Positions 1-64,000 of a stretch of 64,000 bases of DNA are shown piece by piece. Both the position numbers and the translations under genes were made by a program. How positions within the stretch are numbered: position 1 is the first letter of the stretch; each line of letters starts with the position of its first letter. The notes beneath the pieces are model-generated. The model saw nothing but the letters and a program-made list of their open reading frames with translations, had not been told where the DNA came from and made no database searches. Source of the DNA: Eukaryota sp. GEM-RC1 (lineage: Eukaryota); the NCBI GenBank assembly GCA_040285855.1, contig JAUFOQ010000003.1:1240001-1304000 (forward strand). The letters are read 5' to 3'.

Positions 1-1614
1 TGTAAAGTGAAACAGCAAACGGATTCAAAACAAACGCATTGTGTCAACGATAACTCGTCTTGATAATGAATTCACTGTACCGAACAAATTTTTTCATTTC
101 AGCAGCTTTAAGAATCGAAGACTTTTCGTCTAAAATGTATTTAACAAAGATTTGAGTTACAAGGATCAACTGTAAGTGTTTCTAGAGAGGACCACCAGAG
201 GCCAATCACATCACCTTGTTCTTAGCAGTTCGAATTGAATGCGGAAATGTTTGTGACAATAGGTGGTTCCCTTGACTGCTCTCAAACAAACCAGACACGT
301 TGAGTACAAATTATGTCCTTTTGCAATTTCATTGCAATCACTGTCTGAATTACAACAATAATTGATCTCAACCCGGTTGACCAAATCGTCAAATCAATCA
401 AATCATTTTCCCGTCAACTTTTATCGTTAATAAGATTTATTGCATCATGGAAGAAATCGGTTCAAAAATGAAAAATTCATGAGTATACTATTCTCTTTCA
501 GAATATGTGGCGCGTAATGTGGTGCGGTTACCCAGATTCTATAAATATTAGCAATGTATTTATTGTTGGTCAAATCAATATCCGTATATTTATAATGGAT
601 CCCAGCAATGAACAATAATATTGCAATAATATTGTTTACTGTGGCAAACATGTTCACCACTGAAATCATCCGATGGCTTGTTGTTTTATTTAGTTTTGAA
701 TCCACGCTGAAGTACACAAAATGCTTGTGGTTGCAGTAATCATTTGTGATGAACTTTCACTTTAGAAAGCAGAAGACTACATCCATCATGTTGAGAAAAA
801 CAACTCTTATGTTGGTCTTTGTGCCCTTAAATGATTATACCGCAATTTTTGGCAGAACTTTTGGCGGAACCATAAAAAATTGAGGTAAAAATGATTATAC
901 ATACAATTAAAGAACCTTTTTAGAAGGAAAAGAACCTCTATGGATGGGGGGGAAGTAAAAACTCGATATGAAATACACAACACTATAGAACTACAACACC
1001 TATTGATCTAAATCTCTGATCTTTGAAACTCAAATAGCGTTCGGAAAAGTGTCAACGATAGCCCATGTCTTGATTTACCGGAGGAGAATAAAAATTTTAC
1101 GGATGTATACGATTAGACTATATGGAATAAAAGTCATCGGATCACTTAATAGATTTATATATTTGTTGCCCAAATTTGACAATACCAATAAAATACAGTT
1201 TATCACATCCCTCAGAAGAAGACCAGTAACAGGGCAGGGCTAGTAATGGGGGGGCTAGTACTAGGGAAGAAAGCACTTTCCTTAAACGTTTTCAATAGAC
1301 AATTTAACAATTTTTTTAGTGACAATGTTTATTCCAAAACTACCAGTACGTCGTGTTAATCAATCCTAAATATACTCATCTTCATCTGAAAGATCTATAG
1401 GTTCTTTTTCTCTGTCAGAACCAGTATCAGACCCATCGGGAAAACAATCCAAAATTTCAACTCTGGAACTAAAAATCTACAACACTATGGAGGGCTAGTA
1501 TCAGGAATTATACTAGCCTACCCTTCGTGACTATTATTAGGGAAGGGCTAGTAATAGGTTAATTAGAATAATTCTTCGAAATAAAATCCAATTTCCACAA
1601 TTTCTAATCAGGTT

Positions 1615-2121
1615 ATGGGTTTACTGCACTTCCTAGTCATCGTTGTCGTAGTTGTAGCAATTCCTTGCCAATGTCCTGATGACAATTGTGACTCTTATCG
1701 CCATTCCCTTCCCTCCTGTCATTGCTTTTGTCAGACAGTGGCCAACGATCTTCATCTCAGTGCTAGCGATGCAATTTGTACCTATATTCCTCCGTCACAC
1801 TTGTCCTCTGGCCGCTGCCTATTTTGCAGTTATAAACTCAAACACGCCCCCCAGTTTCCGCATTCCCTAATCTTTGGGTCTCACTCCAGCTTGCCAATGA
1901 CAGATATGAATGGACATATTCACTTCCCGATCCATCATTGCTTCTGTCCCTTATCTGATTGTACCAAGTATTCTGGATCTCGTCAGGATTGTCACTCTTT
2001 TGGTGATTCTCACTCGGAATCCTTTGTGAATGGTCGTTATTACATGATCTTTCACTCGCGTTCAAGACGTAGTAATGGTTCTTGCTCCATTTGTGGACTT
2101 GTGGACAGTTGTTTATTGTAA
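1615..2121 (+). CDS. Putative secreted Cys/His-rich protein, function unknown
   Basis: 168-aa ATG-started ORF with a hydrophobic N-terminus (MGLLHFLVIVVVVVA), many Cys/His, and two loosely repeated halves (HCFC...GRCLFC / HCFC...GSCSIC). Confidence 0.45.
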   Translation: MGLLHFLVIVVVVVAIPCQCPDDNCDSYRHSLPSCHCFCQTVANDLHLSASDAICTYIPPSHLSSGRCLFCSYKLKHAPQFPHSLIFGSHSSLPMTDMNGHIHFPIHHCFCPLSDCTKYSGSRQDCHSFGDSHSESFVNGRYYMIFHSRSRRSNGSCSICGLVDSCLL

Positions 2122-2333
2122 CTGTTCAAACTTTTGGAAAAAAACTACTTTCTTCTTTTGTGTGTAAACAACGGTATAAATGTATTGTTATTAAATCATA
2201 AAGTGAACTTCGCTTGATTCTACCATACAGTACTGGATGTACAATAGTAATGACGTATAAGAAAGAGCGAAATCGTTGTCGAATAACATAAGAATAGAAG
2301 ATGCGTAAACAAATAACAAATTTATAAACAAAA

Positions 2334-4708
2334 TTAAATCTCACGAGACAACTGCTCACGTTCTCGATTTTCCTCTTCTTGACTTGCCCTAGCAAACCTA
2401 ATAAACACGTGTTCTAGAGTAGTTTCTGTAACAGCATAATCGTTAAACAAACCTGCACTCACAGAGGACTCCAAAAATTTAAAAATTTGACTTACAGGAA
2501 CAGACAACGCATAATCAACTTGAGCAATTTTCCCTGCAATAAAACTCGAAATTTTTGCATCTTGCGACAACGTTTTAGCAAACTCCAACACCTTCTCCCT
2601 GGAAACACCTTCATTAAGACTCAAAATGACCTTGTTACCAGTTCCATACAAGGACTTCAACCGCTGTCCAGATCCAATACACTTAAGTGAACCTCTCCCC
2701 ATAATAGCAATTCGATCAGATACCTTCTCAGCTTCACCCATTGAGTGAGTGGTGAGTAGGATAGCACAACCACGACGTTTCTCAGCCTCAATTAAACTCC
2801 ATAAAGTTCTTCTTGCTTCAGGACTCATTGCTGATGAAGGTTCATCTAGTAAGAGTAAGTCTGGTTGACCGAGGCAAGCAATGGCTAGTTGAAGTCTCCG
2901 CTTGTAACCACCAGAAAGGGCATCAGCTTTGCGTGCAAGGTACTCATTGAAACCAAACCTCGAAACAACGCCATCAACTGTTGGACCGTGGAATTCGACA
3001 GGAATACCTACAATAGCAGCAAATAAATCAAAATGTTCTTTTACAGTTAATAAATCAAAATGAGTGTTCTTTTGAGGGGCAACCCCCAATCGACGACGAA
3101 TTCCATCAACGTCATTTCGAACGTCCATACCAAAGACCGAGACGTTTCCAGCGCTAGCAGTAAGTTCACCAGTAATGACTGACATTGAGGTAGTTTTACC
3201 AGAACCATTTACACCTAATAAGCAAAACACCTGTCCCTTTTCAATCTTAAAAGACAACCCATTAACAGCTTTAATCTGACGTTTCTCCTTCCCTTTAGTA
3301 ACAAAGACCTTGACCAAGTTGTCAAGAATGACAGCAGAAGGATCTGGTTGAGAACAGGTAAACTTCTCTTTAATCACGTTTTCATCAGAGGATCTGGGTA
3401 CGAGACCAAGGATCTCCTTTTCATTAGCAACGGCCTTTCTACCTTTGTTTCTAAGAACATAGTCTAAAACAAAGGGCAAGAAGCAAGCAATAATACCATG
3501 AACAACCACAAACAACAGGGGAATCAGCTGACCATACTCCAAGTCTAGAGAGAACACTTGTTTTAAAGTCATCTCTTCATTATCATTGAGATTGTTTATC
3601 AGAACTTCCAAACATCTTTGTAAAGGGTAAGTGGGTAAGAAAATCATCAGACCAAATAGAGCTATTTGGAAGACTAAACCTTTCACTGGAACTGCGTGAA
3701 GGATAAGGAAAGGAATGATAGGAACAAAACCTACAATGTTTTGAAGAACCTTTACACAAGTTTCAACTTTTTGAAAGGGAAAGACAAAACGTAGCCATAT
3801 CCAACAACAATGAAAGCAGAAGCAATCATTGGAAGAAAGGAAGCAATGAAAGGAACGTCAGTAATGAAGTTCACCCTTCCAAAGTAAAGAGCTAGCCAAA
3901 CAACAACAGTGATGGCACCATAGAGAGCAAAGTCAATGGTAGCAGAGCCGAGCCAGTAACAAGATCGGAAGAGGCCGTGACAGAACATCAGTTGGCGAGT
4001 TCCCTGTTCAGTGTCCTTAACGATTTGTTGAGCAAAGAGGGGGATTGAGTTGATGAAGGACATGACGATGAAGATGACGGTGGCAAACATGAGAATTCCA
4101 GCAATGTCGAAAGCAAAGTCAGGAAGTGGGATATCTTGACGAGAAAAGACAACGGGAATAGAGAGGTGGTTAGTCATGAGGAAGGAATGGATAGTGGAGT
4201 GTACTGCGGAAGGAACAAGGTTGGGGTAAGGGGAGAACTGAAGCGTGAGGTTAAGAGTGGTAGGAGTTAGGTCGTTGAACAGAAGAGCGTAACTGGAGAA
4301 GCCGGGATCTTCAAAGGAAGAATGATTGAATAGATAATGATCAACATCAAGGGGAGAATCCAATGGGAAAAACTGAGGATACGATTGCTCAGAGAAGATA
4401 GGCATGTTATCAATGAAGTCTGACACTTCTATTCCGTTGGAGACAAAGGGATTTGCTTGATTGGGGTAAGGAAAACCAGTGGTGTCTGGACCTAGATGTC
4501 TTACTGGGGGCTCGGTTCGATCATTGAGCAACTTGTTGAGTTCAGGAATACCAACTTGTACAAGGGCGATCACTAGCGCAATGTTAAACAATGGGAGGAA
4601 GAAGCTGTTTGCGATGTACTTCTTATCGCGAAGACTTAGAGTCGCTTTTGCTTTGACCACAGCATGGAATTGTCGCTTCCAGAGGCCTTCAGTGATTTTT
4701 TGAGGCAT
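2334..4708 (-). CDS. ABCA-family half transporter (TMD+NBD), resembling the C-terminal half of ABCA
   Basis: Walker A GVNGSGKTT, signature LSGGYKRRL, Walker B LLLLDEP, switch TTHSM, C-terminal TTLEHVF. Likely start MPQKITE at 4708. ORFs 3752-4810 and 2334-3686 join if one base is added in the homopolymer at ~3768-3772. Confidence 0.88.
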
Positions 4709-4745
4709 TGAAAAGAGATCACTTGAAGTGTTAAATTCGATCCTC

Positions 4746-7167
4746 ATGGTGAACACAGCTCCTTTAAGTCTTCTCGCCCAATTAAAGGGATTAACCAGTA
4801 AGACGTTCAAGGTTTACTTTAGACAGAAGCATCAGCTTATACTTGAGGTCCGTATCATATCATTTCTAATCTCAGTTTGTTTTTGCAGTCTACTTCTTGG
4901 GCATCTTATTCTTCGTTGGTTCCACTGAAGACACTCCCTCCGTTACTCCCGATGTAATTACTCATGAAACCATCCCAGCTCTATCTTGGACTGCTACTTG
5001 TTCTTTCCTCAACACGACAGATTGTGCTCCTCTGTCTTACGCCCCTTCTGATAGTGACTTTGCAAATGAAATCGCCGCTCGTCTTGCCCTCCTTCATGAT
5101 TTGACCCCAGTTGCCTATGAATCTGAAGAGGAGTTACACTCTGCCTTCTCCGAGTCACCCAATCGCTTTGGTGCTGCTTTTATCATTAAAGCATCTACAA
5201 ATGCTCCTCACAACGTAGTTCTTCGTGTCCAAAACTCTCTAATGAATGAAAACCTCTCCAACTGGCATCTCTCCCCTTTCACTTCTTTCCATGCTGACGT
5301 GGCTTCCGTGATCACCTTCATTGAACACAACACTGACGTCTCCTTCTCTTTTCAGCTCAAGCACTTTCCCACTCATCACGATCCCATGCCCATTGGAGCT
5401 AATCAAATGACGCTTCCTATGTACTTAGTGATGGGCTCTCTGTTCTTTGTTACTTCGCTAATTACTGCTTTGGTAACTGAGAAGGAGAAGCTGTTGAAAC
5501 AGTCCTTAGGAGTGATTGGGATGATGTCAGTCAGTTATTGGCTATCATATTTGATTGTTTTTGGATTTGTTTCCTTCATTGTAACAGTCCTTTGGGTCTC
5601 TCTATCCGTGGCTATTGGAATTATTGAGTTATCCCCCTATTTCCTTGCTATCTACGCTACTTCATATTTCATGTACTTTTTGGCTCTATCAGCCTTTTGT
5701 TTCTGCTTCTCTACTCTCTTTTCTAAAGTCAAGCTTGCTCTTGGAGTGTTTACTACCTTTCACATGGTTTTCTCTTTCTCTGGTTTAGTACTTGTGTTGC
5801 TTGTTTTTAACGCCCCTGAAAAGTCGAGACTTGAAAATGTTTTGAATTTTGTACCTCATTTTAATTTTTACGATTTGATTTTCAATTTAATGACTGGTGT
5901 GTTGTTTGAAGTCGAGGATTTATGGAACTTTTCAGCTAATGTGACAGGTAGACGTACTGTTGCTGACAATTTATACCTTTTGATCTTCAATTTCTTTTTC
6001 TGGTTCATTTTAACTTTGTATTTTGACAAAATTATCGCAACCCAGTTTTCCAAGCCCAAGAAGCCGTTCTTCTTCTTCCAACCAAGGTTTTGGGCTGACT
6101 GGTTGTCAATCTTTAAACCCTTACAAATCGCTGACAACGTACCAGCCCTACAAGTCTCAAAGCTAGTCAAAAGTTATAAACTTTCCAAAAGCGAAATGAA
6201 ACAAAAGAAGAAAGAAGATCCAACATTTGACTCCAACCTATTCACAGCAGTTGATGACGTGTCATTCGTACTTCCTGTTGGTCACACCTTTGGTTTCCTA
6301 GGGGCCAATGGAGCTGGTAAGTCTACGACTGTAAACTGTGCTGTGGGAATTCTTGATTTTAATGATGGGGATATAATGATTGCTGGTATGTCGGTAAAAA
6401 CTGATATGGACAGAATCAGAAGGTTGATTGGTTTTGTTCCTCAGCAAGACGTTCTGTTCGATTATTTATCAGTAAAGGAACACTTAGAACTATGGGGGAC
6501 AATCAAGAACGTCAACAAGGACGTTATCCAACAACAATGTAAACAATTACTACAAGGAGTAGGTCTCCATAACGACATGGATAAGTTACCTACCGAGTTG
6601 TCTGGTGGTATGAAGAGAAAGCTTTGCTTGTGTAGTGCTTTCATGGGTAATCCCTTGTTATTGTTTTTGGATGAGATTTCTACTGGTATTGATCCCGATT
6701 CACGAAGACAGATTTGGGATTTAATGTCAATGAAGAAACAACAAGCTCAACATTCCATTGTTTTAGTCACTCACTACATTGAAGAAGCTGAGGTGTTGGC
6801 AGATGACGTGGTTGTAATGGCAAGTGCTAAAATTAGAGCTCATGGGAGTCCAGCTCAATTAGCAATCCAGCATTCCTCTCAATACTTGGTGACGTTTGCT
6901 AAGGACCAAGGAGCTGTTGATGCTTCCATTTTGAATTGTGTAAAGAGTGTTGTAGGTGAAGGATCTGTATTGGCTTCGTCAGCTTCACAGTTGGTTGTCG
7001 GAATTCCAAGTAAGAAGAAGTCTGAGTTTGGATTGCTTTCAGAAACTTTGGAGAAGAATCTTCAGAATTTGAATATTTTGTCTTTTGGATTCCAGACTTC
7101 AACTCTTGAAGATATCTATCTGAAAATCGTTGAGTTATACCAACCCGAGTCTCAGGGAGAAGTTTAA
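4746..7167 (+). CDS. ABCA-family half transporter (TMD+NBD), resembling the N-terminal half of ABCA
   Basis: GANGAGKST, LSGGMKRKL, LFLDE, VTHYIEEAE, STLEDIYL and the ABCA motif EKEKLLKQSLGVIG. ATG 4746 joins in frame to the 756-aa ORF through a 28-nt GT..AG intron at 4848-4875. Confidence 0.9.
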
Positions 7168-7451
7168 AGGTGTTTAAATAAATGTTTATTGTTTTTGTTC
7201 ATCTTTGTTTAATTTACTAAAACAATCGTCTCAACTACTAAACAAAAGTGGCTTCAATTGACTCTGAGAAATCGCACTACATGTAGGGGTCTCACTAGTT
7301 CTGATATCACTTTGTAACTGTGACAGTGGTAATAACTGGCGTCCTTATTTAAAGTATAATGTTGTGTGTGATTATTTGAATCTACATGTCTACTTAATTC
7401 AGATTATGAGCTATCAATTGTTTATGATCAGAAGAAAGTGCAAATCTCTCT

Positions 7452-7771
7452 CTACATGCCTGTCATCTCAGGGATATGAGGACCACAAGGGATATCGATT
7501 CCTTGGCAAACGGGAACGTGGAGCCAGAACTTGCAGTAGGAACCAGGCTCTAAGGATTGGCAGAAAGCATCTCCTCCACAGGGAATGTCAGAACCTTGAC
7601 AACTAGAGTTAAAATGAAGAGTGAAACTTACACTGGAACATGAAGCCAAGTTTTACAGTAGGAAGCATCGTCAAAGGAACGGCAGAATTCATCTCCGTTG
7701 AACGGTAATTCAATGTGACCAGCACATAAGGCGGATACAACCAAAAGAGTAGCGATCAAGAACAGCTTCAT
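7452..7771 (-). CDS. Small secreted Cys-rich protein, copy 1 (one intron, 7603-7631)
   Basis: Signal peptide MKLFLIATLLVVSALCAG, a 29-nt GTAAGT..AG intron, and two repeats of GDxFCxSxxxxSYCKxWLHVPVCQGxDxPC after splicing. Confidence 0.8.
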
Positions 7772-8149
7772 GTAGTCGAAAACAAGTGCATTTAGATCAT
7801 GAGGCAGCCTTTTAAAGGTCGATAGAGGAGTTCTGATAGGTTTACAGTGGTTGACAGGATGTTTACAACTGTCAACTATTGGTGTTGGGAATCATTCTAC
7901 ATTTGAAAAACTCTTAAAGAAAGTACTCTAAAATACATAAATACAAATACAAATCTAATGTTCAAATCTAATGTTAACATTTCAGTGTACATACATCTAA
8001 TAATCAATACCCTCAAAGTCCAGATTGCCTAACGACGACTACATCTGGACAGATGCACAAATATCAAAATGGCGTGTAAAAATCCGTTTAGACTGACCGA
8101 TCATCAGATTTGTATTTGTCCCGCGTTTTTTTAATGGATGTTTCTAATA

Positions 8150-8908
8150 GCTCTGCTTCATGTCTGATTACTCAAATCCCTCAAGGTTACTTTCTTTTTC
8201 TTGATGATAACTCTGGGTCATTAAACGTGCGTTTACGTTTATTTATTTGGCCTGATAACCTTGCACATAATTTATTTTGAAATGCCAATGTGTGCAATCT
8301 GCTACACCGGCACATTTATTGAATTGTATCCGTTTTACTTCTTATAGAAGTAATGTTCATGATTCAGTAAGGGATCAATTATATTGTATGTGTAAATCTT
8401 TTGGAATAGTTTCCTTTTAGAACCAGTTCTGGCTGGTTAGTTTGATGATACAGATGTTGACAAATCGTTTGGAAATAGCCGTGGTGATGTGATACTTCCT
8501 GGTCTCGATGGTTCTTTCATTATTGCTGATGTTATGTCTATCGACGTTTGTAATGGTTCCAACAAGAAACTTGCTAAATCTAATGCTAAAAACCCTCTGT
8601 TGATTGGTGAAAAATTTAAAAAAGAAAAATATTGTGCTAAATTGAAATTATTAAATTCGGTTTCACACTCGAATTACTTGTTGTACCCTTTTGTATTTTC
8701 ACTGTACGGTTCTTTAGGTGAATCTGCAACATCATTACTGGAAGTCTTTGTGAAAATTGTAAAAGAAAAAACATCTAGGACTTTTGATCTTAGATTTTGG
8801 AAAAATCTAATTGTGTTTGCTATCATTAAAGGTATGGTGACTTCTGTATCTAGCGCTTTATTATCTCTTGGCAGATTGTATGAGGATAAGGTAGGTGAGA
8901 ATTTCTAG
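8150..8908 (+). pseudogene. 3' remnant of a CRE-like non-LTR retrotransposon (zinc knuckle plus restriction-like endonuclease)
   Basis: Interrupted frames give HLLNC...HDSVRDQL...EPVL...RGDVILP...IIADV...YPFVFSLYG, the RLE-domain pattern; stop codons present. Confidence 0.7.
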
Positions 8909-9169
8909 TTAGGCAATCTGGACTTTGAGGGTATTGATTATTAGATGTATGTACACTGTAGTGTTAACATTAGATTTGAACATTAGATTTGTATTTGTAT
9001 TTATGTATTTTAGAGTACTTTCTTTACGAGTTTTTCAAATGTAGAATGATTTCTAACACCAACAGTTGACAGTTGCAAACATTATGTCAACATCTGTAAA
9101 CCTATCAGAAATCCTCTGTCGACCTTTAAAAGGCTGCCTCATGATCTAAATGCACTTGTTTTCGACTAC

Positions 9170-9489
9170 ATGAAGCTGTTCTTGATCGCTACTGTTTTGG
9201 TTGTATCCGCCTTATGTGCTGGTCACATTGAATTACCTTTCAACGGAGATGAATTCTGCCGTTCTCTTGACGATGCTTCCTACTGTAAAACTTGGCTTCA
9301 TGTTCCAGTGTAAGTTTCACTCTTCATTCTAACTCTAGTTGTCAAGGTTCTGACATTCCCTGTGGAGGAGATGCTTTCTGCCAATCCTTAGCGCCGGGTT
9401 CCTACTGCAAGTTCTGGCTCCACGTTCCCGTTTGCCAAGGAATCGACGTCCCTTGTGGTCCTCATATCCCTGAGATGACAGGCATGTAG
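9170..9489 (+). CDS. Small secreted Cys-rich protein, copy 2 (one intron, 9310-9338)
   Basis: MKLFLIATVLVVSALCAG.... Intron GTAAGTTTCACTCTTCATTCTAACTCTAG with CTAAC branch point; splicing restores HVPVCQG exactly as in the second internal repeat. Confidence 0.85.
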
Positions 9490-9620
9490 AGAGAGATTTG
9501 CACTTTCTTCTGATCATAAACAATTGATAGCTCATAATCTGAATTAAGTAGACATGTAGATTCAAATAATCACACCCAACCTTATACTTTAAATAAGGAC
9601 GCCAGTTATTACCACTGTCA

Positions 9621-10474
9621 TAGAGCTGTCAACGGCTTGAGCCATATGGTTTGGCTTGTATAATTCCAAACTGGCTTGGTTTTGGCTTGAGCCATTTGAG
9701 TAAGCCAAACCAAAGTGACAAGTCGACTTGAAGCCGAGCCAAGTCGATTGTTTTTCGGCTTGAATAAACAAATATTTTGTAATTGTTTCGATTGATGAAA
9801 CTCATCACAAACTACTGTCGTTTTAGTACAAAGGTGGATGAACACTTTGATGTCTTGTGAATCTTAAGAAGGAGCAGATTCATCGTTTTCGTCATCACTA
9901 CAATCAACTAATTCATAACCATATTTGAGCCAATCCTTTAAGCATTAACGAATTTAAAGATTCGTCAGCAAGTGATGATCGTTTTTGCACTTGATATGGT
10001 CAGCAACGGAAAAAACCCTTTCACAGGGAATTGAAATTACAGGAATGATCAGGAAGTCTCTGCCAAAGTACGATACACCTTTACTCTGCAATTTCCACTA
10101 TACAAGCGGACATGATTTAATATCGTTTGGATGTAAACTCTTGTGTTTTTGAAATTGATTTTCTTCCACTATAACCTCATGACCATCTGGGGGAAGTGGT
10201 GGGAAACGTAAGAATTCCTTGGTGATTTTTCAGTCATGAGAGAGAGAAGTATCGAAATGATTTCTATGTACGTCTTATGATATAACTTATGTTATGACCT
10301 TGTCAACTTGTTCATTTTCATTTTTTATTGTTCGAATCAAGTTCAAGTCACGGCTTGAGCCATATGTTTTGGCTTGGAAAATTCCAAACTGACTTGGCGT
10401 TGGCTTGAGTCATTTGAGTAAGTCAAGTCGAATTTGGATATGACTTGGCTCAAGTCGATCGGCTTACGGCTTGA
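9621..10474 (-). mobile_element. Degenerate hAT DNA transposon fragment
   Basis: hAT-like end TAGAGCTGTCAA at 9621. A GGCTTG-rich subterminal block is directly repeated (~9633-9763 and ~10351-10474). The minus strand at ~9920-10100 reads WKLQ...RDFLIIPVISIPCERVFSVA, matching the hAT C-terminal dimerisation domain. Confidence 0.75.
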
Positions 10475-11691
10475 TTTATCCTATATTATTCGTCGTTGGG
10501 AGCTACCTGACGTGGACACCAATTTTCAAGTAAACTTGGTGACGGTTCTGTTTGTTGTCTGTGGTGTTTTCGAAGATGGAATAAACGATCAAACCTTGCT
10601 TCTATTTGGTCTCTGGATTTGTATCACTTTTACGTTGTACTTATACATTTCCTGGAAGTAGAACATTGGAAAACTTTACTTCATGTCTGTTTGATGGTTC
10701 ACAAGTTCAAAAATTGGATCTTTTATCTGAAGTTGAGAAAGTTCGTCTTAAAACTCAGTACAAGAGTAAAGGTTTGAAGTATTCAGAAATCATACTATTT
10801 CAGCCAAGTTGAAAGACATTAATCATTTATGGAATGGTTTAGATGGAGACCGTACGTCTCTTGCTAGATATTGTATTGATGATGTTGACTTATGTCGTCA
10901 CTTGGTATACTTCCTTTTAGATAAATAATTGCAAACATTGTTGTTTCTTTCTGCTGTAAAATGTGTCAAATCTTAAAGGATCAAACTCCCCAAGATCAAC
11001 AATCTGATCTTGTTAGAGCTGAAACTGACGAAAGAGGAAATCCTTGTAGTATTGCAAACTGTCCTCCTTTAACAGACGCTGACAATCCACAGCATTTTAG
11101 AGTCGACACTGGATCTGTGCTAGGTAATCTTTTCAAAAAACAGGCCACGTATAAAGCTCAAGGTCTAGAGTCTAAGAGTGCTGCAGACAAAATTTTGAAA
11201 AAACAACCAAAACAATTCAATACGGAAAAGGATTCTAGGATTCCCTACTTAACAGCGATGCTAGATGCTTCAAATCTACTAAGACAAATTACTATTTATT
11301 TAAGGACTCAACCCAAACTGAAGGTGTTTCAGTTTCACTTGTATTAAAAACAAATGATTTAATTGATAAAAATACTCTACAATTAAACCTCAAACTGAAG
11401 AAAAATACCTGTATAATTTAGCAAATGCCGAAATTGAGGAATACAATCTTAGGAATAGAACTCTGGTGGGAATTGATCCAGATAAGTATGCCGCCATTGT
11501 TGCTGTTATATAAAAAGTCTGCTGAGGAATTAGAAGAAGAAGGAATCATAAACGATGCAACCACAAGACCACGAGAGCCATCCGATCGTATTATTAAAAA
11601 CAGAAGAAACCAAAGGACACCCAAACCTGCAGTTCAAGTCTCTACAACTGTTAGACTGACAGAAAAGGACAAGTTTAAAAAATTTGCATAA
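10471..11691 (+). pseudogene. Remnant of a PolB-type 3'-5' exonuclease followed by fragmented unknown ORFs
   Basis: DLSYIIRR (ExoII tail) at ~10473, SRTLENF, and DRTSLARYCIDDVDLCRHL (ExoIII YCxxD) at ~10848-10903; frameshifts and stops. Confidence 0.55.
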
Positions 11692-11836
11692 AGAGATGTT
11701 TGCTACAAAATAGTGGAAAACACAAACAATTTCTCACAAAAACAGTTTATTGCCTACTTTGATAACTAAACATAGTAACAAAAGAGCATTCAAAAAAATA
11801 AATTAAAGACCAAGATCAAAAAACTAAGACACAACA

Positions 11837-13111
11837 TCACCAATCAATTCTAGCAGGATTAACAGGTTTGTCCTTAACAGAAAACGATGCAAGCCCCCAA
11901 TCACAATCACGAACAAGACGTTCAGCAATAGGGTTATTACCTGCCTCGTGATGTTGCAGTGTTGTCAGAGCATTAAGAGTTTTTGGAAGAGAATCAACAT
12001 CTCCAAATCCCCCACTACTTCCGACCAGTCCTCCTCCATTCAAACAAGCTGACGTAGGACACGCGAAGACCTCCGCCATGGTCACGAGAGACTTGCCTTT
12101 CTTGATTGACCTCAATAGATTCTGAACCTCTCGAAATCCAAACACTTCCGCCAACAAAACGTCCTTGCTAGCAGTACAATACCTAGTTCCACCTCTTCTC
12201 TTAGGAACACTCCAAGAAGGACTAGAAATCATTTTTGAAAGGTACATGTGATCACAATAACCTCCTGCTGGAAGATGACGTGATGGGAGCTCAGATTCAA
12301 ACTCATCGTCAAAGAGTAAGTCGAAATCCATTGGAGAAGGAGTGACAGGTCCGTTAAAAGCAGTTACGCCTTCAATCTCGTTTTTTGTTGTTAGTGATAA
12401 AAGTTCATCAGCAGTGATAACTACATCAACACCATTCTTGGACAAATCATCAGTATCACGATAATTGAGCTCATCACGTAGAGCTTCTAGTTTCCGGTCA
12501 TGACATGGACTGATTACCACATGAGCAAAACCAGGAAATCTGTCAGAAATGAGTTTACCCTGCACGAACTGAGGTGAAGGAACATTGGAGAGGAACTGCA
12601 GAATGTGGGGATGAAGCTTCTCTGCGTAACAGACAAACCCAGAGCAAGCAGAGACTATCAGTGGAAGTCTGTGAGCTTCTTTGTGGATACGGTGGTTGAG
12701 TTCTTGTTCTGTGGCTAGAAGACAAATGTCAACAGCAGTGGCCATGTCAAAGACCATGCATGAAGGAAATAAGGTCTTGAGGATACCTGAGATGTAACGC
12801 ATGGCGTCCATTGCAGATGTATCCCAATATCCAGCAAGGGATGCACGAGCTTCAGGAGATATTGAGAAAGCAATGGGGCGAGAGAGAGAAAACATTGTTT
12901 GAAGAGATTGAGAAGACAGTAAGACCACTTCAGCTGATGTTACACAGCCAGAGCAAGCCAAACAGGACTTTAAAGAGATGTTGACAGAGTCAGACATTCC
13001 TCCAGCAAGAGCATCATCATCAGTGGATTTAATCTTACCAGAAGGTTCAGTTATAACAATAGCACAGTCCTGAGATGGTCCAAAGTCTGAGATGTTTTCT
13101 AAGCGTATCAT
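11837..13111 (-). CDS. NAR1: Cytosolic Fe-S cluster assembly factor Nar1/IOP1 (hydrogenase-like)
   Basis: Motifs CLACSGCVTSAE, SACSGFVCYAEK, PCHDRKLEA, EVFACP..CLNGGG and a C-terminal Trp. Confidence 0.92.
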   Translation of the reverse strand: MIRLENISDFGPSQDCAIVITEPSGKIKSTDDDALAGGMSDSVNISLKSCLACSGCVTSAEVVLLSSQSLQTMFSLSRPIAFSISPEARASLAGYWDTSAMDAMRYISGILKTLFPSCMVFDMATAVDICLLATEQELNHRIHKEAHRLPLIVSACSGFVCYAEKLHPHILQFLSNVPSPQFVQGKLISDRFPGFAHVVISPCHDRKLEALRDELNYRDTDDLSKNGVDVVITADELLSLTTKNEIEGVTAFNGPVTPSPMDFDLLFDDEFESELPSRHLPAGGYCDHMYLSKMISSPSWSVPKRRGGTRYCTASKDVLLAEVFGFREVQNLLRSIKKGKSLVTMAEVFACPTSACLNGGGLVGSSGGFGDVDSLPKTLNALTTLQHHEAGNNPIAERLVRDCDWGLASFSVKDKPVNPARIDW

Positions 13112-14130
13112 TTAATGGAGAAGAAGTTCGTTGAAACCATTTTTAACAAAATATATAGAAGTCCAGAAACAACGTTCAAGAACGTCACCTTTAACTTGTT
13201 CAACCTCAAATTTACCATGAAGACTATTGCATCACTAGTAATTATAACTACAATGGAAATGTTTGTATTGAACTTTAACAACATTGAAGTAATTTGTGGA
13301 CGACCAGTAACAAGAGTAGGGGTTATTCCACTGCATGTACTGTTAGAAATGACTGTCTTAATAATTCTTTGATTCTTTTGATGTCCTGTCACTTGACGTT
13401 TGGAATGATTCAGGAAATTCACAAATTTCAATGATACAAAAAAATGTAAATGCTGTCTGTTACGAGTAATATTTCAAAATGGAAAAAATTACTATAAACT
13501 ATTGGAAAATTCAGAAGAGAGTTTTACACATACCCAAACTACTTGATGTCTTCAATTGAATTTTCGTTTTATCGTGTTTGATTCGTTTGTGCTTTTATGG
13601 CTATCTTTAGATGTGACAAGTGTAAATTCCAGTGATGTCGAATATTTCCTCCAGTCACAAACAAATAGTGATAAAGTACACATTCTTCATTCACACGACT
13701 TATTCCATGAGTTAACTGCAGTACTGATTGCCAGAATTCTGAACCCAGTTTTAAAACAACATTACTTCGGTTAATGCAAACAATTAATGATATCACTGGT
13801 ATCAGAATCTTCAACGACGAACTCTTGGAACGACAAGCAGAAGAACTGTTCAGAACTATAATACTTCAATCCACAATTCTTAGCACTGATAGCCTCAACA
13901 GGTTGTTCTTAGGCTGTTCAGCGCTTAGTGATTCGATAAACTCACTACTTAAAAGGATTGTGAAGAATGTTAAAGAATCTACGTCAAGGACTTTGATCTT
14001 AGAATTACGAAGAAACGAACTGTATTCTTAAACAGGAAAACGAGATCTAGGTTAGAGCCGTTCTAGACCAGACTCGAGTCCTACAAACTGTGAGTGTCGT
14101 CGATTTGATTGAATTCTATATTTTTCTCAC

Positions 14131-15555
14131 ATGAGTAGCATTTACACCCCTCTCAAAAGGTTTGCTCCTCTCGATTTTACGCTAATTGCAGTGATAGAAC
14201 TGTAGGAGTTGTTCCAATCAAACAGCGCTCCTTTAGGGATGCTCCTTTTGCTGTTCTCTTCCTCCCTGGCCGTAATAGCGTTTTTCGTCCTTGCCGTTTA
14301 TGGTTTCGCCAACGGTGATCCCTCGAGATTTGATACCAAACCCGAAAATGATCTACAGGCTGTGTCAGATGTTTTCAAAGAGTTCCTTCCCCTTGTACGT
14401 GGCAGGTATAAGCTAGCAAGCATCTTCGTGGCGACCGTAGTCTTCGCAATAGCCTGGATTCAATGTCTTAGATTTTTCGGAGGCTTCTTCATCAAGGGAA
14501 CCATCTATGGTGGTATCATTGGTGTACTCCTTTTGGCCGTTATCCTCAACCGCTCAGCCACTGATCCCGGAGCCGTCTATTTCTCCTACGGATTGATGAT
14601 TATCGCCCTCATCTTTGTGCTGATGGTCTTCTTCTTCCGTAGCCGCATTGAGTTCACCGTCCTTCTGTTCAAGCAAGGTACCGCTGCTCTCTCCAACAGC
14701 AAAGGTTCTCTCTTCATTGGAATGGGTTTAATCGTCATGTTCCTCATCGTCACTGTCTTCTACCTCATCTCCACCGCCTTCATCCTCTCAATGACTGGTA
14801 TTGGTGACACCTGTCCCACTGGCGTTGAAGTTCCATGTGAACCTGCCATGAAGCTCTGGTATCTCTTCTCCTTCCTCGCTCTCTGGATCTGCTTCTTCAT
14901 CTCTGGTCTCTGTCAAACCACCATCTCCGGTGCTATCTCTTCCTACCTCTACAACCAATCCACTTCTGGAATCCTTTCTTTGATCCGCGCTCTTCACGCC
15001 TTTGGCTCCATTGCCTTAGCTTCTCTCATCATTGCTTTGGTGACCGCTTTAAGAATCATTGTCCAAGTGCTTAAGAACAAGGCTCTGTCTAAGTCTGATG
15101 ATTTGAAGGTCAAGATTCTCTTCTGTTTAATCGAATGTTGTGTCAGATGCATTGAATCATTTGTCAAGTGGTTCACTGGATATATGTATATCTTCATTGC
15201 CAAGGATGGATCTAGTTTCTGTCAATCAGCACGTGCTACTGCCGAAATGATGGGCCATGAAGCTCTTACTATTTGTGTGTCTAATTCTATTGCTGGATTT
15301 GTGCTCGCTATTGGTAAACTTTTGGGTGTTGGTTTTGCTACTGCCGTTGCTTATTGGCTTCTTTCAGTTGAACCTTCAGCTATCATGTTTGGAGTTACTA
15401 TTATTGTTTCCTATATGATTATGTCCATCACATGTCGATTAATTATGATGTCAGTCGAAACTTGCCTAGTTTGTTTCTACTGTGATGAGTCTATTGTCTT
15501 AGAAGAAGCTGAATTGGCTGATGCTTTACGTGGATATCAAACATCTAGCTTTTAG
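14131..15555 (+). CDS. Choline transporter-like (CTL/SLC44, PNS1 family) membrane protein
   Basis: Multiple TM segments, with FGSIALASLIIA and CLIECCVRCIESFVKWFTGYMYIFIAKDGSSFCQSA. Probable ATG 14131 plus intron 14160-14191 gives RSFRDAPFAVLF; one indel near 14262. Confidence 0.85.
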
Positions 15556-15594
15556 GTGTACCTTTCATGTGAATAAATAAATCTTTTATTACAG

Positions 15595-17441
15595 TTACTC
15601 CAAAAATGAAGTGTAAAATCCGTTAAAGTCGAGTCGTAGTAAAAACTCTTGTATAAATGACCAGTTGGTAAGTTGAAGTACTGGTCGTAATAGAGTAACA
15701 AATGTTTTAATATCGGAAGACACTTGACGGGAGAATTTGAAAAAATCAGAAAATGATAGAGAATCGCTTTCTGTCGATAATATTTCAGAAATTTCAATAC
15801 ATGCAACTAAGACGTTTGTTACTGGAGTTAATATCTTTGTTGACTTCTGAGCAAGGAATAGCCAACTAAAACAATTATCAATTGCGGATGAAAACGATTC
15901 CAATTGTTCCTGTATGCAAGAATCATCTTTTAAATAACAATGTTTTGATAAATAAGGCAGAATTGAACAAGCAATGAAATTGTTCATTGAAGTAACAAAA
16001 AGTTGGCTTCTCTAATAGAAGTCCAAAAATATCTTTTCTGATTAATTGAAAAATGTTGCAAAAAATTCGCACGTTTTGCAATATTTAAAATCGAACTAAT
16101 TTTGTGTTGACAAATCGACAAAGAGAACGCCAAAACCTGAATTCGTGACAGTTGCGACATTGACTGAGCTGGAAACAAACAAAGACAATGGAAATACTGA
16201 TTGCATTAGAACCAAACCAGAAGAGGAAGGATCGAACACTGTCTGAACTTTGAGGTACTTACACCAATCGGGAAAGTAGAAACGTAGAGATTGAGATATC
16301 TTCTCTGAAAACTCGTCAAATGATGGAAAGTGTCTATCATCATGACGTGATGGGAGACAACTAGGAAGTAGAGCAATCATTTCTGATTGGATGGAGTTTA
16401 AGAAGAAGGAGGTAGATTGACAAAGAAAAAAGCCACGCAAAAAGTCCAAAAGATAATTGAATTGCTGATGGTGAGAGAGGAAACTGAATAATTTAGAAAC
16501 ACAAATTGATTCAAATTTTTGAATACACCGTTTAAGATGGATTGTTGAATTTCGAATAAACTACAATTATTTGGAATGTTCACAAAGCTCTGACAATCAT
16601 TTTTTAAATAATTTGATGTAATTGCCAAATCTGTCAATGAACACAAATTTTTGTCTGAAACAATCAACGGGAACGTCATCTTCGGTCTGTTAGACACGGA
16701 AATATTCAACATATTTAAACTATTATACAATTCATCTTCAAGAGTGAATGAAAAGAAAAACGGTTCCACAGAGTCACCAAACAGCTGAAAAAACACCATG
16801 GAACACCTCAAAAACACCGCACAACTTGTCAACAGGTCATAAATAAAAGAGTTTTGATCCACTTCTGACGTGACAGTAACGATATCTTGAAAGCAACATT
16901 CAGTCACTTCATGGAACCTCAGTCCAAACTCCTCCCCCTCTGACCTTAGTTTCTGGAAACAACCACAAAGGGACAGGTCTACCAAGGACACTAAGTCTGT
17001 AATACGACGGAGAGCGTAAGTGAAGATGACGTCTCGTGGATTGATGTCGTTGTGTAGAGGGAAGCTTGATGAATATGTGTTTGAGAGATGTGTCCAGAGA
17101 GAAGAGAGAGACATATTAGAGGGTAAGATGTCAATGACACGGTTGAGGAAACATTGGAGAGAAGACAGTGATGAGAAAAAGCCAATTAGAGTGGTACATG
17201 TTGACAGAGATCGAAAATGATCTGATGTTAGGGGAAGTATTGAAGGATATGTAGAGAGAATGTGTTTAATGTTGACTATCAAAGGAATTGTGGGTGCAAG
17301 GTGATCAATAAGTGTACATGTGGATTCTATAAAGTGTTTGAGTGGATGTGACTCAGAAAGTGTTGTTTGAAGATAGCAACAAGAATCTCTAATGAAAGAT
17401 GAAGCAGAAACTTCATCGCAAAGAGGATGGTTGACAGTCAT
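15595..17441 (-). CDS. Hypothetical protein split into several overlapping ORFs by probable indels
   Basis: Consecutive same-strand ORFs of 347, 117, 64 and 130 aa; no recognisable motif. Confidence 0.4.
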
Positions 17442-17766
17442 TGCAAGATTGAAAGAACAGCCAAAGCCTTGATAGGAAGTCCAATGGTATGTACTAAAAA
17501 CACAATAATTTTATGTGTGTAAATCTGAATAGAAGAACCTATATTGTCAATATTGGGTGGGACTTAAGTTCTGATCACTTTTCAAAGCCTTGTTTAGGTA
17601 TTTTGATTCAATTTTGAATCGTCTCTTTGCATTGAGACATGAATTTGAGATGATGTAGAGGTATTTGTATCTCATTTGTTAATATTGATGATAGTTTGTG
17701 TTTGTAAGAGTAAATAAATGGCCATTATTATTGTATCAGTACATTTCAGTATATCTCATAGTCTTC

Positions 17767-17853
17767 TACAAATGTTGTTGTTACAAATGTTGTATTACCA
17801 AATGTTGTTGTTACAAGTGTTGTTGTTACAAATGTTGTTGTTACAAATGTTGA
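17767..17853. repeat. 15-bp minisatellite (TACAAATGTTGTTGT, about 6 units), reverse complement of the array family at 60696-61082
   Basis: Read directly from the sequence. Confidence 0.85.
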
Positions 17854-17988
17854 ATACACTTAATAGAATCAAGAACATATGAAGAAGATGTCATAATGTC
17901 AAGATGTCACTGTAGACAACATCTATAAATAGTGTGAATCCATATTTGAGATATCTTTCACACCTCTTCTTAACCTAACTCAAATTAT

Positions 17989-18449
17989 GAAAGAACATCA
18001 GTTCTTAACGCGAAGTACGTCGCGGGTCCTTAGTGGCCCCAGATGTACTTCAACTCTTTCTTATCTTCCTCTGTCTTTTGTACTCTCGAAAGAACATCAG
18101 TTCTTAACGCGAAGTACGTCGCGGGTCCTTAGTGGCCCCAGATGTACTTCAACTCTTTCTTATCTTCCTCTGTCTTTTGTACTCTCGAAAGAACATCAGT
18201 TCTTAACGCGAAGTATGTCGCGGGTCCTTAGTGGCCCCAGATGTACTTCAACTCTTTCTTATCTTCCTCTGTCTTTTGTACTCTCGAAAGAACATCAGTT
18301 CTTAACGCGAAGTACGTCGCGGGTCCTTAGTGGCCCCAGATGTACTTCAACTCTTTCTTATCTTCCTCTGTCTTTTGTACTCTCGACAGAACATCAGTTC
18401 TTAACGCGAAGTACGTCGCGGGTCCTTAGTGGCCCCAGATGTACTTCAA
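17989..18449 (+). repeat. 99-bp tandem repeat: five 65-nt structured units separated by four identical 34-nt pyrimidine-rich linkers
   Basis: Units start at 17989, 18088, 18187, 18286 and 18385; I see only two substitutions among the copies. Confidence 0.97.
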
Positions 18450-18631
18450 TTTTGTTTGTTTTACGCTCGGTCAGTGGCAATGCTGCAACGATTTTTAAAA
18501 CCCGCATGGTCGTACTTTTGTTCATTTGCTGTTGTTTTTGTTGTGATATTTTTGCATCGATCCCCATATCCCTTCATGTGTTAATAAATCAACAATCGTC
18601 TCAGTTTTGTCATGACCTAACCACGGACGGA

Positions 18632-18655
18632 GACATAGAGTCCAATCCAGGACCT
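18632..18655 (+). other. 2A/StopGo ribosome-skipping motif DIESNPGP
   Basis: HDLTTDGDIESNPGP matches the consensus D(V/I)ExNPG-P exactly. Confidence 0.85.
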
Positions 18656-19298
18656 CCTCTTACAGATGACCTTAGAGATGAGCAACTGAGACCCGTTTTT
18701 GCACCAAACGTAGACAATATCGAGACGTTAGAGCCCAACGTCTGGGTTAATGATGATGTCATCGACTTATACGGTGATTTTCTTACAAAAAGCAGCAAAT
18801 GTTGTCAGTACTTTCCAATCAATGACCTGCTTGGTGCTTCTGGTGTTTATGATTTTCAACTATTATTAAAAAAAATTCGAATACCTAATAACATCAATGA
18901 ATAATTGTGTTCCGAAGAAACGATTCATATTCATGCCAATCAACGATGGCCTTTTCGGTAAAACTCCGACTCATTGGACACTTCTAATTTGCGATATTAA
19001 GATCAGACGACTTTTTTCAATCGATTCAACGTATACTGAAGAGGAACACTTCAAACAACTGGCGAATACAATTCGAACTTCTCGCAATGAAACAGTAGTC
19101 CAAAAATTACAGCAAGATTTGTTTAATGACGCACAGTATTTGTATATGGATAAACTCGTTGTAAAGCAAGAGCAAACTGAAAACGATTGTGGACCTTTTA
19201 TTCTGATGTACATTCAAAAGTTTGTTACCTTAACAGACTCATCTATTGATTGTTCATCTATCGATTTTAAAAGAAATTTTAACCAAACTTGTAATTAG
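18653..19298 (+). CDS. Ulp1/SENP-like cysteine protease domain 1 (peptidase C48, clan CE)
   Basis: WVNDDVIDLY, FIFMPIN...HWTLLICD...IDS, Q..NDCGPFIL; frameshift at the A-run ~18868-18875. Confidence 0.85.
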
Positions 19299-19552
19299 CC
19301 AAGACTATGATGCTCTAAAAATGAGGAAAGAAGTTTTGACTTATATTATATCTACTCAATCAGCAGAGAGGGCTAAACGTGCTAGAGAAATCTTAAACAA
19401 ATACTTTTCAGTTCATTCGACACCATCTGAACAACGTCGTAAACCCAAAAAACCAGATACAAGAAAGAAAAAAAGGTCCTAAAACTAAACAACCGGCCAA
19501 AAAAAGAAAGAAGACTGCTAATACTTCTGATTTATCCAAACCTTCTACACTG

Positions 19553-20250
19553 TTGTCATCTACTGATGAAATTCCAGATCCTAACAAACTGACAAAAACT
19601 CAATTACAAGAGGTTTCAGAAGCAATCAAATCGTTATCATCTGAAGAATCGATTGCAGAAGAATGTGTCAATTGGTACTCTTGTCATTTGATGGACATAT
19701 ACAAAGTTGATTTCAATGCATTTGTAACTCCTGGATCTATTCAATCATATTTAGTTGATGAAACTCAATCTCTTCACGAGTTTTTCATGAACAAGATGCT
19801 TGAGACAGATTCTAGATATATTTTTCTTCCTATAAATGATGCAATGACTGGTTTACATTGGGGTTTGACTGTAATTGATAAAAAGGATCTACAAGTGATA
19901 TTTCTCGATCCTCTTTATGATGTTGAAGATCACAGACTGGATGTTGATAAAAATTTAAATGAAATTGACTCTTATTTGAATCAAGATATTTCAAAAATAC
20001 ATGAAATTCTTCATCAACACCAATTTCAGCTGATTATTGTCCCAGTGCTACAAAAACAAACAACAAATGATTGTGGAGTATACGTTCTTCAGTATATGCG
20101 GGGACTTATAGAACTTCTGACTTCAAACCAATTCACAGATCAACCTCTTCTCCATGCTGCTGATAGAATGATACAACACCCTATCAATACTAGGGAGAGT
20201 AGACAAGAAATAAAAGTGTACCTTCAATCTTTACAACCTCCTACAAGTAG
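19553..20250 (+). CDS. Ulp1/SENP-like cysteine protease domain 2
   Basis: YIFLPIND...LHWGLTVID...FLDPL...QKQTTNDCGVYVLQY, with His/Asp/Gln/Cys catalytic residues intact. Confidence 0.88.
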
Positions 20251-20759
20251 AAACCGCATATCTGGACAAACCAAAATTAAGCGAACACAAATATCCGGTG
20301 AAAAAACTGACAAAGTTGCTCAAAAAAAAGTCAAAAAGGATTATACGTAAGCCCAGTGATTCTAATATAGGGGTTCCAAATGTGACTCATAGAGAATTTC
20401 TAAATAGCTTACCAGGTGATTTGTCTAACCGACAAAGAGACGTCGCTTGAAGTTGCACATGATACAACAAGCACTTCAAGAAGCTGAACAATTGTTTCAG
20501 GATTCTTTGATTCGCCCAAAGTTAGAGACTTTAGCTCCAATAGATTTGACAACTCCTCAAATAAACGTTGCTGCTTGTGAGAAAACTGAAACCACAAAGA
20601 CACCAGCTAAGAGTACAACAAAAGTTGGCAAATCCAAAAGTCAACAACCAAACCAAAAGCAAGTGGTAAAACTAATGCTACCAAGAGTCTTAAACCTCCT
20701 AAGAAACAAATGATTGACTTTCATTGTAATTCCGAATTACCAGAAGACTCTAACTCTTG

Positions 20760-21500
20760 TTCAATTTTGTCGTTTGATATTGAAACAAGAGAAGTTGATC
20801 AATTACCTGCGGAGAAACTTACGAAGAATTTGAATGATCAAAGACAAGAACAAAATGAAGTTTTAAAAAATCAAAGTGATTCAGAAAGAGAAGCTTGGAT
20901 TGAAAAACAACAAGTGTTTATGATTTCTGGAGTTTTCGGTCATTTTATTAAGGATGAGTTTTACCTTCAAGAAAGCTTTGTTGCGACTTCAGAAGGATCA
21001 AATTCCTTTTCAGAGGTTGAAAATCCAACTGATTGCCATAGCCTTTTTCTTCTTTGAAGATGAAAAACAGTTACTAGAGTTTTTTGTCACCTATTTGACT
21101 AATAAAAATCCGTCTGTTTTAACTGGATTTAACATTACTAATTTTGATAATGTTGTTCTAGACAATAGAATTGATGCTTTTGGAATAGACTTTCCAGAAC
21201 CAATGCAAGATGATACCACAAAATCACATTTGTCACCTTTATGGCAACGTGTTTGTACTGAATGGGCTGGTAGAGCTGTATGTGATTCATACGTCTATGC
21301 TAAACAATTCATTGCTACAAAATGTTCAAGGTCACTAAGATCATTAAGTTGGTTTTTATTAAATGAATCAAAAGGACGTCTTCGTGATAAATTCGAACAC
21401 TTGTTACCTACTGATTGTGTTAGTAGACGACCTCAAGAAGTTCTACACTATTGTTTCAAAGACAGTGCCCTAGCATTGAAGTTGTTTTTATTATTTCAAT
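20760..21500 (+). CDS. Family-B DNA polymerase-type DEDDy 3'-5' exonuclease domain (no polymerase domain)
   Basis: ExoI ILSFDIET (~20776), EDEKQLL, ExoII LTGFNITNFD (~21125), ExoIII HYCFKDS (~21449); one frameshift between ExoI and ExoII. Confidence 0.88.
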
Positions 21501-21519
21501 CAAATAAAATAGTTCGTCC

Positions 21520-23219
21520 CACTTTTGTCACACATAAGACTACACTGAAGTCTATTGTAAAACACACAGGACTGGAATTGTTGTTGAATTATTATGCTCT
21601 AATGGTTCATAAACTACGAATACACACTTCTTATTGTTTAAAGCTGTTTTTATTGTATTTAAATAAAAATGAGCTTCCACTACCATTAATTACAAGGAAA
21701 GAGGTTGAACACATTCAAAAGTTGCTGAAGGAAATCTCTGCTGATCGTCATAAGATTAAACTAAACAATGGAAATCCGACAATTAATGACGACTTGAGAA
21801 AATTTGTTACAAATCAATACAAACAAGTTATGATTGACAATGGTGGTATTCCACAATTTCCAGCTAACCATTCTCCACGACTTATGGCAATGGTTGGTGA
21901 AACAATACAAACAAATTTGAACACAAACATTAAGATGCGATATCCCCAGTACATTGACAAATTTATTAATGTTTGGTTTGAAAAAATAGTGTTGAAGAAG
22001 AAATGTCCAGAAAAGAAAAGTCTGTATTTCGTTGGAGATTGAGACAAGTAAAAATGTTTTTCTTCAAAGGAATAGAAATGATATTCCAACTACCACTGAA
22101 GAAATACAAGAGTTTATTGAACAATGTGATACCATAATTCTTGAAGATGACAATGAAAAAAGCTTAAGTAGAGAAGATAAAATTGAACTTTTAGCTCAAA
22201 GTCACGACACTGTTCTAGAACTATTTTCAGATCAGGTTTGCATTGATATCCTCTTCCCACCATCAATTAAAATTCAAAAGTCAAATGGTGATTATGAAGA
22301 CAAACAGATTGAGTCTCTAATGAAAGCGGTACACGAACATCCACAATCGTTTATTAAATCAGCAATACAGATAAATAACTTTCTTGAAGAGGATGAAGCC
22401 AGTACTTACAATATAATTCCGATTGTTCGACACGTGGTTCCAGGCTTCTTTGAAGTGGATACACAAGGTCTTTGGGGAATATTACGTTCCACATTAACCA
22501 ATCATCAGGTTAAAGAGAAAAAAATCAGATCTGAGTGGAATACACAAACTGAAATTAGACACATGTCTCCTGCTGAACAAAATCAATTCTGGTCTTACTT
22601 TATCAATTTTAATCGTCCATTTATAAAGAAAGGTTATAAGTTTAACAATTCTATTAAAACTGATGGGTTCTCTGTTTGTATTGAACTTACTAGAGAGGAC
22701 TGTGTGGGAATGTCCTTTAAAGCAGATAGTGCAAAGTTCTCCAGTACTGATGAATATGTTCAAGACTATGATATTGAAGAGTTTACATTGAAAACAAAAG
22801 TTTACATTGATCCTGGCAAGAAGGATTTACTCTACTTCTGTTCAGAAAAAATAAGAAAGCCTGAAAATTTAGCCCGTGAAACGAGAAACAAAGAATACGA
22901 GTGGCTAAGATTGACAGAAACAGAATGGTCGAGATTGTCCAGAGTCCATCAAAAGTTTAGAAGGGAAAAGAAAAAAGAATTTATTCTCCGAGATGAAAAA
23001 ACGGTTGAACAAGAAGAGTCAACATTATCCAAAGAAAATTCAAAGTCAACCGTGTATGAAACCTTCTATGACTATGTGGGTTCCAAACTTACAGTTATTG
23101 AATCAACATTTGATTACTACTGTTTGATGATATGGCGCATTCAAAAAATGCAAAGATACGTCCATATTCAAAAAACAGAAAGTAAGTTGTTGAAAAATAG
23201 TAATATCATGGAGAAGTAA
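21520..23219 (+). CDS. Fanzor (eukaryotic TnpB-like, Fanzor1-like), C-terminally truncated
   Basis: N-terminal KTTLKSIVK...KLRIHTSYCLKLFLLY...LPLI, then NIIPI...FFEVDT, FWSYF, FNNSIKTDGFSVCI, RuvC-I YIDPGKKDLL (D at 22809) and the helix WRIQKMQRYVHIQKTESKLL. RuvC-II, zinc finger and RuvC-III are missing. One frameshift near 22030. Confidence 0.8.
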
Positions 23220-23725
23220 ACAGCTAAAATCAATGGTGGAATATCATCATTACTGACATCGCCAATATTGTAATAGCCATCATTCTGCAGTAGAAGTCAT
23301 CCAATTATTCAATTTAAATTTTCATTAAATCGTCAATAATGACACTTAGCGCTAACTTCAATTTGACATATTACAATGTATGTAAAAATGACTGTCAAAA
23401 ATATACATGTATGGCACTTTTGTAGTACCTTAATTGCGATACTGTATTGCAAATAATTTTGAGCCTCTAGTCAATTACAATATTTTTTTTGACAGTCCCT
23501 GATTGGAGGAATTGTTTTAGAACAATACATTAGATACAAGATGAAAACAGTGTGAATCTCATATTGTATCATCTTGTTCGTAATAGTAGTAATCAGACAA
23601 CAGTGCAGTACGATATGATTAAAATGGTACATTTGGGTTTAGGGATTATGCACGGTAACACGTTACAAAACGACTCCAACAGATGTTACCACGAGTTTTA
23701 CCTGGTAGCGTTCACTGGTTGAAAG

Positions 23726-24039
23726 CATAGCTGTCCATTACGTCATGACACTCTGTAATGACGCCATGACAAATTAACACTTTATGTCATGACATACGTA
23801 ACATCGTTAAATCGTTCAACAGTGTAGTTTTTTGACATTTTGATATAAAATCAATAGTAAAGCATGCTAATCAACACAGAGAAGTATATAGCCAATTGAG
23901 TTTGCATAAGACTGAATTTAGTTGTATCTGTATTTTGTTTCGATCACATCTAATTTCAATTAGAGGTGTAATGATGTAATGAATGTCATGACACCATTAC
24001 GCCATGACAGTGAGGTAGTTGGTGTCATCGACAGCTTTG
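23726..24039. mobile_element. hAT-like MITE, degenerate
   Basis: Imperfect TIRs CATAGCTGTCCATTAC / GTCATCGACAGCTTTG, internal CATGAC repeats, 8-bp flanks GTTGAAAG / TTTGAAAA (6 of 8 match). Confidence 0.6.
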
Positions 24040-24193
24040 TTTGAAAACCCTTTTGCTATGAATAAAAAGTGGTGTTGTTTGTGACTTGCTTCTTCAAAAA
24101 CACTAAAAACAAAATATCTTCTTGCATCAGTTTAAAAAACTAGAATTTATAACAATAAATTAAATAACAAACTATTAAACCACAACGAAACCT

Positions 24194-26217
24194 CTATATC
24201 TGAATTTTAGAGAAACTTTGTTTCAGATTCGGAAAGAGTTCAATCAACGACTCTGGATAATAAGTCAAAGCATCATTATACGAATGAGCTGTTTTAAACC
24301 TATAAAATCCATTCACTCCAAACTGAACCTCACTATCCAAGTCTAATGATGTAAAATCTAAGCCTAACTCATCCAAAGCTGCAATAAAGTCCTCGTCCTT
24401 CTCATTTTCAAGTAAAGATTCTAGTTGACCCATTCGCCCAGTTATCTTAGAGATCTCAGACTCCAACAACGCCACTTTAGCATCAGCAGACCGCGCTTTC
24501 TTTGATTTCTTCTTCGGATTCTTGATCTTCTTCTTAGTTTTTGATTCATTCTCAGTAACCAGGGTATTTGGTAACATCACCGTACCTTTCTTTTCCACAG
24601 GTAAACTCTCCAAAGAGTGCTGAATCCTCTCCTTCTTTCCAGCCTCTTCCCACTGTTGCAGAGCTTCCTTAGATCTGATATTCAGAGGAAGTGGACCAAA
24701 GGAATGTGATTCTGGATTGAGGGCGACGTGATCAGAACTGGAAAGTGATTGCAGTTTGATTGAGTTGCACAGCGACACTGGGTCATCACTCCATTTGACT
24801 GAAAGAGAGTTAACTGAGAACCTTCCAATTGAGGAGTTATGGGGGTCAAGTTTCTCGTCATCATCTTTTTGAGCTAACAGAGACAGACCACACTCACTGG
24901 AATCATTACTAGATCCACTCGAATGTAGAAGTTCTTGTCGCGAAATGAGCTCATTCGAAATATAACAGTCATCATTGAACAAATCAGCATCAAGACTTGA
25001 TGTCAAATCAGCCAGAATCGGTTGCCGGTCAATCGAATTGACAATAACACCAGGTTTTACCTCCTCTTCATTATCAACGTCATCAAACCCAAATCCAAGA
25101 GTAACGTCTGAACTAGAACTACTCTGAGTCAAAAATTCGCTTCATCTTCAACTTCATCCTCTGTTTCCTCTTCTTTCTGTTCTACTTCCTTAGGTTCAGG
25201 TTCAACTTTGGTTTCTACTACCTTGGGCACAGCATGATCCAGTTGTTTAATGAAATGCTGAGCACGTGGAAGTCGTGAAAGGAAGCATAGCTCCTGACCA
25301 GAGACCACCCAATCCATCATGTTATCAGTGATTTCAAAGCCAAGAGACTTACCACAAGTGTAAGGCGGGGGGAAAACTGACTTCCATTGACCGAGAGCTG
25401 ATACCACGTCAGTGTAATCACCTTCCAATAACTGACTCTCATCAAATACTGATTCTGTCGAGGGTCTGATTGCGAGGAAGAAGGGAGAACCAGGGGCATG
25501 GTTCATTTGCTCCTTAGTAAAGGAAACATCAGGGGGAGCTATATCATGGAGGTAGAGGCACGTGGAGGATGTGCAAGTCTGGCCACGCAGAAAGAATGAA
25601 CAATATTTAGTTGTACCAAATGAAGCACGAAGATGGAAACCATCAAGGACCACTCCGTCGAGGGCGTAGGCAGCCAGAGCAGCTGAGTGGGGGGAGTAGA
25701 AGGTGAGATAAGCACTGACCGTGGGTCCAACGGGGGTGTCCACGATACGGTTGATATTAACCATGATCTTTTTAATGTCACCGTATTGACCAAGATATTC
25801 AAAGCGTAGTAGGGTATCTTCGTTTGCTATAGAGAAAGGGGAGACCTACGAGGTAGACTAGGGTTTTGGTAACGACTCTCATTTCTGATAAATTGGAGGG
25901 AAGTGGGGTGGGATGAGAAGGTTCTTTACAAGGGACATCAGGTACGGAAAGAGGTTTTGGAGGTGCAAGTTGAGCTTGGATTCTGCGGTTAAAAGAGGGA
26001 GAGTGTCATACTGTTCTGGGGTTAGATTAATGAGATTGGAAGTAAGAGAATGTCTACAAGCGGGACAACGAGCATTGGGTTCGTCTTGGAGACGGTTAAG
26101 ACAGAATGAGCAGATTTTGTAACCACAAAGACACGAGCGAGATAGATCTATTTCATCTAGAACAGTAATGCATAAAGGGCATATGAGACTACCAGATTCA
26201 TCTCGGTCCAGTGACAT
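24194..26217 (-). CDS. CNOT4: CCR4-NOT subunit 4 (RING-RRM-C3H1 E3 ligase)
   Basis: C4C4 RING CPLC...CLCGYKICSFC...RCPACR, an RRM, and LRASFGTTKYCSFFLRGQTC....CLYLH. Intron 25983-26011 and several indels. The acidic ORF 24194-25132 probably belongs to the same gene, but this is uncertain. Confidence 0.85.
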
Positions 26218-26272
26218 AACTAATAGGGAGTTTCAAGTGTACAAGTTTCAGAAAAAATCCATCATCATCCTC

Positions 26273-29200
26273 ATGCAGGATTCCCATGTTCTTTGGCTGC
26301 GTACCAAGATATGCTTGGGACTTGGCCTACATCCTACTGCATTCGACTACTTTATTCGTGATGAAAACAACCACAATCTCTTAAGTGACTTCTTATACTC
26401 TACTGATTCACCTTCCTCAGACTCTACATCAAACAAGTTCTCCATCCTTGTATTCACATTAGAAACTACTGCTCCAGAAGTTCCTAGTGAGTCTCCTCAA
26501 GAGTCACCACCACCCTCTCAAGAAGATGATTCCTCCTCAACACACTCTGAAGTCCAGTCTGAATCCAAATCAGAGGCCTCAGAGTCAATCTTCTCTAATC
26601 TCCCTCTTTCCAAAGACCACACACTCCGTGTTTTCTGTGATTGCCAACCTCTAACGCAAACAGACGATCCCCACATCTTCTATCTTGTCAAGAACATGTC
26701 TCTGTCTCAAGCCGAGACATTTCTTCAAGAATCTCAAGGACTCAGTGACGAAGACCCTCTCTCTGCTGACACCGTCCTCTCCACTGCCTTTGAATATGGT
26801 CTTGTCCTTGGCCATCCTCTTTCTTCTCTTGAAAGAACTGCTAGGGAGGTCTTTCTACCTCTCACTGAGCTTTCCTCTATCCAGGGTCTTACTTCAATGG
26901 CTTATTCCTCTGCTCCAATCACTCCACGTACTCCTGACTCTGATATACGTGACTCTGGAGGTCTAACCACAAGAGAGCGATCTGAGTTTGCTGGTACTCT
27001 AAAACGTTTCTCTAAAACAACAATGCACTCCGCTGTACAACTCTCTGGAGATTCTAAAATAGTCCTTCCTGATGTTAACCTTCCTCTAAACAAGGATGAG
27101 CTGTCACCATTCCTAGAAGATGCTGATCTCGTTGACTCAATTGCTTCCTCAGTTCAAGAATGGACACGTGTTCTAGCTGACGTTCTGGTGGAGTCTGTTA
27201 GTCTGGTAGCTTCCTCTGGAGGTCCTACCGCCGAAGTTGATCTTTGGAGAGACCGTGCTGCCTTGTTGTCAGCAGTTTACCAACAGTTGTCTTCTCCCAA
27301 GGTACAGTCAATGAGATGGGTAGTGGAACATTCTGGATTACCTTGTTATGCTATGTTTAATCATCAGTTTACACTGTTGTCATCAGCTTTTTTGGAGGCT
27401 AAAGATAATGTTAAGTTTCTATCTACATTGGAACGTCATTTTAAAACCATTACTTTTGGTAATTTTCAAGCTATTATTGATTCCCTACCTTCTTTATTGA
27501 ATGCTCTAAGAATGGTTTGGGTAATTAGTCGACATTATAACACGGATGACCGTATGAAGGGACTTCTAGAGCGAATTGCCTGGCAATTATGCCAACGTGT
27601 CCGAGAGAATTTGAAACTGGGTCATCGACTAAGTAAATCCAATCTTACCCCATTAATTGAACGTCTGTGTCAAGCCAAAACTCTACTAGATAAGTGGAAG
27701 TCTAGTTATTTCGATATAAGAGCTAAGATTGAAGAATCTGGAAGGGATTCTCGATGGGAGTTTGACCAACGACCTTTGTTTGGTACCACTTCATATATTG
27801 CTGACAGATGCTCAGATCTAATCTTTATTGTTAAAACTGTTTTGTATTATCGAACTGTGTTAGGACCCAAGCTGAAGTCTGTTACTGGTGCAGTAACTGA
27901 TATCGATGAAGTTCGAAGAGAGGTCGATGATCTTGTTTTACCGATTTCTACTGCTAGTTTTGATGTGTTCTCTCCTAATCATCATGGTGTTTGGTCTAAC
28001 ATTATGCTTAATTTCCACTCAAATATTAAATCCATCCACACACGTGTTAAGTCTCTCTTTGATGACGTGTTCTCTTCACTCAGATCCACTGAAGGAGCTC
28101 TAATGCTACTAAGAGAGTTCACTGATCTCCATTCCTCCTCAATGTTTTCTGATCTAATCAATGGAGTTCCTAAAATTGATGACGTGGCTGCCAAATCAGC
28201 AAACGCCAAGGCCAACGTCGACACTAAGTCCATATTCGACTTACAATTACAACGTAAGCTTGACACCATCCTAATGCAATACAGCTCCTTGGTAGACTCT
28301 ATCAAGAAGGACTTTGACGTAAGAAAGGACAACCCTCCAATCCCCAAAGGATTCCCAAAACTTGCTGGTACAGTCATTTTTTCCCGTACTCTGTTCCAAC
28401 GAATCAAGAAACCTTTCCTCCGCTTTCAAGAAGTTATGGATTTGAACTCTTTTGATACTGGACAACTAATCAAACAACGCTATTTCACTGTTGCCAGGGG
28501 AGATGAGAGATTTCGAGAACAAAACCTTTTCTGATTGGAGTAAGATGGTTGAGAGCAAGGCCATATCATATCTACGTGAGAAGTTGTTAGTTACTTATAA
28601 GGATACTGTTGGATCTTATGAAGTGTGTAAGTACAAGGTAAACTTCTCTGATGAGTTGTTCAACATCATTCACGAAGCTCTTACTTTTGATAGAATTGGG
28701 TTTACTACTACTGATACCGCTCTTAACATTTCTCTGCAGGCTGACACTTACATGACCCACGTTAATTCCCTCACTGCCTTAGTAAAGTCTTATGATGAAG
28801 TAATTTCAGGGCTTTCTACTGCAGAACTGTCTCTATGCCAGTCACTTCTTTTAAAGGTACAGGCTCAGATCAACAGAGGCTGCAAGGTACTGAATTGGAC
28901 TTCGTTGTCTATCCCAGAGTTTTTGGAAAGTTGCCATGCTGCCATCACTGATTTCAACTCAAACTTGTCTAGAATCCGTCGTTCTCATGAAGACATTGCT
29001 GAAGCAGTTGAATTCATTTCAAATGTTGATCTTTTCCCAATTGAATGTCGTGCAGATCTTATCAATCTCATGAAGGGTAAGGATGCTTACTTTACTGATG
29101 AAGCTGAATTGCCTGACGTACGTGAATTTTCAGATCTTATTGAATCCAATGTCAGTCAATCCTTAGAAAAAGCCTTGGAGAAGTACAACGAACTACGACC

Positions 29201-32200
29201 TCGCTTTGAGAAAGTAGAAGAACTGCTGTTTGGTAAGAAAACTGGTAACTGTAAAGACATGTCCTTTTACTACCGTTACTGGGAGGTGAGAATCTTCAAT
29301 GCCCTCTCTTTTCTTACTTCTAAAGCTCTTCATAGATTCCACAGTCTCTTGACCTCTTCGGATCAAGGTCCCTTGTTTAAGGTTACTGTCTCCTTGGCTG
29401 TTCCTGATATTGTTATGGTTCCGTCTTGGGGTGATGTTCATAATGCCACACGTAAAATTGTTCAAAATATTTTAAATTTCGGAACTGAGTTTGTTCGTTG
29501 GAAAGATGGCTCTTGTCATTACTGTCCTCCTGTTGAATCCGTTAATGATGAACCTCATTATTATACATTTAAGGAAGAACTTTTAGGGGTTCCTCTTATT
29601 AGTAAAATGAACTCTCGTATTCAGATAGCTACTCAAAAAGTCTGGACATCAGTTCACGAAAGTTTGTCGACTTGGGATGAATATTCAATTTTATGGAAAA
29701 ATTCAAAACCAGAGTTAATTGAAGAGTACACTACTACTAAGTTTACTATCTTTGCTGTAACTGATGTGCTCCAAATGTTCAAAGATATCCAAGATTCTCT
29801 GGACAAACCATCATTTCACACAGATATTGTGTTTGTTAGAATCTGTTTCAGTAATCTCCGTAATGATGTGTTCAATCTAGCTGCTTCTTGGATTGCTGAC
29901 TTCTGTTCTGCTTTACATGTCAAGGCTTCTGCTATCTTAACCGAACTTTCTGATGAAATCTTGGAATTTACTCATAAAATCGATGCCAAACCTGAAACTA
30001 TTGATGAACTCAAAGAGTTGTTGCTTGTTTTGTCCAAAGTTACTGAAAGAACTATGGATGCTGAATCAGAACATTTCCAATGTGAACTTTTGTTTACTTT
30101 ACTAGTTGAAAATGGGTTTACTTCAGAAGAGTTTGAAGAGCAAGTTGCTGCTGCTTCAGAGCTTGGAAAGCGTTGGGAGAAGTTGTTTGAACAGGCGAAA
30201 CAGAAGAACAATGATTTAGAACAGATTAAAGTGGAGTTTACTGAAAGCACAAAGACTGAAGTAACTACTTTTATGAAGAAAGTTGAAGATTTTTACAAGG
30301 CTTTTACTGAAAATGGACCAAGTAACACTGGAAATTCTCTTGATGATGGTTTAGTATTATTAAAGAAGTCAAAACAAGATTTACAGGAATTTGAGTTTCA
30401 ACGTGATACCTTAAATACTGCTGAAAATCTCTTTGGACTAGAAATTTCCACATATCCGGAGCTTGTTAAAATTCGCACAGAAATTGATTCGTTATCTACG
30501 ATTTTTGATTTTTATCTTTCAGTCAAGGAAGAAATTGAACAATGGTCTGCAATCTTTTGGAGTGAACTCAATCTCCAATTAATTGAAGATGATTTAGAAG
30601 AGTTAGCTAGAAGACTTCGTAAAATGAAGAATTTGAAGAGTCTCCCACCGTATTCTGCTGTTGAAGCTATCCTTGATAATTTCCAAGAGTCAATTCCTTT
30701 AATTCAAAATTTAAAATCTGATGCACTTCGACCCAGACATTGGGAAAAACTCATGGAAGTTACTGGACAACATTTTGATGCTGAGAGTAAATCTTTTACT
30801 TTGGGTTCAATTTTTAAAATGGAACTGCATAATTACACTGAATCCATTTCTGAAATTGTTGGCCACGCTTCACGAGAACTTCAAATTGAAACAGCCCTAC
30901 GTGATATAGAAGTCCTCTGGCGTCACTTCCAGTTCGAAATAGCCTCCTATGCACCTCGTGAAGACTCTGGTGAAAAGTCTTTTATTCTCAAGGGTGTTGA
31001 TGAAATTACCCCTCATTTAGAAGAGTCCCTCACCACAATCCAATCAATGATGTCATCAAAATACGTTTCTTATTTCGTTCAAGAAGTTCAAGGTTGGGAG
31101 AAGAAGCTTTCTCATGTATCAGAAGTTTGTGCTATTTGGATTCAAGTTCAAATGAAGTGGATGTATCTTGAAGGTATCTTTTTGGGTACTGAGGATATTA
31201 GAAATCAATTACCTGAAGAAGCTGAGAAGTTTGAAGTTATTGATAAATCATGGAAACGATTAATGAATGAAGCGGAAAGAGTTAAGAACGTTTTGTCGGT
31301 ATGTTTCCTTCCAAATCGTCTAGAAACCTTGGAACAATTGTACAGAGAGCTTGAATCTTGCCAAAAGAGTCTTTCTAATTATCTTGATGTTAAGAGAACA
31401 GCTTACCCTCGATTCTACTTCATTTCTGATGACGAACTTCTTTCTATTCTAGGTACTGATGATCCTCACAATGTTCAACAACATTGTATTAAACTGTTTG
31501 ATAATACTGGCGCTCTAGTCTTTGGACAAGGAGCAAAGTCTAACTTTGTTGTCGGAATGAAGTCTTCTGAAGGAGAAACCTTTAAGTTCATTTCCGAAAT
31601 TAAAGCTGAAGGTCCAGTTGAAGAGTGGATGTTGAAAGTAGATGCTGAAATGAGGAGCACTCTTCATCGTCTCACTAAGGAAGCAGTCTACTATTATGCT
31701 AAAACTCCTAGAGTTCAATGGGTTCTGGATAATATTGGTATGAATGTTTTGGTTGGTTCACAGATTTGGTGGACTTGGGAAGTTGAAGATGTCTTTGATC
31801 AAGTTAAAAGTGGTAATAAGCATGCAATGAAGCAACTACTCAAACATTTGATTGAGCAACTTCACCAACTGACAGAACAGGTTCTGGAGAATCTTACTAA
31901 GAACACGAGAAACAAAATCAACACTCTAATCATTATTGATGTCCATGCTCGTGATGTTGTTGATCGTTTTGTACGTGATTCAATCCTTGATCGTCGTGAA
32001 TTTGATTGGGAATCCCAACTACGTTTCTATTGGGACAAGGATTCCGATGACATCTCCATCCGTCAATGTACAGGAGCTTTTGAATACGGTTACGAATACA
32101 TGGGGCTCAATGGCCGTCTTGTTATCACTCCACTCACTGATCGTTGTTATATGACTCTAACACAAGCACTGTCCATGTACTTGGGAGGATCACCTGCTGG

Positions 32201-35200
32201 TCCTGCAGGTACTGGTAAAACAGAAACTGTCAAGGATCTCGCCAAGGCTATGGCCTTACTCTGTAATGTCTTCAATTGTGGTGAAGGTTTAGATTATCAA
32301 GCAATGGCTAGAATCTTTTCTGGTTTAGCAGAGTGCGGTGCTTGGGGTTGCTTTGATGAGTTTAATAGAATTCAACCAGAAGTTCTCTCAGTTGTTTCTG
32401 AACAGATTAAGACTATTCAACGAGCTTTAATTTGTAAGTCTGATACTTTGTTTTTGAGTGAGCGAGAGATTAAACTAGAACCAAAGATTGGTATCTTTAT
32501 TACTATGAATCCTGGTTATGCTGGTAGAACTGAACTACCTGATAATCTTAAAGCTCTTTTCCGACCAGTTACTATGATTGTTCCGGATTTAGAAATTATT
32601 TGTGAAATATCTCTTTTTTCACAGGGTTTTGTTGAAGCTAAAGTTCTAGCCAGAAAAATGACTGTCCTGTTTGATCTCGCTAAAGGACAACTCTCTAAGC
32701 AACATCATTATGATTTTGGTCTTCGTTCAATGAAAAGTATCCTAGTAATGGCTGGTCAACTCAAAGCTGACTCAGTTCGAGCTGAAAATCCAATCACTGA
32801 GAGTGAGCTCCTTATGAGAGCCCTAAGAGACATGAGTCTTCCCAAGTTTGTCTATGAAGATGTCCCACTGTATCTCGGTCTTTTGAACGATCTCTTCCCC
32901 AATCTTAATGTTCCTCGAGTTAGATATCCAGATTTTAATGATGCAGTCGAACAAAGTCTTGCAGATGAAGGTTATCAGCAAGTTGATGTCCAAGTGGATA
33001 AAGTAATTCAGCTTTATGAAACCATGTTGACGAGACATTGTACCATGGTTGTTGGTACTACTGGAGGAGGAAAGAGTGTCGTCATTAGCACTCTTCAAAA
33101 GGCTCAGACTAGGCTAGGTGTTAATACCAAGATTTACACCATCAATGCTAAGGCTGTCACAGTACCAGAACTTTATGGTGTGCTAGATCCTATTACAAGA
33201 GATTGGACTAATGGACTTCTTTCTAATGCCTTCAGAAATGCAAACAAACCACTCCCTCCAGAAAAAGTAGGAAAAGTCAAGAAATATATCTTATTTGATG
33301 GAGATGTTGATGCCGTATGGGTTGAAAATATGAACTCTGTCATGGATGATAACAAAGTACTAACTCTTGCTAATAACGAACGTATCTATTTGGCTTCACA
33401 CTGTCAGCTTTTGTTTGAAGTTGGAAATCTTTCGTATGCTTCTCCAGCTACAGTTTCTCGTTGTGGTATGGTTTATGTCGATCCTAAAGATTTAAAATAT
33501 TCTCCTTATTTCTACCGTTGGGTTCATCAAGTTCCCACTGAGACTCAACTTCCCATTCTTGAACTTCTTTATGAAAAGTATCTGCCACCAGTTATTGAGT
33601 TTGTTTTTGAAGGTATTTGTTCAGATGGTTCAATGAAAGACCCATTAGCGTTAATTCTTCCAGTTACCCCCCCTTAATTGTGTCCAACAGTTATGTCGAT
33701 TCATGAGCGCAATGTTGAAACCTGAGTCTGAGGACGAAGATTCTCAACTTTTGATTGATGATGAACGTCATCTTGAGGCTATTCTCCTCTTTTCTTTGTA
33801 TTGGTCTGTAGGTGCTGTTTTAATGAACTCTGAACGTGCTGAATTTGACACTTTTGTTAAGGAACTTTCAGGTCTCTCTGTTGCTCAATGTGGAGTTGGT
33901 GGTTGTCCTAGTGGATCATTACCTGGAGGTCAACCTACTGTGTTTGACTATTTGTTTGACACAAGTCTTTTCCAGTGGTTACCTTGGAAATCAAGAGTTG
34001 AGGGTTACACTGCTCCAAGCCCCTTCAAATTTTCAAAAATTGTCGTTCCTACTGTTGATACTGTTAGAAATACATGGCTACTTGATACTATGGTTAAAAA
34101 CAAATTTCCAGTCCTCTTTGTTGGATTTTCTGGAACAGGTAAAACTGTGACTATCCAAAACTACCTATCAAATCCCGCTATTTGTCCACCACAGTACTAT
34201 AGTTCTCTTCAGATGAACTTCAGTTCTAGAACTACTTCATTGGACGTACAGTCTCTTTTAGAGGAAAATGTTGATAAACGATCTGCCGCTCTTTTGGTCC
34301 ACCCAAAGGAAAGCAACTGTTGTTTTTCATTGATGACGTCAACATGCCTATTATTGATATCTATGGAACTCAACAATCAATTGCTTTAATGCGTCATTTG
34401 ATTGACCGTGGAGGTTTCTACCATCGTGAAGAACCCTTCCATTGGAAGACTATTAAAGATCTAGGATACATTTGTGCAATGGTACCTCCACTCGCTGGTC
34501 GTAATCCAATAGACCCTCGATTTGTTTCACTTTTCTCTACCTTCAACATTACTTTCCCCAGTGAAGATGCCCTTGTTCATATCTTTTCCTCAATTGTTTC
34601 TTCTTATCTTCGTCCTTTTGCTGAAGAAGTTCAAAGTATTGGAAAGGAATTGCCCAAGCTCACCCTTGATCTCTATCGTCACATTGAGGTCAATCTACCC
34701 CCGACACCTTCCAAATTCCATTATGTTTTTAATCTCCGTGATTTATCACGTGTTTTTGAAGGTGTTTGTTTGGCAACAACTGATAAGTTTTCCTCAGCAA
34801 ACCAATTGGCTAAACTGTGGCGTCATGAATGCCTCCGAGTCTTCCACGATCGCCTGGTAAACGAGACTGACAAGAATCTTGTTTCTGGTAAATTAAATGA
34901 CCTCGTTTCAGGCTTGACTGTTGATTTAGATTACGTCACCAGACCATCTCCCTTGTTTGGTGACTTTAGAGAAGTTATGAAGATCAAGGAAGGTGAGGAA
35001 GGAGTTGAGTTGTATGAGGATTTAGACGACTTTGCTTCAATTAAACCTATAGTTGATGCTGTTTTGGAAGACTTCAACTCTCGAAATCGTGATCAGAAAA
35101 TGAATTTAGTCATGTTCAATGATGCTTTGAGTCATTTGTCCAGAATCATTAGAGTTTTGAAAATTCCCAGAGGAAACTGTTTGCTTGTTGGTGTTGGAGG

Positions 35201-38200
35201 TAGTGGTAAACAATCTCTGACTCGACTTGCTGCCTACATTGCTGGCTACGACGTCTTCTCTATCACACTATCTCGTGGATATGGAGAAAATGAATTTAGA
35301 GAATCAATCAAGCAATTATATCACCAGTTAGGTGTTGAAAACAAAAGATAGTTTTCCTCTTTACTGATGCTCATGTCATTAGCGACTCCTTCCTAGATAT
35401 CATGAACTCTATGTTAACAACTGGGTCAGTACCTGCCTTATTTGCTGATGATGAAAAGAATCAGTTGATTGAAGCTGTCCGTAATGAAGTTAAGCTTTCT
35501 GGTCTTGTGGATACCAAAGATAGTTGTTGGAACTTCTTCATCAACAAATGTAGAGACAATCTACACATTGTTCTAGCAATGTCCCCTGCTGGTGACGTGC
35601 TTCGTAAACGATGTCGTGACTTCCCTGGTTTCATCTCTAACACAGTCCTTGATTGGTTTACTGCCTGGCCCAAAGAAGCTCTTCATTCAGTTGCTACCTC
35701 CTTCTTTGATTCAGTTGACGTTGCTCCTGAGATGTTGCCTAGCATTGTTAATCACGTGGTTAACGTACATCTTTCCGTTACAGATTCTTCCGCCAAGTTC
35801 TTAGAAATGCTTCGTAGGTATACCTATGTTACTCCAAAGAACTATCTTGATTACCTAAGCCAGTATAAGACTCTCCTACTCAATCAACGAACAAAAGTCC
35901 AACGATATGATTAAAAGATTTGGTATTGGTCTATCAAGACTCGTAGCTGCAGCTGAAGAAGTTGATAAGCTTCAAGCCCAGTTAGTTATAAGAAAGAAAG
36001 AAGTTGACCAGAAGTCACAAGAAGTCCAAGAACTTTTGGTTCAGATTGAAAAGGGTACTGCTGAGGCTAATACTAAGAAAATACACACTGAAACTAAGTC
36101 TGAGGAACTTGCTGTCGCTTTCAAGAAGATTTCTGTTGACAAAGCTGAAGCTGAACAGGCTTTAGAAGCAGCCATTCCTGCACTAGACGCAGCTGCTGAA
36201 GCCCTGGATTGCATCTCCAGACAAGATCTCCAAGAAATCAAATCAATGCCGTCACCTCCACCTGTAGTGTTTACTGTGATGGAGTGTGTTGCTTTGTTGA
36301 TGAACAACAAGGATACCTCTTGGAAGGGTGTTAAAGCAATGATGGGAACGAGTTTCCTGTCTGATTTGCAGACTATTGATAAGGATAATCTTGGAGAATC
36401 AAATGTTCGAAAAGTTTTAAAATATTACAAAACTGTTGGTTTCAATGAGGAAGATATCTCGAAAATTTCATTTGCTGCTGGTAAACTCTTTGTTTGGGTT
36501 AATGGAATGGTCAATTACCACAAGATCTTCAAGGATGTTGAACCTCGCCGTAATGCCGTGGCTGCCGCTGAACAATCCTTAATAGAAGCCTCCCAAGAAC
36601 TCGAGGTAACTAAACAAGAGCTAGAAAACCTATCCAAACAGTTAAAGTCTCTTGATGAACAGTACACTAAGGCAAGAAGAGAACAGAATGAACTCAAAGA
36701 ATTAGCTGCAATTCAAGAGAAGCAACTAAATACAGCTAAGAAACTCATTGATGGGCTTGGATCTGAGAGAGTTCGTTGGGCTGAGAAAATGAAGGAATTA
36801 GAAGATTCCCGTGAAAAGCTAGTCGGTGATTGTCTTTTAGTTTCCGCCTTTTTGTCTTACTCTGGACCTTTTAATTATGATTTTAGGTCTATTCTAATGG
36901 ATCTATGGATTAAAGACTTGACAGAACTTGGAATTCCTTTCTCCTCTCCTTTCAAACTTGAAGAACATCTAACTGATGATGTGGAGATTACCAGATGGAA
37001 TAAGGAGTCTCTTCCTAGTGATGAGCTTTCCATTCAGAATGGTTTACTTTCTACAAAGGGATCAAGATGGCCTTTGTGTATTGATCCTCAAATGCAAGCA
37101 GTGTCTTGGATTAAGAATAAGGAGGAAAAATTAAAAATTGGATCATTTTCAAGTCCGAATTTCATTCGGGATTTGGAACAGGCAATCAATTTCGGCTTCC
37201 CATTCCTTTTTGAAAATATTGATGAGTTCGTTGATCCCGTCATCAATTCAATTCTCGAACGTAATTTCTTCATTCAAAACGGTCAAGAATTCGTCAACTT
37301 CAACGACAAAGTCATCCCTGTCTCACCAGATTTCCGCCTCTACCTTACCACTAAACTCTCCAATCCCCACTACTCCCCTGAAGTTCAAGGTCAAGTCATT
37401 CTAATCAACTTCACTGTCACCCAGAAGGGTCTTGCCGAACAACTTCTCAATGAGGTAGTGTCCTATGAACGATCTGACTTGGCTGAACAACGGTCCACTT
37501 TAGTATCTGAAATGTCGGAAATGAAGACCACTCTACAGGAATTAGAAGACTCACTTCTACGTGAGCTTGTTAACTCTGAAGGTGATATCCTAGGTAATGA
37601 AGACCTAATCCTGACCCTGGAGGAAGCTAAGAAGAATGCCACTGCTGTAAAGGCTTCCCTTGAACAGTCCAAGATTACTGCTGCTCAGATTGCAGAAGCT
37701 TGTTCTTTGTACCTTCCCGCTGCTACTCGTGGCTCAATTCTCTTCTTTTGTATGTCATCCATGGCTAATATTTCTACAATGTATGAATACTCTCTGAGCT
37801 CTTTTCTTGAAGTCTTTAAGGAATCGTTATCTCAAGCTGCCACGTCTATTTCTCTTTCTGACCGTTTAATCAATATTATTGAGACTTTGACTAGTAACGT
37901 ATATACTTACACTTGTTTAGGTCTATTTGGAAGTCACAAACTGTTGTTTTCCCTTCCACATGTGTTTGAGAATTCTGGCTGATCAAGATCGTGTACCAGA
38001 TGGATTTTTAGATTTCTTCTTGAAGGGAAATATCTCTCTTTCTGATACTCAAATTCCCTTACCCGAAGCCATGTCAGATTTCGCATCAATTCAATCATGG
38101 CGTGATCTTGAAACTCTTTCCTCTTTGGATGATTTCAAGTCAATCCAATCAGATATCAGCAGCAATCACGAAGAATGGCGCCAATGGACAAAATCAGCAG

Positions 38201-40194
38201 AACCTGAATCCACGCCTCTGCCAGCTCCTTATGAAAAATTAGATTCATTTTCAATTTTGCTCATTTTGCGTTGCTTACGTCAAGATAGAGTAATGATTGG
38301 AATTTCCAACTTTGTTGTTGAACATTTAGGTAAGGAGTTCGTCAAACCCCCTGTCCTAGACTACAGTTCTGTCTTTAAACAATCAACTGCCACTGGTCCC
38401 ATTGTTTTTGTCCTTTCTCCTGGTGCTGACCCTGCTTCAGAGGTCGAAAAACTTGCTTCAAAGATGGGACTTGTCCAGAACAATCGCTACAAGTCTCTTT
38501 CTCTTGGACAAGGTCAAGAAGAACCCGCTCTCCAACTCGTCATCAATGGTGCAGCACGTGGACATTGGGTTATCCTTCAGAATTGTCATTTGTTGGCTAA
38601 ATGGTTACATCGGCTAGAACAACAACTAGAAAACATTCCAAAATATCACAAAGAATTTAGATTATGGCTTACAACTGAACCTACAGACAGATTCCCCATG
38701 GGTATCTTGCAGAAGTCACTAAAAGTTGTTACTGAAGCTCCAAACTCCTTGGCTCTTAATATGACTAGCACGTTTACTCGACTATCAGATGACGTGCTAT
38801 CTGATTGCCCTCATCCTGCTTTCAAACCTCTGTTGTTCGTCCTAACATTCTTCCACGCTGTAGTACAAGAACGTAGAAAGTTTGGTAAGATTGGTTTCAA
38901 TGTTAATTACGACTTTAACGAATCTGACTTCTCAGTTTCAATGCAATTGTTGTCCACTTATCTCACTAAAGCTTTTGACAATGGTGATGAACAAATACCT
39001 TGGTCTTCCCTTAGATATCTAATCGGTGAAGCTATGTACGGAGGTAGAATCTCTGATTCTTATGATAGACGACTAATCATTACGTATTTAGAGGAGTATA
39101 TGGGAGATTTCCTATTTGACACGTTTCAACCTTTTAATTTCTATCAATCTTCTGAATTTGATTACACTGTTCCTCAAGCTGAGAACTACAAGCAATTCTT
39201 CACTTATATTCACTCTATTCCACTCTACAATTCACCAGAGTTATTTGGATTGAATAACAACGCTGAAATTCAGTTTTATTCTTTGTCTGCAAGAGATTTA
39301 TGGCGCCAAATGATTGAACTTCAACCTCGAACTGCCTCTGGTTCAGGAGCTACTTCTCGGGAACAGTTTATTGAGTCTACTGCTAAGGGAATATTAGCCA
39401 AACTCAGTGAGAACGATTCATTTGATGTCATTAAGATTAGGAAGAAGCTCGGCAATAACATTTCCCCTCTCAATGTGGTTCTGCTGCAAGAACTCGAACG
39501 TTTCAACATTTTAACCTCCACAATGTCCTCATCTCTCTCTAACTTGCTACGTGGTCTCTCTGGTGAGATTGGAATGTCAGCTGAATTAGATGATCTGGCT
39601 AATTGCCTGCTTAACGGTCTTCTACCTTCCTCTTGGAAAAACAAGGCTCCTGAAACCCAGAAGAATTTGTCTAATTGGCTGGAACATTATCAACGAAGAC
39701 ATGCTCAGTACAAGTATTGGATTAATGAAGGTCTACCTGACGTGATGTGGCTTTCGGGGCTTCACATACCTGAATCCTTCATTTCAGCTCTAGTTCAAAC
39801 TACCTGTCGTAAACATGGATGGCCACTAGATAAGTCTAAGTTGTACACTACAGTAACGAAGTTTACCTCAGTTGATCAAGTCAAGGGTCCTTTAGAAGAT
39901 GGCTGTTATGTCTCTGGTCTGTATTTAGAAGGTGCTTCTTGGGATATCGAAAAGGCTCAATTGTGCCCACAAACTCCGGGAGAACTTATGTGTGAGTTAC
40001 CAATTATGCAGTTGATCCCTATCGAACAATCTAAACTTAAAATTTTCAACTCTTTTTCAACTCCTGTTTATGCTACTCAAGACCGACGTAATGCTATGGG
40101 CCAAGGGTTTGTGTTTGAAGCTCAGCTTACTACTTTTGAACATGAGTCTCATTGGTCTCTTACGGGCACTTGTTTATGTTTAAATATCGCATAA
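26273..40194 (+). CDS. DNAH10: Axonemal dynein heavy chain, inner-arm I1/f alpha (DNAH10) type
   Basis: P-loops [24 protein letters not shown] and [22 protein letters not shown]10-type [13 protein letters not shown] and RRNAMG. About six indels (~28497, 33670, 34290, 35345, 35905, 37950). Confidence 0.92.
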
Positions 40195-40466
40195 TAATAG
40201 TATTTTATTTTGTATTTCTACTTTGATTATTTAATTTGCTTATCATTGCATTCATGATATTCGAATAAACTTGTATTTTACGTTACATTTTAGATTCATC
40301 GATATGTTTTATTATAAACTTTGGAAAAACAGTTTATAGATGGGGGGTACAAAAATACATATCATAATAAAAGCACAAATATATATATGAAACACTAGAC
40401 ACCGAAAATTCCTGGTCAACAGTACCACAGTTTTTATACAATTTTGTGAAAATTGATATAAAAAAG

Positions 40467-40815
40467 TTAGGCACCGAACGGAACAAAGAAAAAAATCAAA
40501 CGGTTATACCAAATTGATAAGTTAAATCTCTTATTCTGAGACTTACACATAGATCCAAAATCACTTAAAAACTTAGCAGTGATTTCACCAATACTACCAA
40601 AAATATAAATAGCAAATGGAACAAACATAAATTTTGAATATAAACTTTGATTGAGTTTAGCAACATCTTTGGAATACAAATCAATTTTACGTTTTTCAGC
40701 TGTTTCTAGGTGATTGATACCTTTTGAATTTAAGCCATTAACATAAGTTTGAGCACATGGATCTACTGTTGTAACATCAAGGATGATTTGACTAGAATCA
40801 ATAAAAGGACCGTGT
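40467..40815 (-). pseudogene. 3' remnant of a CRE-like non-LTR retrotransposon (RLE domain)
   Basis: Minus frame GPFIDSSQIILDVTTVDPCAQTY...AEKRKIDLY...FVPFAIYIFGSIG. Confidence 0.65.
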
Positions 40816-41012
40816 AACTGTTTGTATTTTCAAAATTGTATCGTGACTAAAGGCAAATTTTGAAACATACTCATTGGCAATCGCATTGTAATTTCATAAT
40901 ATCTGGGGTTGAGTAAAACACAAATACCAAAATCCAAATCCAGGTAAAAAAACTGAAATACATAGGGATTTTTTTTTTATTTTACAATTTTTTTATTGAC
41001 AACAACTACTAG

Positions 41013-41523
41013 TAGGGATGGGCGAACTCCAACTCAATTTCACTCCACTCGTAGAAATTATAGAACTCCAACTCGACTTCACTTCACTCCAACTCAAGTC
41101 ACTTGTAGTCTTCACTTCACACAAATTTGTTCAATTTTTGACTTCACAAAATTCCTCTCATTTGACGCTTTTAGCACTTCTTCCAGGTATACACAACGGT
41201 GACTCAATGTGTTTCGATTCACAGTAAAAAAAAACACTGTTAGATATCCACCGTGGTAATACCATCACAATGAATCTTTCTATTTGTTTTTAAGAAAATT
41301 TCTTTGGTTCCTAAAGAAGAGTTTCAGAAATTATTTCGAAATCTCTGTAAATTGTGGATAATACTTACTTAGGAATACTAATGAAATACCAATTTTCACT
41401 CCAACTGGGCTTACTTCAAAAATTTTGACAGAACTCCAACTCGACTCCATCTTGTAGAAATTTGGAGTGAAGTGGAGTTTTGAGTCTTGGAGTAGAACTT
41501 GACTGGAGTTTTGCCCATCCCTA
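41013..41523. mobile_element. hAT-like MITE
   Basis: TIRs TAGGGATGGGCGAACTCCA / TGGAGTTTTGCCCATCCCTA, ACTCCA subterminal repeats; no convincing TSD. Confidence 0.8.
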
Positions 41524-41920
41524 ACAACAACCCCACATTACCCTCATAATCAGGACTTGGAAAAATAGCATTGCCAATTAATTGCTCTCATTTTTTGTGG
41601 AGCAATGAATTATTGCAATTATGACATTTGCTGCAATTAATTGCCCAATTAATTGGTTCATGATATATGAACCATTCTTAATTTTCAATAAAAGACCCTC
41701 CAGTGTATTGTTCTTTATGTAAACAAGACTGGTTTTCCGAATTGACTGTACTGTACAAAGATAAAAAATTGAAGCAATATTGACTAGAGAATATCAAGTA
41801 TAGTGACAAAAGGCTGCCTTTAAAGATGAACACTAAATAAACCATGACTCAGCAATCCACGCCACTAACTTTGCTTGACTCAATATACGTTTCACTTCTA
41901 AAAAAGTCATCTGAAACTGA

Positions 41921-42109
41921 GAACGAGTTTCTGTCTCTGTTGGTGATGAACAAATTATGACTGCTGCTGGAGATGGCCATTATGAACTTGATTTGAGTAA
42001 TGGAAATCATAATCTTAAATTCGAACATGCTGATTATGCTGATAAGGAAATCACTGTTGAAGTGGATGGAGGTGACGTGACTAGAAATGTTGAACTTTCC
42101 CTGGTTTGA
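41921..42109 (+). pseudogene. Fragment resembling a carboxypeptidase-regulatory-like/PEGA beta-sandwich domain
   Basis: Frame ERVSVSVGDEQIMTAAGDGHYELDLSNGNHNLKFEHADYADKEITVEVDGGDVTRNVEL; no in-frame start upstream. Confidence 0.45.
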
Positions 42110-42262
42110 TATCATTAACTACTTAATTGTATTCATTTTTAACTTGATTGAATCATTCTAATAAACAATTTTTCTATTATATGGTAAATATCATAACATT
42201 AGTTAATAGCGTATTCAATATCTGATTGGATTTGCTTATATTCTTCCTAGAGTTAATCGAAT

Positions 42263-42430
42263 CAGTGTCCGAAATTTCTCACGTGTTTTTTAAAAGACAC
42301 TGTGTCGGTGTTAACACACGTGTCCACACGGTGTCTTTGATCATCAAAGTTTGATGAGAAATCTACTGTTTTTGGGTGTTTTCGCGTGTTTTTGAAAAGA
42401 CCGTGTTCCTGTCTAAACGTGTCCACCAAA
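42263..42430. mobile_element. Single end of a hAT-like element related to the MITE at 54313
   Basis: CAGTGTCCGAAA end plus CACGTGT subterminal motifs. Confidence 0.45.
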
Positions 42431-42559
42431 ACAAATCATTAGTGATCAACATGGTGATCCAATGTGAATTTCAACCGTTAACAAATAGTTTAGTTCTGTT
42501 CGTAAACAGTATGATCTGTACGGTTACATCTTCGTCTCAATAACAAGGAACTGTCAGAT

Positions 42560-43045
42560 TGTATTCCACTAGACTGCGGGACCAACATCATTTGCAATAC
42601 AGTTTTGGATTATATTGAATATTAATACTATTGAATTGACTGCTGCCTGGCTCATTTCGACAGACAAACCAGGTTACGGAATTAAGCATGATGGAATCCG
42701 TCCAATTGCAATAGGAGAATCACTTTCCGTTTATTCTGTTCAGTTGAGTGGTTAATCGCGTGGTTGATAAAAGCTGGTCGCTTTTTGTCCCCATTTCAAT
42801 TTGGATGTAAGACAATCCATGGAGTTTCTGTTGATGCCTTAACATAAAATTTGTTTTTCAATTAACATGATGATAATTTCATTTTTAATCTTGATCTTAA
42901 AATTGCATTTAATTCAGTTAGTCGTAAGTCTGTTTTTGTTACAATTGAACAACTTTTCTGAGTTATCATCATACTTTTATTTATTTTATGGAAAAACAAG
43001 CGATTTAATTTATGATTCATGTTAAACAAGGCGATTTTCTCTTGA
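42560..43045 (+). pseudogene. Degenerate reverse transcriptase fragment of a CRE-like non-LTR element
   Basis: DGIRPIAIGE, PFQFG, NLDLKIAFNSVSR and KQGD in broken frames. Confidence 0.75.
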
Positions 43046-43269
43046 TGACCTCGACCTGATCTTCGACCTGACCTTTCAACATTAACAACCCTACCATAAA
43101 ACTACAATTAGCAAAATATGATTTAACTTTTTGTAGCGCACTCAAATCGCACTCGTACTCAGTGCACACAGACAGAGTGCGAGCAAAAAATCGTCGCAGC
43201 GTCCAGGTTAGGTTAATTTAGATACACATTGACAATGTGACATTGTACTTTGCATTTCGTTTTTTTTAA

Positions 43270-45771
43270 ATGTCTTCCATCCTTCTGGTTCAACTTGCTT
43301 CCAGACTTCTACACAACCATTATGTTGAACAACCCTTAAAGTCTCTTGACAAACTATATTCTCACAAACCCTGTAACTCACCATGTCTTCGCCACCATTT
43401 ATCTTCTCTTGCAGACTTAACTGCTTCTCTACAACTCTTCCCTGTTCTATCTGCATCATCATCTTCTCAAATCTTCTCTCTCATCGAATCACTTCCTCTT
43501 TCTCTTCATCCAGTCGTTCTACTCTTGTTCAACGTATCTCCCCACTTTGACTCTATTCCTTGTTCTTGTACATCAACATCAACCATTGTCTCAACTCATC
43601 TTCCTTTTTCTTCTCCCCTTACTTCCTTCTCTCTTTCTGTCCAAAACTGTATTGATGAAGTAGAAGCCATCATTGGTGAAGAGCGTTCGTGGCTTTGTAA
43701 TGTTGTATCTTCATTTGTTCGTGGTCTTGTTTTGAAACATCATGATTTGTATCATTATTGTAGTCAAAATGTAAATAATTTGAATTTTCAAGTTCAAATG
43801 TCCACATTTTCCCTTGCAGTAGTTCATTTCAAAAACAGAATTTTACAAATATTTGAATCATTGCCCAAATTTGATCACCCTATCATTTGGGATTTAAATT
43901 TTATATCCAGTTTACTATGCGATTCGTCTGAGTTATTTAACGACATTTTAGTGGAAGTTTTTCTAAATTTATCCTCATTGATATTTCTTTCTTTAAAAGA
44001 TGATTCGGGATACAGTAGGTTAAATCCTTTATTATCAATGAACTTTTCATCTCAAATTCCAACGTGTTTTAGGCCAATTGTTTTAAATTTCCGAAATCTT
44101 CACCAGTTTTTTTCTGTTATTACTGTATTAATTTCGAATAACAATCGTAACTCATCTTTGTCTCAGAGATTTCTACATTATGTATTTGACCATCTTGATT
44201 GTATTCTACAACTTGCGTTCTCTGGTTCAGTAGATTTTAATATTTTGGTAAATCTTTTGGATTCATCAATTAAAATTTTGCAAGATTGCAGTCATTTAAA
44301 TTCTTCATTGGTTCAGAATAGATTTCACATCTCTCAGAATTCAAATAATCTACACAATTTTGAAAATTTTGATAGACGGACAGTTTATTATCAAAAAATG
44401 ATCCGATACCATGAACTCACCCAACAAATTTTAAACAATAAAATTATTGCCCATCAGTTGATGATTTCAGAACTTCAACAAGAACGCTGTCAAAGTTACC
44501 GCCAAATTCAGAATGATTTAAATTCCTTATACGATCAAATTGACAGTCTTCATTTAGAATTTGAACCGTTTTTAATGCTACAACATGATTTTGATGCTGG
44601 TCAATCAGAAATGACTTCCACGACAGTTTCTTCAATCAAATTTGATTCAGTTGATACCTTTGATAGTATACCCTCTATATCCAGGAGGTCTTCTACTACA
44701 GAACTTTTGGATGAGAGTGATCCTGTGGAGGAGCAAGAGCTGAAACTGTCTTTTTCCCTGGCTAATATTTCAAATTTTATTGAAAAGTTAGAATTTCCAA
44801 GCACAATTAATCTTGATCAAATTCACAGTAATTTTGAATCTCTTGCTAAAGTTTTTGGTGGGTTTTCTATTAGTTTAATTAAAAGTTTTAAGCCTCTGGA
44901 TAATTACTTTTCTGATCTTTATAAGTTTTTCTTCTGTATCGAAGGTGATTTTTCCCGAATTTTATCAGAAAAGTTCTACAAAATGCTGTATAATTCTTCG
45001 TTTTCTCAATCTTCTCTTCTTTTAGTAATCGACCAAATATTTAAATTATCTGTTCAAGAATCTTGCGCCAAACCCTCTGTAGTTTTAGCTACTTTGCCTT
45101 CTGACCATCATCATACTATTGATTTTTCAAATTCGTCATCAATGGTCAAATTTCTCTTGAGTTTACAGTTGATTTGTGAGCTACCTCCTTCTTTGAAAAC
45201 TGTACTGGATTTTGTCTTACCATCGTCGTTTTCTGATCTTTTCCAGAAATGTTTCACTTTTTCAATTTTGATGGATTTTGTGAAGTACTCGATCAACACT
45301 ATTTCGGTGCAAATTATGGGTTTCTGTAAAAATTTAAATAATTTCAATGATTCGACTGATCCTTTTCTTCAATCTGAATCTTTTCATTTTCATCGTCACT
45401 TTTCACTATTTAGATTTCAAATTTTGTCGATTTTAGATGAAGTTAACCGTAGAGTTCGAATTGTAAAATTTTCAAATTTCTTAAATTCTTTGAGGTCTCT
45501 GTTCCACGAACCTGATACAGGAAACAATTTTTCGTTAACTGCAGCTTGTTCTGTTCTTATTGATGACGCTATAACAAATTTTGAATTGTTTGACTCAAAT
45601 TTTATGACGTCTTTTACTGAATTCGCTGCAATTATATTGCAAATTAATAGTTTCTCCAACATGTTTTCAGCACCTGATTGTGATGTTCTTCATCAGTTTT
45701 CAGATTTGATTGATGGTATTGAAGACAGAATTCCGGATTTTTCTGTTTTGAGACTTATTAATGTTGATTGA
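43270..45771 (+). CDS. 833-aa protein, possibly a divergent gamma-tubulin complex component (GCP5/6-like)
   Basis: Long intact ORF; FFFCIEGDFSRILSEKF resembles the start of the GRIP2 domain and follows a coiled-coil/acidic insert. The family call is tentative. Confidence 0.45.
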   Translation: MSSILLVQLASRLLHNHYVEQPLKSLDKLYSHKPCNSPCLRHHLSSLADLTASLQLFPVLSASSSSQIFSLIESLPLSLHPVVLLLFNVSPHFDSIPCSCTSTSTIVSTHLPFSSPLTSFSLSVQNCIDEVEAIIGEERSWLCNVVSSFVRGLVLKHHDLYHYCSQNVNNLNFQVQMSTFSLAVVHFKNRILQIFESLPKFDHPIIWDLNFISSLLCDSSELFNDILVEVFLNLSSLIFLSLKDDSGYSRLNPLLSMNFSSQIPTCFRPIVLNFRNLHQFFSVITVLISNNNRNSSLSQRFLHYVFDHLDCILQLAFSGSVDFNILVNLLDSSIKILQDCSHLNSSLVQNRFHISQNSNNLHNFENFDRRTVYYQKMIRYHELTQQILNNKIIAHQLMISELQQERCQSYRQIQNDLNSLYDQIDSLHLEFEPFLMLQHDFDAGQSEMTSTTVSSIKFDSVDTFDSIPSISRRSSTTELLDESDPVEEQELKLSFSLANISNFIEKLEFPSTINLDQIHSNFESLAKVFGGFSISLIKSFKPLDNYFSDLYKFFFCIEGDFSRILSEKFYKMLYNSSFSQSSLLLVIDQIFKLSVQESCAKPSVVLATLPSDHHHTIDFSNSSSMVKFLLSLQLICELPPSLKTVLDFVLPSSFSDLFQKCFTFSILMDFVKYSINTISVQIMGFCKNLNNFNDSTDPFLQSESFHFHRHFSLFRFQILSILDEVNRRVRIVKFSNFLNSLRSLFHEPDTGNNFSLTAACSVLIDDAITNFELFDSNFMTSFTEFAAIILQINSFSNMFSAPDCDVLHQFSDLIDGIEDRIPDFSVLRLINVD

Positions 45772-46466
45772 GCTTCTTAAATTATTCCTTTTTAATTCGG
45801 GAAGTTATATGACGTTATTCCTATTCGAAACCAGTTTTTCCGTACTTTCAAGTGTGACATTGTCGATTAATTTTTACATTCTGTTATATAATGTGTGTGA
45901 ACAATGGCTTTGGTTTTGCCCCTGGATTCACTTTTTTTGAAAGTCTTTGTTTGGTTGAACTACATTTGTATTATAAATCTTCCTACTGTAATCATTTAGC
46001 CGAAAATAGATACAACCGTATTAATTGAAGAATTAGGATTGTTAGTTAGTTCAGTTGAGATGACAATTCTTTGAATATATTTTCTACGGTTTATTATTCT
46101 TGTTTCATAAATCAGTCCAAATATCACTTAAAGACGATTCTCTGATCACTACAAATGTTGTAACAATTTCAGTTTCAAATACTCTTTTTCAAAACATGTA
46201 ATATACATTCTTAGAAAACTACTTCAAACAACTGATATTGAGGGCCAGCCTTCCCCCAATTAATCGTATAGGTACAGAGGGAACTAATCCAGATTCAGAG
46301 TAATGTCAAAGATACTGCATCAAACATTTCCATTAATTGAGTCGAATTACAGATGATTCATGATTGAAAATATTGTTTCATTGCGAAACCAATTTTAACT
46401 AATTATAAGATATTTATCAACAAAAAATACAAAACACTCAAAACAAGAATATATACAACAACTTCT

Positions 46467-49400
46467 CTATTGCAAATGAGCAGGCAAATTTGAAAAATCG
46501 GCATTAAAATTGGAATCTGGCTGAAATTGTCCAGCATACTGAGAAAACTGACTTTTGACACTGTCAGGAAAAGGATTAAGACAAACGAAATTCTTTGACA
46601 ACAACTTTCTCATCCGATACCTAAACACGTCTTTATCTCCATTAGGACTGTAAAAGAACACAAACCAGCCTTTCTTACAATGTTCAACTGATTGCGCTAG
46701 TTGGCAAATCTTCCCACCTGCGCCAGCAACCTTGAGTTGAAGTCCACTACGATTGACCAAAAGATTGTCAATATCACAATCTACAAAAGGTGGTGTTACC
46801 TTAGTCGTGCCAACATTAACAAAATCAATTTCAATTTGTCCATGAGGAGTAGTAGCAAAGATGTGTGTAGCCTTACCATGGGAAGCAGGAGGTGTACATT
46901 GCATTGGAATAGGACCTGATTGGAGTGCTGACGTCATCTGACTGATGATTGTGTTAACAGGTTGATCATCTCGAAGTAAACAATCAACATCATTAGCTGA
47001 TTGCCCTCTAACAACGAAATCCCTTAGAAATCCGCCATAAACAGAGATCCCTACTTGATGGACTGCCACGTGTGCAATGTAAAGAACGAAATCATCACGA
47101 GTTGATGATGAGTTCAAAACAGAGGTTGTGTTGACGTCAGCTTGAGTAGTCTTGGATTTTGATTGACGTGAGTGGTAAACTTGGCTGATGATTCGTAATT
47201 GGAAAGATCTAATGAGAGGTTGTTACTACAGGACAGAATGTGACTCTGAAGTAAACCCATTACTACAGAAATCAAATCATAACCAACTTCGGAAGGGATT
47301 TCAACCTTGATTGATCTCTTCTTGGAATCAACTTTTAAGGAGACTACTGGAGAAGGTTTTGCCACTGATTCAATAACAGAATTAAGCTGCTTGTTGATTT
47401 TGTCTCGATTGGACCCTCCTCTGCCAATCAGCTTTCCAAAATCGACACCTTCCAAATCAGTAAACTCAATAGTTTCAGGTTCCAAATCAGTCAAAAATCC
47501 TTCAATTCTGGTTCTAATCGTATCAAGTAAGGGTCGGGGACAAGAAACAACCAGTTTAGTGCCAGACCGTTTATCACCAACAAGGTCAATATTGGCTCTT
47601 CGATTGGATTCTCGAAGTTTCCTCAATTGAAACCCAATATTATTTAAAAGTGTAGATCGATGAGTATCAGAAATATCAACAGAAAAACGTGATCGCTCAC
47701 GTTTCATCATTTGCTTTTCCACTAATTCAAGCTGCCAACTAGGCACACTTGATAGAATATCATCCCGGGAACAAAGAGAAACAAAAGAAACAGTTGGAAC
47801 AGAGATTTGAGTTTGTGATTGAACGTCAAACCTAGAAATGTTCATTCTTGAAGAAAAGATGGCAAACGAAAAATCTTGATTCTGATTCGGAATTTGATTC
47901 AATAAAGCACGTGATTCTGATGAAATTTTGGCAACATTGTCTGAATCGTCATCATCAGCCACAGGTCCACTAGAAATGTTAGCAATACCATCATCTGTTA
48001 GTAAAATAAGTCCTGCTGTAGGATTTCCAAGAACTTTGAGTGCTCCAACATTATTAAAAAATGCAGAAAGTTGAGCTTTAGCCAACACGTCATGTGCATT
48101 GGTAGAAAGATGATCAAATTCATCTTGACAGGCAAACCCTAAATCCAACAGTTTCTCTTGAATTGACATGAATGCGGTTTCGGCATCAAACATTATATCA
48201 ACGCTGACTCCATTATGGTCACACCATTTCCTTTTAGATTTGTCATCTTTTTGAGAAAGATATCCATTGAAAATGTTGAGTAAAGTAGAGTTAGTACCTC
48301 GGTCATGAACATATTTGAGATATCGAGGTTTGAAATATTGATCAAGATTTTGAAAAATGATCTCGGCTTCTACACTCCATAATGAAACTAGCTTTGCAGC
48401 GGATCCCAAACATTTAAAATTTGCCGCACTAATTAAAAACAATCCTCGATCAAAAGACACTCCAAACTTTAACAAAAGATTACCTTTTTCAGTAACACTG
48501 AAAGTATCACCATCCTGTTCTTCAATTGCAGAAACTTTCTTCAAAATCTCAATCGAGTTGGAGTATAACCCAGGGTCAAAATCATCCACGAGTTCCAACG
48601 GACTTGATTGATTAGAGCTCAAGGACCAGTAGTTCAGCACAGACTTCAAAACATCTCCAGAAGAAATCTCTGGTCTAAATGACTCTCGCATAGAATCAAA
48701 AACAGACGCTGGGAACAATGCAAAGTAAATTCCACTGGCAACTCTCCCCGCTCTACCTGCTCGCTGAATTGCAGAAGCCTTACAAATCAGTTCCTTGTTC
48801 ATTTCCTGTGTGTTCGCCACTCCTTTCCAAGTAACACTTTGGGAGAACCCACTATCAACAACGTAGCGGATATTGGCTAGAGTCAGACCAGTTTCAGCAA
48901 GATCTGTGGCGAAGAAGACAATTCGATCATAATCAGCTTGACAGACAGAGTGGCGTTGAGTTCTAGTGAGTTTACCATGGAATCCAAACACCGCAGCTGA
49001 TTGAGTTTTCTTCTTAGTTTTAGAGTTCAGTGTGAATGCAAACTCAAACTTACTAGACCGAGTCTTGGGCTTTACTTGTCCATCATCGTCATCGTCATCT
49101 TTTGAGGATAATCCATCACGTAGTTTGTCTTCAAATACAGAGACGGCAGTTTCAACAGCGGCTCTGCTTGGTAAGAAGCAGAGAATGTTACCAGAGTCGG
49201 TATTGCGTAACAAGTCAAAGCATATCTGAATACCAGCGTTAATGATACCATTAGAAAACATATCAAAAGGGATATCGGCAAGAGCATCGGTATACTTACC
49301 ATCAAAAACGTCGATATACTTCTTGTAGACTGGGTAAGAAGGAATGTCAAAAGATAGAGATGCAACAGTGGCAACCGCAGAGAAATAAGGAATCAGTTTT

Positions 49401-51609
49401 TCAGTGAAGGTGGGATCGAAGGTAGCAGTGGTGATGATGAGTTTAAAGGTAGTATCATTGCATTTGCTTCGAGAAGTATTGAGATTCTTCAGAACTTCAC
49501 GTAATAACGCGATAACAAAATCAATTTGGAGACTTCTGACATGAGCTTCATCAATAATGACTGCCTTATAGCTATTAAACACATTAGAAGGTTTCTTTGC
49601 CAATTGTAGAAACTTTCCGTGAGTTAAATACTCAATCTCAGTTTCATCAGTAGAATTGTGTACTCCTAGACCAATGCTGTAGCCAACCCTTTCTCCCCAA
49701 ACGGTGTTAGTTTCATGTGCTACTCTGTGGGAAAGTTGGATGGCGTTGTCACGACGAGGTTGGAGGACAGCAATCTTTTTGATTGGCATGAGTCGTGATT
49801 AGTTTTGATACTTTGTTCAAGAAACCAATCAGACAAATACTGTGGAAGTTGAGTACTTTTTCCAGAACCGGTGTTGATACCAACTAAAAGCACGTCATGA
49901 GAGTCTAAATTTGGAAGAATTTCATGTTTGAAATGATAAATTGGTAAATTTTCTGAAAAATACCTATACTCGTTTTGACACAACTGTAAAACAAGTTTCT
50001 CAGTATGTGGGAAAGACTTCCCCAATGATTCAAGTTCAGATAATCTCTGGTCAAACCCTACAACAATGTCCTTATATCTAACCATCATCTCATGTTCAAA
50101 CTCCTTTTCAGACTTCTTCATGAACTCCTTCAGTTCATCGTGTTCCCGTTGAGTGTCAAGTGCTGCCTGGTCAGCTTCTTCTTGATACTGTGGCACTGAT
50201 GTGTTGTCAGGGGCAAAATCAAACAGCACTTCTGGAAGGATATGATTGGGCTGAGTGAAAACGTATACTTCCCCATTTGATTGAGGAGTTAGATTCTTAT
50301 TATTTTGGGTAACAAAAGCTTTACAAGAGAGAATTGAACCTTGGGAGCCAGAATAGCCATGGGCAGTGGAAATGTTTGTTGAAGAGTACACTCCGTCTCC
50401 TAGAGCTCTGCCATGGAGTTTAAGAGAAAGGTTGAATCCATTAAGAGCAATGGCCGTTGCACGCCAAGATTCGGGAGTTCCATGATAGACGTTGAGAGAA
50501 GTGTTTGGTTGATTTCTTGAGGATTCAGCATCGAAAGCAGAAGATTTAGCATGTACATTGACCTTTCGTACTGATACAAGAGCAGAAGGATCGGGAAGAA
50601 CAGAAGCCAACTGAGTATACGAGGCAGAGTTCTTGGGGACGGTAGAGATGGGAGAGAGAAGTTTAGGTTTAGGTATAGTGGGAGCATGTACTCTTAGTTT
50701 CCAATTACGTGGAAAGAAGAAGTTTGTGAAGGTAGCGGTAGACGAAAGACTGCCGATTAGCTGGCGTTTGGACTCAATGAATGAGTCTAGAGTCTCAACA
50801 ACTCCTGATTTATTCATTGAAGATGTACTGTCATCAGGTACCTCTAAGTCTGGGATCATAGCATTAAGTCGGTCAGGGAGATCTGTTATACACTCAGAGA
50901 CTTTGAGCAGAAACTCGGAGAACTTAGCATCACTATGACCGCTAAGAAGTAAGTTTAGTGGAACCCACCGTAGTGCTGAAACCTCGATATTCCAAGTAAA
51001 GGTGGAAGGAAGCTTAAGAATGATCCGACATGCTTCAAGAGACAAGTTGTTGACAAAGACAATGTAGACCTGATATTTTCCACCAGGAACATAGTAGTTC
51101 AGGGGACTTAGCTTGGATAATTCCTTTCGGAGGAGACGTCCATTAGGAAGATGAATAACAGAAGTTTCTTCAAGAAACTCGCGAATGGCCGTATCATAAG
51201 GTGCTTCAAAGTTGTCGACCTTTCCTCCAAGAGGATTCAGGCGCCTTCCTTCTCCAAAACGATGTTCCTCAGCAAGGAGCACATCGTAGCCTCTCGCAGT
51301 CTTTCGAACAGGTATTAATCCAGCAGCTTTTACTTCTGGCGGTTGAGCTTTCTTGCGGGGTTTTGTTGGTCTGATTGCAGGTTTCTGCGTATTAGTGTGG
51401 TTCCTTGGTGGTTGAAAGGAATCTGATGTGTTAAGATTGTCTTTACAGAAGCGCTTGCAACGAGCTAGATCCATACTCTTCCCGCTAGGAAGCACATCTT
51501 CTTCGACAACCAGTTTCAGTTCTTCCGCGTCTGTTACACCATTTGCTTCGAGGGTATTGACGTAGTCCAGAGTGACTCCAGCATTCAGCAGATCCGATTT
51601 CAATGGCAT
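46467..51609 (-). CDS. Multidomain SAM-like / NUDIX / PARP / DEAH helicase / KH / nucleotidyltransferase protein (two apparent indels)
   Basis: NUDIX box GKVDNFEAPYDTAIREFLEETSV; PARP YHGT...GDGVYSS...GY...EVYVF...ILP; helicase TGSGKSTQLPQ, QPRR, DEAH, TAT, TDLAETGLT, QRAGRAGR; KH GKLIGRGG; NTase VYGGFLRD...DVDC. Breaks at ~49790 and ~47115. Confidence 0.85.
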
Positions 51610-52064
51610 TTGAGATAAGAAATGATCAAATTTTTCAAAATCATTTTATTGAAATTTTGAATGTTCTTCATTCGTTTGTCTTCCACTGTTTCAAATTAGG
51701 GCTCCCGTTTACCCGTCTTTTTAAGATTTCACCTGGGTGATCCGAACTTATGCTCACCTGATGTCGCCCAGAAACACCTGGACTCACCCACTGTCACCTT
51801 GTAAGTACATACTGTCTTAAAAGTGGATTCTTTTCTAAAATTTGCTTAAAAGAAACTGTTTTTTGGATGAAGAGGACAAAAATAGATATCAAAACAAAAG
51901 TTATGAAACACCCGCTTTAAAGTGTTGATAATGAATTGATCTTCACGAAATTAGAGATTCACCCAAGGCCAGTCGATTGTGTATAAACAAAAAGCGACAA
52001 AATCAAAAACCAATACTGTGAACGGATTTATAAAACAGAAATAATTACAGAACTACCAATTTCT

Positions 52065-53732
52065 TTACTGATAAGTTGTATTCCACTTATTGATCAAGGT
52101 CATTGTTAAATCCCAGAAAGGAACAACGGAATCAATTTCAAGAGCTTCTTCTGAGGTAAGTATAGGAAAAGCAACACATACGAGGGGTGTGAGGAGATCT
52201 AATCATTGGACCAATAGCAACACACTCGATATTGTCACCCATGTTCGACAATAGAGAAGTTTCTAAACCACCATGCACGACATAAACAGTGGGTTCAGTT
52301 TTGATTGCTTCCTTGTAAGCTTCAATGGTTAACTTAACAATAGGAGCATCATACTTTGGTACCCTGAAATTAACTAATTGGATTGAACAAACCATGGAGG
52401 ATAAGCACTTGAAGGAGGAGTGGCGGTCATTCCATTAGCAGTAGCGAATTCTTTTACATACATCTTGAGGTATTCAAGTTGACTTCCACTACTGGATCGA
52501 GAAGAAATCAAGAAAACAGCCTTGTTTTCATCAGAATTGAGAGTTAATACAGTGTTAGTGGAGGATGACTCAACTAAATTCTTAAAAACAGGATCAAATC
52601 GAACAACACCAGAAGGAGCGAGAATAATCCCACGTAATAAACGAGCAGTGGATGATTCATCAAGGGGTTGGCATGTAGGAACTACTTCAGAAAGTTCAAC
52701 AATAACATCAGGCTCAATTCCAGTGAATCTAAAGTGAGAATAACAAAGCAATAACATACTCGACCTTCATTTGATCACGGATTGTCATAAAAAGTTCTTT
52801 GACGGGTTCAACGTGAGATTTCTTCAGAGTGATTTGAGCAAGGGATTCTTCGATGAGTGATTTGTAGTAACGTACGACGGGGAATGGCATTGTGAGCTCC
52901 GGCACGTACGTTGAAGGAATTAACAAGTAATCCAGCTTCAGGGATACGGAGACGGGCTTCGGCTAAGAGACGTCCAAGTAACTTAATAGCATTAGCACGC
53001 TGTTTTTCAATATCAGCACCTGAATGACCTCCAAATAGTCCCTTGACTTCAACTTGGAGATGAGCAGCTTCATAATCGACTGCAGCCCGTTGGATATCCA
53101 AAGTGGCATCGATTTGGAATCCTCCACAACATCCCACGCAAATGGAAAGGTCTTCCTCATCAAGGTTGATGATGGTCTTGCTTTTGAAGAATCCTGGTTT
53201 AATGGCTGCAGCTCCAATTAAACCAACTTCCTCGTCAGTAGTAAATAAGAACTCTAAAGGTCCATGTTCGAATTTGTCACTCATCATTGCCATCATTGCT
53301 GCCGCGCCTAATCCATTGTCTAGAATAAATAGGGAGAGTTAGTAACAAACCAGCACCTAGAGTAGTTGCCATATCATCAATGTATCCACGAAGATCGTTT
53401 CCTTCAAGTTTGGGTTTAATACCAGCAGATTTGAAATCGACATTGGCATCAGATTGGCAAACCATATCGATATGTGCCTGGAAGCAGAGCATAGGAATCT
53501 TCTCAAGAGCAGGGGAAGATGCAGGTTTTCTGACGACAACGTTCAAAGATTCATCTTGTTCATACTCAAGTCCGAACTCCTTGGCGATTTCAACAATTCG
53601 GTTGGAAAGAGGTCCGCAATTGAACGATCCGTGAGGAGTTTCACAGATTAGCATGAAATAATGCCATAAGGATTTGGGACCAGGAAGAAGAGGTAAAAGG
53701 TCTGGTCTGGGACAGGTAAGTTCGGAAGCCAT
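52065..53732 (-). CDS. pepD: Aminoacyl-histidine dipeptidase (PepD, peptidase M20C) with about five short introns
   Basis: QAHIDMVC, TTLGADNG (after removing intron 53320-53350), FTTDEEVGLIGA, INLDEE, GGHSGADI, HNAIPR, VHGGLE, IGP.IRSPHTP. Confidence 0.92.
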
Positions 53733-54312
53733 TGGATGAATAAAATAAGTTGTATTAATGTGTCTCCTTGGTTCTCTTTGAATCTGCAACTTAACATCGT
53801 TTACATGAACTAGAACAGTCTGTGAGTTTCACTGGTAATGAATGTTGCTTTAATGATATTGAGTTACACTGTAGTTTTTGTGCTTTCATATTCTTTCAAT
53901 AACAGCTAATTAAAAGTTTGTATTTCATTAATTTAAGACATAAACTTTATATGTACATATACTATAGCGCTGACCTTAATTAATGTCATACACATTAATT
54001 CTGATCGGACCTCTTTGAAAGACCACAGTGTTAGCAACAATTTTGACTCTCCAATTTGAATGAGTCTTTTGACATCTTGAAAAGGCTGGACTCGTAATAT
54101 CTCTACTTTTGCTGACAATTTGAAGAAACCTACATTCTCACTTATCATTTGTCCTTTTGCGATTTCAATTTATTTGTAATCCATGTGTTGGTCCAGCAGG
54201 TTTAATTGTTTTAGTGGTTCTAATACGTTATGCCTTTCTAATGGAAAGATTTTCAATGGTTCAATACGGATTCATCGAAATTGTATTTGCACTTTCCCTA
54301 AGTATTCCAAAG

Positions 54313-54685
54313 CAGTGTTCGAAAACACACGTGTCATTCAGAAAACGAACGTGTGAAACACGTTTCCGAACCGCACACGTGTCCGAACGGTGTGAATTCA
54401 ACAATTCCATCCTTTCAAAGATTTCTCACTCTCCCCTCATTTCAAGATGACTGGCTCTCAACAAATTCTAATGAAGATGACATTAACGATGTAACTGACG
54501 TTGAAGACTCAGAGGATGATGTAATATAGGACCCTTATCTTGTATGTAGTGACTAGTGACAAAATAAAGTACCTCTACCTTTTGAGAACAAAAGGTGCAC
54601 ACGTGTCCAAAAACAAAACGAACGTGTGAAACACGTTTCCGAACCGCACACGTGTCCGAACGTGTTCGACACATTTCGAACACTG
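54313..54685. mobile_element. hAT MITE (373 bp) with perfect 8-bp target-site duplication
   Basis: TIR CAGTGTTCGAAA / TTTCGAACACTG; TSD TTCCAAAG at 54305-54312 and 54686-54693; internal ~55-bp direct repeat. Confidence 0.93.
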
Positions 54686-54734
54686 TTCCAAAGTATGAGT
54701 GCCATTTATTTTCAGTTGAAATTCTAATTTTCCA

Positions 54735-56848
54735 ATGTCAGACACTCCTCACGATGTTCTTTCTGAAGATGATGGATCTGGATATCGAACGCCACGAGAA
54801 GTTACTATCCGACCAAATGTCGATCAAATAGAGTTTGAACTCTCTTCACAAGCAACACATACCTCCTCGGACCCCAGTGTTTCATCAACACTTATTACTT
54901 CACACCCAAACCATCCAATCGACCAATCAGAACCTATGTACCAACAACAACAAGATGTCGATTCATCATTACCTTCATCCCTACTTCTGTCTTCCAATCC
55001 TCCACAAACACCAACAGTAGGACGCCAGGACATGGAACAAGAACCAGTTCAACCGGAAGTTGATTCATCATTAACTTCATCCGAACTTCTTTCTTCCATT
55101 CAATCACAAACACGAGAGATCGCCACAGTAGGACGCCAGGACATGGAACAAGAACCAGTTCAACCGGAAGTTGATTCATCATTACCTTCAACCGAACTTC
55201 TTTCTTCCATTCAATCACAAGCACCAGATATGACCACAGTAGAACACCAGGACATGGAACAAGAACCAGTTCAACCGGAAGTTGATTCATCATTACCTTC
55301 ATCCGAACTTCTTTCTTCCATTCAATCACAAGCACCAGATATGACCACAGTAGAACACCAGGACATGGAACAAGAACCAGTTCAACCGGAAGTTGATTCA
55401 TCATTACCTTCATCCGAACTTCTTTCTTCCATTCAATCACAAGCACCAGATATGACCACAGTGGAACACCAGGACATGGAACAAGAAGTCAAACAAGAAG
55501 ACTCCCCAGTCTCTGCTCCACCTCACCCCCTTTCATCATCTTCCCCTCCTGAACCAAGCACGAAACAATCCCGAGTATCCTCACCTTCTGATGCTGTCAT
55601 TTCCTATATCACTTCCCGAGTAGACTTCAACAGGCCAGACTCCGACTCTTCCCTTAAAGCCTTCCTCACCTCCCCCTGAGCTTAGTAAGATAATCTCAAA
55701 TAACCCTGATGTTGCCTTCCCACTGCTCAATATTTTGACTCTTCCTCATCACACTTTGTCTTTCTTGTATATTCTATCTTTTCACGTGAAGGCCTTTTCA
55801 CAGCAGAATACTTCAAATTTTCTTAATGTTCTAAACTTTCTCTCTTCAAATATGGATGTTGGAATTCTAAGGGAAACTCCTTCAATATGTATGTTTATTG
55901 GCAAACTCTCTCATTTTAGTGAAATCTTTTGTATCAAAAGTGATTGATACCTTCCCAAAAGAGCAAAGTCAGAATCAGCTCTTGCCTTTCCTTTACAATG
56001 TTATTACCAGAATTGTGGAACCTAATTGTTTTTCAGTTTTTCATTTCGATTTCTTCCGCATCTCTGTTACTTCAAACGACCTTGATCTCTTTAAGCGATT
56101 GCCGGTCGACCTTTTACTTTCAGTAGACGAGAAGTTCTTACCATCACACTCCCAGTTTCAGAACATTCTTTTAAATTTGTCAGTTTTTCATCATTTGAAT
56201 TTTCAGTTCAAACGGTGTCGTACAGTTTTGAAGACTTATTCAACTCTTGTGGAGACTACGACAGTGGCTATGGAAAAATTAAATTTTGTCAATAATTTAT
56301 TTTTGTCCACCAATGTCAACTCTTTCCAGTCTGAACATGGATATAGAGTACCTTATCAAGCTTTGTCAGAATTAAGCCAAAAGAATCTCACAATTTTAGA
56401 TTTTAATGACAAATTTAATAAGATCTTGAACACATATTCTGAAATTTTTTCATCTGACAATTTTCTATCAACTTTAATATCATTTCCTCTTGTTTATGGC
56501 TACAGGAAGTTGATCTCTATTTCACAGCTCTGGGGGTCGATGTCAATCAACGACCTCCTGCAGGAACTTCAGATTGATTTTGACACTTTCCAAGCTTTCT
56601 TGAGCCAATTATATGATTTGATGAATCAATCAGATTTAGATTTCACGTATAGTCCTGTTATCGACTCTGATCAAAATACTGTACAATTGAAAATTTTAAA
56701 TAATCAACAGGACCGTGTGTCACAAAAACTAAACTCGCTAGGCTCGGTTTTAAAATCTGCTTCGGTGGCAATTCCAAAGAACAATGCTTTTGCAAGTGCA
56801 TCTAAACATTCAAGTCATGATGCATATCAACATTTTACATTTCAGTAA
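54735..56848 (+). CDS. Hypothetical protein with an N-terminal acidic Ser/Pro/Gln-rich repeat region, split by probable indels
   Basis: Consecutive ORFs 54735-55679, 55735-55947 and 55898-56848, with one break at the C-run ~55672-55676. Confidence 0.5.
55012..55487 (+). repeat. Coding tandem repeat, 111 bp (37 aa), about 4.3 copies
   Basis: Unit TVEHQDMEQEPVQPEVDSSLPSSELLSSIQSQAPDMT; period 111 (55020 versus 55131). Confidence 0.95.
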
Positions 56849-57394
56849 TTTTAGTCTTTCAAAAATCCTCTTGTTTAATAAATACTAAATACAGTCTGTA
56901 CTATTTGGAAAATTTCTATTGTTAGCCGATTGATAATAAGAAGGTTCATACTAGTATATAAACGTGAAAACCACCTTTTTCTGAAACTACCCGGGATTGG
57001 AACAAATGAATAAAAGAAAACGTAATACATATTGTCAGTGTTGAAGTTCTTTTGAACTATTAGTAAAGTGTCGAGAGTTTCACTATCTGAACAGTTTTTA
57101 CTGTAAACCACAGTCTAAAAAAACAATGACAAATGATATGCTAGTCCTTTGTCTATTCACACAGGTTCTTCTGGAAGAAACCGTGTAAAATATTGAATGT
57201 GTTTCTAGTTGCTTTAATGATATTGAGTTCTAGTATTTGTGTCAATCTTAGTGCTTTTGTTCCATATAATAAAAATGTATAAAAAAGTCTCAAATTTGAT
57301 TTTCAACAAGTGTAGCAACACGCCTTAATACTACAAGTAGTATTTGACTGACAATGGTTTCAAACCAGACAAGAAAGATATTCGAAATTATCAT

Positions 57395-59752
57395 TTATTC
57401 CAAAAGAGGCTCAACATCGTCATATTCACAAAGAATTCCTTCTGGAACTTTTCCAGGGAACCAAATTAACCCGCCCAAAAGCGAGGTCAACGCTGGTACA
57501 ACCAAAGTTCTAATAACAAACGTATCCATTAAAACTGCAAAAGAAAGAAGAAATCCAAATACATATAATACGGAAGTTTCTGACATCATGAGACCTGAAA
57601 AAGCTATTGACATGATTAGACCTGCAAACGTGATCACTGACCCAGTTTGGGCACTTCCTTTAATGACTGCAGCTCTATTAGTGTATCCTAATAATCTATA
57701 CTCTCGAATTCTGAGGGAAAGGAAACAGTCGTAATCAAGAGCAAGACCGCAGAGAATACAGAAAGACATAATGGGAATAATCCAAAGAATTTTACCAGTT
57801 GGAGTGAAAGCATGGAAATATTGAGATAGAAAAGTACCATCTTGATAAACAATAATTCCAAGTCCAAATATAAATGAAATTGTTAAGACAATTGTTACTA
57901 ACAGTCGTAAAGGCACAAGAATTGATTTAAAAGTGATTGAAAACAGGACAAATACAATTGAAAGAACAGTGATGACCATTAAAGGAAACTTAGCCAGGAT
58001 TGCCCGACTGGCATCCAATTGTTCATTGGACATTGAGGTAAATCCAATATCGAACTGAGAGTCGTAGGTAGCAGCGATATCAGAAAGAATTGAGCTCACA
58101 GAGTCAATAAAAGCAATTGATTTGTCGCCAAAGGGATCAAAATCAACTTTAATCGTAATCAAAGCACCATTACTTTCCTTTGACAACATGTGATTAACTG
58201 CCCACTCGAATTCTTGATTCCACTTCCTCAAAAACTTGGCTTGTTCAAAGGTCAAGAAGTTACCTTCCATAAAGCACATTGAAATCACGTCATTGATGTG
58301 ACCTGGGAATGATTGATTGTATTTGTTCAGGAAAGAATGGCACAAATCAAAATAGGTTTCGTCAAAAATGTCCTCAGTTCTATTTTTAGAAACTGTAACA
58401 ATATTAAAAGGGGAATATAAACCTTTAGAGAATTGTTCAGACATTTGATCAAGAGCTACCTTTGATCTGGCATTATCTGAGATAAACAAAGAATTATCAA
58501 TTGTCCACTCGAAATCTCTCATTTTTAAACCAATTGGTAGAATTAACAAAGTAATTGAGATAATAACAATGACTGCGCCTAATTTAGCAGTGGTTAGTTG
58601 AGTTAATTTGAAGAAAAACGAAGGATTTGAATTCCGACCAAAGGAAATATCTTGAATATTTGAAAGTTGGAGAGAACTCGAACCCTTTTTCACTAATCTA
58701 TAAGTAAAAAACCGTGGTAAAACGTAGATTAAAGAAGGGGTTAGAGTGACATTGATTGAAATAGTAACGACCAAACTAACAGTAGCTCCAATTCCAATAG
58801 TTTTAAGAATTTCAAGAGGGAAAAACACTAGTCCTAAGAAGCAAATAGCCAGAGTAAGTCCTGAGACTACAACTATTTCCCCTGAGAACTTCACCATTTT
58901 CTGAACAGAAGACACCAAATGTAGTGACTTTCTATACTCTTCTTTAAACCTTGTCAACATGAACAAGGAATAGTCGATTGACATTGCTATAACTAGCGTA
59001 GTCTGGATCGAGGGTGTGAATGATGCAAACTTGTACACGTAAAGAGAGAACGGCAAAGAAAGCGCGAAGGAGATAACAATACTAAACACAACAGAGACGA
59101 TTGGGATCGAAATGAGAGACAATGACTGTAAGAACAAGGCAGAGACAAGGAGAGCTAGGGGTAACACAATGCTGTCAATGTTCGCTAGATCAGTGATCGC
59201 AGCTCTTCTCATGTCTAAGAACACTGCACCTTGGGAGACAACATCGATAAAGAAAGAAGCATCAGTAGAGAGAGGATGTTCGTCAATAGTGTCACGTAGA
59301 AGGTCAACCATGGAGAAGAAGGATTCAAATCCATGATTCTCGAACTGGTAGACAGCGATGAGTGAGTTTTCTGAAGGAGAGAGAAACTGAGCAGCAATAG
59401 ATTCATACCCAACTCTGAACTTGAAGTACGAAAGAGACTCTACTACAACCTGGGTAGAACAATTGTAGATCGTTGCATTGACGAAGTTAAAGAAGTCTTC
59501 AATCGCTGGAACATCTTGCACAGGAGCAGTAAGGTTGTCATTATTGAGAAAGACAATAAGCGGGAGTCCTCGTGATAGTTCAGGGAAAACTTCTGATACA
59601 AGGCGATTAGCAATATAACTAGGACTTCCTTTAGGTGCTTCAAAAGCTAATTCAGTGGAAGAGATGTATCGAGGAGCATACCAAGCCGATACTAAGAAAG
59701 CGATGGTCCAGAAAGCAATAATGTAGTGTCTACAAGAGTAGATAACGGACAT
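57395..59752 (-). CDS. MMPL/RND-family membrane transporter
   Basis: Two-repeat membrane topology with IDYSLFMLTRFKEE, SGLTLAICF, GLALDYDCFL..RIRE, TGSVITFAGLIM and DTFVIRTLVVPA. Confidence 0.88.
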   Translation of the reverse strand: MSVIYSCRHYIIAFWTIAFLVSAWYAPRYISSTELAFEAPKGSPSYIANRLVSEVFPELSRGLPLIVFLNNDNLTAPVQDVPAIEDFFNFVNATIYNCSTQVVVESLSYFKFRVGYESIAAQFLSPSENSLIAVYQFENHGFESFFSMVDLLRDTIDEHPLSTDASFFIDVVSQGAVFLDMRRAAITDLANIDSIVLPLALLVSALFLQSLSLISIPIVSVVFSIVISFALSLPFSLYVYKFASFTPSIQTTLVIAMSIDYSLFMLTRFKEEYRKSLHLVSSVQKMVKFSGEIVVVSGLTLAICFLGLVFFPLEILKTIGIGATVSLVVTISINVTLTPSLIYVLPRFFTYRLVKKGSSSLQLSNIQDISFGRNSNPSFFFKLTQLTTAKLGAVIVIISITLLILPIGLKMRDFEWTIDNSLFISDNARSKVALDQMSEQFSKGLYSPFNIVTVSKNRTEDIFDETYFDLCHSFLNKYNQSFPGHINDVISMCFMEGNFLTFEQAKFLRKWNQEFEWAVNHMLSKESNGALITIKVDFDPFGDKSIAFIDSVSSILSDIAATYDSQFDIGFTSMSNEQLDASRAILAKFPLMVITVLSIVFVLFSITFKSILVPLRLLVTIVLTISFIFGLGIIVYQDGTFLSQYFHAFTPTGKILWIIPIMSFCILCGLALDYDCFLSLRIREYRLLGYTNRAAVIKGSAQTGSVITFAGLIMSIAFSGLMMSETSVLYVFGFLLSFAVLMDTFVIRTLVVPALTSLLGGLIWFPGKVPEGILCEYDDVEPLLE

Positions 59753-60695
59753 TGCTTCAGTCGAAAATGATTGCTTCTTAATTGATTACAGATCAATTAC
59801 AGATGATTCTACTTCGATTGATGAACAATTACCGCTAGTGCTTTTGATCAGGCAAATTAGATGATCATAAGGATAAAAACGTAATCTTTTACCAGACAGG
59901 GATTAAGATTGGGTCGTTTTGATTAAGTCCTGGTGTTATTTGTTTGGTTTTTCAAATTCATATTGCCGTAGAAAATTACTCGGTACCGAATAAAGTTTAT
60001 ATAGTAGAAATAGTTCATATGATGATTTTTTTTATAATGAGAAATCTTTAATCGGTACCCAATAATAGATTGTCCCGAGCTCAATAATTTAAACAACACA
60101 AGTAAACAAAGTAACTCTAACAGAAACTTGCCAAATCTAATACAAAATAACCCCTCTTTATTGGAAAAAAATCTACTGTACTAAATTGCAATTATTGAGC
60201 TTGATTTCACAGTCCAATTACTTTTACACATTAGTATGCTCGTTGGAAGGAATCAGTGACTTGACAACTTTGTGAAAAATAAAATAGCAATAACTGACTC
60301 CTGTTTCTGACGCTTTTTTCCTCGGCAGGCATTATGAAGATACTAGTGTTGAATTCATTTGGGGTGCATACTCCCCAAAATCATTTTACCCCAAATACTC
60401 TTCACCCCATAACCACATCCCCAAACTGATTCACTTATACCTTCTTTGATGGATTCCATACATCGTTTGATATCCAGTGTTGAGCTTCTTTCAAGATAGA
60501 GACGTGTTTGCAGGTATTCGTTCTTAGACTTGTGAACCGTGTTCATCCATGTCAAGAATAAAATCAACGTTGTACAACCATCTTACAACACATACATCAC
60601 ATTGACATCTTATCCTCCCAAGGAAAACATTAAGGTTTGCTTCATGAAGCTTCATGCATCAGAAGACACAAAGACACCAAGTTATAACTACATGT

Positions 60696-61082
60696 ACAAC
60701 ATTTGTAACTACAACATTTGGTGATACAACATTTGTAATGACAATAGTGTTGTATGTGTAATGAATTGTTGACATTGATATTTTTTTCTTCTATATATAC
60801 ATTTGGTGAAACAACATTTGGTGATACAACATTTGTAACTACAACATTTGGTGAAACAACATTTGTAACTACAACATTTGGTGATACAACATTTGTAACT
60901 ACAACATTTGGTGATACAACATTTGGTGATACAACATTTGGTGAAACAACATTTGTAACTACAACATTTGTAACTACAACATTTGGTGATACAACATTTG
61001 TAACTACAACATTTGGTGAAACAACATTTGTAACTACAACATTTGGTGAAACAACATTTGTAACTACAACATTTGGTGATAC
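60696..61082. repeat. 15-bp minisatellite: ACAACATTTG plus TAACT, GTGAT or GTGAA
   Basis: About 3 units at 60696-60740 and about 19 units at 60799-61082. Confidence 0.95.
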
Positions 61083-64000
61083 TGTTAGCCACAGGTGTTA
61101 GTGAAGTGTTACAAGATCATATTATTTTATTTATAAAGGACATGATCATTTGGCTACAAAGGGTAGGGAAAAGATGTTTATAAATAAAATAATATGATCT
61201 TGTAACACTTCACTAACACCTGTGGCTCTTCTCTCTTCTTTCGAGCTCCTAGTTCTCTTTGCTACAGGTGTCTTAACTTTGGAAGACGTCTTAGGAGTAC
61301 TCTTACTGCCGGAGGTACGTTTAAGCTTAGTGTTGTTATTACTAGACCTGTTTCTATTGTTACGAAATAAATCTAAATTGTCTAATTTTACAAAGTCACT
61401 ATACGCTTTGGTGTTCTTGATGTCCTTGATGGGAACTGACGAAGTATCACCACCAAACCAAAGTACAGTGCAGAATTCACCATCGGGTGTATCAAACCTA
61501 TCTAGGATCTTAACCACGATGTGTTCTTCAGAATCCCCAGAAGCAATTGCTCTGTGGAGATCATGATCAGCAGGCAGATCTGATTGAAAGATCTTACATT
61601 GATGAATGCTAGTCTTACTAACATATCCAGTGATCAGATTCTTTAATGAAACAGAAGATTTTGAATCAACTGAGACAACTAGAAAAGGTCCAGTGTAGTT
61701 TCCATGGAGCTTACTAGTTTTGGCGACCTTTAACACAAGATCTCCAATCTTAAATGATTGACTAGTGTTAAACTTCTTCTTAGGCTTGAGTACTGATTGA
61801 CGATCCTCTGCCTCTTCTCTTTTTTTTCGTTAAACGTTCTAGTTTCATTTTAATGTCGTCAATAAACGAAACATTCTTTGTTGATTTCTCAACAGCATCT
61901 AGTAAATCACTAGGATCTGCACCAGGACTTATGTCACTACCAAACATCAGTTCGTAAGGAGTATGCCCAGTTATTGAACTCTTTGTTGCGTTGATCTGCA
62001 ACTGTACAGTTGGAATGTACGTTGACCAATTGTCATAATCATTGAAGTCCACAAGGAGACGACGTAGGCTTTGCAGAACGTCTCTGTGACGTCGTTCCAC
62101 CAGTCCATTACTCTGGGAGAAATGAGGAATCGAACGACTTACTTCAATCGCCAGTAGGTTACATATTGCCTCGAAAATAGCATTGGCAAACTCCGTACCA
62201 TTATCACTATGGATACAAAACGGTATTCCAAAGATAGCAATCACATCCCACACAAGACGATATGCTACTTCTCTACTGTTAAGTTCTTCGAGGGGGCTCA
62301 AAATGGTGTATCTGGTGAAAGAATCTACAAACACCAATAGGAATTGGTTTCCATTTTGATCTTTTGGAAGTGGACCGATTGTGTCGACATTAAGTCTAGC
62401 AAAAGGTCTATCAGCCCATAGAGAACCCGTCGATTCAATTATCTTTTTAGGGATAGGTGCCGTTTTCTGACACGCAGGGCATTGCTGAACATGTTTTATC
62501 ATGTCAGCTTTCATACTCTGGCCAAAAGTAACCACTATTGAACAACATTTCCAAACTTCGTTTCTTGTTTGGGTGTCCTGACTGGACTAAGCCATGTAGC
62601 ATGTAAAGAACTTTCTTTATTAAGCTAGATGGAATCAAAATCTTGTTCTTTGAGTTCATGTATACATTACTCATTGTACACAAAGTTGAACCATTAAACA
62701 GTTGATCTCCTTGTTTTATCGCTTTAGATTGTTCTGACCTAATGGTGGATAACCAAGAGTCAAATAAAGGAAGTTTGTTGTCTGTTGAGAGATTACGAAG
62801 ACACTTGATAGCTAATACGTTGGAGTCACGTGGAAGCATCTCAACATAGTCTGCATCATCATAAAGTAAGCCTTCATGAGAAAGGGTTAAATCTTTTTGA
62901 TGGAAAGATTTGAGATCGTTAAAGATTTGATTGTTTCAACTGGGCGTCGGTCAATAACACGTGACAACATGTCAGCCCATTGATTGTTTGTACCAGCTAC
63001 ATGTACTATCTCAAAATCGAACTCTGAGAAAATTGGAATCCATCGTTTGACAATACGATTCTTTTCTGGAGCAGATATAAGATAAGCAAGGTTCCTATGA
63101 TCAGTAAAGATCGTCAAGTGCCTACTTAACAGAAAACCTTCTAAACTAGATTCTGTCAGAATCAAAAGAATGAACTTACCAGTTGATGGTACGGCCCATC
63201 CTTGTCGTATAAGTTCATTAAAAATTTCTTCGGCTATACGCTGTTTTTCAGGGTTAAGCCTTCTAGGAGGACGAAATACAGTGACACTTTCATCATAGAA
63301 TGGAATTGTCATGGGTGGACAATCAATACCATCAGGATGTATATCTTCTGAAAAGACTTGTTTGTATTTACTGAGTAGGCTCAGAAGCTCCGTTCTTCTT
63401 GTAGAATCATCATGAAGGACATTGTCAGGACGTTCATCTTCAGAGGATTGACTAAGATCGATGTGATTTTCAATCGATGGAGACAAATCAGGAAACTTGT
63501 TTGATTGTCTATCTCTTTCTGCTTTGGTTTTGTTGGCTTTAGCAATCAACTCGTTTCTATGTCGAATTTTCGGTTCTTGGAGTTCTTTTTCGACATGACT
63601 GTTGATTCTTGGTTCAAATCACGAGTGAAGTTCTCGGTCACACGGTAAACGTTTTCATGTTCTTCACTGGCAACAAACCGATCAACGTCTCCAAATTCTC
63701 CATCAAACTTTCTAGTTGAGAGAATATCACGTGAACCATCAGTGAAGCGGTCAACAGATTCTGGACGGAAAGGTTCACCAGGAACGTGAGCAGAAAGGCG
63801 AGCAGTTTGACGTAGCTCTTCAGGCTTGGGAAGAAGTGTACCAACTTCTCGTAAAGCACCATGAGCAACAGGAAGGACCTTTTGAGATCCGCCAATGCCA
63901 CTAAACTGTTGGACAACCACAGAACCTTCATCAGGAACAGCTAAGGTCGTGTTTGATGCTTCAAAGGTTGACTGTGGAAGGTTTTCATATCTATGACCAA
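61083..64000 (-). mobile_element. Ty3/gypsy LTR retrotransposon, internally deleted, running off the window
   Basis: RT N-terminus (PPRRLNPEK...ELIRQGWAVPS), RNase H end (TDHRNL...ADMLSR), integrase H2C2 (H..GH..CPACQK), core DTIGPLP / SDNGTEF / NGLVER, a GPF motif and a chromodomain-like tail. Confidence 0.92.
61087..61227. repeat. Perfect 51-bp inverted repeat (61087-61137 / 61177-61227) at the 3' end of the retroelement; putative short LTR
   Basis: The arms are exact reverse complements; there is a minus-strand polypurine tract at 61226-61242 and the element edge TGTTAG at 61083. Confidence 0.9.

Follow-up and report, generated by a model that had tools for sequence, protein, structure and literature searches.

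A decayed protist locus from a multi-copy gene family joining a 2A leader, optional C48 proteases and a DEDDy exonuclease to a predicted Fanzor1 nuclease

The closest described systems to the family reported here are the Fanzor1 nucleases SpuFz1 (PDB 8GKH, 9CEU-9CEZ), PpFz1 (9CF0-3) and GtFz1 (9CER), whose fold is the same as that predicted by our structural model of a family member (510-584 residues aligned, Z 21-27). The available text on known Fanzor1s describes no fused enzyme, whereas in this family an exonuclease is joined to the first WED strand, together with a 2A leader and optional proteases. Spu-1 is reported to be multi-copy with no transposase inside, as is the family here; homing by gene conversion is reported as shown for bacterial TnpB and IscB, and as inferred only for Fanzors (PMC13565253). 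In homing of the phage T4 td intron, the endonuclease I-TevI is reported to cut at a distance of 23-25 nt from the insertion site, and 3'-5' exonucleases (the family-B proofreading domain of T4 polymerase, and DexA) are reported to affect homing (PMC2988022, PMC12153337); there a protein-guided nuclease works alongside exonucleases that are phage proteins in their own right, whereas the family would combine both activities in one eukaryotic chain, with the role that we propose below. The APE-type non-LTR retrotransposons L1Tc, Ingi and CR1/L2/Crack are described as sharing a single long open reading frame with a 2A near its N-terminus, but they have APE and a reverse transcriptase (RT), and the family has neither. 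SENP8/NEDP1 and Ulp1/SENP (MEROPS C48) share their His-Asp-Cys triad and oxyanion Gln with the C48 domains of the family, which differ in being fused to a nuclease, fast-evolving and present in zero to two copies.

The window, the whole 64,000-nucleotide stretch of Eukaryota sp. GEM-RC1 DNA that we analysed (contig JAUFOQ010000003.1, positions 1,240,001 to 1,304,000), carries on its + strand, colinearly and in the order initially annotated, a 2A motif, two C48 proteases, a family-B polymerase 3'-5' exonuclease and Fanzor1. A path from 18506 to 23195 passes through about 1,563 codons with no in-frame stop and nine frameshifts (near 18872, 19275, 19470, 20325, 20437, 20640, 21046, 21985 and 22052); the initial annotation was about right on length (about 1,550 codons) and one short on interruptions, of which it had counted about eight. 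It had also read the element to 23219, where we found that homology stops at 23195 and that the final eight codons are foreign sequence. With this break, RuvC-II, the zinc finger and RuvC-III have no counterpart in the window copy, and a six-frame search of the window for the missing C-terminal ~140 residues gave a best E of 0.39 against 1e-60 and 2.4e-50 for controls. Their place, and that of the expected guide-RNA region, is taken by a non-homologous stretch (23196..24190) that carries small inverted and direct repeats and gave no Pfam match in the 5 of its 15 short frames that were scanned. Because of the nine frameshifts and the loss of everything from RuvC-II onward, the copy cannot cut DNA as it is assembled, contrary to the activity first proposed for its product. 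The locus belongs to a multi-copy gene family, of which it is a copy broken by frameshifts and truncated at its 3' end.

The open frame extends upstream of 18506, from an ATG at 17987 through a tandem array of 4.7 copies of a 99-bp unit, 99% alike (17989..18449, + strand), which is stop-free, in frame with the leader and likely the element's 5' module. The fold of the unit on the + strand beats 200 of 200 shuffles (z -3.6); Rfam returned four matches (E 1.6-4.7), all far under gathering scores. Repeats also occur in the leaders of the relatives P0004 and P0020. We rejected a link between an upstream 15-bp array and the array of a Ty3/gypsy element, as the likeness is limited to the repeats and the flanks are at shuffle level (47-68 of 200 as high).

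The leader itself (18506..18655, + strand) ends in DIESNPG/P (18632-18655), a canonical example of the D(V/I)ExNPG/P motif by which 2A membership was defined, with ribosomal skipping predicted to separate G (18650-18652) from P (18653-18655). Of the 63 family gene models, 25 have the motif. It is canonical in the window, P0001, P0006 and P0034, and several subfamilies have His for Glu; among predicted class A 2A peptides, 14 of 17 are reported to have skipped (PMC12338488). The annotated hydrophobic leader and 2A are both present in the window, but leader hydrophobicity is not conserved across the family: hydropathy ranges from 0.45 to 2.62 over 11 leaders, which ruled out a conserved signal peptide.

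Downstream of the 2A motif lie two C48 (clan CE) protease domains, both with the His-Asp-Cys triad and oxyanion Gln intact, as had been annotated. Protease no. 1 (18695..19271, + strand; PF02902, E 2.7e-9) is split by the frameshift near 18872 and aligns with Trp 18746, His 18972, Asp 19023, Gln 19173 and Cys 19188; protease no. 2 (19613..20200, + strand; PF02902, E 4.2e-14) aligns with His 19856, Asp 19907, Gln 20057 and Cys 20072, and is without the WLxD tryptophan that the other six of seven aligned domains keep. These matches and that of the exonuclease all pass the curated Pfam cut-offs. The two domains are 31% identical to one another over 113 residues, and 16-25% identical to the proteases of relatives. 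They are separated by a basic linker (19272..19612, + strand; frameshifts near 19275 and 19470) holding KKRKK (19499-19513), a candidate nuclear import signal, and followed by a low-complexity basic linker (20201..20757, + strand; frameshifts near 20325, 20437 and 20640) with a conserved helix at 20435-20509 that is common to subfamilies A and B (tblastn, 52% over 25 residues to P0008).

By matches that are all weak, SENP8, a deneddylase, is the closest solved structure for P0001 (E 1.4e-7), for P0109 (3.6e-8) and for window protease no. 1 (0.035); weak matches of protease no. 2 favour other clan CE enzymes, and its single-sequence fold (pLDDT 40) was too low for use. 'Ulp1', as used in the initial annotation, is on this evidence a Pfam family label only, and SUMO is not established as the substrate, because among solved structures several of the domains match SENP8 best. 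Nothing in the analysis supports the suggestion that the proteases process their own polyprotein. Complete family models have two, one or no C48 domains, and comparison of the models marks the proteases as swappable or optional cargo. C48 domains ride as cargo in other transposons, for which a literature search gave no confirmation.

The exonuclease (20758..21490, + strand; frameshift near 21046) is a family-B polymerase 3'-5' (DEDDy) domain (PF03104, E 3.2e-12) with all three Exo motifs in place: Exo I, DIET, at 20776, Exo II at 21128 and Exo III, YCFKD, at 21449. The carboxylates D, E, D and D are invariant in eight of eight lineage representatives that are 17-49% identical, and the Tyr is kept in seven; only 22 of 217 ungapped alignment columns are invariant, the four carboxylates among them, a pattern indicating that the exonuclease is under selection. 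In the model of the homologue P0009 the domain is RNase H-like in fold and aligns with the exonucleases of Pol alpha, epsilon and delta over about 190 residues (Z 18-19, rmsd 2.3-3.2). No match to a polymerase domain (PF00136; palm, fingers and thumb) was found in the locus or in the family models scanned.

The Fanzor1 part (21500..23195, + strand; frameshifts near 21985 and 22052) comprises WED, REC, RuvC-I with Asp 22809 and the following helices; RuvC-I, to which the initial annotation had traced it, is the only one of the three RuvC motifs in the window copy. The open reading frame at 21996-23216 alone has no Pfam or PDB match, and 20924-22039 matches SpuFz1 weakly (E 0.0073); the exonuclease-Fanzor junction is contained in a single open frame, 20924-22042. 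The window's Fanzor part is 49-56% identical to complete Fanzor1 relatives, and P0001 matches SpuFz1 in sequence with E 7e-30. The P0009 model (mean pLDDT 75) has the Fanzor1 fold (WED, REC, RuvC and TNB) anticipated for the C-terminal region, matching SpuFz1 with Foldseek E 1e-26 and TM 0.76 (Z 26.8, rmsd 4.5, 571 aligned). In that model the exonuclease spans residues 131-380 and Fanzor1, aligned from SpuFz1 residue 18, spans 383-1096, starting three residues on; the two domains are predicted to abut, tightly fused.

Complete relatives carry the Fanzor1 motif of Bao and Jurka (RuvC-I Asp, then TS, the relocated RuvC-II Glu and a C4 zinc finger) and, like known Fanzor1s, have the RuvC-II Glu directly before the zinc finger. 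The RuvC-I D is found in 36 of 63 family models and the RuvC-II E in 30 of 63, the others being without the region or pattern. RuvC-III has N, as RN, in all 30 models with the region and D in none of the 63, leaving these models without the terminal RD; among 17 stand-alone relatives examined, 16 have it and the remaining one is without the region. We dropped the idea that this Asn marks a dead nuclease, as GtFz1, reported to cut, likewise has Asn there and SpuFz1 D606N is reported to be more active (PMC11423790). The Fanzor1 part is predicted to be an RNA-guided DNA cutter.

Gene models of 1,846 and 1,905 residues in a related protist are uninterrupted and follow the module order of the window, and P0001 and P0006 each hold all modules in one uninterrupted gene model, against the alternative of unrelated nested insertions. 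Three related assemblies gave 63 gene models of the family, and in 12 of these no 2A, exonuclease or RuvC motif is missing, the complete members being predicted gene models from one assembly; the comparison points to 2A-exonuclease-Fanzor1 as the fixed core. One relative has 56 gene models over 13 contigs, in support of the selfish, multi-copy element first suggested. In a tree of 29 rows, made by a quick method with near-copies thinned and 22 of 51 candidate rows excluded, 11 fused rows fall on one side of a branch with support 100, compatible with a single origin of the fusion; the window row shares 91% identity with P0035 and falls in the same clade. Clustering of copies is weak for any neighbour (p 0.02-0.04) and not significant across subfamilies (p 0.07 and 0.26), so it does not demonstrate targeting into shared repeats. 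P0072, where a match ran into the junction, was rejected as a fusion, being a bacterial-type DNA polymerase II. Scans that depend on close pattern matches gave 62 and 4 candidates among viral contigs and 591 and 77 among metagenome contigs, none of them confirmed as a related locus, and we found no natural exonuclease-Fanzor fusion in the literature.

None of the family models that we scanned contains a domain of RT, APE or transposase type, and the locus has no RT or endonuclease match; as the initial annotation stated, no capsid is visible. The neighbours are ordinary eukaryotic genes: upstream a gamma-tubulin complex component, a choline transporter-like and a NAR1-like gene, and downstream a dynein heavy chain, recognised from its translation. 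No Polinton or endogenous virus gene (polymerase, capsid, packaging) lies beside the locus. A comparison of the two flanks for terminal inverted repeats gave nothing above shuffle level (138 of 200 shuffles as high); the 3' end is lost in the window copy.

Our main reading, to which we give about even odds (0.5), is that each complete member codes for a single polyprotein, leader-2A-(0 to 2 C48)-exonuclease-Fanzor1, that acts as a homing nuclease of cut-and-trim type. The domain order, fold, retained catalytic residues and many dispersed copies are observed, and the steps that follow are inferred. Ribosomal skipping at the 2A would free the enzyme from its variable, repeat-coded leader, and the basic linkers would carry it into the nucleus. 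There Fanzor1 would take up a guide RNA derived from the 3' end of the element and cleave insertion sites that lack the element, ~16-21 nt from the TAM, in the geometry reported for SpuFz1 (PMC10432273). The TAM-side end would then bear a ~16-nt single-stranded 3' tail that mismatches the element-containing template at the junction; the tethered exonuclease would chew this tail back, and host gene conversion would copy the element into the break. OMEGA nucleases are reported to drive homing via gene conversion (PMC13565253), and Pol delta proofreading to clear 3' non-homologous tails in gene conversion (PMC9477423). The optional proteases may strip ubiquitin-like marks (NEDD8, SUMO or ubiquitin) off the element's protein or nearby repair or silencing factors. 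Trimming is not essential to Fanzors, since Fanzor1 also survives as a stand-alone protein that has no exonuclease (39 of 61 library matches have the Fanzor part only), and a 3'-5' exonuclease could equally favour deletions over gene conversion. Homing on its own leaves ~50 dispersed loci unexplained; first arrival at new loci would likely depend on a partner acting in trans, and no candidate for it turned up.

The same conservation of exonuclease and RuvC residues would fit an enzyme that cuts and destroys, degrading ends, blocking re-joining and eliminating whatever DNA the guide matches (empty alleles, rival elements or invading viruses, for example), so that the element persists by killing competitors or by benefit to its host. 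Engineered TREX2-Cas9 fusions have been reported, and giant-virus Fanzors are the closest predicted viral structures, which makes contact with viruses plausible; the numerous decayed copies and the exchange of 5' modules have a selfish rather than a domesticated look, and we consider such a role unlikely.

Rather less probable is that the gene is a passenger on a retroelement or DNA transposon, its 5' repeats and 2A taken from a LINE-like donor, its spread owed wholly to an outside RT or transposase and its exonuclease trimming ends at integration rather than in homing. Fanzors frequently ride non-autonomous elements, the copies are dispersed, 2A motifs are reported as N-terminal in many non-LTR retrotransposon open reading frames (PMC3708506), and DnaQ-like exonucleases are reported as accessory domains of LTR polyproteins (PMC6338049). 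Against such a donor stand the absence of RT, APE and transposase domains from all family models scanned and the P0100 leader (residues 1-255), for which a search of 4,171 candidates, 618-1,967 residues long, gave just two matches, each to a member of the family. Passenger status and cut-and-trim homing can coexist.

Fanzor guides have to be cut out of a longer transcript, and the DEDD fold takes in RNases, so the exonuclease might instead mature the guide RNA, by 3' trimming, or the element transcript. Its sequence and fold match DNA-polymerase proofreading domains, which are DNA-specific, and we hold this to be very unlikely. That unrelated pieces merely seem colinear, through nested insertions or gene-prediction joins, is close to negligible in our estimate: some models in the relative (P0002, P0007, P0008 and P0030) do look falsely fused to a helicase or repeat next to them, and the window proteases diverge strongly from those of relatives, but the window DNA is itself a stop-free colinear path, and single open frames span the exonuclease-Fanzor junction both in the window and in 7 of 61 library matches from three assemblies, which already contradicts an artefact for the exonuclease-Fanzor core.

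A bolder form of the cut-and-trim homing reading, which we offer only tentatively, is that this is a transposase-free eukaryotic element whose spread relies on an RNA-guided cut-and-trim machine of its own. That machine would be the first fusion of a Fanzor to an end-processing exonuclease known from nature, and would have evolved to bias repair in favour of copying the element, with ubiquitin-like proteases as counter-silencing cargo. The window copy is a dead end, and the value lies in the family, a natural counterpart of engineered exonuclease-nuclease fusions whose uninterrupted members are in public records and which, if the reading is true, would supply a genome editor with endonuclease and exonuclease already combined. 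A lineage in which Fanzor1 became permanently joined to an end-trimming exonuclease, with both active sites retained across deep divergence, would allow a direct test of what Fanzors do for the elements that carry them in eukaryotic genomes.

Three-frame translation of the plus strand at 18506-23195 bore out the module set and order claimed in the initial annotation, namely a leader with the 2A motif DIESNPGP, two C48 proteases, an exonuclease and a Fanzor-like region; in Pfam, the two protease domains and the exonuclease each clear the curated cut-offs. The frame is colinear and broken, as had been claimed, although its stop-free path contains nine frame changes (five base gains and four base losses) rather than roughly eight. 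All nine lie at or beside single-base runs of 3-8 bases, eight of them at runs of at least 4, compared with 34% of positions in the background; because the breaks were placed by eye, in part guided by the runs, this association is only suggestive. Host genes are frameshifted too, with a dynein heavy chain spread over seven overlapping frames in 14 kb, but the rate is higher at the locus (9 per 4.7 kb versus 6 per 14 kb in dynein; p = 0.004), and the excess reflects either a repeat that was poorly polished or decay at an early stage, or the two together. The lack of any in-frame stop means that this copy is young, or was intact up to its break.

Likeness to complete relatives ends at 23195, a profile of their last 150 residues found no match in the six frames of the window. 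The copy has no RuvC-II, zinc finger or RuvC-III, nor a guide region. Judged from its sequence, the window copy is truncated and inactive as assembled; the earlier interpretation is supported in part, for a multi-copy Fanzor1 element but not for this copy as a working one.

The locus sits in intron-poor eukaryotic DNA between two host genes, both on the opposite strand, and is therefore not within a viral block. Upstream lie ABC transporter, NAR1-like, choline transporter-like and gamma-tubulin complex genes, and downstream the dynein (the ABC and dynein labels being read from translation), with a decayed Ty3/gypsy element at the far end (integrase at 61780-62586, minus strand; at its 3' end, a perfect inverted repeat of 51 bp around a 39-bp loop, 61087-61227). 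A 15-bp tandem unit at 17764-17855, with a TATA-like box shortly after it (near 17925), recurs inverted at 60695-61082, immediately 3' of the Ty3/gypsy pol; the upstream array and box may be an LTR remnant, but likeness between the flanks of the two arrays is no greater than chance. Past the truncation, short inverted and direct repeats cluster at 23390-24010 (TGTCATGACA units) in what resembles one small non-coding TIR element or several. Elsewhere in the window we observed 716-bp inverted repeats, 97% complementary, enclosing an 874-bp core (7318-9623) whose 155-residue frame has no Pfam match; a frameshifted multi-domain gene on the minus strand (46467-51645) that matches NUDIX, PARP-like and DEAH helicase domains and, weakly, KH, followed by an unassigned 251-residue frame; and a 111-bp tandem repeat of 4.3 copies within a coding frame (55014-55487).

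Among 2,416 candidates, the last frame of the locus found four long proteins, all labelled Eukaryota sp. TZLM3-RCL. Gene models P0001 (1,846 aa; E = 7e-30 against SpuFz1) and P0006 (1,905 aa) carry 2A-C48-C48-exonuclease-Fanzor1 without a break. The family comprises at least 63 gene models, 56 from TZLM3-RCL (mostly dispersed, on 13 contigs as told apart by length), 4 from GEM-RC1 and 3 from TZLM1-RC. Every 2A, Exo I-III and RuvC-I to -III pattern is present in 12 of the 63, with two proteases in two, one in one and none in nine; the remainder are fragments. A single-sequence search of a 1.84-billion-protein library with a junction-spanning frame matched 61 proteins, of which 7 contain both modules, 39 only the Fanzor part, 13 only the exonuclease and 2 neither one; because all seven come from these three assemblies, the fusion looks confined to one protist lineage, within reach of that search. 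The assemblies stem from a study of free-living metamonads, which reports genomes 4-55% repetitive and has no occurrence of 'Fanzor' in its text (PMC11316075). In four gene models (P0002, P0007, P0008 and P0030), sequence of the Fanzor family is continuous with a shared repeat upstream or with a DEAH helicase bearing zinc knuckles. Either the elements have a second repeat family as neighbour, which could serve as target or partner, or the joins arose in gene prediction.

An AlphaFold2 model of the relative P0009 (43-row alignment, mean pLDDT 75) matched the characterised Fanzor1 nucleases SpuFz1, PpFz1 and GtFz1 best and family-B polymerases next, in line with the proposed architecture. Structural alignment places the predicted exonuclease at residues 131-380 and Fanzor1 at 383-1096, with the final exonuclease helix modelled as continuing directly into the first WED strand, and the junction is of equal length in the six representatives compared. 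Four exonuclease carboxylates are invariant in all eight lineage representatives (17-49% identity; one alignment row has stray N-terminal sequence outside the counted columns). In a quick, unrooted tree of the Fanzor part (29 rows), the 11 fused rows, including the window copy, separate from 18 stand-alone rows with support of 100, which fits a single origin of the fused sequences. At RuvC-III, all 30 models showing the site have Asn and none Asp, whereas Asp occupies the site in 16 of the 17 stand-alone relatives. Since GtFz1 shares this Asn yet is reported to cut, and SpuFz1 D606N to exceed wild-type activity (PMC11423790), we do not read the Asn as the mark of a dead nuclease.

The 5' modules are far less constant. 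Protease identity is 16-35% between most members, the subfamily-B core carries two unrelated protease versions (P0013 and P0034), and P0042 combines a P0013-type protease (89%) and a P0100-type leader with a different exonuclease, from which we infer that these modules are exchanged between elements. Tandem repeats code for several leaders, including those of P0004 and P0020 (periods of 22 and 30 residues), and for the reading frame that lies upstream of the window leader; 2A would free the enzyme's N-terminus from this variable stretch. A DxHxNPGP variant of the 2A motif, with His replacing the key Glu, occurs in P0004, P0013, P0041 and P0042 and is fixed in several subfamilies.

What might the exonuclease do? 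SpuFz1 is reported to cut the non-target strand after base 16-17 from the TAM and the target strand after base 20-21 (PMC10432273). This geometry would leave a short single-stranded 3' tail on the TAM-side end, which would mismatch the donor at the element junction and need removal before or during copying. TnpB-family nucleases are described as cutting element-free sites, into which repair copies the element back (PMC13565253); gp43 exonuclease and DexA reportedly take part in T4 intron homing (PMC2988022, PMC12153337), and Pol delta proofreading in 3' tail removal during yeast gene conversion (PMC9477423). Because the tail would need removal and family-B proofreading domains remove such tails elsewhere, we favour a role in which the fused exonuclease trims it and so aids homing by copying of the element, at a probability of roughly 0.5; everything in this proposal beyond residue retention is inferred. 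Behind it we rank cut-and-destroy by the fused nuclease and exonuclease, which seems unlikely, and then service to a partner's integration, more doubtful still: every family model scanned lacks an RT or transposase, and a partner sought through one leader (P0100) was not found. Maturation of the guide by the exonuclease is the least probable of these four.

In the literature searched, no title or abstract opening describes a Fanzor protein of this kind, and 'exonuclease' is absent from the main texts, as covered, of Bao and Jurka 2013, Saito 2023, Jiang 2023, the Yoon 2023 preprint and a 2026 review. Jiang 2023 notes that Fanzors often have extra domains and refers to a supplementary figure, which may list such a fusion. 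The public gene models already bear automatic Pfam labels (PF26935 among them), which makes the domain set visible in databases. The family is a real, multi-copy variant of Fanzor1 elements, and the mechanism proposed for its exonuclease-Fanzor1 core, in which cutting and tail trimming would together promote homing, is testable.
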